Part shown: positions 1 to 64,000 of the stretch, piece after piece
How positions within the stretch are numbered: the stretch's first letter is position 1
How the letters are laid out: each line of letters opens with the position of its first letter
DNA from: Eledone cirrhosa
Lineage: Eukaryota
Direction of reading: 5' to 3'
Assembly (NCBI GenBank): GCA_964016885.1
Contig: OZ024740.1
Location: 208,258,001 to 208,322,000 of the forward strand
Length of the DNA stretch: 64,000 nt
Made by a program: the position numbers and the translations under genes
Notes under the pieces: model-generated
Told to the model about the DNA's origin: nothing
Database searches by the model: none
What the model saw: the letters and a program-made list of their open reading frames with translations, nothing else

Positions 1-183
1 TGAACAAAGTCTAATGTGAGAGGGAGATGAAAGGGAGGTAACTGTGAGGGAGAGACGGTAGATTGTACGGAAGGGGTCCTCAGGAAGAGGGGGAGAGGGG
101 GGAAGGTGGTATTTGTAATTATTTATAGTCACTGGTGATTAGATTAAAGAAGTGCCAATTTATTACATTTTCAGATTTTCAGA

Positions 184-219
<36 letters not shown>

Positions 220-644
220 CTGTGTGTGTGTGTGTGCGTGTCTACCTCTGTGTGTATATACATACATAGGCATAGATATAGATATATACACACACAGACA
301 TACATATATATAAATATATATATATATATTCAATAGTTGTCATGTGACTATAAAGACTAGAGAGACGATACACTGATTAAATTACTTTAGTGATTGCAGT
401 CTTTGAATATTGGGATAGAGGGAGGGGGGGAGAAAGATGGACAGAGAGAGAGAGAGGGGGGTATATATATATATATGAAGACAGAAAGAGAGAGGCAAAC
501 GGAGAGAGAGAAAAAAAGTGTGAGAGAAGGGGGGACAGAGAAAATGACAGAGACGTTGTGTGAGTGCACATATGTGTGTGTGTGTATATGTGCATGTGTA
601 TGAGTGCATGTATATGTGTATGTATTTCTATGTGCATGCGTCTG

Positions 645-930
645 CGTGTGTATAGATGTTTGTGTTCGTCAGTGTAGATTTGTATATATGTTTGTAGGTA
701 GACATTAGTGTATGTATGTGTGTATAGATGTGTGTGTTCGTCAGTATAGATATGTGTGTATATATGTATGTAGGCATTAGTGTATGTATGTGTGTATTGA
801 TGTGTGTGTTCGTCAGTATAGATATGTGTGTATATATGTATGTAAGCATTAGTGTATGTATGTGTATATAGAAGTTTGTGTTCGTCAGTATAGATATGTA
901 TGTGTGTAGGCAGTTAGTGTATGTGTATAT
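645..930. repeat. 72-bp minisatellite (~4 copies) built from TG/TATG microsatellite
   Basis: GTTCGTCAGTRTAGAT recurs at ~664, 736, 808 and 880. Confidence 0.85.
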
Positions 931-1182
931 ACAAAGGAGGTTTATATGAACGATACCAAAGAAAGTAGCCAATATTTGACCATATTTCTTTTGTGTTGAT
1001 TATTTTCTATTTTAATGTTTCGTATCGGGTCACTTATTTTACTTTGAAGATGGCCATGTATTTTGACTTTAATGCGTGCATATATATATATGCGCATTGA
1101 ATACTCCCATGATTAGTGGTCCCCCTGGTCTCAGCACCACATACTCTCTCTCTCACTCTCTCTCTCTGTATATATATATGTC

Positions 1183-1264
<82 letters not shown>

Positions 1265-1484
1265 GAGAGAGAAAGAGAATTCTATAAGTTGATAAAACAA
1301 CCGTAAGGCGTTCATATATTTTAAGCTCAAATGTGGTTTATTTTATATCCAGATTAACGAGAGATATTTCAGAGGTAAATCCAATTGGTATACTTCCGGT
1401 GATCTTAGATTTAAATCACAGAGCATATATTAACAAGAAATAAGTCACCAAGTTCAACAGTTAATACATTATTTATTTGATCTA

Positions 1485-1655
1485 CACGTGTTTCATTCCG
1501 TTTACAATATCCCAATAAAGAAATCGCCAGGATCAATATTATATATAACATATTAAAAAGTGTATTCTGTAACCACATGTTTGAGCCATAAATATGTTAT
1601 ATATATAATTGATCCTGGCGATTTCTTTATAAGGATAATTGAATGAAACGCGTGG
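1485..1655. repeat. Inverted repeat, probable Penelope pLTR remnant
   Basis: ATAAAGAAATCGCCAGGATCAAT (~1513-1537) is the reverse complement of ATTGATCCTGGCGATTTCTTTAT (~1608-1630); the outer ends carry GAAACGCGT-like half-hammerhead motifs. Confidence 0.55.
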
Positions 1656-1679
1656 TGAACTTAGTGATTTATTTCTTTG

Positions 1680-1915
1680 TTGGACTTACGATCATAATGT
1701 CGCGGGTTCGATCCCTGGGTTGCGTGTTGTGTTCTTGAGCAACACTTCATTTCCCGTTGCTCCAGTATACTCAGCTGAAAATGAGTACCAGCAATAGCTG
1801 GGGGTTTAACCCTGCGATGGACTGGCGTCCTGTCCAAGGGGAAGTCTTGTACTCTCAGTCGCTTCACGCCATGAAACCGGGATAAGCACCGGCCCAATGA
1901 GACTTCTGACTTAAG

Positions 1916-1925
<10 letters not shown>
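1680..1925 (+). mobile_element. tRNA-derived SINE with V-SINE-like conserved central domain
   Basis: B-box GGTTCGATCCC (~1705), central CCCTGCGATGGACTGGCGTCCTGTCCAAGGGG, ends in a (TA)n tract. Confidence 0.7.
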
Positions 1926-2005
<80 letters not shown>

Positions 2006-2060
2006 CATGCATATATATACATACATACATACATATATACTTATATACATATATACATAT

Positions 2061-2120
<60 letters not shown>

Positions 2121-2304
2121 ATGTATATATATATATGTATGTATGTATATGTATACAATTAGGTTTAATGCATCAATTATGCAAATTTAAACGATATATA
2201 TTTTTTTTTCATATACCAAATCGAGAAATTACTAGTATTATGTACACATATATAGAAAACAAATAATATATCTATTATATAAGATAAAAATCTGTTTGAT
2301 TATC

Positions 2305-3062
<758 letters not shown>

Positions 3063-3065
3063 TAA

Positions 3066-3150
3066 ATTTAGTCCTTCATCAGTGATCTTCCAACCTTCAT
3101 TGGTATTTCATCGCTTTAAAGACCATATACCTCCGGTTGGTGCGAGCAAC
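3066..3150 (-). ncRNA. Conserved pseudoknotted RNA motif with kink-turn and hammerhead core strands (copy A)
   Basis: Colinear with 57191-57272 and 57739-57823; outer stem CCAACC/GGTTGG here versus CTAGCC/GGCTAG there. Confidence 0.6.
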
Positions 3151-4287
3151 AGCTAAAGAAAATCATTGGGACACGTAAATAAGGGGAACGAGCGAGACTG
3201 TAAACAATCAGAGATGGTAATGCAACGAAAAGTGAGGAAGAAGGAGTCAAGTCCCAGAATTCGATGAATATAAGTTCTGTGAAATCGTGGACATATATAT
3301 ATATATATCCGTGTGGGAGGTGCGGACCTGAGTTTATGTTTAGCAGTTCGATAACCGGGGCTGTATCAAAAAGCTGATCGAATAATTCGATTATGATAGA
3401 TCGATAAAATTAGTACCGGTCGGGGTCCATATATTCGGCTAAAAACCATTAAAAAGTAAAAGAATATGCGAATTCCTTTTTCTATCTACATACTCGAGTG
3501 TTTACATTATAGACTGCTCAATGCTTATCTATAGATAACTCTTTAAATATGCTATAAATCTAAGAGTTTTGTCTCTTGAATATAAATCTGTTTAGCGTTA
3601 GTACTGGAAAGTTTCCATCCGTAATTAGTCCCATCTTATCCCTGCGGACGAATTTGAAAATTTAGCGTCTTGTATCTCTTTGAATATCTTGGAATTCATT
3701 TTGGCTTAGTTCCCGAAAATTATCTATCTACCTTTTACAGGTTTTGGCTACAGTTGCTACTCAAAGTGGAGCATGAATTAGTACTAACTATTTTGGGATT
3801 TTGTTCTCGTTTTGCTGAAGTTTAATTCAATAAACACGACAGTCAGAAATATTTTATTCCTTTACTGGTTCCAGTCCATTGCGTTGTGGCCAGAGTGGAA
3901 CATTCAGTCTTAGGGCAGAGCTTTCGGTCTTTAGCACTGCTTATTTTCTCACACTCGAACTTTCAACAAACTGCTTTGTTGAAATAGATCCATAAACACA
4001 CAAAACTGACCCAACTGTGATCTTCTCAAGGCTGAAGTGACACATTGGAAAATTGCTTCCATGTTTAAGACCATGCTACTGTAGTTACATACAGACAATC
4101 TAGACCACATCTAAAAACTTCCATTTGTTTATTATGAAAGGTTCACTGGTCAACACATTACAACCACTAATCCCTAAGCATGACACTTCCCTTTTATTAC
4201 AATAGTCTCTCGTTTTCTCCAATTAAAAATCTGTATAATTTCTTTACCCAGGCCTCTACCACTACTACAATGACTATATGCAAAGTT

Positions 4288-4535
4288 TTCTTCTTCTTCT
4301 TCTTCTTCGCCCATTTATTCCTAGGAGGTTCGTGGATGCAGAATCCTGAAACACTCCTTCCAGTAGGTCCTGTCAGAAGCAACCATCTCCAACTGATCCG
4401 GCTGGATCCCCAAGTCGGACCAGCCAAGCTCATGGATGTTATCTAACAATCTTCCTAGGAGTCTACTCCTGAGTCTCCTGCCGGTTGGTTTTTGCCTGCA
4501 AAATCTGTCCAGCCATTCGTTCCTGAGACATTCTA
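4288..4535 (-). mobile_element. RTE-like LINE 3' fragment with (GAA)n tail
   Basis: The minus strand reads KPTGRRLRSRLLGRLLDNIHELGWSDLGIQPDQLEMVASDRTYWK, an RTE-type C-terminus, and ends in (CTT)n on +; paralogue at 7068-7460. Confidence 0.65.
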
Positions 4536-4537
4536 AC

Positions 4538-4602
4538 TACGAGGGTAATCCCAAAAGTAAGGTCTCCAAAGTGATGGGGACGCAGAGAAACTGTTCGTAC
4601 GG
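4538..4602 (+). mobile_element. Mariner-like TIR fragment
   Basis: TA-CGAGGGTAATCCCAAAAGTAAGGTCTCC is identical to the left end of the element at 8165. Confidence 0.7.
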
Positions 4603-4817
4603 CTTTTCATTCTCTCGAGGTCAATAAAGTACCAGTCCAGTACTGGTGCTGGAGGGTTGGAGTTTCCCCTCCCTCTCTGGAAGAAATTGGCTGTGTTCAA
4701 ACCTGAAGAGGGATGGGCTCTGTCAGGTTAAAATGCTCAAGATTCCCCCTTCGCCAATCAGAAGTTAAGGGCCTTCCTTTCTATAGCCTCTTAAGTGTAA
4801 AGATGAAATTTAGTTAC

Positions 4818-4965
4818 ACATCATCATCACCATTTAACGTCTATTTTTCCATGCTTGCCTACATCATGAGACAAGTCTGGCCAGCTGGCTGTGCCGGACC
4901 TTGTTCAGACAGAACTGTATTTTGGCTTGGATTTTTACAGCTGGAGGGCCTTCCTAACACTGACC
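4818..4965 (-). mobile_element. SINE/LINE 3' tail fragment ending in (TGA)n
   Basis: CATCATCATCACCATTTAACGTCTATTTTTCCATGCT matches the reverse complement of 20570-20608. Confidence 0.5.
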
Positions 4966-5159
4966 AGATTTTCACAAATTAAATAAAAACAAAAATTACA
5001 GCTTTGGAAAATCAATAGAAATTGCTCAGCAACAGTAATACAAGATAGATAGATAGATAGATAATGTTTCTCTGTTTTTCTGTTTCTTTTACTCACATAC
5101 CTGAATCTATTTTATCTGTTCAATACATAAATAATCAATGAACATCGTCGCGCTAATTA

Positions 5160-6424
5160 CACCGTGTAACAAACAAAAATTTTTCTCTGTTCCTGGCTTG
5201 TAATCACTTTTTTTGTGTTGCTTAGGTCGCAAATAAATAAAAAAAAAGTGCTATTAAACAGTTAAAAGTTTGGGTTTGTAAATATTCTAATTATTCACTA
5301 GAATTATTTGTATGCTGGATTTTACGTTGTATGTAAGTTTAATTTGCTTATGTTAAATGATTTTTTTTATATATGTTTCAGGTTAAATTAAAATTATAAA
5401 ATAAAGAGTAATACCTAAAGAAAATTATAAAAGTTCAATAAAGTATAAAATTGTTAAAAAGTGGATTAAAGAGATTTATTGATACTGGATTTTCGCACAC
5501 TGAATAAAGGGTAAGTTGTGTTTTAAGCATTCGTCTCCAGGATGAAGCAGTGGAACTTAGTCAAGGAAGAAGTGCAGGTGACAAGTCAGAGAAGGATTGT
5601 GCTCATGCCACCACTGCACATTAAGTTGGGGTTGATGAAGCAGTTTGTGAAGGCTCTCACCCAAGAATCAGCCGCTTTTAAGTACCTTCTTGAGTTCTTC
5701 CCCAAGTTATCTGAGGCCAAAATCAAAGGTGAAATTTGTGTTGGACCTCAGATAAAGAAGGTGTTTGAGTCTACCAAGTTCTCCAATAAGCTCAATAGGA
5801 TTGAGAGAACAGCATGGAACTGTTTCAAGGCAGTAGTTAAGGGCTTCCTGGGCAACTACAGAGCTGAAAACTACCAGCAACTGGTGCAGGATCTGATAAA
5901 GGCTTTTGGCGCCATGGGATGCAGGATGTCGCTTAAACTCCATATGCTGGACGTTCACCTGGAAATATTCAAGGACAATATGGGCGCCTACTCAGAAGAA
6001 CAAGGCGAACGATTCCACCAAGATGTGAAAGAGATAGAGCGGAGGTACCAGGGCCACTACAATGAAAAAATTATGGGGGACTATATCTGGGGGCTAGTGC
6101 GGTAATGCGACCTGGACTACAACCGCAAAACCAGGAAATCCAGTCATTATTGACGTTGCTTTATAAGTTATTTGTTTTTACTTGTTTGCTTTTGATAAGT
6201 TTGTGTAATAAAATAAATATATACTCTGTTGATTTAATTATATGAACTGATAAATTTTTTTTAAATGTTTTTTTTCTTGAAAAATATGAAAATTTCGAAA
6301 TATCAAACTCCTGACCACAAACCCAAACTTCTGATTAAATAATAGTGTTTTTCTATAATAATGGGATATAACAAACCAGGGAATGACACTTAGAACCGGG
6401 GAACCAAAAATATGTTACACGGTA
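5160..6424 (+). mobile_element. Chapaev3-type (CMC) DNA transposon, internally deleted
   Basis: TIRs CACCGTGTAACA...TGTTACACGGT(A); 3-bp TTA TSD at 5157-5159 and 6425-6427; transposase C-terminal ORF inside. Confidence 0.8.
5542..6105 (+). pseudogene. Transposase C-terminal fragment (Chapaev3-like)
   Basis: Motifs PPLHIKLGLMKQFVKAL, MSLKLH, SEEQGERFHQD and RRYQG; the N-terminal part is missing. Confidence 0.8.
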
Positions 6425-6476
6425 TTATCATAGTAATTAGGTTTATCGCTAATTTATAAAGGTTTAACAGATTTAC

Positions 6477-6542
6477 CTGTTGTCTGAAGTTAAACTCTGG
6501 TCTGTGGTCGATTCGTCTGTATTCCGCACCGAATGGGCTGAT
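6477..6542 (-). CDS. Candidate host-gene exon
   Basis: tag| ...ACAACAG|gtaaat with an upstream pyrimidine tract; open as ISPFGAEYRRIDHRPEFNFRQQ or SAHSVRNTDESTTDQSLTSDN. Confidence 0.35.
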
Positions 6543-6704
6543 CTATTACAATCTAATAATGATAGAACAGATTGTTACAAGAAAAGAGGATGTCAGAAAC
6601 TACAGCAGATAATCAATGAGGAATATGTTAGAACTAAACCAATACCAATCTAAAAGATTATGGATACAGGTAGGAAACACTTTTCTCTGTTGGTATTTAG
6701 TTAC

Positions 6705-6900
6705 GAGCCTAGAACCACCTCTCTACTTACTGCCATCGGCACAGAGATGGCTACCACAGGTGTGAGCCTTGCGAGTTGGAATGGCTCTGACAGCTCGTCT
6801 CCCTCACCGTCCTCCGAGGAAACGCCTTCTCTATTCTGTCCGCTAGGGCCGCGGGGCGGTCAGCGCATGGGTCCCCATTTGCTCATAATAATGAGAGATG
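6705..6900. repeat. Dispersed repeat (SINE-like)
   Basis: Homologous to 50388-50600 (GGTGTGAGCCTYGCGAGTTGGAATGGCTCT...GGAAACGCCTTCTCTATTCT). Confidence 0.7.
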
Positions 6901-7067
6901 CGGAGAGTGGGAGGGACAGATGCAGTGACATTGAGAGTTTGGTTCCATTGTGATCGTACTTGACAGAACTTGCAACTACATTTTAATAGAAGTTACGAAC
7001 CTTTACCTTCAGAATTCACGTCCCGTTGGGGTCAAATTACATTTCGTCTTTGGAACAAATTAACAGT

Positions 7068-7233
7068 TTCTTCTTCTTCTTCTTCTTCTTCTTCTTCTTC
7101 TTCTTCTTCTTCTTCTTCTTCTTCTTCTTCTTCTTCTTCTTCTTCTTTGTCATCGTCTTCTTCTTCTTCTTTGTCGTCGTCTTCTTCTTTGTCGTCTTCT
7201 TCTTTGTCGTCGTCTTCTTCTCCTTCTTCTTCC

Positions 7234-7265
<32 letters not shown>

Positions 7266-7460
7266 TTCTTCGCCGCCGTCGTCGTCGACGTCATGGGGGC
7301 AGAGTCCTCAAACAATCCTTCCAGCGGGTCCTGTCAGAAGTAACCGTCTCTAATTGATCCAGTTTGATCCACAAGCGAGACCAGCTGAGCCCATGGATGT
7401 TATCCAACTATCTTGCTCGGGGTCCACCCTAGGGTCTCCTGTCGGTTGGCTTTGCCCGTA
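7068..7460 (-). mobile_element. RTE-like LINE 3' fragment with long (GAA)n tail
   Basis: About 200 bp of (CTT)n/(GTC)n followed by sequence paralogous to 4310-4500. Confidence 0.65.
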
Positions 7461-7494
7461 AAATTAACAGCTCAATACCTATATATAATTGTAT

Positions 7495-7675
7495 CCTAGT
7501 GGTTAGGATATTAAGCCCGTGATCATAAGGTCAGCTGAAAATGGATATCAGAGGCAACTAGAGATTTAAACCTGTGATGGATTGGTGTCGCGCCCATGGG
7601 GAGTCATGTACTCTCAGTCTCTAAAAGCCCATAAAACAAGCCCTGAACTCTGTCCAACTGGTGCAAGCACGGAGA
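7495..7675 (+). mobile_element. Degenerate copy of the 1680 SINE
   Basis: TCAGCTGAAAATGG...CCTGTGATGGATTGGTGTC...TGTACTCTCAGTC is shared with 1770-1860. Confidence 0.55.
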
Positions 7676-8078
7676 AACAGATGTAATACGTTAACTCTAT
7701 CTCATATGATCGTGTTTTATAAATTCTAAATAGAGACACTAAGTATTCATTTATCCAACACACTATTAACTGTGCTACTGTAGCCCACTTCTCCAGAGGC
7801 ATTAATTACAAGGTTAATTATATTTAACACAACATCACTAATCTATCAATTCTGTTCATTAAATCTAACTAAACCTAATCGTATCTATTCACTAGTTTAC
7901 CAATTCTCTTCAGACTTTGTGATTAATAAATAAATCGTTATTGTTATTATTTAAACAAAAGTAATCATATCGTATTTAGAAAGAGAAGTGAACCAATTTA
8001 GACAGAAATATGAAATATGACCAAATTAATAAGAATGGAAACATATTCTACTGGTAAATAGTAACAATAATATTGGTC

Positions 8079-8164
<86 letters not shown>

Positions 8165-8165
<1 letters not shown>

Positions 8166-8559
8166 GAGGGTAATCCCAAAAGTAAGGTCTCCAAAGCGAT
8201 AGGGACGCAGAGAAACTGTTCGTACGGCTGTTGGCAACACTGTTGTGATTGGTGCTTCCTTCACTCCCAAACAAGCATGCGCGCGCTTCGCTGGGATGCT
8301 CAATCTTGGCTTGGCAGCCGTTGAGAATGGAGCTCCCGTTGAACGCTACCGCCAAGTGCGAATTTCGCGCAGTTATTATATACGTAGGCAATCCCGAAAA
8401 TAAGGTCTCCTTCCGAGGAAAACATGCGTAAAGATCGGCGGTTCACTCTGGATGCTCTCTGTATTTTTGGTTCCTGAGGTTTCCCGAAGCACCATCCACA
8501 GGATTTTAACGGAAAAGTTGCAATATCGGAAGAAGACCTTACTTTGGGGATTGCCCTCG
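8165..8559 (+). mobile_element. Mariner-derived non-autonomous element with a nested second TIR
   Basis: TA|CGAGGGTAATCCCAAAAGTAAGGTC...GACCTTACTTTGGGGATTGCCCTCG|TA; transposase N-terminal remnant MELPLNATAKCEFRAVI; extra TIR at ~8381-8410. Confidence 0.8.
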
Positions 8560-8564
8560 TATAT

Positions 8565-8895
8565 ATAACGAAGGAAGTGTGGTAAGGAACCAGGTGGACC
8601 ATATCCAGAAATACCCGTCGAAACGGCTTGAGCTCTGCCGTCGGGGTCTTGAACATTTTCATATATATATATATATAAGAACCAGTAGGACCCCGACGGC
8701 TGGGCTCAAGCCGTTTCGACGGCTAATTCTGGACTAAATGAACATTTTTATTTAGTCCAGAATTAGCCGTCGAAACGGCTTGAGCTAAGCCGTCGGGGTC
8801 CTACTCGTTCCTATTACCCACTCTACTACCCTAAGTATTGAGTACTTTGGTGCGTTATGGTCCATCTGGTTCCTTACCACATTTCCTTCGTTATA
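8565..8895. repeat. Nested inverted PLE pLTR fragments
   Basis: CCGTCGAAACGGCTTGAGC occurs at ~8615 (+), ~8715 (-) and ~8767 (+); outer IR AACGAAGGAAGTGTGGTAAGGAACC / GGTTCCTTACCACATTTCCTTCGTT. Confidence 0.6.
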
Positions 8896-8983
8896 TATAT
8901 ATGTAGTTATACACACACATATATATATATGTGTGTAGTTATACAGACACACGCACATACACACACGCGCGCGCGCGCGCGCC

Positions 8984-9032
<49 letters not shown>

Positions 9033-9067
9033 ATTAGAATTGGTGCTCTGAAATAGCTATATATATA

Positions 9068-9555
9068 TATGAATATATATATAGTGTATTTTGCAATACA
9101 CTGTATGCTTAATTAAAAGCATTTCGAAGACCTTATGCTATTGTTTTAGAGTAGTGACAGACTCACTTACTTTAATGTCAGCAAATAGTGGGAGATAAAG
9201 CTGACAAGGCCTTGTTTCGCATTTATTGATGCTTATCAAATCCAACTACTCCTCCTGCTTGCTAATTTTCAATTTCTGCTTGACCGGCAACCGCTCTGTA
9301 TAATCAGTTCCTGATTATTTACTAGAATTCTATAAGAACCAAACATCCATGATTTCAGCAAGCAGGAGGAGTAGTTGGCTTTGATAAGCATCAATAAATG
9401 CGAAACAAGGCCTTGTCAGCTTTATCTCCCCCTGTTTGCTGAAATTAATATAAGTGAGTCTGTCACTACTCTAAAACAATAGCATAAGGTCTTCGAAATG
9501 CTTTTAATTAAGCATACAGTGTATTGCAAAATACACTATATATACATTCATATAT
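9068..9555. repeat. Long inverted repeat (~195-bp arms, ~90-bp spacer) with a hammerhead in each arm
   Basis: 9070-9265 is the near-exact reverse complement of 9355-9552. Confidence 0.85.
9377..9421 (+). ncRNA. Type I hammerhead, U3-A8 core variant
   Basis: GCT-TTGATAA-GCATcaataaATGC-GAAA-CAAGGCCTTG-TC^AGC; mirror copy on - at ~9199-9243 has a stem I mismatch. Confidence 0.7.
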
Positions 9556-9691
9556 AGATTTTGAGTTTATGTTGGTTGTATACCAACACCTCAGTATGCA
9601 GGCTGGAGCACTCGACGAAGTGCGCAGGTTGGTTTGGTTACTCCGGAGTAGTGTAAAATAAAGTTAAATAAATATATATATATTATATAAT

Positions 9692-9767
9692 CCTGTTATA
9701 CGTATTTCGAAGACGTCAAAGTGATTGCCTCCCATAATAACCCTTTGACGTGTTCTCTTCAGACAGG
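9692..9767 (-). ncRNA. Type I hammerhead ribozyme
   Basis: CCTGT-CTGAAGA-GAAcACGTCAAAG...CTTTGACGTcTTC-GAAA-TACGTA-TA^ACAGG. Confidence 0.85.
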
Positions 9768-10794
9768 TGCAAAGTTGTGGTGTTTTAGTTTTTGATATGT
9801 TACGGCAGTTAGGAGCGTGGTGGTAGCATCCACTCCAGTAGGCATATGACTACTAGAGTGGATACTACCACACACGTACACCAACAACAATAACAACAAA
9901 TATGTGTATTGAACTTATGTATCAATGATGGTGCCCCAGCATGGCCTCAGCCTGGAACCTATAATAGAGTAATAAACTAATTAAAGTAAATAGATATGTC
10001 GTTGGGATTTCATATTGTTTTCCCGTTACGAAACAAGTTTTGTCTTTTAAGTATGTGATTCGCTGTACAGCGCTCTCCTAGAATGGAGTCGATACAAAAA
10101 GACTGTTTTATTCTACAATCTGTACTGATTCGTTTCCCATCGAGGGTGCTCTGCTCGGCTATTTCAATCATGCCTCTGCTTTTTATTGACTCATATCCTA
10201 TATTTGCTTCATTAAGTTTGTGGTTGCCATCTTGCAGAGAATAAACGTTGTTATATGAAATTAAATAAGGCGTAAGACGAAATAAACGAATCCTAAATGA
10301 TAGGGGTGAAGGTAGGGGATAGGGGAGTATAGATATTTGCTTAAATTCTTATAAGCGGAGGATGGAATAAACGGTAGGGGGGAATCGGTAATTGTATAGT
10401 GTACGTTCGTAAATATGGGATTTCTTGTAATGTTCTTTTTTTGTCATATATAATGTTTAGAATAAAATTATTATTAGATTCTCCAGCTGCTGTATCAATA
10501 TGAATCACTTACAAAAATTTCGCCAGAGATAGATGAGCAAAATTTGATAAGCGGAGAAGGTGGGGGGGGGGGGTATTCAAGACCTGAGAGTACATGTTTA
10601 TATTATATACATGTCAAATATATAAGTTTTCCCTTTTCATATATTTGTATTCATTGGTAGATATATTACGAAACACACACACAATATACATATATATAAA
10701 TATAATTACAGACACACACATTGACACTTAATGCTAATAAACAGTAGTAATAAATAAATATCTTCCTACATTCCCGGAAATGTTCCCCCCCCCC

Positions 10795-10795
10795 T

Positions 10796-10856
<61 letters not shown>

Positions 10857-11014
10857 CTCTCGCTCTCATTCTCTCTCATTCCTCTTCCCACCTCTTCACT
10901 CACTTTTACTCTCTCTTTCTCTCTTTCTCTCTCTCACTCTCCAACCCCTCTCTTTTCCATCGCTCCTCTCTTTTCCACCGTCCCTCTCTGTCCATCCTTT
11001 TCTCTCTCAGTCGT

Positions 11015-11046
<32 letters not shown>

Positions 11047-11370
11047 CCTCCATCCCTCTTTCTCTCTCCCTCACTCTCTCACACGTTATCCCTCTCTCTC
11101 TCTCTCTCTCTCTCATCTCTCACTTTATCCGTCTCTCTCTTTCTCTATCTCTCACTCTCTCTCTCCTCTCTCTCTCTCCCTCTCTCACTCTCCCTCTCTC
11201 TCCATCTCTTTCTCACTCTCTCTCTCCTCCTCCTCCTCTTTCTCTATCTCTCACTCTCTCTCCTCTCTCCCACTCTCTCTCACTCTCTCTCTCTCTCTCT
11301 CCATCTCTTTCTCACCCTCTCCCCCCCTCCTCCTCCTCTCTCTCTCACTCTCATTCTCTCTCTCCCTCAA
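10795..11370. repeat. (CT)n-rich polypyrimidine tract
   Basis: About 570 bp of almost pure C/T on +. Confidence 0.9.
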
Positions 11371-11744
11371 CTCCAAACTCCATAAATCTTCAATAAACCA
11401 TAACTATTAAATCCCATCCAATGACTTCCGCCTCCGGCTATGCCATATTCCCTGTCTAATGACGACATATGGTTGAATGAAACACTCCCTGCTTCACTAA
11501 CAATCGTTATCAGTATTTTAGATTCTACTTTTACATTTACTTTACATATCATTTTCATGTTTCTCACATTTATCATTATTAGCTGACGCCGTGGAAATTC
11601 CACGGTTTCATCAGAAACCCCTAGTAAGTATTTCCTTCGTCCCGTAAATCTTGGTGGAGTTGTAGGGCGCTGTAATGATACACATCGTTCCTTGAGCATT
11701 TTAAAACCTGGCGGAGCCCACCACTTCACACATTTACAATGAGT

Positions 11745-13150
11745 ACTAGGTGCTTTTTGTCGTGACTCCTACATCGCCGCTTTACAGTGTAGGCTGGGTG
11801 CTGTTTGCTGTGACTCCTACACGACCACTTTACAGTGTGGGCTGGGTGCTTTTTGTTGTGACTCCTACGCGGCCACTTTACAGTGTGGGCTGGGTGCTGT
11901 TTGCTGTGACTCCTACACGACCACTTTAGAGTGTGGGATGGGTGCTTTTTGTCATGACTCCTACACAACCACTTTACAGTGTGGGCTGGGTGCTTTTTTG
12001 ACGTGACTCCTACACGACCACTTTACAGTGTAGGCTGGGTGCTGTTTGCTGTGACTCTTACATGACCACTTTAGAGTGTGGGCTGGGTGCTTTTTGTTGT
12101 GACTCCTACACAACCACTTTAGAGTGTGGGTTGGGTTCTTTTTGTCATGACTCCTACACAACCACCTTACAGTGTGGGCTGTGTGCTTTTTTGTCGTGAC
12201 TCCTACACGACCACTTTACAGTGTAGGCTGGGTGCTGTTTGCTGTGACTCCTACACAACCACTTTACAGTGTGGGCTGGGTGCTTTTTGTCGTGACTCCT
12301 ACACAACCACTTTAGAGTGTGGGCTGGGTGCTTTTTGTCGTGACTCCTACGCGGCCACTTTACAGTGTGGGCTGGGTGCTTTTTTGTCGTGACTCCTACA
12401 CGACCACTTTACAGTGTAGGCTGGGTGCTGTTTGCTGTGACTCCTACACGACCACTTTACAGTGTAGGCTGGGTGCTTTTTGTCGTGACTCCTACACGAC
12501 CACTTTACAGTGTAGGCTGGGAGCTTTTTGTCATGACTCCTACACAACCACTTTACAGTGTGGGCTGGGTGCTTTTTGTCGTGACTCCTACGCGGCCACT
12601 TTACAGTGTAGGCTGGGTGCTTTTTGTCATGACTCCTTCTCGACCACTTTACAGTGTAGGCTGGGTGCTTTTTGTCGTGACTCCTACGCGGCCACTTTAC
12701 AGTGTAGGCTGGGTGCTTTTTGTCATGACTCCTTCTCGACCACTTTACAGTGTGGGCTGGGTGCTTTTTGTCATGACTCCTACACAACCACTTTAGAGTG
12801 TGGGCTGGGTGCTTTTTGTCATGACTCCTACACGACCACTTTACAGTGTGGGCTGGGTGCTTTTTTGTCGTGACTCCAACACGACCACTTTACAGTGTAG
12901 GCTCGGTGCTGTTTGCTGTGACTCCTACACGACCACTTTACAATGTAGGCTGGGTGCTTTTTGTCATGACTCCTACGCGGCCAATTTACAGTGTGGGCTG
13001 GGTGCTTTTTTGTCGTGACTCCAACACGACCACTTTACAGTGTAGGCTCGGTGCTGTTTGCTGTGACTCCTACACGACCACTTTACAGTGTAGGCTGGGA
13101 GCTTTTTGTCATGACTCCTACACAACCACTTTACAGTGTGGGCTGGGTGC
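11745..13150. repeat. 48/49-bp minisatellite array (~29 units)
   Basis: Consensus GTGACTCCTACACGACCACTTTACAGTGTRGGCTGGGTGCTTTTTGTC, head to tail with no spacers. Confidence 0.95.
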
Positions 13151-13734
13151 TTTGGTGGGAATGGTTTGTGGGTATTAGGGAGGTGGCTATATTGGCATGT
13201 ACGAGGGGCGGAGTGTTAGGACGTGGGAGGTGTATGGAAGGAGGGAAGAAGGTGAAGGTGGTGTATACTATATGTATGCTTCAGCCTGTACCCATGGGAA
13301 GGCGGGTCTTCGGTATTACTGCATAACGCCAGAAATCCCGGTCCTGTGTCATCGCCTTTAAGAGGTGCAATTGGGCAAGGTCAGCTTTTATCACCAAGTC
13401 TTCCTAGGTCTTCCTACTCCAAGGCTTCCATCAACTTTGAGCGCTCTGCATCAATTTATACAGCTGACAGCCTTCATGCATATCACATGACCATAGCAAT
13501 GCAATCTGTTCTCCTGCATACTGCATCTCATTCCTCTTATGCTTAGTTTCTCTTTCAGTTCGTTTATGCTTTGCCGTTCACGTATATTACTATTACACAT
13601 CCATCGAAGCATGCAAACTTTATCCATTTCTCTCCCTCTCTATCTAACTATGTATCTATTTATCTCTATTTCTCTTTCCTTACTACAGTTTTCCAGCATG
13701 ATATACTTTTTACACGTGTACAACAGATTTATTG

Positions 13735-13769
<35 letters not shown>

Positions 13770-13770
<1 letters not shown>

Positions 13771-13800
13771 TAGCTGAGGTACCCAGCTTCGCCAAGGTTA
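13770..13800 (-). mobile_element. Helitron 3' terminus (hairpin + CTAG|T)
   Basis: The minus strand reads CCTTGGCGAAGCTGGG-tacctcag-CTAG|T. Confidence 0.55.
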
Positions 13801-13925
13801 ACAAATGATAAGAGAAGACCAGCAGGAGAGAAAACGTCTGTATTGAATGCATTGTCTTGTTTACAGCGTGTGTGTATGTTTGTGTGTGTTTGTGAATATA
13901 TATATATATGCGTGTGTGCGTGTAT

Positions 13926-14006
<81 letters not shown>

Positions 14007-14058
14007 CGTGTGTGTTCGTGTGTGTGCGTGTGCGTGTGTGTGCGTGTGTGTAAATCAC

Positions 14059-14143
14059 CGTTGGAATCGGAGACATAGGCCGGGAAACACGATCATCACG
14101 GACAACGAACTCGGGAGAGAATCCCTTATGGTTGATTCCCAAC
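14059..14143 (-). CDS. Candidate host-gene exon (85 nt)
   Basis: tttctagcag|GTTGGG...CCAACG|gtgatt; open as WESTIRDSLPSSLSVMIVFPGLCLRFQ or LGINHKGFSPEFVVRDDRVSRPMSPIPT. Confidence 0.4.
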
Positions 14144-14729
14144 CTGCTAGAAATAGCAGTCAGGTTGGTTAGCATACGTGGTATGTATTTCTTCTTCTTT
14201 GGTGTTATAAAATTAGTATCAATAAACTTTCCTGGATATACTCTTATCCTAATCCTGTACATACTTTCCGATTGTCACTTTTGGTTTTTTTCGTGTGATA
14301 CGCGAAGGAACCAACCAACAAACATCTCTCTTTTATATTATGTATAGATTACTATATCTCTTGTATTCAAAATATGTTCATTCAAAATATTTTCCAGCTA
14401 ATTCTGTCGTACAATATACATCAGCAATCGTTATCTAATGTTTAAAACATATGAATAGCTGCGATATATGCACCATATCAATCAAAAACGATATGAGAAT
14501 TGAATACCATACTAAAGCGCCAGTAAGCTTGCTAAGAACTTGCAGATAGAAATGTTAATAAATACAAACTTTGGCTTGGGTAAACTTTAAGGTGTTCTTT
14601 CATTGTAGGTTTCTTTTCTCCTTCTCTCCTTCCTCTCCTCTTCCTTCTTTTTAACAAACTTTACAATAATTTGTACAACCATAATGGAAATTCCAAGTAA
14701 CAGAAAATACATAAATTATATTGTTAGAG

Positions 14730-14915
14730 CCTCATATTTTTTGTTCGGCCCTCGGGAGCAAATATGAAAAGATTGTTTGGCAAGCTCACCCTAGATCATC
14801 CTACATACAATTGACCATGGTTTTCCCAGATGATTTTCCCAGCCACTTTTAGGGTTTGAACTTGAGCTTTGTTGATGGTAATCGCGAAGATTAGTCTCTC
14901 TGTTGCTCTAGCAAC
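14730..14915 (-). pseudogene. Helitron Pif1-like helicase C-terminal remnant
   Basis: The minus strand gives FAITINKAQVQTLKVAG...HGQLYVG*SRVS...FIFAPEGRTKN (helicase motifs V-VI). Confidence 0.75.
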
Positions 14916-15018
14916 ATTTTTTGTTCTCGAAAATCTGATCTTGCGGCCAGGCTAGGACTTTTTGGGTGGCATATCGGCAGTAACAATGACGATAAGCAGT
15001 CTGTCCTTTCGTGAAATA

Positions 15019-15575
15019 CATCGTTCCTGTGTCAGTGTTGAACAAAGCCCGAATTACGCCGTACAGTGTTTAGGCAACCACGTCACCTTTTTGTTCAACA
15101 CTGACACAGGAACGATGTACTAGTTTCAAGTTTATTAGCTATCGTCAGCATCGTATACCTTCCTGCCAGATAGTTGAACGTCTGAAAGTATATACTTTCC
15201 TTATGCATATTAACGGCTGAGCAGCCTAATTTGCATATCGAGTGAGTTCAGTCGGCCGGGCACACCGAAAACGATAAATGGAATAGAATGAAACGAAATT
15301 TCATTTCTCACTCTTAGTACGGCACTTACTTCGGGCTGTTTGTTTGTTTACAAACAAACAATCCGAGCATTATAATAAATGTTCGGTAAACCGATACGTG
15401 CATATATATATGTGTGCATGTATGTATATATATACATACTACTGTATGTCTGTATACATATATGTATGTACGTATACATACATACTTACATATACATATA
15501 TATATATACATATATATATAGATACTACTGTACGTCTGTATACATATATGTATGTACGTATACATACATACTTAC

Positions 15576-15580
<5 letters not shown>
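15019..15580. mobile_element. Rearranged copy of the 446-bp HHR unit (forward/inverted/forward)
   Basis: 15019-15046 = 2675-2702; 15047-15330 = reverse complement of ~2460-2746; 15330-15580 = ~2740-2905. Confidence 0.75.
15113..15153 (-). ncRNA. Type I hammerhead ribozyme
   Basis: CGATG-CTGACGA-tAGCTaataAACTt-GAAA-CTAG-TA^CATCG. Confidence 0.75.
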
Positions 15581-15632
<52 letters not shown>

Positions 15633-16097
15633 AATGTTCCCGCCAGTACAAATTCAAAATATTATTCCATGATACTAAATTTTATATGCCACAGTGTGCT
15701 AGAATGAAGTGTTGATTTGAGTCAGATTTCCACTCAGAACACATAGAGATGGACAGTAATGTATTTAGACGATTCGCCAACTTCTGGATTTCCATCTGCT
15801 AGAAGAAGTAGTTAATCCTCCTTAAATCACACAATGCCATCTCAAATGATGGAAGGACAAACTGGACGACGTAATTCTTGATGGTAAGATTATAGATTGA
15901 ACACAATTGATGACAATTGATCATCGATAGGTATGAATAATCAGCGTTGATCAAAGGCTAAATGTTATTAGCAATGGTGTACGGTTGATGGAATTAATCA
16001 TAGTATATGACTGGTATCTATATATATATCGACACCCAGAGAAATTAAAACCGAGTCAGGTTTAAACTCAGAACGTGAGGAAAGAATGGACTAACTA

Positions 16098-16286
16098 AAT
16101 AATTGTTTCTACTTTTGGCACAAGGCCAGCAATTACCCAGTACATTACTGGTACTTTATTTTATCGACCCTGTAAGGATGAAAAGCAAAGTTAACCTCGG
16201 TGGGATTTGAACTCAGAATGGCAAGGGCCGTAACTCTATGCATCAAAGCATGGTGTCCGACCCTCTACCGATACTGCCAATCCACT
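16098..16286 (-). mobile_element. Octopus OR/OK-type tRNA-derived SINE
   Basis: Reverse complement of GAGTTCAAATCCCACCGAGGTTAACTTTGCTTTTCATCC...GTCGATAAAATAAAGTACCAG; B-box-like GTTCAAATCC. Confidence 0.8.
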
Positions 16287-16679
16287 AAATAATGTAGTGC
16301 ATTCAGTTCGGCAATATGAAATTTTATCCGGCGACTTGATATGTAATCCGACAAATTAATAGCTGTATCAATTCACGGTCATCGATATGTTATGATTGTT
16401 TCCCATGGTGGGTTAGGTTTCGACGGAATTCCAACCGAATTCCTAATATCTTTTGACAAATGTCATAGTAGAAGTCACGGCCATATGGGGTAGCCAAGTG
16501 GTAGGTGAGCCTGTATCACGAGTTCTTGTTAAGATACGTCCGTATGGTTGTAAAGCCGTAGGGTAGCAGCTGTATTCCTTCATTTGTGCCGTAAGCGGGA
16601 AATTTGTGACGGTTGAAAACATTGATAGCTAATAGTTACATCGTTCATTCTATCTATTTCGGGTTTCTCTAGCATTTAA

Positions 16680-17012
16680 ATAATTGTTTCTACTTTTGGC
16701 ACCAGGCCAGCAATTACCAGTACATTACTGGTACTTTATTTTATCGACCCCGTAAGGATGAAAGGCAAAGTTAACCTCGGTGGGATTTGAACTCAGACCA
16801 TAAAGGGACGTAACTATGCTGGAAAGCATGGCATCTGACCCTCTACCGATACTACCAATTCACCGCCCTTAATAATTGTTTCTACTTTTGGCACAAGGCC
16901 AGCAATTATCCCAGTGTATTACTGGTACTTTATTTTATCGACCCCCATAAGGGTGAAAGGCAAAGTTAACCTCAGCGGGATTTGAACTCAGACCATAAAG
17001 GGCCGTAACTCT
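16680..17012 (-). mobile_element. Two tandem OR/OK-type SINE copies
   Basis: Same consensus at 16680-16868 and 16872-17012. Confidence 0.8.
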
Positions 17013-17269
17013 GACAAACATATGTTCCTGGTATGACGCTAGTCTGTATCAAACAATTTTTCCAGAATAGTTCGGTTTCTATATCTAAATCCTTCAAAAT
17101 AATCCAGTTGATTGGGTATTCGGAATTGTATATACTTGTATATATATATACACGTAATTCAGTAATATAGTAATACACACACACGCACACACACACACAA
17201 AAACACACACACACGCACACACACACACACACACACGTGCACATTCACACACGCACACGCACACAAAAC

Positions 17270-20030
17270 CAGCACCTTTACGGACTTCCGAAGATCCACA
17301 AGTGGAAAATATTTATCGATGCCTGTAAACAATCCACCTCAACCTGCGTGAACACAATACCCCACATACCTTAAATTAAGACCAATTGTAGCGGGACCAC
17401 AATGTGAAACACTATTATTGTGTCTTTCGATGTAGTGAATCTCTACACAACGATCCCACACCAATACGGACTAGAAGCAATGGGATTCTGGCTAGAGAAA
17501 TATCCCAATGAGATACCTGACAGAATAGAAAAAAGCTTCATCATCGAGGGATTAAAATTTATTTTACAGAACAACTTTTTTGATTTCGTTGGCAGTACTT
17601 ACAAGCAAATATCGGGGACTGCGATAGGTACAAAAGCCTTATGCCAACTTAGTCATAGCATACTTGAAAGCCTTATGCCAACTTAGTCATAGCATACTTG
17701 GAAGTCCAGATATATGAACAGTCCAAATCAAAATACGGATTGAACTTCCACAAATATTTATCAGATAATTGGAAACGTCTCATTCTTTGGTCTCACACAC
17801 TCGACCAACTAAATGATTTCAAAAATTTAATTAACGGCATCAATAACCACATCCAATACACAATGGAATTCAGCCAAGATCAACTCCCATTTCTGGACAT
17901 CTTAATCTTTAAAAAAAGACACAAATATTGAAACTGACATACACTACAAACCAACAGATTCCAAACAATACCTGCTATTTTACCTCCAACCATCCAAAGC
18001 ACACGAAAACGAACATCCCTTTTAACCTAGCAAGAAGAATTTACACAATTGTCTCCAATTATGAAACGCGAAATAAAAGACTTCAAGAATTGAAGGAAAT
18101 TCTACTCGAAAGGCAGTACCCACCATTACTAATAAATGGAATAGCAAGGGCTAAAGCAATAGGCATTGATGAATTACGAAAACAGAAAAAATTCTATCAT
18201 ATATCTCAACACACAACCCAAGAAATGCGGAAGCTTACAACACTATTCACAAGAATATCCCACTATTGAAACAAGACCCAAGAATAAAATAAAGCCCTTG
18301 AAACACACAAAATAATCAAAATCAAAAGACAACCGAAATCACCAAAAACATTACTCACCAATGCCAAATTACCTACCACAAACTCACAACCAACTGTAAA
18401 AAAATGTGGTCGCTCTAATTGTGGAACCTGCACTCACCTCATTGAAGGCAACACATATACATTTAAATCAGGACAAAATTTTGCTGTAAAAAATCAATTC
18501 ACTTGCTCATCAAAAAATCTAATTTATGCTATTAAATGTAAAGGATGTAATGAAGATTATATAGGACAAACTAAACTCACACTCAGAAACAGAATGACAG
18601 TTCATCGCCAACAATTACGAGATCGAACCACGAGACAGATACCACTAAGTGCACATCTAGACATATGCGCAAGTAATAAGACATCCAAATTCCAAGTCTT
18701 CCCATTTTATCTTTGCGCTGACAATACAACAGAACAAATACGAATAAATGAGGAAAATATGTTTATTCAAAAATATAGACCAGCATTAAATATAGTTTAA
18801 TATACATTATGTCAACACCATAACATGCTAACCATCCAAACAGACACATACATACACACACACAAAACACCTTCTACTTTAGAAAATAAAAACCAGAACT
18901 AAATAAACCGTAACATACATTAATACTCTAACACCTTAACATGCAAACCACACACCCCACACACACATAACTCCCTCCCCCATGTCTACTAACAGAATCA
19001 TTTTCCTACACACACACACACAAAAATATATATATTCTCTCCATCTTAACATGCTAACCATACTCCCACACACACATACACACACACACACACACATAAC
19101 ACCCATACACGCACACACAACTCCCTCCACCATTTCTAATAATAGAATCATTTTCCTACACACACACACACAAAATATATATATTCTCTCCATCTTAACA
19201 TGCTAACCATACTCCCACACACACATACACACACATAACACCCATACACACACATAACACTCATACACACTCACAACTCCCTCCCCCATTTCTACTAATA
19301 GAATCATATTCCTACACACACACACAAGCACACAAATAAACATACATATCTCTACTTTCTTTATTTCAATAGAAAGTCTGAATTCTGACACCCCAGCGCA
19401 CCAGCCATATTCACTGAACCAGAACAATTCTCCCTATCCCATTTTTCTTGACCATTATCTTTTGTTTAGCACAACATTTTCTAAAAGGCTACAAAATAAA
19501 TTCCAAAATACGGGCGCGAAATTTAATGTACTTGTTCACGTGACAGTCATAATTTCATTTATAACCAACGAATTACATTTATAAAAAAAAAAAGCCTTTG
19601 TGAGCCACTTTTTTTTTAAGTAAAAAGAAATTCAAACACAAACTAGCGCGAAACCTGATGTGCTTATTCACGTAACTGCATCAACCAACCAAACTTCACT
19701 CATATATGAAAAAACAACCTGAACCCCTCTTTGTTTGAAGGCAAATATAATAAGAACTTTGTAACGCGAACTGGAGCGAAATTTATTATACTTATTCACC
19801 AACCAACCAAATTACTTCTCTAAAAACCTGGCATTTCGAGCCACTTTTTTTCCATATAAAACAGAAGTAACATTCAAAGACCAACCAGATGTGAAAAAAA
19901 CCCCACAATTCCTCCATTTGAATTCTTCTTTTGAAAAGCAGAAGAACTGCGAAACAGGTAAAGGAACCAAATAAATATATATATTTAAAAAAAAAAAGAC
20001 TCCAGCTGCATTTTCGATTTCATCTTTTTT

Positions 20031-20034
<4 letters not shown>
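17270..20034 (+). mobile_element. Penelope-like element (Neptune-type), 5'-truncated and frameshifted
   Basis: RT motifs YGLPKIHK, SFDVVNLYTTIP, QISGTAIGT, LPFLDI; CGRSNCGTC linker; GIY-YIG (NLIYAIKCKGCNEDYIGQT, HRQQ); stop at 18800; repeat-rich 3' UTR. Confidence 0.85.
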
Positions 20035-20074
<40 letters not shown>

Positions 20075-20246
20075 AAAAAAGATGAAATCGAAAATGCAGC
20101 TGGAGTCTTTTTTTTTTTAAATATATATATTTATTTGGTTCCTTTACCTGTTTCGCAGTTCTTCTGCTTTTCAAAAGAAGAATTCAAATGGAGGAATTGT
20201 GGGTTTTTTTTCACATCTGGTTGGTCTTTGAATGTTACTTCTGTTT

Positions 20247-20247
<1 letters not shown>
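19858..20247. repeat. Near-perfect palindrome (~175-bp arms) centred on (TA)n
   Basis: ORFs 19812-20174(-) and 19931-20389(+) translate almost identically; the same family recurs at 22915-23090 and 61683-61840. Confidence 0.9.
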
Positions 20248-20320
<73 letters not shown>

Positions 20321-20339
20321 GAGAGAGAGAGAGAAATTA

Positions 20340-20385
20340 CTTCTACAGGGCTTGAACTGTTTCATTCAATTGAAATCATCGGCGG
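20340..20385 (-). ncRNA. Hammerhead-like motif, CCGAUGA core variant
   Basis: CCGATGA-TTTCaattGAAT-GAAA-CAGttcaagccCTG-TA^GAAG; stem I is disrupted by a local inversion; related copy at 51749-51796 (+). Confidence 0.45.
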
Positions 20386-20843
20386 ATGAAACAGTTCTAG
20401 TTCTGTAGAAGGCATTTCTATATATAATAAAGAAGCCTATACTCTGTCAACGTGTTGAGTACATTATTAATTGTTGTAAACCTCCGACACAACACGGGAT
20501 TCTACATATTGTATGAATAGGACACGGTCACCTGACCCAACTTGCCTCAAATGGGACAACCCGTCTCACCCATGCTAGCGTGGAAAATGGACGTTAAATG
20601 ATGATGATAATATATATGAAAAATGGGCGTTTTGGAAGCCTCTACAATGCAGATGGGTAAATCTTTGGGTAACAAAATCAGATGGCTGTAGAAAGAAGGA
20701 AGAGAAATGTTTCTTTCTACATTTCTCCACCTTCTTACTGCCACCGTATTTTGTTACTTGGAGATTTACCCCTCTACATTGTAGAGGCTTCCAAAACGAC
20801 CATTTTGCATATTCCACAATGCTTCAAGCAAACGTAAACACTC

Positions 20844-20907
<64 letters not shown>

Positions 20908-20928
20908 GCGCGCGCATTCAATGCTTAC

Positions 20929-21088
20929 CTCTGCTTTCTGGATGATAAATCGGATCAAGGAAATTTTTCGCCGAATCTGAAGATTCTTTAGAGAAGACAT
21001 TATGAAGTTTGTTCTGAATGATATCAACTTGAGTCCAGTATCTGGGATAGAAGCCAACCCCTTCAACAACGTGCTGATATTCTGATCC
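20929..21088 (-). CDS. Candidate host-gene exon (160 nt)
   Basis: tctcatattctag|GGATCA...GCAGAG|gtaagc; unique sequence between microsatellites; open as GSEYQHVVEGVGFYPRYWTQVDIIQNKLHNVFSKESSDSAKNFLDPIYHPESR. Confidence 0.55.
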
Positions 21089-21172
21089 CTAGAATATGAG
21101 ATAAAGAAGATTCCTATATATACATATGCATACAAATATACACATATATACATACATACATACATACACAGG

Positions 21173-21206
<34 letters not shown>

Positions 21207-21213
21207 CATATAC

Positions 21214-21283
<70 letters not shown>

Positions 21284-21439
21284 TTACTGCTGCAGTACTT
21301 GACGGGGAGATGTTGCCACAAAGGCCACTACAACAACGAAAATACAAACAGGTTAAAGACGAACCTGGACCTGATCGATAGATATTGTATAAATATCTTC
21401 GATTGGTTTCTGGGAAATTCGAAGCTACACTCCAAGTTG

Positions 21440-22700
21440 CTTAATATGCAAGTCAGTAATGTACCCTAAGATGGAACGAGGATATCCCTTTCTCAACAGG
21501 CGTTTCAATTCGTATTCACGAGGCGGCAACAGAAGGCGTTGTGGCGTGCAGAATGATAATGATACTACCCCGCACGCCATAGGATATAATAGTACTAACT
21601 ACAGAAATAATGGCGGTGGCGTGGATAATAACATAGGTAGCGATAGTAATGGCCTTACTTCGGGCACTAGCAGCCATCGTAGCGGCAGAGATCGCGACCG
21701 ACAATGCAACTGTCGAGATCAGGGAAGCTGTCCACTCAGGGGAAGTTGCCTAACAGATAATGTTATTTATAGGTGCACCATAACTAGCCATAATAGCGTC
21801 GAGCAGTATATAGGGGCCACCTCTGGCTCGTTTAAAACTAGATTTCGAACACACCTCCACTCTTATAGAAACAAGAAGCTAAGATACTCCACGTCGTCAC
21901 TCGCCAACTACATCACAACATTAAAAGACTCCAACATTGGCTTCTCTACATACTGGGAAATTGTCAACAGGGCAACACCGTACAACTTCAAGAGGAAGTG
22001 CGAGCTCTGCCTCATGGAACTTTACCATATCATAAGAGCACCCCTAGAGCTCATCAACAGCAGAGCAGAATCTTTGATAAACTGCAGACACAGAATAAAG
22101 CAGTCGTTCTATGGCTGGATCTCGGTTGAGACCTGAAGACCATAAACTGGGTCCCCTCCCCCTTTCACCACACCGTAACGCGCCGGTGGGTAGGCTGCTT
22201 AACTAAACATCTGTACACCAACTATGCCTCTCAGATCCGGCCTGACTGGGCAATAGTAAAGTAGCACCCATAAAATAGTAATGGAAAATAACCATCTTGC
22301 GAGTGGACAATAATCCATTTGGGGACATTTATTCAAACACCGGCCACAGTTACTCCCCTTCCTCTGTGACAATAAGAACATGTCTGTTTGAACCAAGGAT
22401 GAACTTTGGTGTGACTATCGCTAAAAAAAAAACCTTCTAAGTCTTGTACTAAACACTCTCTAGACTTGTATGCCCTTGAGAAGCCCTGTTCGGGCGAAAC
22501 GTACGTAGATGCTTTAGTATAAACATGTTCTAAAAGTCTGTATTCTCCTTTGTAATCCTTTCATTTGTAACCGCTCTGCTTATATTGTCGCCCGCTAAAT
22601 ATTAACGCTTCCGATATTTAACCCTGTAGGCACAAGTATTGAGCACAAATGCACCAGCTTTTGGCAATTAACTATATGTATCGCTTATCCCTTTATACCT
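21440..22700 (+). mobile_element. Penelope-like element (Naiad-type) 3' fragment: GIY-YIG domain plus pLTR
   Basis: ORF 21459-22136: CNCR..CPLRGSCL..NVIY..YIGAT..FKTRF..H..CELCL.E..CRH. Confidence 0.8.
22468..22512 (+). ncRNA. Hammerhead, U3-A8 variant, weak stem I
   Basis: TTGAGAA-GCCCtgttcGGGC-GAAA-CGTACG-TA^G, downstream of the Naiad ORF. Confidence 0.6.
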
Positions 22701-22723
22701 CTACTCTCTCACGATACGAAAAT

Positions 22724-22761
<38 letters not shown>

Positions 22762-23080
22762 AAAGTTCTATTTAAATTGTTGAGATACAACAAGCAAATT
22801 TTTTTTTTATATAACTGATATAAAGCACTCGACAAGTATTTGGAGTAAATATACGATATTAACAAATGGATATATATGTGAGAAAAACCACAGACCCTCC
22901 ATCTCAACTCACCTTTTGAAAGGCAGAAGAACTACGAAACCGGTAAAGGAACCAAATAAATATATTTTTTTTTTTTTAAAATAAGACTCCTGTTGCATTT
23001 TCGATTTCATCTCTTTTTCTTTATACTTTCACTCGTGTAGGACACCTCGGTTATTTTTCATTTTGTAAAAAAAACCTCAC

Positions 23081-23174
<94 letters not shown>

Positions 23175-23298
23175 GTATGTATATGTATATAAGCATATAT
23201 ATATTTCCCCAAAATGGCTGAGTGAAAACACGTACTTTTTCCGTTCCTTCCTCTTTTCGCTCTCTATGTTCCTATTTCATTCCTTAATACTCATTCTA

Positions 23299-23334
23299 TT
23301 TTCTGATGAAGGTCTAGTGTCCGAAACGTAAAAA
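23299..23334 (+). ncRNA. Minimal type I hammerhead in PLE pLTR remnant
   Basis: TTTT-CTGATGA-aGGtctagtgtCC-GAAA-CG-TA^AAAA; same family at 34075 and 62527. Confidence 0.6.
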
Positions 23335-23463
23335 CTCTTTTCTTACTATGTCAAGCGTTAAACTAACATATTTCTTCGTTGAACCGTGGTGTTTGCTTTC
23401 TCTCTCTCTCTCTCTCTCTCTCCCTCTCTCGCCCTCCCTCTCCCCCTCTTTCTCCCTCTCTCG

Positions 23464-23509
<46 letters not shown>

Positions 23510-23661
23510 ATGTAAGGAGTTTAACTGAAGTTGGAAACTATGGCACTGTGCTCCTTCCAAGAACTTAATTCAAACGGTACCGATACTATCTTTTGTTTGA
23601 AATATTGGTCTATTGCGAAGATTAGGTAGTGGTAATACATAGTAAATATATATATATACTG

Positions 23662-23712
<51 letters not shown>

Positions 23713-23813
23713 TTATATATATATGTTTGTGTGCGTGAGAGAGAGTGTGTGTGCACATATATGTATATATATATATATACAGACATACATATATGTACAT
23801 GTACATATATATA

Positions 23814-23930
<117 letters not shown>

Positions 23931-24114
23931 ATAGCTGTGTATGTGCGTGTGTATGCATGTATATATCTGTATGTATGTATGCATGTATACATTGGGGACT
24001 TGCATCTAAATGGCAATAACGTAATTAAATATTCATTTATTATCCCTAGGGGTGCAGATTAATCCCTATTTTTAGTTGTGTGGCGTTTACGTTGAAGTCT
24101 ATTTATAAATAGTT

Positions 24115-24350
24115 TGTTCATTATCCCCTTCATTATCCCTATTTCACTTCACTACCCACTCCCTCTCCCCTTCATTAACCCTATTTCACTACCCACTTCC
24201 TCTCCCCTTCATTAACCCTATTTCACAAACCACTCCGTGTCCCCTTCATTAACCCTATTTCCCTACCCTCTCCCCCTCCTCTTCATTAACCCTATTTCTC
24301 TTCACTACCCCCTTCCTGTCCCCTTCATTAACCGTGTTCCTTTTCACTAC
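24115..24350. repeat. ~35-40-bp degenerate minisatellite
   Basis: CCCCTTCATTAACCCTATTTC recurs about 6 times. Confidence 0.8.
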
Positions 24351-24701
24351 TTAATTCCTGTCTCCATCACAACCATTTCTTTTACTAATTGTATCATATA
24401 ACTTTTGAAACTGAATCATGCCTCTTTAATTACTCTACAACCTTCATAATAACAGTACATTCTTAATTAGCATGACTATGGTCTTGCTGTTGTTGTTGGT
24501 TTTGTTGATGTTGCTGTTGTTGTTGTTATTGTTGTTATTTAGCCCCTGTTGATGCAACATGGTCAAATGATAAATTTCCCAGATTTGATCCCACCACATG
24601 GCATCTTGGGCAAGTGTTACAACCTCGTGTTGACCCAAACATTTTAAATGAAACTGAATAAAGTCCGACTCGTGAATTACCGTGTAAGCTAATGTGTATT
24701 C

Positions 24702-24977
24702 CAAGCATGGGCAACCTTTTTCGAGAAGCGGGCTCATTATCAGGCGAGCCGCAAGCGCTAATTTACATTCGTGCCCACATTTTAAAAAAGGGTGGTAACT
24801 CAGGTTGTTTTGATTTGTTTCTTCAGAATTCGTACACATTGTTTTCCTCGATCGTAAAAATGATAGAAAGATAAATTACGACTGAAAAGTTGGGGTAAAA
24901 AAATCAGAAAGATTTCACTTAGGTGACTTAGGCGAGCCATTCAGAAAGCTTCACGGGCCGCAGGTTGCCCATGACTG
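24702..24977. mobile_element. hAT-type MITE
   Basis: TIRs CAAGCATGGGCAACC / GGTTGCCCATGACTG; 8-bp flanks GTGTATTC and ATGTATTT (6/8 match, TSD-like). Confidence 0.75.
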
Positions 24978-25189
24978 ATGTATTTCATAGATAAGTGTAC
25001 TGTTAATGTAATTGATAGATAGATGCGGAGTGAAACAGGGTGTGACATAGTTTGCCATTCAAATTACAGTGACATCCATTCAACGAGCTTTCAGGCAGAA
25101 AGTATTCCGCTAAAGGTCACTACGAGATTTAAACTCTGAAAGCAGAGAGCCAAAACAAACACGGCAAGGTATTTTCTCCTACGCTGTAA

Positions 25190-25492
25190 TTCGTTGGATT
25201 TAAATCTTGATGGGAGGGTACTTCAGGTTTGAGGGACCTCATACACAAAAATTTAGAATACACAGCAACCCCCCCCCCCCCCCCCATTTTACATATCAAA
25301 GTTAGCTTAGTGCAAGTAATTGGAATTGAAAAGTTATACATACAGGTATTAAATTTTAAAAATCTAACCAGCTTAAAACTAAAAAACCCAGCTGAGGACA
25401 CAAATAAACTGGTACAGCCGTCGCTGGTAGGACCCCCACTTCAGTAGGGCTGGGGCAATTTCCCCTTTTGCACCCCATTAAATCTGGCCCTG
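25190..25492 (-). mobile_element. hAT-like MITE, family shared with 52820-53135
   Basis: Terminus CAGGGCCAGATTTAATGGGGTGCAAAAGG; the internal sequence is homologous to the 52.8-kb copy in opposite orientation. Confidence 0.6.
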
Positions 25493-25667
25493 AATAGAAT
25501 ACACACTTTTTTGGACGTTTATTTGGACGAACAACTGAATGCTCATCGTCGAAAGCGACGAAGAATCCGTCATGCCATCAGTTACTAATACTTTGAAACT
25601 ATTGTCTTCCTTCTATCTCATGTAGAATATGTTTGGTCGTGGGTTAGAAGATCTATAATCAACTCAC

Positions 25668-25724
25668 ACTGTTCTCTTCCGTTTGACCTTTGTCGTGAAA
25701 ATGTTCCTTCACTCGTAACATTCT
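25668..25724 (-). CDS. Candidate host-gene exon (57 nt)
   Basis: ttttattttcag|AGAATG...AACAGT|gtgagt, strong splice signals; RMLRVKEHFHDKGQTEENS. Confidence 0.5.
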
Positions 25725-25746
25725 CTGAAAATAAAATTTAAAAAAC

Positions 25747-25837
<91 letters not shown>

Positions 25838-25897
25838 ATTTTAATAGTATAGTGGTAGTGGTGGTGGTGGTGGTGGTGGTGGTCGTCGTCGTGGTAA

Positions 25898-25940
<43 letters not shown>

Positions 25941-26444
25941 TATGGATGAATGAAATTGTAGAGGGTCGGACAAAATGTCACGGCATTTAATTACGGCCCT
26001 TTACGTTCTGAAACAGTTTCTACTATACATTGAAATAGGGTAGGAGTGACCAGGTCACAGATGTACAACGAATGATTTTTATGTATAACTAGCAGAATGG
26101 CCCAGCGTTGGTCGGGGTTGCTCTAGGGTTCTTATATATTTGATATATATTTATTCTTATCGTGAAATAAATACGTTTGTTTATATTTTGTTATTGTGTA
26201 TGCAAAAATATCTGTATACGAATATATATATCGTTTCTGAATTTGTTTAGCAAGATTCTTTTTTTAAAAACGTGTGTTGAAACCGATATTGTTATACTTT
26301 GGGAGGGTCATGTTGCCAATAAGAAACACACGCACCAGTTGCGTTAACTCCAATTTACTATGAATTAAATTATAAATTTAAGAAATTTATAAATTTCCGG
26401 TTGGTTGTTGGTTGGTTCCACAACTGGGCGGTTGTTCATATATT

Positions 26445-26485
26445 GTCAAAGTTCTTTCGTCACATTCTGTGACCTCATCAGTGAC
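26445..26485 (-). ncRNA. Type I hammerhead
   Basis: GTCA-CTGATGA-gGTCACAgaaTGTGAC-GAAA-GAAC-TT^TGAC. Confidence 0.7.
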
Positions 26486-26788
26486 CGGGGATTCTTTTCT
26501 TTGTTTTGTTCATCAATACAACCTCTAGAGGTGAACTAGCTTACAAATTTAGAAGGGCCCTAGATAAACTTAAACTAAATATTAAGATAGTGGAAAGACC
26601 AGGTACCTCCATAAAAACACTTATTAGTAATACATACCCTTTTCAAAGACCTCCCTGTATAGATAAGAAATGCATAATCTGTAAACTAAGCCCCCTTATT
26701 AACTTCAAAACTAGAAACATAGTATATAGCATAAGATGTACTGAGGGACAATGTAAAGATAAGAATATATATTAAAATAACAGATTAA

Positions 26789-26839
26789 AGTTTAAGCAAC
26801 GAATCGCTGCTTTCACCCATAACGGGATCTTCTGAAACT
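26789..26839 (-). ncRNA. Hammerhead-like motif with CAGAAGA core (U4A)
   Basis: AGTTT-CAGAAGA-tCCCgttatGGGt-GAAA-GCAGCGattCGTTGC-TT^AAACT; second copy at 52266-52316. Confidence 0.55.
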
Positions 26840-27435
26840 GAAAAAATCAATCTGTGAACGCAGAAGTAAATATTTCGAAAAACGTTACACACTATATATA
26901 CACACACTATATATATACTTATATACACACACACACACACATCGCGTCATAATGTCGCAATGCAGACAGCCAGGCATACAGACAGATATTATAAGGGCTC
27001 AACGTTATATCTATTTATCTATCTAAAAAGAGAAAGACTAGGAACTATAGAGAGAGAGATCGCTAAATCGCCTAATGCGGTCCGTAGGGCATTGAAAATT
27101 TGAAATTTTTTGAGCTCACAACACTCACAGTATTACATGTGTAAAGTTTGAAAACAATCGGTTGGGTGGTTCTCGAATTTTAGTGATCGGACAGAGAGAC
27201 AGACAGACAGACATTCGTTTATATTTTGTTGTGTATGCAAAAATGATATATAGTTATCCTTATCGATCCTCGTGAAATAAATACGTTTGTTATTGTGTAT
27301 GCAAAAATATCTGTACACGAATATATAATTATATATATATATAACAGTGTATATAACAGTACAGAGAAATACGGAATACCTCGGCCTCGGGATGGTGTCG
27401 ACATTTTGTACTTATAAAGAAAATTCGTCAAACAT

Positions 27436-28052
27436 TGGCAGTATCGGTAAAGGGTCGGACGCCATGTTTTGCAGCATAGATTTACGTCCCTTTATGATCT
27501 GAGTTCAAATCCCGCCGAGGTCAACTTTGCCTTTCATCCTTACGGAGTCGATAAAATAAAGTGCCAGTAATGCATTGGGTTAATTGCTGGCCTTGTGCCA
27601 AAAGTAGAAACAATTATTAGCTTGCCACTTCGGTGGGTTGGCAGTATCGGTGGAGCGTCGAACACCATTTTTTGGCAGCATAGAATTACCGCCCTTTACG
27701 GTCTAAGTTCAAATCCCGCCGAGGTTAGCTTTGCCTTTTATCCTTATGGGGTCGATAAAATGAAGTACCAGTAATGCACTGGGGTCGATTTAATCGACTT
27801 CCCCTCCTTCAAAATTGTTGGTTTTGTGCCTAAATCCGAAACCATTACGTTCAACTTCCGCCGAGGTTTTCGAGGAGGGCGGGGAAAGTCAATTAAATCA
27901 CCACCAGAGCATTACTGGTATTTCATTTTATCGACCCCGTAAGGATGAAAAGCAAAAATAACCTCGGTGGTATTTGAACTCAGAACGTAACGAACCGTAA
28001 CTCTATGCCACTGAGTATGTTGTCCGACGCTCTACCGATTCTGCCAATTCAC
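27436..28052. mobile_element. Cluster of three OR/OK-type SINEs (+,+,-)
   Basis: Copies at ~27436-27618, ~27630-27848 and ~27878-28052 (reverse). Confidence 0.8.
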
Positions 28053-28500
28053 CTCTCCCCCTTTGTTAAAATATAATATTAACATGAATTAATCATAACG
28101 AACCAACATAGGTCTAAATTTATCGTGAAGAATTTCCCAAACTATTCCTGTGATGTAGATATATCATAGCAGACCCTGCTGACATTACTTGTATCTATTA
28201 GAACACTTATACAGTTAACAGTAATCATATATCTGTTGATGCTTTTCCATATCTAATGGTGGGTACGGTCGACAGCATACCTGTTTATCTCACACTTAAA
28301 TAAAACATATATTAGATTCTACAAACTTCGAACATAATGTTGTACTGAACACAAGATAAATATATATCCAGAAGTTATATTTAATTTGTTGGGATTCAAC
28401 AAGCTTAAAAGTTTTATAACTGATATAAAGCACTCAACTGCTTACTGGAGTAAATATTCAATATATTAATAAATGGAAACTATATTTATAAAACCATAAT

Positions 28501-28565
28501 TATTTTATTATATATATTTCAAGGGCAACCAAGGGAGTTTTGGTGCGCTTTCATCAGATAAAATA
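28501..28565 (-). ncRNA. Type I hammerhead
   Basis: TATTTTAT-CTGATGA-AAGcGCACCAA...TTGGtTGCcCTT-GAAA-TATATA-TA^ATAAAATA. Confidence 0.85.
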
Positions 28566-28695
28566 CAAAATTTGTTTTATAAATGTTGACATACCCGTAG
28601 AAAAACAACCTTGACGGTTGAAGGTTCGCTGGATATATATATATATGGAAGGAATATATTAGGTTAACGCTTGAAATAGCAGGAAGAGGGTCTTA

Positions 28696-28797
<102 letters not shown>

Positions 28798-28909
28798 GAG
28801 GTGAGTTTTATTGTAGCAAAATAAAGCAATGTAAATATCGGATAAGTAGCACTCTACAGTTTGTAGTATAAATAATATAAGATCAAAAGATGGTTAAAAG
28901 AGTTCCAAG

Positions 28910-28980
28910 TATTTTATTATGCGCATTTCAAAAACAAATATCATCATGGGATGATATCTGCGTTCTCATCAGATAAAATA
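28910..28980 (-). ncRNA. Type I hammerhead
   Basis: TATTTTAT-CTGATGA-GAAcGCAGATATCATC-ccat-GATGATATTTGTtTTT-GAAA-TGCGCA-TA^ATAAAATA. Confidence 0.9.
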
Positions 28981-31900
28981 GGGATACATGATATGAAGCT
29001 TAAAACACTTGTGAATAGTAAAGTTTTAAATCAACATATGAAAAATAATTTAAGATTGATGTATGAGATTGGGAAAAGATGAGGGGGGGGTTCGAAAAGG
29101 TAAGGAAGAGGAGGAGATGAGAGTAAAGAATGATGGGGGGGAGTATAAGAAGGAAGGATGAGAGAGGAGGAGAGATGGGTGATAGAGAGAGAGATATAAC
29201 CTTTACAACTGAGAAAAAAAAATATATTGTCTCACAGAGAGAAGTTAAAAAGCCGTTGGAAGATAAGAGATAATTTAAAAGAATTTGAAATTAAAAGTTA
29301 ATGAGGTTTATGCATGAAGAGAAAAAGGAATTAAGAATAATATTAAATTAAGGTTTGTATATAATAATATGTGCGAGGAAAAGAAATTATTAATATGTAT
29401 TATTAAAATAAAAATATTAATGTTATTAAGGATTTAATGTGAAAAGAAGGAGAAGAATTAATGAGTTATGAATTTAGAGGAATTAGATAGGGTTTAAATT
29501 TGTTTTTAATATGTGTACGTAAATAGTTTGTTTAAAAATGAGCGCAGAAGGCAAAGAAGAAAAGAATGTTTAAGGAAGAAAATATATATGTTTACGAAAT
29601 ATTTTCTAATGGTAATAATATAATATATTAAAAGAAATTAGTTGGGGTTTAAGTTTGTTTTTATGTATTGTAATATGTAAAAGTCAAATGAGCATGAAAG
29701 GATGAGATAAGAGAAATTTAAGGAAGAAAAATCTAACATCAAAAAAATGTTTATGTTTACGAAGGACTACTAAAGGTAATACTATAATGTATTAAAAAAA
29801 TAATAATTTTTATGGCCAATGATATGAGGAAAGATGGAAGAATGTCTAATGTTGTGGTGAGTAATAATAAGAATTGAGAAGTAGTTAGGAAGAAAAAGTA
29901 CAGATTAGAGGTTAGAAATTAAGAAGAAAAGAGGAAGAAAGGAAAGTGATAAAGAGGAATATAGAATGAGTAACTTGTATTATATAATATATAATAATAT
30001 TGAAATAAGGTAGAAAGATGGGTATATTTTTAAAAGATATATAATCCTTTGAGAAAAAGGATTTTAAACTAGTAAGGTATTAGATATTAGCTGTATACGT
30101 TATGGAATGTTCTGTGGAATTTATGCAAGCAGAGAGAAAATAAATCCGTGCGTCTAGTTATTATAGAATTGAAATTAGATATAATGGTAAATTTCTCAGC
30201 TAGGCAAAGATTACATGTTCTGGATAGGGCGGCATTCAAGTAAGGAGAGGCAGAACAAACTTTTCTCCAAGAGATGTTATAGTTAATATTTTTGTCTTTC
30301 AAGGACCATATGAGTTCTGAGAGTGCCGTGTTAGTTCTTTTAAGTTGGTATTTAAAAGACGAATTGTGATTATAAAATCTAGCTTTGAAGGAGGTGGAAG
30401 TGGAACCGAAATAGGTAAAGGAATTGGTACCAGTTATAACCTTACATTCATAGACTAAGTTTTTATCAAGACAATGGTTATTAAGAGGACATTTAGTTCT
30501 AACAGGGCAATTACAATTACGATTAGAGAAATTAACAGAGTTATTAACAAGTTATCTAGTGTTATTTATAGCAGGAATTGGATTGGAGAAGTTATTTACG
30601 ATAGGAATAATAGTTTCCTGATTTAGATTGGTATTATGAACATTCAACGAAGTTACGTTTGACGTCGTATTTGAGTTTACAGAATCTAGCCTAAAGTTAA
30701 CAATGACGTTGGGAGTACTACTGCTATTATTATGACGCTCAGTGTTGGAAGGATGTGATTTAATATTTAATATTTTATTGTTGTGTTTAGAGATAATGTT
30801 AGAGATGTTGGAAGAGATGGAATAAGAAAATGTTATTGTATGTTTGTTAAAGATTTTACTATAGATATGTGAGGGAGGGAAGTATTTATCTAAGGCCCTA
30901 AAGAATAGTTTAGGAATATTATTATTAATAGAAATAGAGAAAGGAGCATTATACCAGATTATATTTTTGTATCTAGGTTTTTTATTTAAGTTATTGGAAT
31001 GATCATAATTAATTATTTTACTGTAAGACCGTCTAGGATTGGTTTCTTTACTGTATTTAATTTTATCACGATAACCGGCTTTAGAAAGCGCATTATTATA
31101 GTAATTGGCGTTAGCATAGAAGATATTTTTTATTAGAAGATAGGTTCGATATTCTTTTTCCAATACTACTGACTATAGCATTTTTAATGTTAGTGGGGTG
31201 GTTAGATTTAAAATTAAGATAATTTATATTCTCATTGTTTTTATGGTAAGGGTAATATAGGCCAGTGTCAAGATTAATGGATATATCCAAGAAGTTAGCT
31301 AGTTTGACGTTGTTATCAAATTCAATTTTAAGGTTATGTTGCTAAAAGAGATCACATATATTGTTCTTAATAATATTAAGGTTAACTAAGTTGCAATTTA
31401 AGATAGTAAAAAGTCCATCGTCACGATAAATTCCACCGCGAAGTTGAGGAATTTTCCGATTTAAAGAATTCAAAATAAAAATACCAATCAAATCAGTCAA
31501 TTGCGATGAATCGGAAGCAACCATTGTGATATCAAAGTTGTTGGAAGTATCAGCTCTAGTCCAGTATTCATTGTTGAATTCTAAGGTGGTTTTTCTTGTG
31601 GTGAGAATGATGTGAAGTTCATCTGTAGTGATGTCAGAATATTTAAATGCGAAAGATAGAGCATTGTTGAGAAGTGAAGGCGAAATAGAAGAATAATATC
31701 TGGCAATATCAAATTGAATAAATTTTTGTTTGTTTTTCTTATTCAGGTTGTTGAACCAGCCAATTACTTCAGATGTACCAAACCATAAATTTAAGTTAGA
31801 AATAGAGCAATTAGAATGAATCTGTGGGATAATTCTAATCAAGATGGCTTTACTAACAACCCAAAATCTGATTTAGAGGGGGCGATTAGTCTAACAGGTA

Positions 31901-32484
31901 GTTCCGTTCGAAAATTACTTTTATGATCCTTGAGATTTATCCTCGGAGTTCTTGGGAGGAATGGTTCGGTCTTTTTTTCAATGCCAAGTTTTGACATAAT
32001 CTCAGAAGCTTCAAAGTTTATAGATTCCAAATTGTCATGGTTAGTTTTACGATAATTCTTCCTTAGTTCCTTAACGATAAGGTTATTATAGTTATCCCTA
32101 GATACACAATATAAATTATTAGTTTTGTCGGAGTGGACTAAGACATTTTTAGAGGAATTAAGGTTTAAAATCGTATTCCTGAGATTTACAAGGTGCTCTT
32201 GTCCTCTGTAAGGGTTTTTCTTGAATATAAGACTTCTTATAATATTAGTTAATTCTTCCTCGAACTGCACTAGATTTTTGTTGGAAGGAGGATTTCTTCT
32301 AGAGTTAAATAAATGATCAAGAAAGTTATGTTCCTTAGTATAGAAATTTCCTTTTTGGCGCTGGTCGTGGAAAAAAGCTATCCATCTATATTTGTTTTTG
32401 AAAAGTATTTTATTATGCGCATTTCAAAAACAAATATATACAATGATATTAAATAAATGGAAACTATAATTATAAAACCATATT

Positions 32485-32548
32485 TATTTTATTATATATA
32501 TTTCAAGGGTACCAAGACAACATTGGTACGCTTTCATCAGATAAAATA
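32485..32548 (-). ncRNA. Type I hammerhead
   Basis: TATTTTAT-CTGATGA-AAGcGTACCAA...TTGGTACcCTT-GAAA-TATATA-TA^ATAAAATA. Confidence 0.85.
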
Positions 32549-32660
32549 CAAAGTTTGTTTTATAAATAGAGACATACCCGTGAAAATCGGTTGGAAATTC
32601 ACTGGATAGTTATAAACAATTATATTTGTCGGACTTCCAACAAATTAAATACCCCTTCTA

Positions 32661-32743
<83 letters not shown>

Positions 32744-32844
32744 AGACCCTCTTCCTGCTATTTCAAGCGTTAACCTAATATATTCCTTCCTTCCATATAC
32801 TGTACCGATTGAGTTGTTATTTCTATTTAGTTTTAACATATATA

Positions 32845-32921
<77 letters not shown>

Positions 32922-33102
32922 GAAAAATGAAAAAGAATGACTTCACTTGTAGTTCTAAACGATTTAATTTTATTTTATAATATTATGATTTTACAATGGT
33001 TATATATGTATGGGGGCAGGTGTATATATACGTTTATTGAATAGTGACGCGCGTTTCGCTATTGATCAGCTCAAGGTTCGATCTGTAATTGGACGTTACA
33101 TT

Positions 33103-33151
<49 letters not shown>

Positions 33152-33336
33152 AGGGAAAAGTAACATGGTCGGCTGTACAAAAAGGAGCTTTATTTCAGGT
33201 GTATGGACAATTGTTTCATTGATCAGGTGAGTCTAGAGGCCGCTAATCGCTCGAAGTTGCGTCACTCGATCTCCAATACATTATTTACCTCTGATCAAAT
33301 CCTCAGGATATATATATATATATATATTTATATATT

Positions 33337-33389
<53 letters not shown>

Positions 33390-33724
33390 ATATTTAATAC
33401 ATTAACAGAGAAAGCTTTAAGCAATACTCTGACTGGCGTCCATCTCACTCAACAAATATACCTTAGTATAATCCGAATTTTACGTTTGGTGTGCTAACTA
33501 TATGTATTTTGCGGATAGCCAGTTGTATTATTTTATATGAGACATAATTAAAATACATCTCCCTTTCCAAACAATTGTTTCATTATAAGTTTTCTACAAG
33601 TTGGGAAAATTATGTCCAGGTTATGTAGAAGCCTACACATAGTCCGTAGGAATATATGCAGGTGGGCACTTATAAATCATCAGTGGATGCCCGTCAAACA
33701 TCGATATAAAAAAAATTTTCTTAC

Positions 33725-33814
33725 CGATATCCAATGTTCAGCGATGGTCACCTTCCGTGTCAGAATGACCGCTAAATTTGAAATTCCAGCAGTCTCAGAA
33801 TGAGAAATTTCACA
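33725..33814 (-). CDS. Candidate host-gene exon (90 nt)
   Basis: Pyrimidine tract...gacag|TGTGAA...ATATCG|gtaaga; only one open frame: CEISHSETAGISNLAVILTRKVTIAEHWIS. Confidence 0.45.
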
Positions 33815-34074
33815 CTGTCATCAAGCGGAAAGGGGAGGTTATCGCAAAACACAAGAAAATAAAATAATATGCACGCGGGTCAATTAATTCTTTTAATAAT
33901 TTTAACCTTGCGTGTGAAGAACTCAATTAGATTTAAAAAAATAAATATATGCATGTATTATTTATACTATGTATATATGTTTGTATGTACGTGTGGGGTT
34001 TTTTTTCCTCATTTCTTCCCGTTCCTTTTTCTTATCACTCATACTTTCTATTCATCTTCTATTTACAACTCTAC

Positions 34075-34108
34075 CTTCTGATGAAGGACTAGTGTCCGAA
34101 ACGTTAAG
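34075..34108 (+). ncRNA. Minimal type I hammerhead
   Basis: CTT-CTGATGA-aGGACtagtGTCC-GAAA-CG-TT^AAG. Confidence 0.7.
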
Positions 34109-34243
34109 ACTCTCTTTCTGCTATTTCAAGTGTTAAACTAATATATTTTGTCCATGTACTGTGCCGTTTACTTTGAGATTTTTGATATGACATTTATATA
34201 TATATATGTGTGTGTGTATGTGCGCGCGCGTGTGTGTGTGTGT

Positions 34244-34278
<35 letters not shown>

Positions 34279-34294
34279 ATTGACTTAAGTTTCG

Positions 34295-34345
<51 letters not shown>

Positions 34346-34664
34346 GGGAAAGTAAAAAGCACCAGCACAGGAGTAAAAGTTACGAAAGGTATTGGGTTCA
34401 CGCCTATTGAGAGTGGGGCTGTGGGCGCGATGTTTCGGATATAAGCCCTTCATCAGGAGAGAGGTGGGAAAGAGAAGGGGAAGAGGAGGAAGTGGTAAAA
34501 AAATAAAAATAACACATGAGTTGGAAAATAAAAGTTGAAAACAAGTGGTGAAAAGATGTGAGGTGTGTAGAGGTAGTGGGTGGATGGAGAGGGAGGGAGA
34601 TGGGAGAAGGAAAAAAGGTGTCCGAGCGCGGAGAGCGGAATGTGATATATGTATATATATATAT

Positions 34665-34915
34665 ATATTGTTATACTTTGGGAGGGTCATGTTGCCAATA
34701 AAAAAACACACGCACCAGTTGTTTCACTTCAATTTATTATAAATTTTATAAATTTTATAAATTTCTGGTTGATTGGTTGGTTCCACAACTGGATAGTTGT
34801 TCATATATTGTCAAAGTTGTTTTAGTGTGTGTGTTTCTTATTGGAAACATGACCCTCCCAAAGTATAACAATATCGGTTTCAACACACGTTTGCTAACAA
34901 ATTCAGAAACGAAAT
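34665..34915. repeat. PLE pLTR fragment with inversion
   Basis: TTGTTATACTTTGGGAGGGTCATGTT at ~34668 and its reverse complement at ~34846-34871; same family at 26230-26450. Confidence 0.65.
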
Positions 34916-34934
34916 ATATATATATATATACATA

Positions 34935-34975
<41 letters not shown>

Positions 34976-35293
34976 CTGTGTGTGTGAGTATACATATACA
35001 TACATATACATACGTACAAGTACACACATACAAACACATACATACATACATACATACATACATACATACATACATACATACATACATACATACATACATA
35101 CATACATACATACATACATACATACATACATACATACATACATACATACATACATGATGGCTGCCCCCTCGTTATCGAGTATGGCCATTGTACGAGGAGA
35201 AAATAAAAAAAAATAAAGAAAAAAAAAATAATAATAATAATAAATAAATAAAAATAAAATAAAAAATTTAAAAAAATAAAAAATAAAAAAAAG

Positions 35294-35336
<43 letters not shown>

Positions 35337-35410
35337 CATACATATATACACACACACACACACATACTCACATACATTAATAACAATAATAATAATAATA
35401 ATAATAATAA

Positions 35411-38386
35411 TGATTTCATTTATTAGCCACAAGGGCCGACATGTAGGGGACAATACAAAGACAGGGACAGTGGGGATTTACAATATGGTCGAGTAAAAGT
35501 GCACAATGGCAAGACTAATTTAACAATGAAAATATAAAAATATAAAATAAACTATGCATAAATATAACAAAATAAATTCCCCGATAGGGGGTGTACGACC
35601 CTGGAGTGCTTCAGGTACCCCACCAATCCTGAACCACCCTGCGCTTCTAGGGCATCCAGGAGAGCACCCCTCTCCTCAAGTTAGCCAGCCTATAGGCGCA
35701 TGGTCAGAGTAGGCCCATTCACACGAGCCATTCTCGCCACATTCACCCACCTTTTAGCAAATGTACTGGGGGGCAGCACTTCTCTCTCCACCCTCATCCT
35801 CCTTTCCAGGTGAAACTTGAAGAAGTTGATGAGGGATTGGCCGAAGAGAAAAGTGTCTGTCTTTAGTCCTTTCAACCTGGTCCACCATATAATCTCTTTC
35901 GCAACTGCCACCAGACAGAGGAAAATGTTCTGCTCTTCCTGACCTAAGGAAGGTGGAGGCTCGATCTTCACTATGGACTCGGCCGATAGCCGGATTCGTT
36001 CCACACGCGACAGTAGCTGTTCGACATAACTCCACAAGTCAGTAATGCACGGACATTGGACAAGTGCGTGCAGAACGGTTTCGTCGTTCTGTGCGCATCT
36101 TGGGCAGGTCCGTCTGACAGTACTTCCGTGCCTGTAGAGTTTATCCCGAACCGGCAGTGCCCCCCGGTAGCACTGCCAAGCGAGGGATTTCTGGAAATTG
36201 TCCATCGTCCCCGGCTCAAAAGTCCTCCGGTACAGACTGGTCAGTTCGACTTTGTCGCGGCCCAAAGCTTCTCCGAGTGCGTCATCGCACTTGCCCACCA
36301 CTAATCCTCTCTAGAACTCGAGAGTGGAAGTTCCACTGATCGCATTGCCCGCTTGGTAGAGGGCAGTGAGTGCCTGGCAACATTCCAGGTACCGGTCACC
36401 CAGTCTCGGTCTCTTCTTGACCCAGGATTGCAGCTCAGTCAAAGAAATGAGCTGCGGAAAGCCCCGTCTGATAAACCGCGACCACACCTGTTCACCATTG
36501 AGGCAGAATGTCTGGAGATGTCGCAGCCTCAACGCATGTCTGCGCATCATTAGCCACGGCATGCCCAGCCCTCCGCGTAGAGGGTGCTGGCAGCAGATGG
36601 ACCGCCTCACCAACGGAACTTGTCCCCTCCACAAGAATTTGAAGAGGAGCCGTTCCAACTTGACGAGGCGCGGACGGGGGCAAGGCACGACGGTTAGGCG
36701 GTAGTAGATGACGGATGCGATGTACGCATTCGCCACCTCCGCGCGACCTTTCAGTGATAGCTTCCTCCCAGCCCATTTTTGGGTGAGACTGGCTACTCTG
36801 CTCGTTACCTCGTCCCAATTCTTTTCCACCTGGAGGTCTGGTCCGAACCAAACCCCAAGCAACTTTACCGGTCCGTCCGTCCAGCGCCCCACGACGCTGT
36901 TGGACGGCATGGGCTTGCCTCTCCAGGTTCCGAGCTGCAAGCCCACCGACTTTTCCGGGTTAAGTTTGGCTCCTGTCAACCTTTCATATTCCTTCAATAA
37001 GGTGCCGACCACCTAGATTTCTGAGGTGTTCGACACCATCACGGTGATGTCGTCCGCATCAGCCGACACCGCCTTTCTACGTTCTGGTTCGTGCGGGATG
37101 CCCTGAAAGAGCTTCAGCTTCCGCAGTAAAGGATCGAGAGTCAATACGTACAGAAGGGAAGAGAGAGGGCACCCTTGACGGACCGATCGGGAAAGCCGGA
37201 ATGGTTCCGAGAGGTGGCCATTAACCTTGACCACCGAGCGTGTGCCGCTGTGCATTGCAACGATCCAGCTTCTAAAGACAGGGCCGAAGCCAGCTGCTTT
37301 GAGGACAAACTCCAGATACCGATGGTCGACCCTATCGAATGCTTTCGATTGATCTAAATTGATCAGTGCCCCACCGAAGCCAGGCTTACACCCTACCCTC
37401 TCTATGATGTATCGCATGAGGTGGAGATTGTCGTGTATGGACCTGGCTGGGATTGCGCAAGTTTGCGCCTCCCCAACCAAATCCTCGACGACAAGCGCCA
37501 ATCTCTTTGCTAACACCTTGGCCAAAATCTTAAACTCTGTGTTGAGCAGAGTTATGGGCCTGAAGTTGTCTAATGTATCACTCTTGTTCTCGTCTTTCCT
37601 TATCAGCGTCACCACTCCCCTGCTCACAGAACTGGGAATACTCCCATTCTGCTTCCAGTTGCAGTAGAGTGCTTCGAGGAGTTCGGAGAACAAGTCTGGC
37701 ATATTTACGTAAAGCTCGTAGGGCAGGCCATCCAGACCGGGTGACTTGCGCCTCATGCAGCCGACAAGGGCGTCCTGAATTTCGGCTGAAGTAATCGGCC
37801 TTTCGCAGTGCTCAGCGTCGACCGTCGAGATGCGCGGCAAGCCGTCAAAGTAGGGACTGAAATCCGCTACTCTCTCTGACTCGCCACTCTCCCTGAACAA
37901 CCGAGCAAAGTGCTGGCGAAAGGCCTCACACATCCGCTTGGAATCGCTTATCTCGTGTCCGTCTCGGTCCGCCAAAGACCGAATTGTGCTTTTATTACCA
38001 CGCTGCGCCTCCACCACGCGGGCCCATCGAACAGCTTTAGTTCCCTCGTTTCTCAGCGCACGCGCCTTAGCTCTGACAATGCAACCTTCGTGTTTGGCAT
38101 TGAAGAAATGGTCTAATGCCATTCTCGCCGCTAGCACGTCAGTTGCGATGCCACTACAAATAGCCTGGTCTAACTTATCTACCAGCTCCCCCTCCTTTCT
38201 ATTTTTCTCTAACGCTAGTTCTTTGCTGAACTCTATCGAAGTTACTCTAATCTCTCTTTTGAGAGCCCCCCACCATCTGTTGTTGATGATCCCCCCTGTC
38301 AACTTTTGCTTAACTAAATTGTTGACTCGGTCCCTGTAAGCCTTATGTGCCGGAAATGACATGTTCAGCTTCCAGTAACCCGGTCC
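35411..38386 (-). mobile_element. Tx1/L1-clade non-LTR retrotransposon, 5'-truncated, ORF2 with stop/frameshift
   Basis: GPGYWKLN, KSPGLDGLPYE, NFRPITLLN, LDQSKAFDRVDH, RQGCPLS, ADDIT, C-terminal CPRC..ETVLHALVQC; (TAA)n tracts on both sides. Confidence 0.9.
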
Positions 38387-38489
38387 TAATAACAACAATA
38401 ATAATAACGACAACAACAATAATAATATACATATACATATACATATACACATACACGCACACACATAAGCATATCTACAAACACACACA

Positions 38490-40412
38490 CACACGATATC
38501 AACTAACAGCGCTGCGACCGAATGTGGCTTTTTAGCCCAGCCAATGATCTAAAATGTCTTGCACAGAGTCGGCATCCACAACATTCACTGGGAATAGTCG
38601 GCTGTGGTTGGAGTTCGTGTACTTTTGCATGTCGCTTGAGCCCTCCTGCTGATTTACATTCTCTACCACATGTTTGGCAAGCATGATGAGTAGCATCTCC
38701 AACAGCAGCCTGGTAGTCAACCACTGGTCTTACTTTATGACTGCGAAGATGACTTTCGAGTCCAGCTTTGCTTAGGCAGAGTCTCGCACATACGCTGCAT
38801 GTCACCACCATAGGAGGACCCTAGCCGTCTGGAAGTGCAACAGCAATGCCCTTCCTCACATCCCGCTTTACTTTCTCGTATGCGATTCGAGATGCCTCAA
38901 AAGCAACTTTTCCCTCATATACAGTCTTTCTCCATTTATTACGATCAGCAGCAATATTCTCCCATGTATCAGCAGAGATGTTAGCGTCTTTCAGAGAGGC
39001 TTTCAAGGAATCCTTATACCTCTTTTTTGGTTTATGTGGCGGTCGTTTTCCTTTAACCAACTCTCCATAAAAGAGTTGTTTTGGTATTCTAGAATCCTTC
39101 ATCCTGGCAAGGTGACCACTCCAACGGAGTCGTTGCTTAAGCACAAGAGCTTCTATACTGTCACACATAGAGCTTTCCAAAATCTCGACATCACTGATGT
39201 GGTCCCTCCAGTGAACGCCATGGATCCGTCTGAGACACATCTGATGGAAACGCTCCAATTGCTTAAGGTGGTGTCGATATGTGACCCAGGTCTCGCAGGC
39301 ATAAAGAAGACAAGAGAGCACACATGCCCTGTACACCTTTACCTTTGTCCTGCTGCCTATGTCTTGCCGACCCCAGAGTCGCCTTTCTAGCTTTCCGAAA
39401 GCATCACTTGCTTTCCTAATCCTAAGTGAGATTTCACTGTCAAGGTTGCTGTATCGATTGACAGTGCTTCCCAGGTAGACAAACTGATCAACCACTCCAA
39501 GTCGTTTGCCATACACATAGATGTTTGGTTCAGTGTACTGCTTACCAGGGGCAGGTTGGTACATGACGACGGTTTTCTTGAGACTGACAGTCAGACCTAG
39601 GGTAGTGCAAGCGTCAGAAAATGCATTCACAATGTGCTGCATATCACTCTCTGTGTGCGCTACAAGATCGCAATCATCTGCATACAAGAGGTCTCTTATG
39701 ATTGATGTAAATACTTTTGTCTTCGCAGCAAAGCGCCTGATGTTAAATATGCTGCCTGAGGTTCGATATCGGATGTAAACACCATGCTCGCAATTCCTGA
39801 ATGCAATACAGAAAACCATTGCAAAGTATATGGCAAACAGGGTCGGTGCTGGAATATCCCCCTGTTTCACTCCATTTTTTACTGAGATAGGCTCCGACAT
39901 GTTACCCGGACATTAACCCAAGCCTTCATGTCGTCATGGAAAGACGTAACTAAAGCAAGGAACTTATCAGGGCAACCAAGTTTCTGGAGAACCTTCCATA
40001 ATGCATCTCTGTTAACAGTATCGAAAGCTTTTGTCAGATCGACAAAAACCTGATACAGATCCAAGCCTTGTTCCATGCACTTCTCCTGGAGCTGTCTAAC
40101 TGAGAAGATCATATCAGTAGTGCCGCGTCCAGCACGAAAACCAGATTGACTTTCAGGAAGAACACAATCTGCAATGTGTGTCAGCAGACGGTCCAGAAAC
40201 ACCCTACATAAAACTTTCCCTACGACAGAAAGCAATGATATACCTCTGTAGTTCCCACAATCGTTCCTGTTACACTTTCCCTTGTACAAGACCACCATTA
40301 CTGCATCTCTCCAGTCCTCAGGTACGGATTCATTAGCCCATATCCTGCCAAACAAAGAGTGAAGATGTTGCAGGAGTCTCTCACCACCATATTGTAGGAG
40401 CTCAGCACACAC
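38490..40412 (-). mobile_element. RTE-clade LINE, 5'-truncated, with three C-terminal C2H2 zinc fingers
   Basis: NYRGISLL, FVDLTKAFD, GVKQG, LYADD, YLGS, RLRWSGH, PKQLFYGEL; three CxxC..H fingers in 38503-38811; (GT)n tail. Confidence 0.92.
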
Positions 40413-40414
40413 TT

Positions 40415-40466
<52 letters not shown>

Positions 40467-40571
40467 CCGTCATTACTGATACAAGATTACAAGATTATGT
40501 CAACTGTTGACTTTCAAGAGTTTGTATAGTTGAAGCCGATCGTACTACAGTCCAGTATTATTATAATTGCT

Positions 40572-40720
40572 TTACAGCATAGAGTTATGGCTCTCCACGC
40601 TCTGAGCTTAAATCCCGCCGAGGTCAACCTTGCCTTTCATCCCCACGGAATCAACAAAAGAGAGTACCAGTGATGCGCTGGGCCAGTCGCTGGATCCGTG
40701 CCAAAAGCAGAAAAATTATT
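40572..40720 (+). mobile_element. OR/OK-type SINE, degenerate
   Basis: AAATCCCGCCGAGGTCAACCTTGCCTTTCATCC...GTACCAG. Confidence 0.7.
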
Positions 40721-41466
40721 ATTAAAATTGTTTTCTTAAGGCCCGGTCGCTGATGATGGTGATGGCGGCGGCGGTAGTAGTGGTGGTGGTGGCAGTTGAT
40801 GTTGTTGTTGTGTTGTGTGCGTGTGTGTGTGTTTTGTTATTTTGAGTTGTTCTTTTTTTTAAGTTTTTTTTTTAATCTTTTGATGCCGCTGTTGTTGTTG
40901 TTGTTGTTGTTGTAAATGTTCATTTCAGTTCATTCTGAAGCTGTTGTTGCTGTAAACATTAGTGCCGGTGTTGTTGTTGTAGATGTTGGGGTTGAAATCT
41001 GGTCGTTTGACTGAGTGATGTATATACACACATATACATATATATATATATACACACATTCAACAGAGAGTAGAGAGTTTGACAACAGGTCGATGACTTT
41101 AGTCTAGATAGGGTAATGACATGTGATGGTGGGGAGAGAGTGTAGAAGTTATTGTGGTGGCGGGGGACAGTGCGATGTATCTAGTTCATTTGACCGTTTT
41201 CTTCTCTTTGCAAAATTTGAATTTTAGCCATGTTATATTGAGATGTAAGTAAATGTAAAATATAAATAAGGATTGCTCTGCTAAAATATACTAAAATATT
41301 TGTGTAACTTCCACAAACTTCTGTCGTGACATTCCCGAGTCCAGTGACCAATAAATTGTTGTATTTTGATGTTTCAGAATACAAAAATTAATTAAAAACT
41401 TACCCCACGAAAAGACAGCGTGTGTTGTCCTATCTATAAGCTCCCTTACATACATACATACATACA

Positions 41467-44400
41467 ACGCGATCAGTCGCATATTTTGGCGTGGGAGACT
41501 ATTTATTAAATTTAAGATAAATACTATCTCTGACAGTAATGCCACAACTACAGCCAGGTTGAATAACTGGTTATTCTTCTAACTATCCCTTCTGAAGACA
41601 CCTTTTATTCGAATTCGTAGAGATATCCGACGAAATACATAATTCATTTTACAAGGATTTGCTACAAATAGCATGGCTGAACACAACATCAACAAGAAAA
41701 TTAAGGAAGTATCGAAGACAAATAACAAAGAAGGTAATCAAACTTTATTCAGTTGTAGCTACAGAAGAAACCGAAATTATAAATCGCATTTCTCTTGGAG
41801 TTGCGAACTTAATAATGATTTATTTAATTGTTATAAAATGGCAAACACAAATCTCTCCATTGGCTATATGAACAGAATGAAGCTACACTGGGACGAAATA
41901 CACCCAGAGCTAAATTATTTCACAGCGAAACAATTACGCCAACAAACGACGTTTGTTGAACGTAAAAATAAGATAAATATTATTAATTGTAAGTCCCCCA
42001 CAACAAACATGGAATCAACAACACGTGCTACAGATCGCCATGTTACTAGACTTCCTAGCAGCCAGGTCGAACAGCGCCTTGAAACAACTATGCCTGTACC
42101 ATCTAAGTCTACCTCGAATGCTGGGGAAAAAACACTATCGATAATAATAATAATCGAAGAAATAATAATAATAATCGAATAAATGTGACACCACGTATAC
42201 CATCTGAGTCTACCTGGACTGTTGTGGAAAATACTATCGATAATGATAATCAAAAGTATAAACAATTGAAAATTTCCCTCAACGAAATCTTCCAGAGAGA
42301 AATTAACTCATGTATAAATATCTCTCTGGCTGAACGTGTTAAAATGACAATGGTGAATAAAAAACCAAATAATGAAATACTACGTGTTATTGACGAAATA
42401 GGGATGAATATTTACGACGGATAAAAACCCCAACATTTTGGCAAATCAACGCCTGTTTATATGCCTTAGCAATGACAGTGAAGCATTATCTTGGTGATAG
42501 CAGAGATATTAACAAGAACAAAACACCACCAAATATACCATCATATATAACTAAAATAGAAAAAAAGAGTGCTGACCTACGAAAAAACATAGGACATGTG
42601 ATAATGCTCCTTACATGCAAACAAACACAAAAAAACCTCACTCCTCACCAACAAAGAGTGAAAAATAAAATAGAGACGATGTTTCGTAAAAGTAGAACCA
42701 GAACTCTCCAATATAAGCTGATCACCCTCAAACAAGAATTAAGAGCTGTTAGCGAAAAACGCCGATACCTGAAGAAGGTAGATGAGAGAAAAATGCTTAA
42801 TAAAAGATTCAGACGAAACCAAACATCAGCCTATAGAGATATGAAGGGCAAAATAATAAGTGTCACTGAGGCCCCATCCCAGAAAGACATAGATTCCTTT
42901 TGGAGAAAAATATGGGGTGAAAAGAAGAATTTCAACCAAGATGCAGTGTGGCTAAGAGAAATCCGAAAGAACTATCGCTCCTACACTACAACAAAAACAT
43001 ACCAAATAAGTGAGGGTACCCTTGAGACTGTGATAGGAAAACCCCAAGATAAGAAAACACCAGGAAGAGACAAGATTGTCGACTACTGGTACAAAAAAAT
43101 AATATTCTATCGTAGGTATCTTACTGACCTCTACCAACAAGTTCTTAAGGGAGATACACCTATACCAGAATGGTTGACATTAGCACAAACGTTACTGGTC
43201 CACAAGAACAAAGACACCCACTTGGCAAAAGACTACCGACCCATTGCATGCCAGAACCTGATGTATAAGATGTATACAGCCTGCCTGAACCTATTCCTCC
43301 AATATCACTGTGAAAATAATAACATCATCACAGATGGAACAAGCAGCTGGAAAGAAAAGGGTTTAGGGATATGCTGAACAACTCCTAATCAACAAAACTG
43401 CGATGTCGGAGGTACGACAACTTAGGAGGAATATGACTACAGTCTGGCTGGACTACAAGAAAGCTTTCGATTCTGTTCCCCACTCTTGGATGATAGAGGC
43501 CCTCCAACTTGCTAAAGTCCCAGACATTATTGTCAGAGCCATAGAGAGGCTGTCTTCTTATTGGGCTACTATCCTAAGGTTAAAGACAGAGAGGGAGGAC
43601 TCTATTTTCACTGATAAAATAAAATATTTCAGGGGTATAATTCAGGGGGACAGTCTCTCTGTGATATTGTTCATCTTGTCATTAAACCCCTTGTCCTTTC
43701 TGCTCAAGATATGTGAGGGATACATCATTGGCTCACAGGAGAACAGAAATACGAACCTAACCCATAACTTCTTTGTGGACGATCTGAAACTCTATGCCAA
43801 GAACATGGATGGGATGAAGAAAAATCTTGACCTGGTTACAACGTTCTCAAAGGATATAGGATTGGAGTTTGGCCAAGATAAATGCTCATACATGACTGTA
43901 AAGCGGGGAAAAACAACAACCCAATCTAGCAACATTGTCATCCATGGTCTAACTGTTTCACCGATATCTGATGAGGACTGCTACAGATACCTGGGGATAG
44001 ATGAGAACATATCCTATAATGGTATCTGTAATAAAGAACGCGTAACCAGGGAATACTACACCCGATTAAGAAAGATCTGGTCATCGGAACTCTCTGTGCA
44101 AAACAAAACAGTGGCTCACAATGTGTTTGCTGTGCCTGTCCTAACACCAACGTTTGGAATACTCAATTGGACGATAGACGAAATCCGAGCAGTTGATGTT
44201 GGAACTCGAAAAATACTGAACAACACCGGAAACTTCCACATCAACAGTGACATAGACCGCCTTTACTTGAAACGTAAGCAGGGAGGCAGAGGCCTAACAT
44301 CAGTCCAGACAACATTTGAATGTCGCATCATATCTCTCCGACAACATCTACGAACCTCGAAGCGTAGGAGCTCGCTTCTCGAGCAAGTCTATCTGCATGA

Positions 44401-45520
44401 AACAGATAAGATCATGAGAGTTGAGAAGGAACTCCTTGGGAGATATTCCCTGTATGATAATCAAAAACTCACACCCAGGGATGTCGCTCAGCAGTATCGC
44501 AGTGAATCCATAGGTGAAAAACTGCATGCTTATCAGCAAAAAATCATGCATGGATATGTTGCCAGGAAGCTCCAGAGTGAGAGTAATGTAGATAAGGAAA
44601 GTAGTCTATCTTGGACCAACAACCGCTATATTGGCTCCCACTTTGAAGGATACGCTTTTGCAATCCAAGAACAGGCGATTAACACGAAATACCTGATTCA
44701 CAAAAGAGATAGGGGTGCAAGCAAAACACCTAGATGTGATAACAAGTGCAGACTCTGCAGGACTAACATCGAGGATATCATCCATGTCATCAGCAGTTGT
44801 CCAAAGATGTCATCGCGGTACTATCTACCTATGAGGCAAGATGTAGTGGCCAAAACACTGTACAATGCAGTTCGTAAAAAAGATAGCCCCGATAACAAAC
44901 ACATTAAAAGCTACAACAATGTGGAAGACATCCATGTACATAATATGAAAGAGTACTGGTGGAATGTTCCAGTAAAACCCCAATAAAATGCAGGCATAAC
45001 AGACCCGATATTATGATATGGGACAGGGAGAAGAACATATACACAGTAGTGGAAATTAGCCAATATAATATCAAAGATTAGTGAAAAGGAGAATATTTAT
45101 GCAGAACTGATGAGAAATCTGCAGATACTCCACCCTGATTACACCTTCAGATTTATGCCTGTGATTATTGGAGCACTGGGATATGTTAGTAACTGCCTCA
45201 ATACAAATCTTGAGAAGCTAGGCTTCACAGGAACAGAAATAACACAACTAGTTAGGAAATTACAAGTACAATCCATTAATGGAACAGTAAAAATATGTAA
45301 AACATTCCATCTAATAACTGCATATACACATGTACAGATACAAAACATCTCAAAATATACACATCCACACATACAATAACATCCATATCTACACATGCAT
45401 GCATACATAATCTACCTAGTTGATGTTATGTAAATTCCAATGAGAGAGTCTTGTGTCTATGTTAGAAATCGACTCTCTCTCTATTGGTAAAACTTTGTGA
45501 AATTATAAAACCAGAAGAAC
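41467..45520 (+). mobile_element. R4/Dong-clade non-LTR retrotransposon (RT + CCHC + restriction-like endonuclease), near full length, frameshifted
   Basis: YRPIAC, WLDYKKAFDSVPH, QGDSLS, FVDDLKLY, GGRGL, CRLC..H..C, NRPDI..VVEIS; (CATA)n at both ends. Confidence 0.9.
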
Positions 45521-45529
45521 ATACATACA

Positions 45530-48160
45530 GTAAAAAAAGGTTAGAGACGATTTGGAAATACAAAATTTAAAACTTTGAACTCCAAATTACACCAGTTGAA
45601 ACAACAACTCACAGCTACAACAGAAAGACTAAAATATAAGTCAACAGCCCATAAACGACAAGTGCTAAATAGATTGTTTGCCAGAGATCCTAAATCAGTT
45701 TATCGCAGCTTCGGTGGCAAAAGCTCAATCTCTGTAAATGACACCCCTTCAAAAGAACAGGTTGAGAGCTACTGGAGATCTGTATGGGACTACTGCCAAC
45801 ATGTCCAGACAAAACAATATGACATAGATGGGTCAATACTGGAAACAGCTCTACAGAAAATGTCGAATAGGAAATCACCAGGCCCAGACCTCATTACAGG
45901 ATACTGGTTGAAGAATTTCACTTTCTATCGGCAAGATCTCATACGGCTGTTTACAGAAACCATTAAAGGCACACAAGAACTGCCCAGATGGTTATCAACT
46001 GCCACTACTCTCCTCATTCCCCAAAATAGCCAAACCACCCTTGCTAAAAATTACCGCCCAATAGCCTGCCAAAACATCATGTATAAATTATATACTGGGT
46101 GCCTTAACCTGTTCTTACATGATTACTGTGCTACCAACAACATCATAACACCTGAGCAAGCTGGTGGAAAGATGGAGGTGTGGGGGTTGCATAGATCACC
46201 TACTAACTAATAAAATGATTCAAGAAAAAACAACAAAGACTCGCAGAAACATGACTGTGGTGTGGCTGGACTATCAAAAAGCATTTGATAGTGTACCTCA
46301 TGGGTGGATTGTTAAGGCTTTACAGTTAGCCAAAGTCCCACAACCACTGGTAGCTGCTGTTGAACGTCTGACCAAGAACTGATACACCAATTTGATCCTT
46401 AGAGGTGAGAAGGAGCAAGTTAAGACTGATAAGATACATTACCAGAAGGGCATCTTTCAGGGTGATAGTTTGTGAGTGCTACTCTTCGTTCTCTCACTAA
46501 ATCCACTATCTTACCTACTCAGGAAACAAGGTGGACAAAGAAGTGGGTCCAGAAGTATCTCCCATCTTTTCTTTGTTGATGACCTGAAGTTGTATGGGCC
46601 AAATATCAATGACATCAAGAAACAATTGGACCTCATTACACAATTTTCAACAGACATCAAAATGAAATTTGGTGAGTCCAAGTGTGCATATTTGGCAGTA
46701 AAACGTGGAAGAGCTATGCCCTCCTCTAGAAATCTAGAGATGAACGGCCTGACAATACAACCTCTACAGTCAGGTGACAACCACAGATATCTTGGACAGG
46801 ATGAGAATGTCAGATATGATGGACCTATAAATAAGGAAAGAACCAGAACTGAATACCACAGAAGATATACCACAGAAAATATGGTCATCAGAACTGTCAG
46901 CGTACAACAAATACATTGCCCACAATACTTATGCTGTGCCAATTCTAACGCCAACATTTGGCCTGCTGAACTGGTCATTGCAAAACTAAGTGAGATGGAT
47001 GTTAGAACTCGCAAACTTCTCAGTGTTACTGGGAACTTTAACATCAATGGTGATGTGGATAGGCTATACTTCTGACGCAAGGAAGGTGGCCTGGGTCTAA
47101 AATCCATATTAACATCATATGAGACCCGGATAGTAACACTGAAGCAACACCTTCAACAGAGGAAAAAGGTTGGCAACCATCTTGCCCAGGTTTATGAGCC
47201 TGAAAAAAAGTATATCATTAGAATAGCCACTGATCTGGAGGAGAGATATGGAATAAAGCCTGATATAAATCTCTCACCCAGAGAAATCGGAAGATCCTAT
47301 TCAATGTTCAAACAAGATGAAAAAATTGACCAATTTACAGAAAAAGTTGTGCATGGATACTTGAGACGTAAAACACAGACCATAGAGGGTATAAACCACT
47401 CAAAAAGCCTGGCATGGAGTTCCAACAAGTTTATGACATCACACCTTGAGGGATATCTCTATGCAATACAGGAACAAGAAATGTCTACCAAATATCTGCT
47501 GCACAAAAGGGGAGGACCATCAGCTGACAATAAATGTAGGTTATGTAAAACAAAGATCGAGGATGTAAGCCACATTGTTGCCAGCTGCGAAAGAATGTCA
47601 TCTCGCTACTACCTCCCCATTAGACACGATGGGATAGCTAGAACCATCTGGAACGCACTTCGGAAAACAAAATTAACCACAAATGAGGAAGAATATATTG
47701 AGACAGGTGGCACTAAGGAATACTGGTGGAACCTGAAAATAAAAACTGCCACCAAATTAAAGCACAACCGGCCTGATATTGTTATTTGGGACCAGACATT
47801 GAAAACGTGTTCTGTTGTGGAGATCAGTTGCCCACTTGATGTAAACGTTGTCAGAAAAATACAGGAGAAGGAGGACATCTACGGACCATTGATGAGGAGT
47901 TTACAAATCCAGTATCCAAGATACACCTTTAGCTTCATACCCATCATTATTGGAGCTACGGGTTATATACCAACCCGCTTGGACCAAAGTATGACTGAAC
48001 TTGGATTTGCGGACAAAGAGCGCAGCTCCCTAATTCATAGTCTAAAAATGGCTGCGATAGCTGGCACCTTCAAAATTTGCAAAACATTCTTGCGATTCAA
48101 GGGATGACAATTTCTTTTCTTTTACAACCTTGCCACCAGGAAGGTGGCCGGTCAAAAAAA
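45530..48160 (+). mobile_element. Second, divergent R4/Dong-clade element, 5'-truncated, in tandem
   Basis: Same motif series in ORFs 45575-48107 (WLDYQKAFD, FVDDLKLY, CRLC, RHD, NRPDI, VEISCP); short A tail at ~48153-48159. Confidence 0.88.
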
Positions 48161-48363
48161 TATACTCGAAATTAAGAGAAAGAGATAACAGTATATGTAC
48201 AAATTAACGTTACTATATGCACAGTCACATCATCAACTTTTATGTATAAAGGTTTCGTACTTCAATAATTTAATGGACGAACATAAAAATTCAGAAAAGT
48301 TAGACTATAAACCCTATTTAGATAGAATGGGCAAGAATATCAGTTGAAAGTATATGTTTAGCT

Positions 48364-48439
<76 letters not shown>

Positions 48440-48939
48440 TTTTGTTTTATGTGCACACAGACAACACACATATATATATGTATATATTTATTTATGTATG
48501 TATGTACGTATGTATGACTGCATGTATGTATGTATGAATGTATGTATGTATATATATATATATATGTATATATGTATATATGTATATAGCGAGCGAGAGA
48601 GAGAATGAGAGAGACAGGGGGTGAGAAATTTATGTCTGTGAGTGGTTGTGTGTGTGTGAAAGAGAGAGAGGGGGGGACAGGAGGAATGTATGTCCACCGA
48701 CTTTGAACATCATATGCGGACTTTCCGTAGTAAGACTACGCCAATAAAACCGCCATTATATAAATATATATATAAAAATAAAAACAAATCGTAACTTACC
48801 ACCTCCCTTTGAACTACTCCCCACTTTCTCGATTCTGTCCCCTTGTGACTATTTATTGAATGCTATCAATATATTTACAGTTTAAAAACTGAAGGAATTG
48901 GAGCGTGAACATGATTTCATAAATCATGAAATTGTTTAC

Positions 48940-49710
48940 ACTAATGGCTGGCATATTGCTCTCTATAGCATATTATACTACATTACACTACACCACACTA
49001 CACCACACTATACTAATGGCTGGCATATTGCTCTCTGTACCATATAGCACTACATTACACTACACTACACCGCACTACACCACTCTACACCACACTACAC
49101 CACATTATACTACTCCCGCCGAGGTTAACTTTGCCTTTCATCCTAACGGGGTCGATAAAATAATGTACCAGTAATGCATTGGAATAATTGCTGGCCTTGT
49201 GCCAGTAGTAGAAACAATTATACTACACCACATTGTATCACACTACACTACACTACACCACTCTATACCTCACCACCCAACACCATACCATACTATACTA
49301 CACCACACTACATCACACCACAACACACTACACCACACCAAATTTCACCCCATTGCAGCACACACACTACACTTCACCACACTATACTAAACCACACTAC
49401 ATTACAGCAGACTCTACTACACCACACCATCCATCACTATACTCCTCTATACTCAACCACACTACGTTACACAAATGTATACTACAACACTCTAAACTAC
49501 ACCACACTACACTAAACAACACTACACTACACCACAGTAATTACACTACACTACATCATACCACATAACACTGCACCATACTACACCACGTTATATTAAA
49601 CCACACTACATTACACAAATTTATACTACAACAATCTACATTACACCACACTATACTACACCGAAGTATACCACACCACACCATTCTACACTGCACCACA
49701 CTACATCACA
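48940..49710. repeat. Degenerate (CACTA)n pentanucleotide repeat with an inserted SINE fragment (49114-49220)
   Basis: ACACTAC/ACCAC repeats; internal CCCGCCGAGGTTAACTTTGCCTTTCATCC. Confidence 0.85.
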
Positions 49711-49714
49711 GTCA

Positions 49715-49965
49715 ATATCAATAAATCAATCAATTTTCCGCAACTGGTGCAGTCAATTGTTGAGATGTCACTCTCGTTGCTTCCGCAGTCAGCCGTCACC
49801 ACTGGTCACTATTCTCCGTCATACGCAGAAGGGTCTCAGTGCTGGAGCCTGACCAGTCTTTGAAGTTGTTAGACCAGGGTTTCCTTTATCTACCTCTTCA
49901 TCGCCCTCCCTCGACAGAGCCTTGAAAGATGGTTTTAGACAGAGAGTCGTGGCCCTCCATACAGG
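49715..49965 (-). mobile_element. RTE-group LINE 3' fragment
   Basis: EGHDSLSKTIFQGSVEGGR*RGR...WSNNFKDWSG; (TTGA)n-like tail. Confidence 0.6.
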
Positions 49966-50199
49966 TAAACTCCCGTCTATTCGCCATCACAAGGAGTGGT
50001 TCCTGTTTGCCAGCGTATACGTAACTATCAATATCTATGTATCCGTGACTCCTGAAGGAATCGTAGGGGCACCATATTGACATGAAGCGTTTACTGGGAT
50101 TTTTTTAAAACCTGGTGAAGCCCATCTTCTCTCCATGTTTTTACACAACAGATCTCTCCAGAGAACGATAGAGAATAAGAGAAAGGAAGTGAGAAAGTG

Positions 50200-50360
50200 A
50201 TATAGAGGAAGAATCGACCTCAGTAATAGATTGGTATTGTTTTTATCGACCTCGAAGAGATGAAAGGTAAAGTTGGGCTTGGTGGGATTTGAACTCACAA
50301 CCAAAACGAATACCGCAAAGCACTCTATCCGACGTTTGAATAACTCTGTTAATTCGCTGC
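50200..50360 (-). mobile_element. OR/OK-type SINE, degenerate
   Basis: TTTTATCGACC...GATGAAAGGTAAAGTT...GGGATTTGAACTC. Confidence 0.65.
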
Positions 50361-50387
50361 CTACAGTTATCAGTTGGTGTCGTTGAC

Positions 50388-50600
50388 CCTAGGACCACCT
50401 CCCTATTCACCACCAGCGGCATGGACTTGGCTAACCGAAGGTGTGAGCCTCGCGAGTTGGAATGGCTCTTCCAACACATCTCCCTCAACATCCTCTGGGG
50501 AAACGCCTTCTCTATTCTCTCCACTGGGACCGCAGGGTGGCCAGAGCGTTGCCTCGGCCGCCTCCCCCCATTTGCTTATAATTGTGAGAGATGGGGAGAG
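50388..50600. repeat. Dispersed repeat, paralogue of 6705-6900
   Basis: Direct sequence similarity to 6705-6900. Confidence 0.7.
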
Positions 50601-51561
50601 TGAGACAGAGACAGTGAAAGTGTTCTATTACATCTTGTATGGTGTATGACCATGGTAATATTTATAGAATTGAGATATAGAAGCAATACATTTAAACGTA
50701 CACCTGTAGACAGTAGGAATAGTGTGCAGTTAACGAGTGCTCTGTTACTTTTTAATGCTGCTTTTGAGCCCTTTCTGAAAATTTGGCCTACAGACATAAT
50801 TTTGACACAGCCCATCTAGCTGTGTTAATGAAGACTGTGTAAGAGCATCGTAAGAAACTATAAATATTTACTGCTCTGTGTTATTAATGGGTGTTGTATT
50901 AGCAAGTGGTACTGAATTAAAATGTTCCTTAAGGTCACCAAGTCACTTAGAACCACTTAGAGGAAGGATACAAGAAGTATTTAACCTTAGATTTCTAATG
51001 AGAACATTATTCCTTCAATTTACACATCATCATCACCATCATAACTACCACAACCAGTCACCACCAATCACTACCATCATTCTCCCCACCACTACCACAC
51101 TACCAACAGCAGATACAGAGATAGGACTATTCACTCCATCTCACATAGTATCACCGTCCATAACAACCTCCTCTGATGGAAAACTTGCCAAAGCTCATTA
51201 GTTCCCATACGAAAGAAGTTAAGTTCCCATCCGTTCTACGTCTGTGTGTCGCAACTATGTGAAAGCAAAGTCAGTGAAAAATAAAAGTGAATGGAGACGA
51301 TGTTTGTTTAGTGATACAGTTTAGCAATACAGTTTAATAATAGTTGCTGGTGTTTAATAGTTGCTGGTGTTTACACAAACACTAACAACACAATTGACGT
51401 CTGTAGCTTTTATATAACACACACCATCTTATCTCTCTCACTCACTCTCTTCTACTTACTTATATGAACACAAACACACACAGGCAAACAGACACACACA
51501 CACATATTTATATATATATATATACTCACACACACACACTCGCGTGCATATATATACACAT

Positions 51562-51604
<43 letters not shown>

Positions 51605-51811
51605 CATGTGAGTGTGTGTGTGACTCCGGGTTCACGCGAGGGTAACCACAGTTACCTTGGCCAATGACCTCAACCCATTCCCCCAAATCCCCACACCTTC
51701 TCCAACCACCAGAAAACATTAATACAACGGTTTTACAAGTACAGTGGGTTTTCCCGATGATTTCTTTTGAATGAAACAATTTTAGACCTGTAGAAGCCAT
51801 TTCTATATTAA

Positions 51812-51879
<68 letters not shown>

Positions 51880-52265
51880 CTATAACAGAGGGGGTTAGTC
51901 GGTGTAGCAGTCAAAGTCCCGGTAAACCAAAGAGGGGACCTAATGAATCTCACCCTAGAAAAGCCTTTCATCAGCACACTTGACTTTTAAGAGGAGCTTC
52001 CGTCGCCCCCTCCCCGCGTCGGAAAGCAATGATTCTTCATCTTGTAATTTTTTTTCACGAAGCAACAATAAACTTTTAGGGTCGTATATATATATATACA
52101 TACATATATATACACATATATATATATATACATTTTATATATATATATATATATAGTAATAATAATAAATTTCAAGACTAAAATCCAAAGAGAGCTCGAT
52201 AAGGATAAATATATATCAAATATATAAGAACCGTACAGCAAATATTTATTAAAATAACAGATTAA

Positions 52266-52316
52266 AGTTTAAGCAAAGAATCGCTGCTTTCACCCTTAAC
52301 GGGATCTTCTGAAACT
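52266..52316 (-). ncRNA. Hammerhead-like motif with CAGAAGA core (copy 2)
   Basis: Near-identical to 26789-26839. Confidence 0.5.
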
Positions 52317-52335
52317 AACTCTGTTATTTTAATAA

Positions 52336-52426
<91 letters not shown>

Positions 52427-52486
52427 ATTATATATATATATATTATATATATATATATTATATATATATATATATATATACATATG

Positions 52487-52584
<98 letters not shown>

Positions 52585-52819
52585 GAACGTCAGAAGCTAC
52601 ATTTTAATTTGTTATTCGAGGCATTTATTCATCCAGAGTGTTCTATAATAAATTAGAAATTGTTTAGAGGCACGCCCAGTATCCATGGGAAATAAATGAT
52701 CGGAAGTAATGAATTTCGTATATATATGAGGGGAGTACGTATATCTTAGGGAAACTCTCCGGGATATCTATATGTGTCTGCCACTACTCAGATCTCCAGT
52801 TGGTATAGCAAGCGACATA

Positions 52820-53135
52820 TGACCAGATTTAATGGGGTGCAAAGGAAACAATTGCGACGGGCCCCTTGCAATGGCTGGCCCCACCAGCGACGACCGTAGC
52901 ATTTTATTTATGCCCTCAGCTGGGCCCTTTATTGTGAGACTTTTTTTAATTTTAATTTTTTTAATTGAAAAGTTATATATACATATAACTTTTTCAATTC
53001 CAATTACTTGAGCCAAGCTAACTTTGATATGTAAAACTCGGGGGGGGGGGCTGTTCATTATAGTTTTTTGTGTATGGGGGAGCCCTCCCCAGACCTCAAG
53101 TGCCCCGTGCCCCCAAGGGCTAAATCCAACCTTCG
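52820..53135 (+). mobile_element. hAT-like MITE
   Basis: GACCAGATTTAATGGGGTGCAAAGG...TAAATCCAACC; paralogue of 25190-25492. Confidence 0.6.
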
Positions 53136-53165
53136 CTAGAGACATATATATATATACATACATAA

Positions 53166-53296
<131 letters not shown>

Positions 53297-53630
53297 AATA
53301 CATATATATATATTCCGATGATTTGATTAGGCATACACTGTATTGAAGGTTGAGTGACACAACTTCAAGTGATTAGCAATCTTTAGACACCCTAATCAAT
53401 GAAATAATTGTTAATACTGTAAATAAAAGCCTTTTTGTACTGTTGACCATGTTATTCTTCACTCTTTCACTACTATTACTCCCAGATTAACCTGCATAGG
53501 AATTCCCGGAACTCACTACCTAACTAAGGAAACCTCTTGTTCAGTCAAACAACGCCGTACGTTAAAACTATCCATAGTACAGAGTACTCACAACCTCTAA
53601 CTGGATTACCTATAACTATAACTTGTTATC

Positions 53631-53728
<98 letters not shown>

Positions 53729-54263
53729 TTATAGAAAATAAAGAATATATCTATGTGTACGTATGTGCGGGTGTGTGTGTCCATGTCCGGCCAAATACGT
53801 ATGTGATCGGGAGCTCTGGGTGTCTGTGTGTGAGCACACGCATGTGTGGGTGGGTGTATGTCGAGGTACGGGACATGCAAGGCAGATTACCACCCACCCC
53901 CACCCCTGTCCATATAACAGTAATTCTGGCGGCAGAATTGAGGTTGAGTGACAGTCCACGCCTAAATGGAAATAGACAAATGGGGAAAATGATGATGACA
54001 AATGGAGAAAACTCAAAGGGACAGAATAGCATCAGCCGGAAGATTTGCCTCGAAGTCGCTAGACGTATCTGGGGAACTTGCGAATCCAGAGTCAGGTTCG
54101 ATCCACAAATAGATCGTACCTCGAGCTGTTCGCTGGAGAAACAATTGTAATACGTTAATAAATTGATTCTTCGTTTTCTATGATATTATACTCTTCTCCG
54201 AAGGAGCATAGAGTGCTCAACCGGCATACCCCCTATGGACGCATCAAAGCAATCTTACAGCAA

Positions 54264-54384
<121 letters not shown>

Positions 54385-54395
54385 GGGGGGGGGTG

Positions 54396-54444
<49 letters not shown>

Positions 54445-54502
54445 GTGTGTGTGTGTTTGTGTGTGTGTGGGTGTATATATATATATGTATATATATGTAT
54501 AT

Positions 54503-55025
54503 ATTTGAAATAATGAAATCTAAGGATATCCTATTAAATAAGCGACAGGAATTAATAATATCGTGTAATCATAAACTGAGAAAAACCTTTAAATATTATA
54601 AACCTAATTAATATACACTTTAGAAATTAATATATAAATTATTTTTAATTTAGTTAACCTATAATTAATATTCTACTACTGATGAACTACATAATTCTGC
54701 TTTAAATATTATAAACCTAATTAATATACACTTTAGAAATTAATATATAAACTATTTTTAATTTAGTTAACCTATAATTAATATTCTACTACTGATGAAC
54801 TACATAATTTTGCTTTCCTTCTTACAAATATCATTTCCTAAAACTGATACCATTAAGTAAACATATATAATGCTTTAACTTCAGGTTATGACTCTATGTT
54901 CCTTGAAAACTATATATATTTATTATTTCTCACTAATAAATTTAATCCCCCCCCCAATAATTATATGTATATATAAGTGTGTATGTGTGTGTATATATAT
55001 GTGTATGTATGTATATATGCATGTA

Positions 55026-55064
<39 letters not shown>

Positions 55065-56045
55065 ATATATATATATATATATGTGTGTGTGTATGTGTGT
55101 GTGTGTATGTGTATATATATGTATATATATATATATATATAAGTGTATATATATATATATATGTGTATGTGTATATATATGTATATATATATATAAGTAT
55201 ATATATATATATATATTATTTTTATATTCTTTTAATTTCCCCTCATCTTTAACAGCACTTTTCAACTGCATCTAACTCTTATTTATCATATCTATATGTA
55301 TTAGTATAATTTTATCAATATAAATATACCCATCAATTAAATTAATTTATATTCTTTTCATAGATGTATTTTTTTCACTAACATTCTTATCTTAAAACTT
55401 TAGTCACCTTAGATATTTGTATTGGCATTACTATTTTATAACAGCAACTGCTTGTATACCTTTTACTGACCACCTGACCTATTTTCACCCCTAAAATAAG
55501 CTTCAATTACTACTATTTTACCATTTGGCCAATTATTAACTTTCTATTGGTTAATTCTAAACCTCTTACCAAACAGACAGAATATATTAGATCTTTGTTG
55601 GTTTTATTCAATGAACAAATAAAATTATTCCTGAGGTCAGCATAAGACCGATTTCTTCCCTAAAATAATCCTTCATTCATAATATTCTTTTCCATCCAAA
55701 ACTGAAATCTACCTTCCTCTACCCATAATTTAAGGTTCTTCTACTACTATATTACTATCTTGACCCTCACTATCTCTCTATTGGTCAATTCAAAACCTGT
55801 TCCCAAACAGACCTATTGTATTGAATCTTTGTTTTTTTCAATAAACAAATATCATTATTTCTGAAGACAGCATATATATGTGTAGGTATGTATATTCCCT
55901 CTGATAGTTTGTATAAATATTGTACATAGATCTATAGAATATGCATACCAACTCTAACACATATATATCCTAGAAACGATCGTAAAATGATGAATTTTTT
56001 TAATATAAGGAACTGTTTCTTTGTTTATTCATTATTTTATTAATT
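54503..56045 (+). mobile_element. Naiad-type PLE extreme 3' end plus UTR/pLTR
   Basis: LLNKRQELIISCNHK GIY-YIG tail; internal ~113-bp duplication (54590-54700 / 54703-54813); HHR at 55852. Confidence 0.6.
55852..55993 (+). ncRNA. Type I hammerhead with very long stem II
   Basis: TCATTATTT-CTGAAGA-[ATATATATGTGT/ACACATATATAT and GGTATGTATATTC/GAATATGCATACC]-GAAA-CGATCG-TA^AAATGATGA. Confidence 0.75.
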
Positions 56046-56106
<61 letters not shown>

Positions 56107-56107
56107 G

Positions 56108-56859
<752 letters not shown>

Positions 56860-57054
56860 AAAATAACCGGAGGCAGGTTCTGGTGTAAATCCTTGAAAGG
56901 TTTATTATACTATGATGATTTCAATGACCGGGTTCAGTATGAATTCGGTGACATCATCGGGTAATTCAAAATATAACAAAGGAATATAGCAGATAAAAAT
57001 CCTTGGTGTTTAAATCAGAGACGAGACAAGATAAATATATATATATAATAAATA

Positions 57055-57143
<89 letters not shown>

Positions 57144-57190
57144 TCTCTTTCTCCACCCAATTCTTTTTATCCCAATAACTTATTTTAGTT

Positions 57191-57272
57191 ATTGTTCGCG
57201 CTAGCCTGAGGTATCTGGTCTTTAATGCGAAGAAATACCTATGATGGCTAGTAGACCACTGATGGATAGTCC
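57191..57272 (+). ncRNA. Pseudoknotted kink-turn/hammerhead-core motif (copy B)
   Basis: TTCGC-g-CTAGCC-TGA-GGTAT-C-TGGTCT-ttaat-GCGAA-GAA-ATACC-TAT-GAT-GGCTAG-t-AGACCA-CTGATGG. Confidence 0.6.
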
Positions 57273-57738
57273 TATTTCTAATTCTTCATTTTAATTTGTA
57301 TATCACACAGCACGCCATTTTTCATTCCTATATGCTTTCCCCTTCGCTGTGACCTGTCTTTTTCTCTTCCCTTACTGCTATCCTCTTTCTCTCTCCCCCT
57401 TCTCTCTCCTCCCTCTTACTTTCATTCACCCCCTCTGCTAGTCACCCTCTCTCGGCTAGCCTCTTCCTCACACTTTCCCTCACTCACTCTCTGCTACTCA
57501 CCCTCTCTCTCCTCCTCCATTGTCCCACACCGTGCGTAATTTTTTCCTCGCTTACTTTCGCATGGTTGGGATGTGTCTCTCGTCTTCTCGTCAATATTCG
57601 CAAGTTCTTATGTTGAAATGAATCACTGACTTGATTTTCTCATTTTTTCCTCTCTTTACGTTGCCTCACCATTCGTGTTTGTTTACCTGTCTCTCTTTCT
57701 CCACCCAATTCTTTTTATCCCAATAACTTATTTTAGTT

Positions 57739-57823
57739 ATTGTTCGCGCTAGCCCGAGGTATCTGGTCTTTAATGCGAAGAAATACCTATGATGGCTAGT
57801 AGATCACTGATGATGGATAGTCC
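57739..57823 (+). ncRNA. Pseudoknotted kink-turn/hammerhead-core motif (copy C)
   Basis: As copy B, ending AGATCA-CTGATGA-tGGAtagTCC. Confidence 0.6.
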
Positions 57824-58029
57824 TATTTCTAATTCTTCATTTTAATTTGTATATATATATATATATACATAGACATACATACAAACATACACACACATAT
57901 GTATATGTATATATATATATATGCATCACACACACATACACACGTATATAACACACACGCATATACATATATATATATACATATATATATACACATATGC
58001 ACATACATATATATGTACATATATACACA

Positions 58030-58075
58030 CATATACAGACATACACATACACATGTATACACATACATACACACA

Positions 58076-58108
<33 letters not shown>

Positions 58109-59080
58109 TAAAAAATAATACGTACATACATACAAAAGCATTTATAAAATGCAAGCATAATGTTCCGTGCAAATTTATGCGTGTATATACACATTTTACG
58201 TCCATATTAAAACATTTTTCATTCTGATGAGCGATTACACACACACACATATATATTTATTTTTCTCGTTTTGGAAGCCTCAACAATGCAGATGGGTAAA
58301 TCTCCGGATAACAGAATCCGGTGGTGAAGAGAGAGATGTAAGGGAATGTAGAATGAGATGTATAGTGTGTAGGAAAAGCGTAAAAATAAAAATAATAACA
58401 CAAGATTGAGTTACCTTGGGAGAGATTTAATTATCCCTATATTTCGGATTCGAATCCATCAACTGGGGGGTTTTCGGGGGGGGGGGTTATCTGAAGGAGG
58501 GGAACGGTACGTGTCCTCTGCTGTCCGCTGTTTTTGACTAACTGGGGTATTCTGTAGAGCGCACGTGCGCGCGGAATAGGTGCGGTCAAGCAAAGGTCGA
58601 AGCAGTTCTTTTTATTGTGGGAGTGGGATGGCGTTAGCTGTCAATCTATTGTACTATCTATATGTACTGGTTTTTGATACTAGCATGGTAGTAGTCTGCC
58701 TGGTTGCTTGTTGGTCGGTGGAGGCGGTGCTAAACACACAATAACAATCGTTCGAATGCCACTGTGTGTGTGTGCGTGTGTTGTTGTCTCGTTTGTTTAT
58801 ACCAGCCACCTCATCTCGCTTCTCTCGGATCGGTTATTTATTTGTAGCCCTAGGTATTTTATCCAAAGTGCTTCCTTGATTCGTAACGTAATCGCTCATC
58901 AGAATGAAAAATAGTATTTATATGGACGTAAAATGTGTATATACACGCATAAATTTGCACGCAACATTATGTTTGCAGTTTATAAATGCTTTTGTATTTA
59001 TGTGCGTATTATTTTTTATGTGTGTGTGTGTATATATATATTGTGTGTATGTATGTGTATGTCTGTATATGTGTGTATAA
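58030..59080. repeat. Inverted repeat (~190-bp arms) downstream of the 59.8-kb PLE
   Basis: ~58050-58238 is the reverse complement of ~58888-59075, including CATTCTGATGAGCGATTAC. Confidence 0.75.
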
Positions 59081-59766
59081 TTTTTTTATATAATTAACTG
59101 TCAAAACTCTTAATTTAAAAACAGAATTATTTTCTAGCTGCAGACATCGCCAAAATTCCACTTTTAGAAGTATTTTTAATCTATGATATTCATTACACTT
59201 GACTATATCTTATACACCTTTAAAATGATCTTATTATTTACTGAGACTTTCTTTAAAATTTAAAAAAAATTTTAATGATCTTCCTGATACTCTTCTTAAT
59301 CTATTTTTTAGAAGTAGATTGGTAATCTTTAATTGACATTCTGAAAGATATCCTCTTTACGATAGTTCTTCGAAATGCATAATACTTTTTTCCTCTTTTT
59401 AATCTTCAAACTTTTCACACATCTTATATATATATATACAGATTGTGCAGAGAGAGTTGAAGTTTTTTATGACAGGATAGGGGGTTGCATAATATATACT
59501 GGAGTAATTGGTGATACATACACGGTTGTTTGCTATTTAGTTGGTGTTGTATATTGAGAGTATGTTAGAGTGTCTATATTATTTAATTATTTTAATTGTA
59601 TAAGGAAAGGGATCGAACAAGGGGTTTATTGACAGTATGTAGGTTAGTGTGATCTTTTAATTAAGGTGTAGTCCTATATTTATGAAGATCTAATTGGATA
59701 AATTAAAAGATGGCGATCTAGTGTTATCTCCGACATTGGTTTTTATTTTTATTATTATTATTATTA

Positions 59767-61325
59767 TTAGTTACTAGGTTTGAAGCAGTGGAAAGAGAAT
59801 CTATAGTAATGCGGACACCTGGAGTAGATCTCTGGTTTCCTATTTAGCAGGCTAAGATTAGAGTGAATAATATTTCTAGACTCGAGGATGCAAAGGTTAC
59901 AAAATTTGTTAGGTGGTCTATATGAAGGGGCCTTAGTTATCACTTCCCATTTTAAGGTGTATGGTATATTACTTGATTTTAATGAGTGTATGTATGTGGA
60001 TAGTGAGGTTACGTTGCTAAGTTTAGGGTTTCTGAACGAATGAAGGTGCGAATTATATATGGTCTTAAAGCTATTCGATGTTGAGCCTATATATACTTTC
60101 GAGATGTGATTAGCGGTTACAGTACCAGAGTAGATAATGTCTTTAATAAAGCAGTTCTTACTTAATGAGCATGTCTTGTTAGGTCTACAATTACAATTGT
60201 TTTGCTCACTAGTATACTGGTTAAGGGGGTATGCATTTGAGTGGTTGTTTCTGTTTCTACTTCTAGTATTATGATTATGGTAAGTATTATTATTATTGGT
60301 ATTATTAGTATGACTTGCTGTATGGTCCTGTACTGTGTTATTGTTCGGGTTATTTCTATGCTGGACATTATTACTTTGGTGTAATCTGAAGTACTTTTTA
60401 ATCTTTCTCTTGTTGGTGCTGGCTATATGGTCTGCTATGTTAGGTGTGGTGGAGTAGGAGATGTTAATGGTATTTTTGTTAAATAGGTTGTGGTATTTAT
60501 GGTTAATTGGGAAGTTTTTGTCTAGAAGAGAGAAGAAAGCTTTAAGTGTGTTTGTTGAGACATTTAAGTTGAACGGAGGATTAAAAAATGTGTTACTTCT
60601 TCTTCTATTCCTCTTATGGTTGTTATTCATACTATTGTTTAGTGTGGTGTTAGGTACCTTCTTATCTATATTTTTCTTTCTGTAGTTTTTCTCAGGATTA
60701 TTACTGTGGTGTGATTTAACTTTTTTGATGCCCTCTAGGAGTCGGGGTTTTCAATACTATGATCATATTTAATTTTATTCATGGCCATGTTGTGTGAAAT
60801 TATATTAGATTGTCTATGGGTTTTTGACGATTTAGGTTTAAATTTAATTTTATATCTATGGCCGGAACGAGCTAAGGCGTCCTTATAGTATTGGGAGTTA
60901 CGGTTAAACGTATTCTCGTTGTAAGGAAGACTAGAGATTCTATTAGATACCCCTTTAATAATTGAGGCCAATACAGATTTAGGGTGGTTAAAGTCGGTAT
61001 TAACATAGAAAAGTTTTTCATTAGGTTTATGATAAGGTGTATATTTTTTAGAGTCTAAGTAGAGAGTAACGTCCAGGAAATTAAGATTTTTTATGTTTTT
61101 ATCTAAAGTGATATCTAAGTTGTAGTTTTAAAATATTTTATGTAATTGCTTTCTAGTTCTTTCTATATTAAATTTGTTTAAGTCTAAGAGGAAAACTGCG
61201 TCGTCTCGATAGAGACCACCGTTAAGGTAAGGTAGGTTCTTATGTATTTCGTTTAAGAGAAATAGACCAACTAAGTCGGTTACCTGTGCCGAGTCGCTAG
61301 ATCCCATGGTGATATCAAAGTTGTA
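59767..61325 (-). mobile_element. Penelope-like element (Naiad-type), 5'-truncated
   Basis: FDITMGSSDSAQVTDLVG, GGLYRDD, NFLDVTL, FNPPFN, CNCR..C.L..CF, YIGST, CNLCILE, CPH. Confidence 0.85.
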
Positions 61326-61593
61326 CCCTAAATGTTCTGAATGACTAGGATTTTAGTCACATGTTTCGACATTCCCTATGCTCCGATGATCCCAGACTTC
61401 CCTCTGGAAGAAACAATTGTCAGCAAATAAATGTTCTAAGCTAAAATTTGATCTTTTTAACACTTTGTATCTTGGCTCTGTAAAACACTTGAAAATTTGC
61501 ATTGAGCCTTTCGTCATACCGGTAACATGCTAGTACTTAGTACTATCCTCCATATTTATATTTGTATTAAACATATATAAATATAAATATTCT

Positions 61594-61685
<92 letters not shown>

Positions 61686-61834
61686 AAAAAAGGATGAAAT
61701 CGAAAATGCAACTGGAGCCTTATTTTTTAAAAATAAAACTCCAGTTGCATTTTCGATTTCATCCTTTTTTTCTTTATGCGTTCACTCGTGTAGGACACCT
61801 TGGTTATTTTTCATTTTGTAAAAAAAAACCTCAC

Positions 61835-61918
<84 letters not shown>

Positions 61919-62046
61919 TACTTTTCCAAATAACCTTACGTTCTATTTTTTTCCGTTATTTTCTTTTGCATTATATATCGCCCTCGCTTTCAATTGTTTT
62001 AGCCATTCTTTTTTAAATTCATATTTTACGTTCATATTAAAAATAT

Positions 62047-62119
62047 TTTCATTCTGATGAGCGATTTCAGATGTCTGTGCAGAGCTCGTCTGTCTTCGTG
62101 AAACCTTTGGTAAATGGAA
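62047..62119 (+). ncRNA. Type I hammerhead
   Basis: TTCATT-CTGATGA-GCGA..CAGATG..CGTCTG..TCGT-GAAA-CCtttGG-TA^AATGGA. Confidence 0.75.
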
Positions 62120-62202
62120 TAATTTTCTTGTGTTGTTTATTACATAACTAAATAACTCTGTAGCTTACATAGAGCACTCTCCTTTCCTTTACCCTTCCTA
62201 CG

Positions 62203-62248
<46 letters not shown>

Positions 62249-62526
62249 CACAAAGAATAAAGATTAACTGGGATTTAAATTAAGTCATTTAAATGATTTA
62301 CGATAGATCGTTAAACTAACCAGAATATTCCAATCCTGTTAGAATAATCTCATTGGACTTTAAAATGTTTGCCTTTTTATGGTTCTATTATCAACACATT
62401 TAAACTCGTAGATATATATATATTGCAAGAGATGTGAACATGAATGGACCTGTTATTTTTATCTAAAGACATGTTTTCCAATTCCAACCCGCACGTCCCA
62501 TCAATCTATCTTATTTCTCATTCATT

Positions 62527-62560
62527 CTTCTGATGAAGGACAAACGTTCGAAACGTTAAG
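62527..62560 (+). ncRNA. Minimal type I hammerhead
   Basis: CTT-CTGATGA-aGGACaaacGTTC-GAAA-CG-TT^AAG. Confidence 0.65.
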
Positions 62561-62680
62561 TCCCTCTTCCTGCTATATCAAGCGTTAACCTAATATATCC
62601 CTTCCATATACTATACCGATTGTGTTGTTATTTTTGTTGTTCTTTTACACACACACACACATACACACACACACACACAG

Positions 62681-62758
<78 letters not shown>

Positions 62759-62807
62759 ATATATGTATATATATATATATATATATATACGTATGTACGT
62801 ATGTATG

Positions 62808-64000
62808 TTCTTCTGGTTTTATAATTTCACAAATTTTTTTCCCAATAGAGAGAGAGTCGGTTTCTAACATAGGCACAAGACTCTTTCATTGGAATTTACA
62901 CAACATCAACTAGGTAGATTATGTGTGCATGCATGTGTAGATATGGATGTTATTGTATGTGTGGATGTGGATGTTTTGAGTTGTATGTGTGCATGTGTAT
63001 ATGCTTTGTATCTGTACATGTGTATATGCAGTTATTAGATGCAAAATGTTTGGAATGTTTTACATATTTTTACTTTTCCATTAGTGGATTGTACTTGTAA
63101 TTTCCTAACTAGTTGTGTTCTTTCTGTTCCTGTGAAGCCTAGCTTCTCGAGATTTGTAGCAGTTACTAACATACCCCAGTGCCCCAATAATCACAGGCAT
63201 AAATCTGAATGTGTAATCAGGGTGGAGTATCTGCAGATTTCTCATCAGTTCTGCATAAATATTCTCCTTTTCGCTAATCTTTGATATTATGTTGGCATCT
63301 GCTGGGCAGCTAATATCCACTACTGTGCATGCTTTCTTCTCCCTGTCCCATATCATAATATCGGGTCTGTTATGCCTGCATTTTATTGGGTTTTTTACTG
63401 GAACATTCCACCAGTACTCTTTCATATTATGTACATGGATGTCTTCCACATTGCTGTAGCTTTTAATGTGTTTATTATCGGGGCTATCTTTTTTACGAAG
63501 TGCATTGTAAAGTGTTTTGGCCACTACATCATGCCTCATAGGTAGATAGTACAGCGATGACATCTTTGGACAGCTGCTGATGACATGGATGATATCTTCG
63601 AGGTTAGTTCTGCAGAGTCTGCACTTGTTATCACATCTAGGTGTTTTGCCTGCCTCACTATCTCTTTTGTGAATCAGGTATTTCCTGTTAATTTCCTGTT
63701 CTTGGATTGCAAAAGCGTATCCTTCAACGTGGGAGCCAATATAGCGGTTGTTGGTCCAAGATAGACTACTTTCCCTATTTATATCACTCTCACTCTGGAG
63801 CTTCCTGGCAACATATCCATGCATAATTTTTTGCTGATAAGCATGCAGTTTTTCATGCATGGATTCACTGCGATACTGCTGAACGACTTCCCTGGGTGTG
63901 AATTTTTGATTATCACACAGGGAATATCTCTCGAGGAGTTCATTCTCAATTCTCATGATCATATCTGTTTCATGCAGATAGACTTGCTCGAGAGACGGGT
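62808..64000 (-). mobile_element. R4/Dong-clade element 3' portion, same family as 41467-45520 (runs off the window)
   Basis: ORF 63105-63962 is nearly identical to the 44.4-45.3-kb protein; same 3' UTR ending CCAGAAGAA followed by CATACATAC. Confidence 0.92.

What the first reader, a model, noticed from the sequence alone, without database searches (positions are those of the whole stretch)
57143..57854. Unrecognised covarying RNA fold (kink-turn + double pseudoknot + permuted hammerhead core) in the terminal repeats of an ORF-less element
Seen: an ~80-nt motif occurs three times, at 57191-57272, 57739-57823 and a diverged copy on the minus strand at 3066-3150. The outer stem is CTAGCC/GGCTAG versus CCAACC/GGTTGG, two compensatory changes. 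The inner stem GGTAT/ATACC is joined to it by a 3-nt bulge plus tandem GA/AG, which fits the kink-turn consensus (copy B has box D CTGA opposite ATGATG). The loop holds TGGTCT, which pairs downstream with AGAYCA, and GCGA, which pairs upstream with TCGC. All three hammerhead core strands are present: GGTA-U-H^stem I, GAAA-TACC, and stem I'-CUGAUGA. Their order (A-C-B) is not a circular permutation of types I, II or III. The single potential 10.1-11.1 pair also flips (A-T in copy A, T-A in copy C). Two copies form the 160-bp direct repeats of a 548-bp-period non-coding unit inside (TA)n. Established: retrozymes and PLE pLTRs use self-cleavage in terminal repeats to release monomer RNA. Inference: this may be an undescribed ribozyme topology or an L7Ae/15.5K-binding motif in a retrozyme-like element.
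Basis: partly seen in the sequence, partly recalled or inferred. Interest (0 to 1): 0.85.

Follow-up and report, generated by a model that had tools for sequence, protein, structure and literature searches.

The report
Kink-turn rewired hammerhead in retrotransposon tails
The repeat holds a folded RNA with all the core letters of a hammerhead self-cutting RNA, wired in an order and with a kink-turn that I did not find described; the same fold ends HERO-type jumping genes of animals, where it likely cuts the element's RNA, but cutting is untested.

Summary
The motif is real and larger than reported (about 104 nt). Block order S-G-C is the non-circular type-SGC hammerhead of Eckert et al. 2023, so the order alone is known. 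The wiring differs in three ways. The stem II partner strand and the stem I-II interaction strand lie 5' of the cleavage block. A consensus kink-turn joins that helix to stem III. Two extra helices (P0, P1) form a four-way junction at position 9/10.1.

An architecture-only scan of metagenomes gave 64 loci. Four keep the whole fold with different stem sequences, and one is a decayed copy. These five are the only loci of 162 with a HERO-clade LINE endonuclease gene, and the fold sits at its 3' end. No Rfam ribozyme match was found.

In the window it marks a non-coding 551-nt retroelement inserted in (TA)n as a 1.3-mer, plus a second truncated insertion. The first copy has a damaged core. Most likely it is an active hammerhead whose halves stay clamped by about 20 base pairs, favouring religation or circularisation. 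Cleavage, expression and the mobilising partner are untested. New variant of a known kind.

The parts
57143..57854 (+). Whole insertion: 5'-truncated partial unit (repeat A) followed head-to-tail by one full 551-nt unit; non-coding
57143..57303 (+). Repeat A (161 nt). Carries the motif from 57168 with a 3-nt deletion that removes A9 and shifts the P0 3' strand; probably dead
57304..57690 (+). Pyrimidine-rich body of the unit (whole unit 72% C+T, 43% G+C; longest ATG ORF 19 aa); no second copy in the window
57691..57854 (+). Repeat B (164 nt), 3' end of the element; its last TATAT is shared with the (TA)n flank
57716..57819 (+). Intact permuted hammerhead fold, copy B
57716..57742 (+).
57744..57778 (+). 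P2 = stem II: 57744-57747 pairs 57775-57778; partner strand lies 5' of the cleavage block
57749..57799 (+). Interaction ('I') helix 57749-57754 with 57794-57799; joins the far ends of stems I and II as in type-SGC ribozymes
   Evidence: PMC10085705 Fig 1C legend and supplement alignment
57755..57793 (+). Kink-turn: non-bulged strand 57755-57757 (3n, G2n, A1n); bulged strand 57788-57793 (L1-L3 with L3 = U, G1b, A2b, 3b)
   Evidence: consensus from PMC4382518
57758..57769 (+). Block S: stem III 5' strand 57758-57762, C17 at 57763, predicted cut 57763/57764, stem I strand 57764-57769
   Evidence: sequence; cut site inferred from hammerhead numbering
57780..57787 (+). Block G: G12 A13 A14 A15.1 and stem III 3' strand
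57801..57813 (+). Block C: stem I partner 57801-57806 and CUGAUGA 57807-57813
57060..57140 (.). (TA)n left flank of the insertion; (TA)n also follows 57849
3060..3292 (-). Copy C: separate 233-nt 5'-truncated insertion of a diverged subfamily (75% identity to B over 174 nt), between (AT)8 at 3293-3308 and (AT)n ending at 3059
3070..3173 (-). Intact fold, copy C; predicted cut 3126/3125; kink-turn 3b.3n = A.G

Best explanation
The motif is a hammerhead-type RNA fold in a rewired type-SGC layout at the 3' tail of HERO-clade LINE retrotransposons and of a non-coding retroelement in this genome, and it likely self-cleaves and would then religate or circularise the element's RNA. Shown by sequence and covariation: blocks in the order S-G-C; stem II formed with a strand 5' of block S; A9 followed by helix P0, so that P0, hairpin P1, stem II and the core meet in a four-way junction; the stem I-II interaction helix continuous with stem III through a kink-turn. 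Inferred: (1) the kink-turn supplies the sharp bend needed to connect the far end of stem III with the interaction helix, and stem II stacks on the A9.G12 pair as usual. (2) Intact copies cut after position 17 (57763 in B, 3126 in C). (3) The two products stay paired through four helices (20 bp in B), so in a more-than-unit transcript cutting at two copies would release a 551-nt monomer whose ends refold the ribozyme and close a circle. (4) A reverse transcriptase supplied in trans, most likely a HERO-type protein that shares this tail, nicks (TA)n, starts at the tail 66-91 nt past the cut site, and copies through the site on uncut or religated RNA. Running more than once round a circle or along a multimer gives the 0.3 + 1 unit insertion. 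My odds: fold 0.9; cleavage by intact family members 0.75; circle or multimer processing as the biological role 0.45; HERO rather than Penelope partner for the window's element 0.55.
For: Covariation between B and C. Four metagenomic loci of 64 keep the fold with different stems, and a fifth is decayed. Across 7 intact-core copies 146 of 154 stem cells pair and 16 of 22 pairs change on both sides; one search gives 95.6% paired against 70.4% shuffled, 0 of 500. Helices not used in the filter also hold: P2 33 of 35 cells, and P0 forms in all 7 with a P1-type hairpin in 6 of 7. N7 takes all four bases and position 17 takes C, A and U. The five loci are the only ones of 162 that hit HERO-like proteins; the relative P0008 matches HERO-1_BF closely by eye. 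Type-SGC ribozymes cleave in vitro and need the I helix, and their authors flagged the stem III / I-helix connection as a structural puzzle. Natural hammerheads tolerate an extra nucleotide at 9/10.1 (PMC4209133). Animal retrozymes give circular RNAs from tandem hammerhead repeats (PMC7229834). Some HERO families target microsatellites (PMC4640811).
Against: No cleavage, RNA or read-level data. The core letters and the kink-turn GA pairs were written into the search pattern, so their conservation in the metagenomic hits is selected, and stems I, III and I-helix were used as the filter. How many HERO tails lack the core was not measured. The window's copies lack the conserved G10.1-C11.1 pair (U-A in B, A-U in C), and copy A has lost A9. 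All 8 copies include the sequence 3' of the cut site, so the template copied was uncut or religated; none of the three window copies is truncated at the cut site. In the Penelope-like element PAc, hammerhead cleavage was not needed for insertion in vitro (PMC11167929). The five HERO loci look like single terminal copies, not tandem arrays. No HERO gene lies in the window, while Penelope-like remains do. Pseudoknot-free folding recovers only part of the structure.
Confidence: 0.6

Rival explanations
1. The fold is a non-catalytic docking structure for the element's reverse transcriptase (like the structured 3' UTR of R2). Its hammerhead-like letters are a relic or are used for protein recognition. 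The 1.3-mer arose by template jumping between two linear RNAs.
For: Position at the very 3' end of LINE-type elements. All copies keep the sequence beyond the cut site. Weak 10.1-11.1 pair in the window's copies. An earlier unchecked AI note on another genome (e1-7941993) reached this reading for a hammerhead look-alike in a LINE tail. R2 template jumping is known (title seen in a reference list; details recalled).
Against: The complete core is present in at least four lineages whose stems have turned over. The helices are mutually compatible once stem II is assigned to the upstream strand. Linker lengths and the I helix match cleaving type-SGC ribozymes. Docking and cleavage do not exclude each other.
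Confidence: 0.2
2. It cleaves, but as an off-switch or 3'-end trimmer: cutting removes the tail needed for priming or translation and so limits element activity, possibly under control of a host kink-turn-binding protein (15.5K/Snu13) or of ribosomes that melt the 5' strands.
For: Only uncut RNA appears to have been integrated. In L007 and L063 the reading frame seems to run through P0a-P1-P2a-I and stop at the kink-turn's UGA. A local hairpin that competes with P0 is predicted in L007 and L063 (-5.8 kcal/mol) and weakly in B. L3 = U in all copies (also fixed by the pattern).
Against: It does not explain the partial-tandem insertion in the window. Products clamped by about 20 bp would not part easily. 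5 of 8 copies have 3b.3n pairs that fold in ions alone by the rules of PMC4382518.
Confidence: 0.12
3. The window's element is a Penelope-dependent retrozyme that merely borrowed this ribozyme; the HERO link is a separate use of the same motif.
For: Partial-tandem layout and AT-rich targets are typical of Penelope-like elements. The window has GIY-YIG remains and several type I minimal hammerheads. Copy C shares 14 nt (CUGAUGA plus 7) with the type I hammerhead at 34078. Non-LTR retrozymes are attributed to Penelope-like elements (bioRxiv 10.64898/2026.07.22.740005).
Against: All 5 coding-linked examples are HERO tails, and block lengths in L007 equal those of B. The covariance model finds no copy of the fold at the Penelope-like remains in the window. 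This rival changes only the partner, not the fold.
Confidence: 0.3
4. Chance arrangement, or a truncated ordinary type I hammerhead whose GAAA half is missing.
For: Copies B and C resemble type I stem II starts just after CUGAUGA.
Against: 0 of 300 shuffles; compensatory changes; independent homologues; GAAA pairs upstream through stem III in all copies; no GAAA follows block C in repeat A, where the unit continues.
Confidence: 0.02

Closest known systems
Type-SGC hammerhead ribozymes (HRIMA-1 and SGC variants; Eckert, Friedrich, Weinberg, Weinberg 2023, PMC10085705)
   Same: Block order S-G-C; short linker from stem I to stem II; helix joining the far ends of stems I and II, placed 1-2 nt after the stem II strand and just before the stem I partner; full core.
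   Different: There stem II's partner follows CUGAnGA directly (their search patterns require CUGAUGA(U)G plus stem II). Here it lies 5' of block S; 0-1 canonical pairs are possible. Here a kink-turn joins stem III to the I helix ('kink' and 'k-turn' occur 0 times in their supplement) and a P0/P1 four-way junction opens the core at 9/10.1. Their SGC examples came from metatranscriptomes, none from genomes of known organisms; these are in animal DNA and retrotransposon tails.
Non-LTR retrozymes of animals (Cervera and de la Pena 2020, PMC7229834; Li, Clavereau, Pollet 2026 preprint)
   Same: Non-coding, low G+C, head-to-tail repeat with a hammerhead core in each repeat; unit length inside the 51-972 bp range of the preprint.
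   Different: Those carry type I hammerheads and are tied to Penelope-like elements; this has a non-circularly permuted core whose coding-linked relatives are HERO LINEs. Circular RNA not tested here.
HERO clade of restriction-like-endonuclease non-LTR retrotransposons (R2 group; PMC4640811)
   Same: The five metagenomic loci end a gene with CCHC finger and PD..E..K-type endonuclease; relatives are fish R2-like proteins of about 1,150 aa that match HERO-1_BF by eye. Some HERO families target microsatellites.
   Different: The window's element has no ORF. I found no report of a ribozyme in HERO 3' ends; the ribozymes described for R2 and L1Tc are HDV-like and, for L1Tc, at the 5' end (5' position for R2 recalled).
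Minimal type I hammerheads of Penelope-like element pseudo-LTRs (PMC4209133)
   Same: Hammerhead in the repeated end of a retroelement in partial-tandem layout; extra nucleotide at 9/10.1; several are present elsewhere in this window.
   Different: Those lack stem III and work as dimers; this has a 5-bp stem III, should fold as a monomer, and has a different strand order.
Standard kink-turns (Kt-7, SAM-I riboswitch, box C/D, U4; PMC4382518)
   Same: 3-nt bulge, tandem G.A and A.G pairs, flanking helices; C-G as first C-stem pair and L3 = U (these two consensus points recalled).
   Different: Here it sits inside a predicted ribozyme. I found no natural kink-turn hammerhead in the paper searches (listings and abstract starts only).

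Membership tests
Hammerhead ribozyme | Core C3 U4 G5 A6 N7 G8 A9, G12 A13 A14, A15.1-U16.1, H17 | tested here: met
   Met in B and C, not in A (A9 lost). In the five metagenomic loci these letters were required by the pattern.
Hammerhead ribozyme | Stems I and III flanking the cut site, with covariation | tested here: met
Hammerhead ribozyme | Stem II next to G12 with a 10.1-11.1 pair, usually G-C | tested here: inconclusive
   A 4-5 bp helix abuts G12 in all 7 copies, formed with an upstream strand. Pair next to G12: G-C in 3, G-U in 1, U.C mismatch in 1 metagenomic copy; U-A and A-U in B and C.
Hammerhead ribozyme | Tertiary contact between stems I and II | tested here: met
   6-bp I helix, 4 pairs with both-side change
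Hammerhead ribozyme | Site-specific self-cleavage after position 17 | not testable with these tools
   needs a bench assay
Type-SGC hammerhead (Eckert 2023) | Block order S, G, C | tested here: met
Type-SGC hammerhead (Eckert 2023) | Block C uninterrupted: CUGAnGA directly followed by the stem II strand | tested here: not met
   0 canonical pairs in 5 of 7 copies, 1 pair in 2 of 7; their patterns. It works like SGC but is not a member as defined.
Hammerhead types I, II, III (circular permutations) | Order CGS, GSC or SCG; Rfam match | tested here: not met
   Order is SGC. No hammerhead model among matches at E up to 10 on 57421-57850 or E up to 1 on the five loci.
Kink-turn | 3-nt bulge followed by G.A and A.G between two helices | tested here: met
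   All 8 copies; unselected in the 3 window copies, required by the pattern in the 5 others
Kink-turn | Kinked conformation and binding of L7Ae/15.5K | not testable with these tools
   3b.3n = A.G x3, C.U x2, A.U, U.C, U.U
Non-LTR retrozyme | Non-coding tandem repeat with a hammerhead in each unit | tested here: met
   1.3 units, ORF at most 19 aa; first core damaged
Non-LTR retrozyme | Type I hammerhead | tested here: not met
   permuted S-G-C core
Non-LTR retrozyme | Expressed as linear and circular monomer RNA; many genomic copies | not testable with these tools
   No genome held; no RNA holder listed; two separate insertions in 64 kb
HERO-clade LINE (for the five metagenomic loci) | RT followed by CCHC finger and restriction-like endonuclease; RT groups with HERO | tested here: met
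   RT of relative P0008 compared by eye with HERO-1_BF and HEROTn; no tree built
HERO-dependent non-autonomous element (for the window's copies) | Shares its 3' end with an autonomous HERO element of the same genome | not testable with these tools
   No HERO gene in the window; host genome not held

The most novel reading that the evidence does not exclude
HERO-clade LINEs and their non-coding dependants end in a seventh natural hammerhead wiring, one that breaks the supposedly indivisible CUGAnGA block, uses a kink-turn as a structural hinge and clamps its own products. It makes these R2-group elements cut and close their RNA into circles that are reverse-transcribed from an internal start, with a host kink-turn-binding protein or the terminating ribosome as the switch. 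That would be a 3'-end, circle-based cycle in a retrotransposon group thought to use linear RNA with 5' HDV-like ribozymes.
Probability: 0.25. Interest if true: 0.92.

Novelty: new variant of a known kind. Interest (0 to 1): 0.76.

Why it matters
The 2023 paper that defined non-circular RNA permutations assumed three indivisible hammerhead blocks, found its type-SGC examples only in metatranscriptomes, and left open how stem III can be joined to the stem I-II helix. This fold breaks one block, lies in animal genomic DNA, and offers a kink-turn as the join. It would be missed by Rfam and by the published search patterns, so animal genomes may hold many uncounted ribozymes. It also places a predicted self-cleaving RNA at the 3' end of an R2-group retrotransposon clade, the part that such enzymes recognise for priming. 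That bears on how these elements process their RNA and on their use as gene-insertion tools. All of it can be tested with 110-nt transcripts.

Tried and rejected
Rfam: the whole-window scan listed only microsatellite-driven and other sub-threshold matches among the 150 of 211 shown; focused scans found no ribozyme. Own genome: not held. No read-level data were obtained, so copy number, variants and 5' truncation points stay open. A sequence-specific metagenome pattern found 0. Viral contigs: 0 of 31 pattern loci passed the stem filter; no HERO relative among 17 candidate stretches. Prokaryote genomes: 0 of 67 passed. Metagenomes: 59 of 64 were dropped as chance; L063 failed the strict filter (stem I broken at the first pair) and was kept by eye as a decayed relative of L007. 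L034 scored 30.6 bits but lies in an open reading frame with no HERO hit and a 1-bp I helix: rejected. My first covariance model and pair count had the structure off by one column; searches are therefore close to sequence-only searches. Corrected, which found only the three known window copies (next best E = 0.028 at 15850-15919, not followed); the corrected model was not rerun on the loci. Longer context for the five loci could not be fetched. Homologue searches did not identify the host animal or the taxon of L007/L063 (one unnamed hit). In one search a third listed difference between A and B comes from where I placed the gap; one search shows two substitutions. Canonical SGC stem II, plain type I truncation and box C/D snoRNA (E = 5.3) were rejected.

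Full report
OBSERVATION. The insertion at 57143-57854 is a 161-nt repeat A, a 387-nt pyrimidine-rich body and a 164-nt repeat B, with (TA)n on both sides. A and B differ by two substitutions and a 3-nt deletion in A, so the intact unit is 551 nt (57304-57854) and the insertion is 0.3 + 1 unit, head to tail. Its longest ATG ORF is 19 aa. Copy C (3292-3060, minus strand, 233 nt) is a separate, 5'-truncated insertion, 75% identical to B over 174 nt and also between (TA)n runs. The window is microsatellite-rich and holds RT and GIY-YIG remains; I read it as animal DNA but did not identify the taxon. No host genome is held.

THE FOLD. In copy B, 5' to 3': P0a 57716-20; hairpin P1 57721-42; P2a 57744-47; I-helix strand 57749-54; kink-turn strand 57755-57; stem III 57758-62; C17 57763; stem I 57764-69; 5-nt linker; P2b 57775-78; 11.1 57779; GAAA 57780-83; stem III partner to 57787; bulge and GA 57788-93; I-helix partner 57794-99; stem I partner 57801-06; CUGAUGA 57807-13; one base; P0b 57815-19. 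Between B and C, 33 of 35 pairs are kept and 4 change on both sides (P about 2e-4 by simulation; 4 of 500 shuffles, slid controls 25-50% paired). A descriptor found B and C in the window; 300 shuffled windows gave 2 bare cores and none with the kink-turn and I helix. Copy A has lost A9 and is probably dead. Rfam has no match.

WHAT IS ALREADY KNOWN. Eckert et al. 2023 (PMC10085705; I read parts 1-6 of 8 of the text, which hold the whole body, parts 1, 6 and 8 of 42 of the supplement, and a term search) split the hammerhead into blocks S, G and C and showed that the non-circular order S-G-C occurs and cleaves (0.007-0.13 per min). The order here is S-G-C, so the order is not new. But they assume CUGAnGA is directly followed by the stem II strand, and their patterns require it. 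Here that pairing gives 0 pairs in five copies and 1 in two. The stem II partner and the I strand have moved to the 5' side, where the I helix continues into stem III through the kink-turn, and A9 leads into P0. The authors found no type-SGC ribozyme in genomes of known organisms, and noted that a direct link between the far ends of stem III and the I helix is hard to fit to the crystal structure. A kink-turn is a natural way to make that link (inference).

RELATIVES ELSEWHERE. A pattern with the exact stem sequences found nothing in metagenomes. A pattern with only the core, the kink-turn letters and two G-C pairs gave 64 loci. Four (L007, L043, L047, L066) passed a filter for stems I, III and the I helix, and L063 is a decayed relative of L007. 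The same pattern or a looser one gave 0 passes of 67 prokaryote-genome loci and 0 of 31 viral loci. Over B, C and the five loci, 146 of 154 stem cells pair and 16 of 22 pairs change on both sides; 0 of 20,000 strand permutations reach that pairing, and 4 and 8 of 331,776 do when one copy per lineage is used. The tool's own count on three helices gives 95.6% against 70.4% (0 of 500). Part of this is selected by the filter. The unselected parts hold too: P2 pairs in 33 of 35 cells, P0 forms in all seven, and a P1-type hairpin in six of seven by co-folding (in C it is degraded).

All five loci carry, just upstream and on the same strand, the end of a gene with a restriction-like endonuclease, and they are the only loci of 162 that hit such proteins. 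The relatives of L047 are fish R2-like proteins of about 1,150 aa with RT. The RT of one of them, P0008, matches HERO-1_BF closely by eye against two published alignments (supplement passages of PMC5678591 and PMC7650587; no tree built). In L047 the predicted cut lies about 107 nt after the stop codon. Similarity between L007 and L063 ends 74 nt past the cut site, and between L043 and L047 about 60 nt past it. So the fold is the 3' tail of HERO-clade LINEs in at least three lineages. HERO includes microsatellite-targeting families (PMC4640811, passages).

MECHANISM. Shown: the fold, its covariation, its place at element 3' ends, the partial tandem, the (TA)n flanks. Inferred: (1) P0 stacks on P1 and stem II stacks on the A9.G12 pair in a four-way junction; natural hammerheads already accept an extra base at 9/10.1 (PMC4209133, passages). 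(2) The kink-turn is architectural: 5 of 8 copies have 3n = G or 3b = C, the ion-folding classes of PMC4382518 (passages), though a host protein could still bind. (3) Intact copies cut after position 17. (4) The products remain paired through P0, P2, the I helix and stem III (20 bp in B), which should favour religation; a monomer cut from a longer transcript would refold the ribozyme across its ends and circularise, as animal retrozymes do with type I hammerheads (PMC7229834, passages). (5) Since every copy keeps 60-91 nt beyond the cut site, reverse transcription starts at the tail and passes the site on uncut or religated RNA; more than one round gives the 1.3-mer. The terminal TATAT of B may anneal to the nicked (TA)n target.

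AGAINST. Nothing here shows cleavage or expression. The core letters in the metagenomic hits were demanded by the pattern. The window's copies lack G10.1-C11.1. The HERO loci look like single terminal copies. In a Penelope-like element, hammerhead cleavage was dispensable for insertion in vitro (PMC11167929, passages). Template jumping on linear RNA could also give a 1.3-mer. The partner of the window's element is unknown: the tail points to HERO, while the layout, the neighbours and a 14-nt match between copy C and the type I hammerhead at 34078 point to Penelope-like elements (preprint 10.64898/2026.07.22.740005, parts 1-2 of 5). An unchecked note on another genome read a similar look-alike in a LINE tail as non-catalytic because its helices conflicted with the SGC model; here that conflict disappears once stem II is assigned to the upstream strand, but I could not see that sequence.

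NOVELTY. Ten library searches (listings and abstract starts) and passages of PMC13725137, PMC10162972, PMC6765202 and PMC3088659 showed no report of this wiring, of a natural kink-turn hammerhead, or of a ribozyme in HERO 3' ends. The library lacks most subscription journals, Repbase Reports and preprint supplements, so this is not proof. PMC11300833 was seen as a listing only. Verdict: a real, well-supported RNA fold; a new variant of the hammerhead ribozyme related to type SGC, in a new genomic setting; activity and role untested. Interest 0.76.

Noticed in passing
L007 and L063, codon at the kink-turn non-bulged strand (L007 about 600-602): The reading frame that resembles the HERO C-terminus appears to run through P0a, P1, P2a and the I strand and to stop at the kink-turn's UGA, so ribosomes could melt the 5' half of the fold. 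Both copies are decayed; not so in L043, L047, L066.
   Followed up: partly
L007:659-671, L063, window 57815-57823: A local hairpin that competes with P0 is predicted just after CUGAnGA (-5.8 kcal/mol in L007 and L063, -1.0 in B; absent in C and L043), a possible on/off switch.
   Followed up: partly
window 23303+, 34078+, 62530+, 34456-, 26481-: Five ordinary type I-like hammerhead cores (CUGAUGA, stem II, GAAA) of the Penelope minimal kind; the one at 34078 shares 14 nt with the 3' end of copy C.
   Followed up: partly
window 18288-18797+, 59770-61127-, 30090-32423-: Remains of Penelope-like elements: GIY-YIG hit at 18288-18797; the other two judged by eye from translations.
   Followed up: partly
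window about 41600-48100+ and 62837-63998-: Decayed RT plus zinc-finger LINE copies, with long inverted matches between the two places; R4/Dong-like by recalled motifs. No copy of the fold at their ends.
   Followed up: partly
window 35693-38548- and 38824-40412-: Two further LINE-type RT remains (RVT_1 hit at 37016-38548).
   Followed up: no
window 19844-20261 and 9061-9559: Long near-perfect inverted repeats (209-nt arms with no spacer; 203-nt arms with 93-nt spacer), MITE-like or fold-back.
   Followed up: no
window 2461-2746, 15046-15331 and about 2847-2960: A second dispersed repeat (286 nt, 97% inverted match) lies just beyond the (AT)n next to copy C.
   Followed up: no
window 11637-13140: 48-nt tandem array of about 30 units.
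   Followed up: no
window 5527-6102+: Fragment of a widespread 480-570 aa protein of no Pfam family with relatives in fish, insects, a crustacean and a tunicate; probably a transposase.
   Followed up: partly
window 15850-15919+: Weak hit of the corrected covariance model (16.5 bits, E = 0.028).
   Followed up: no
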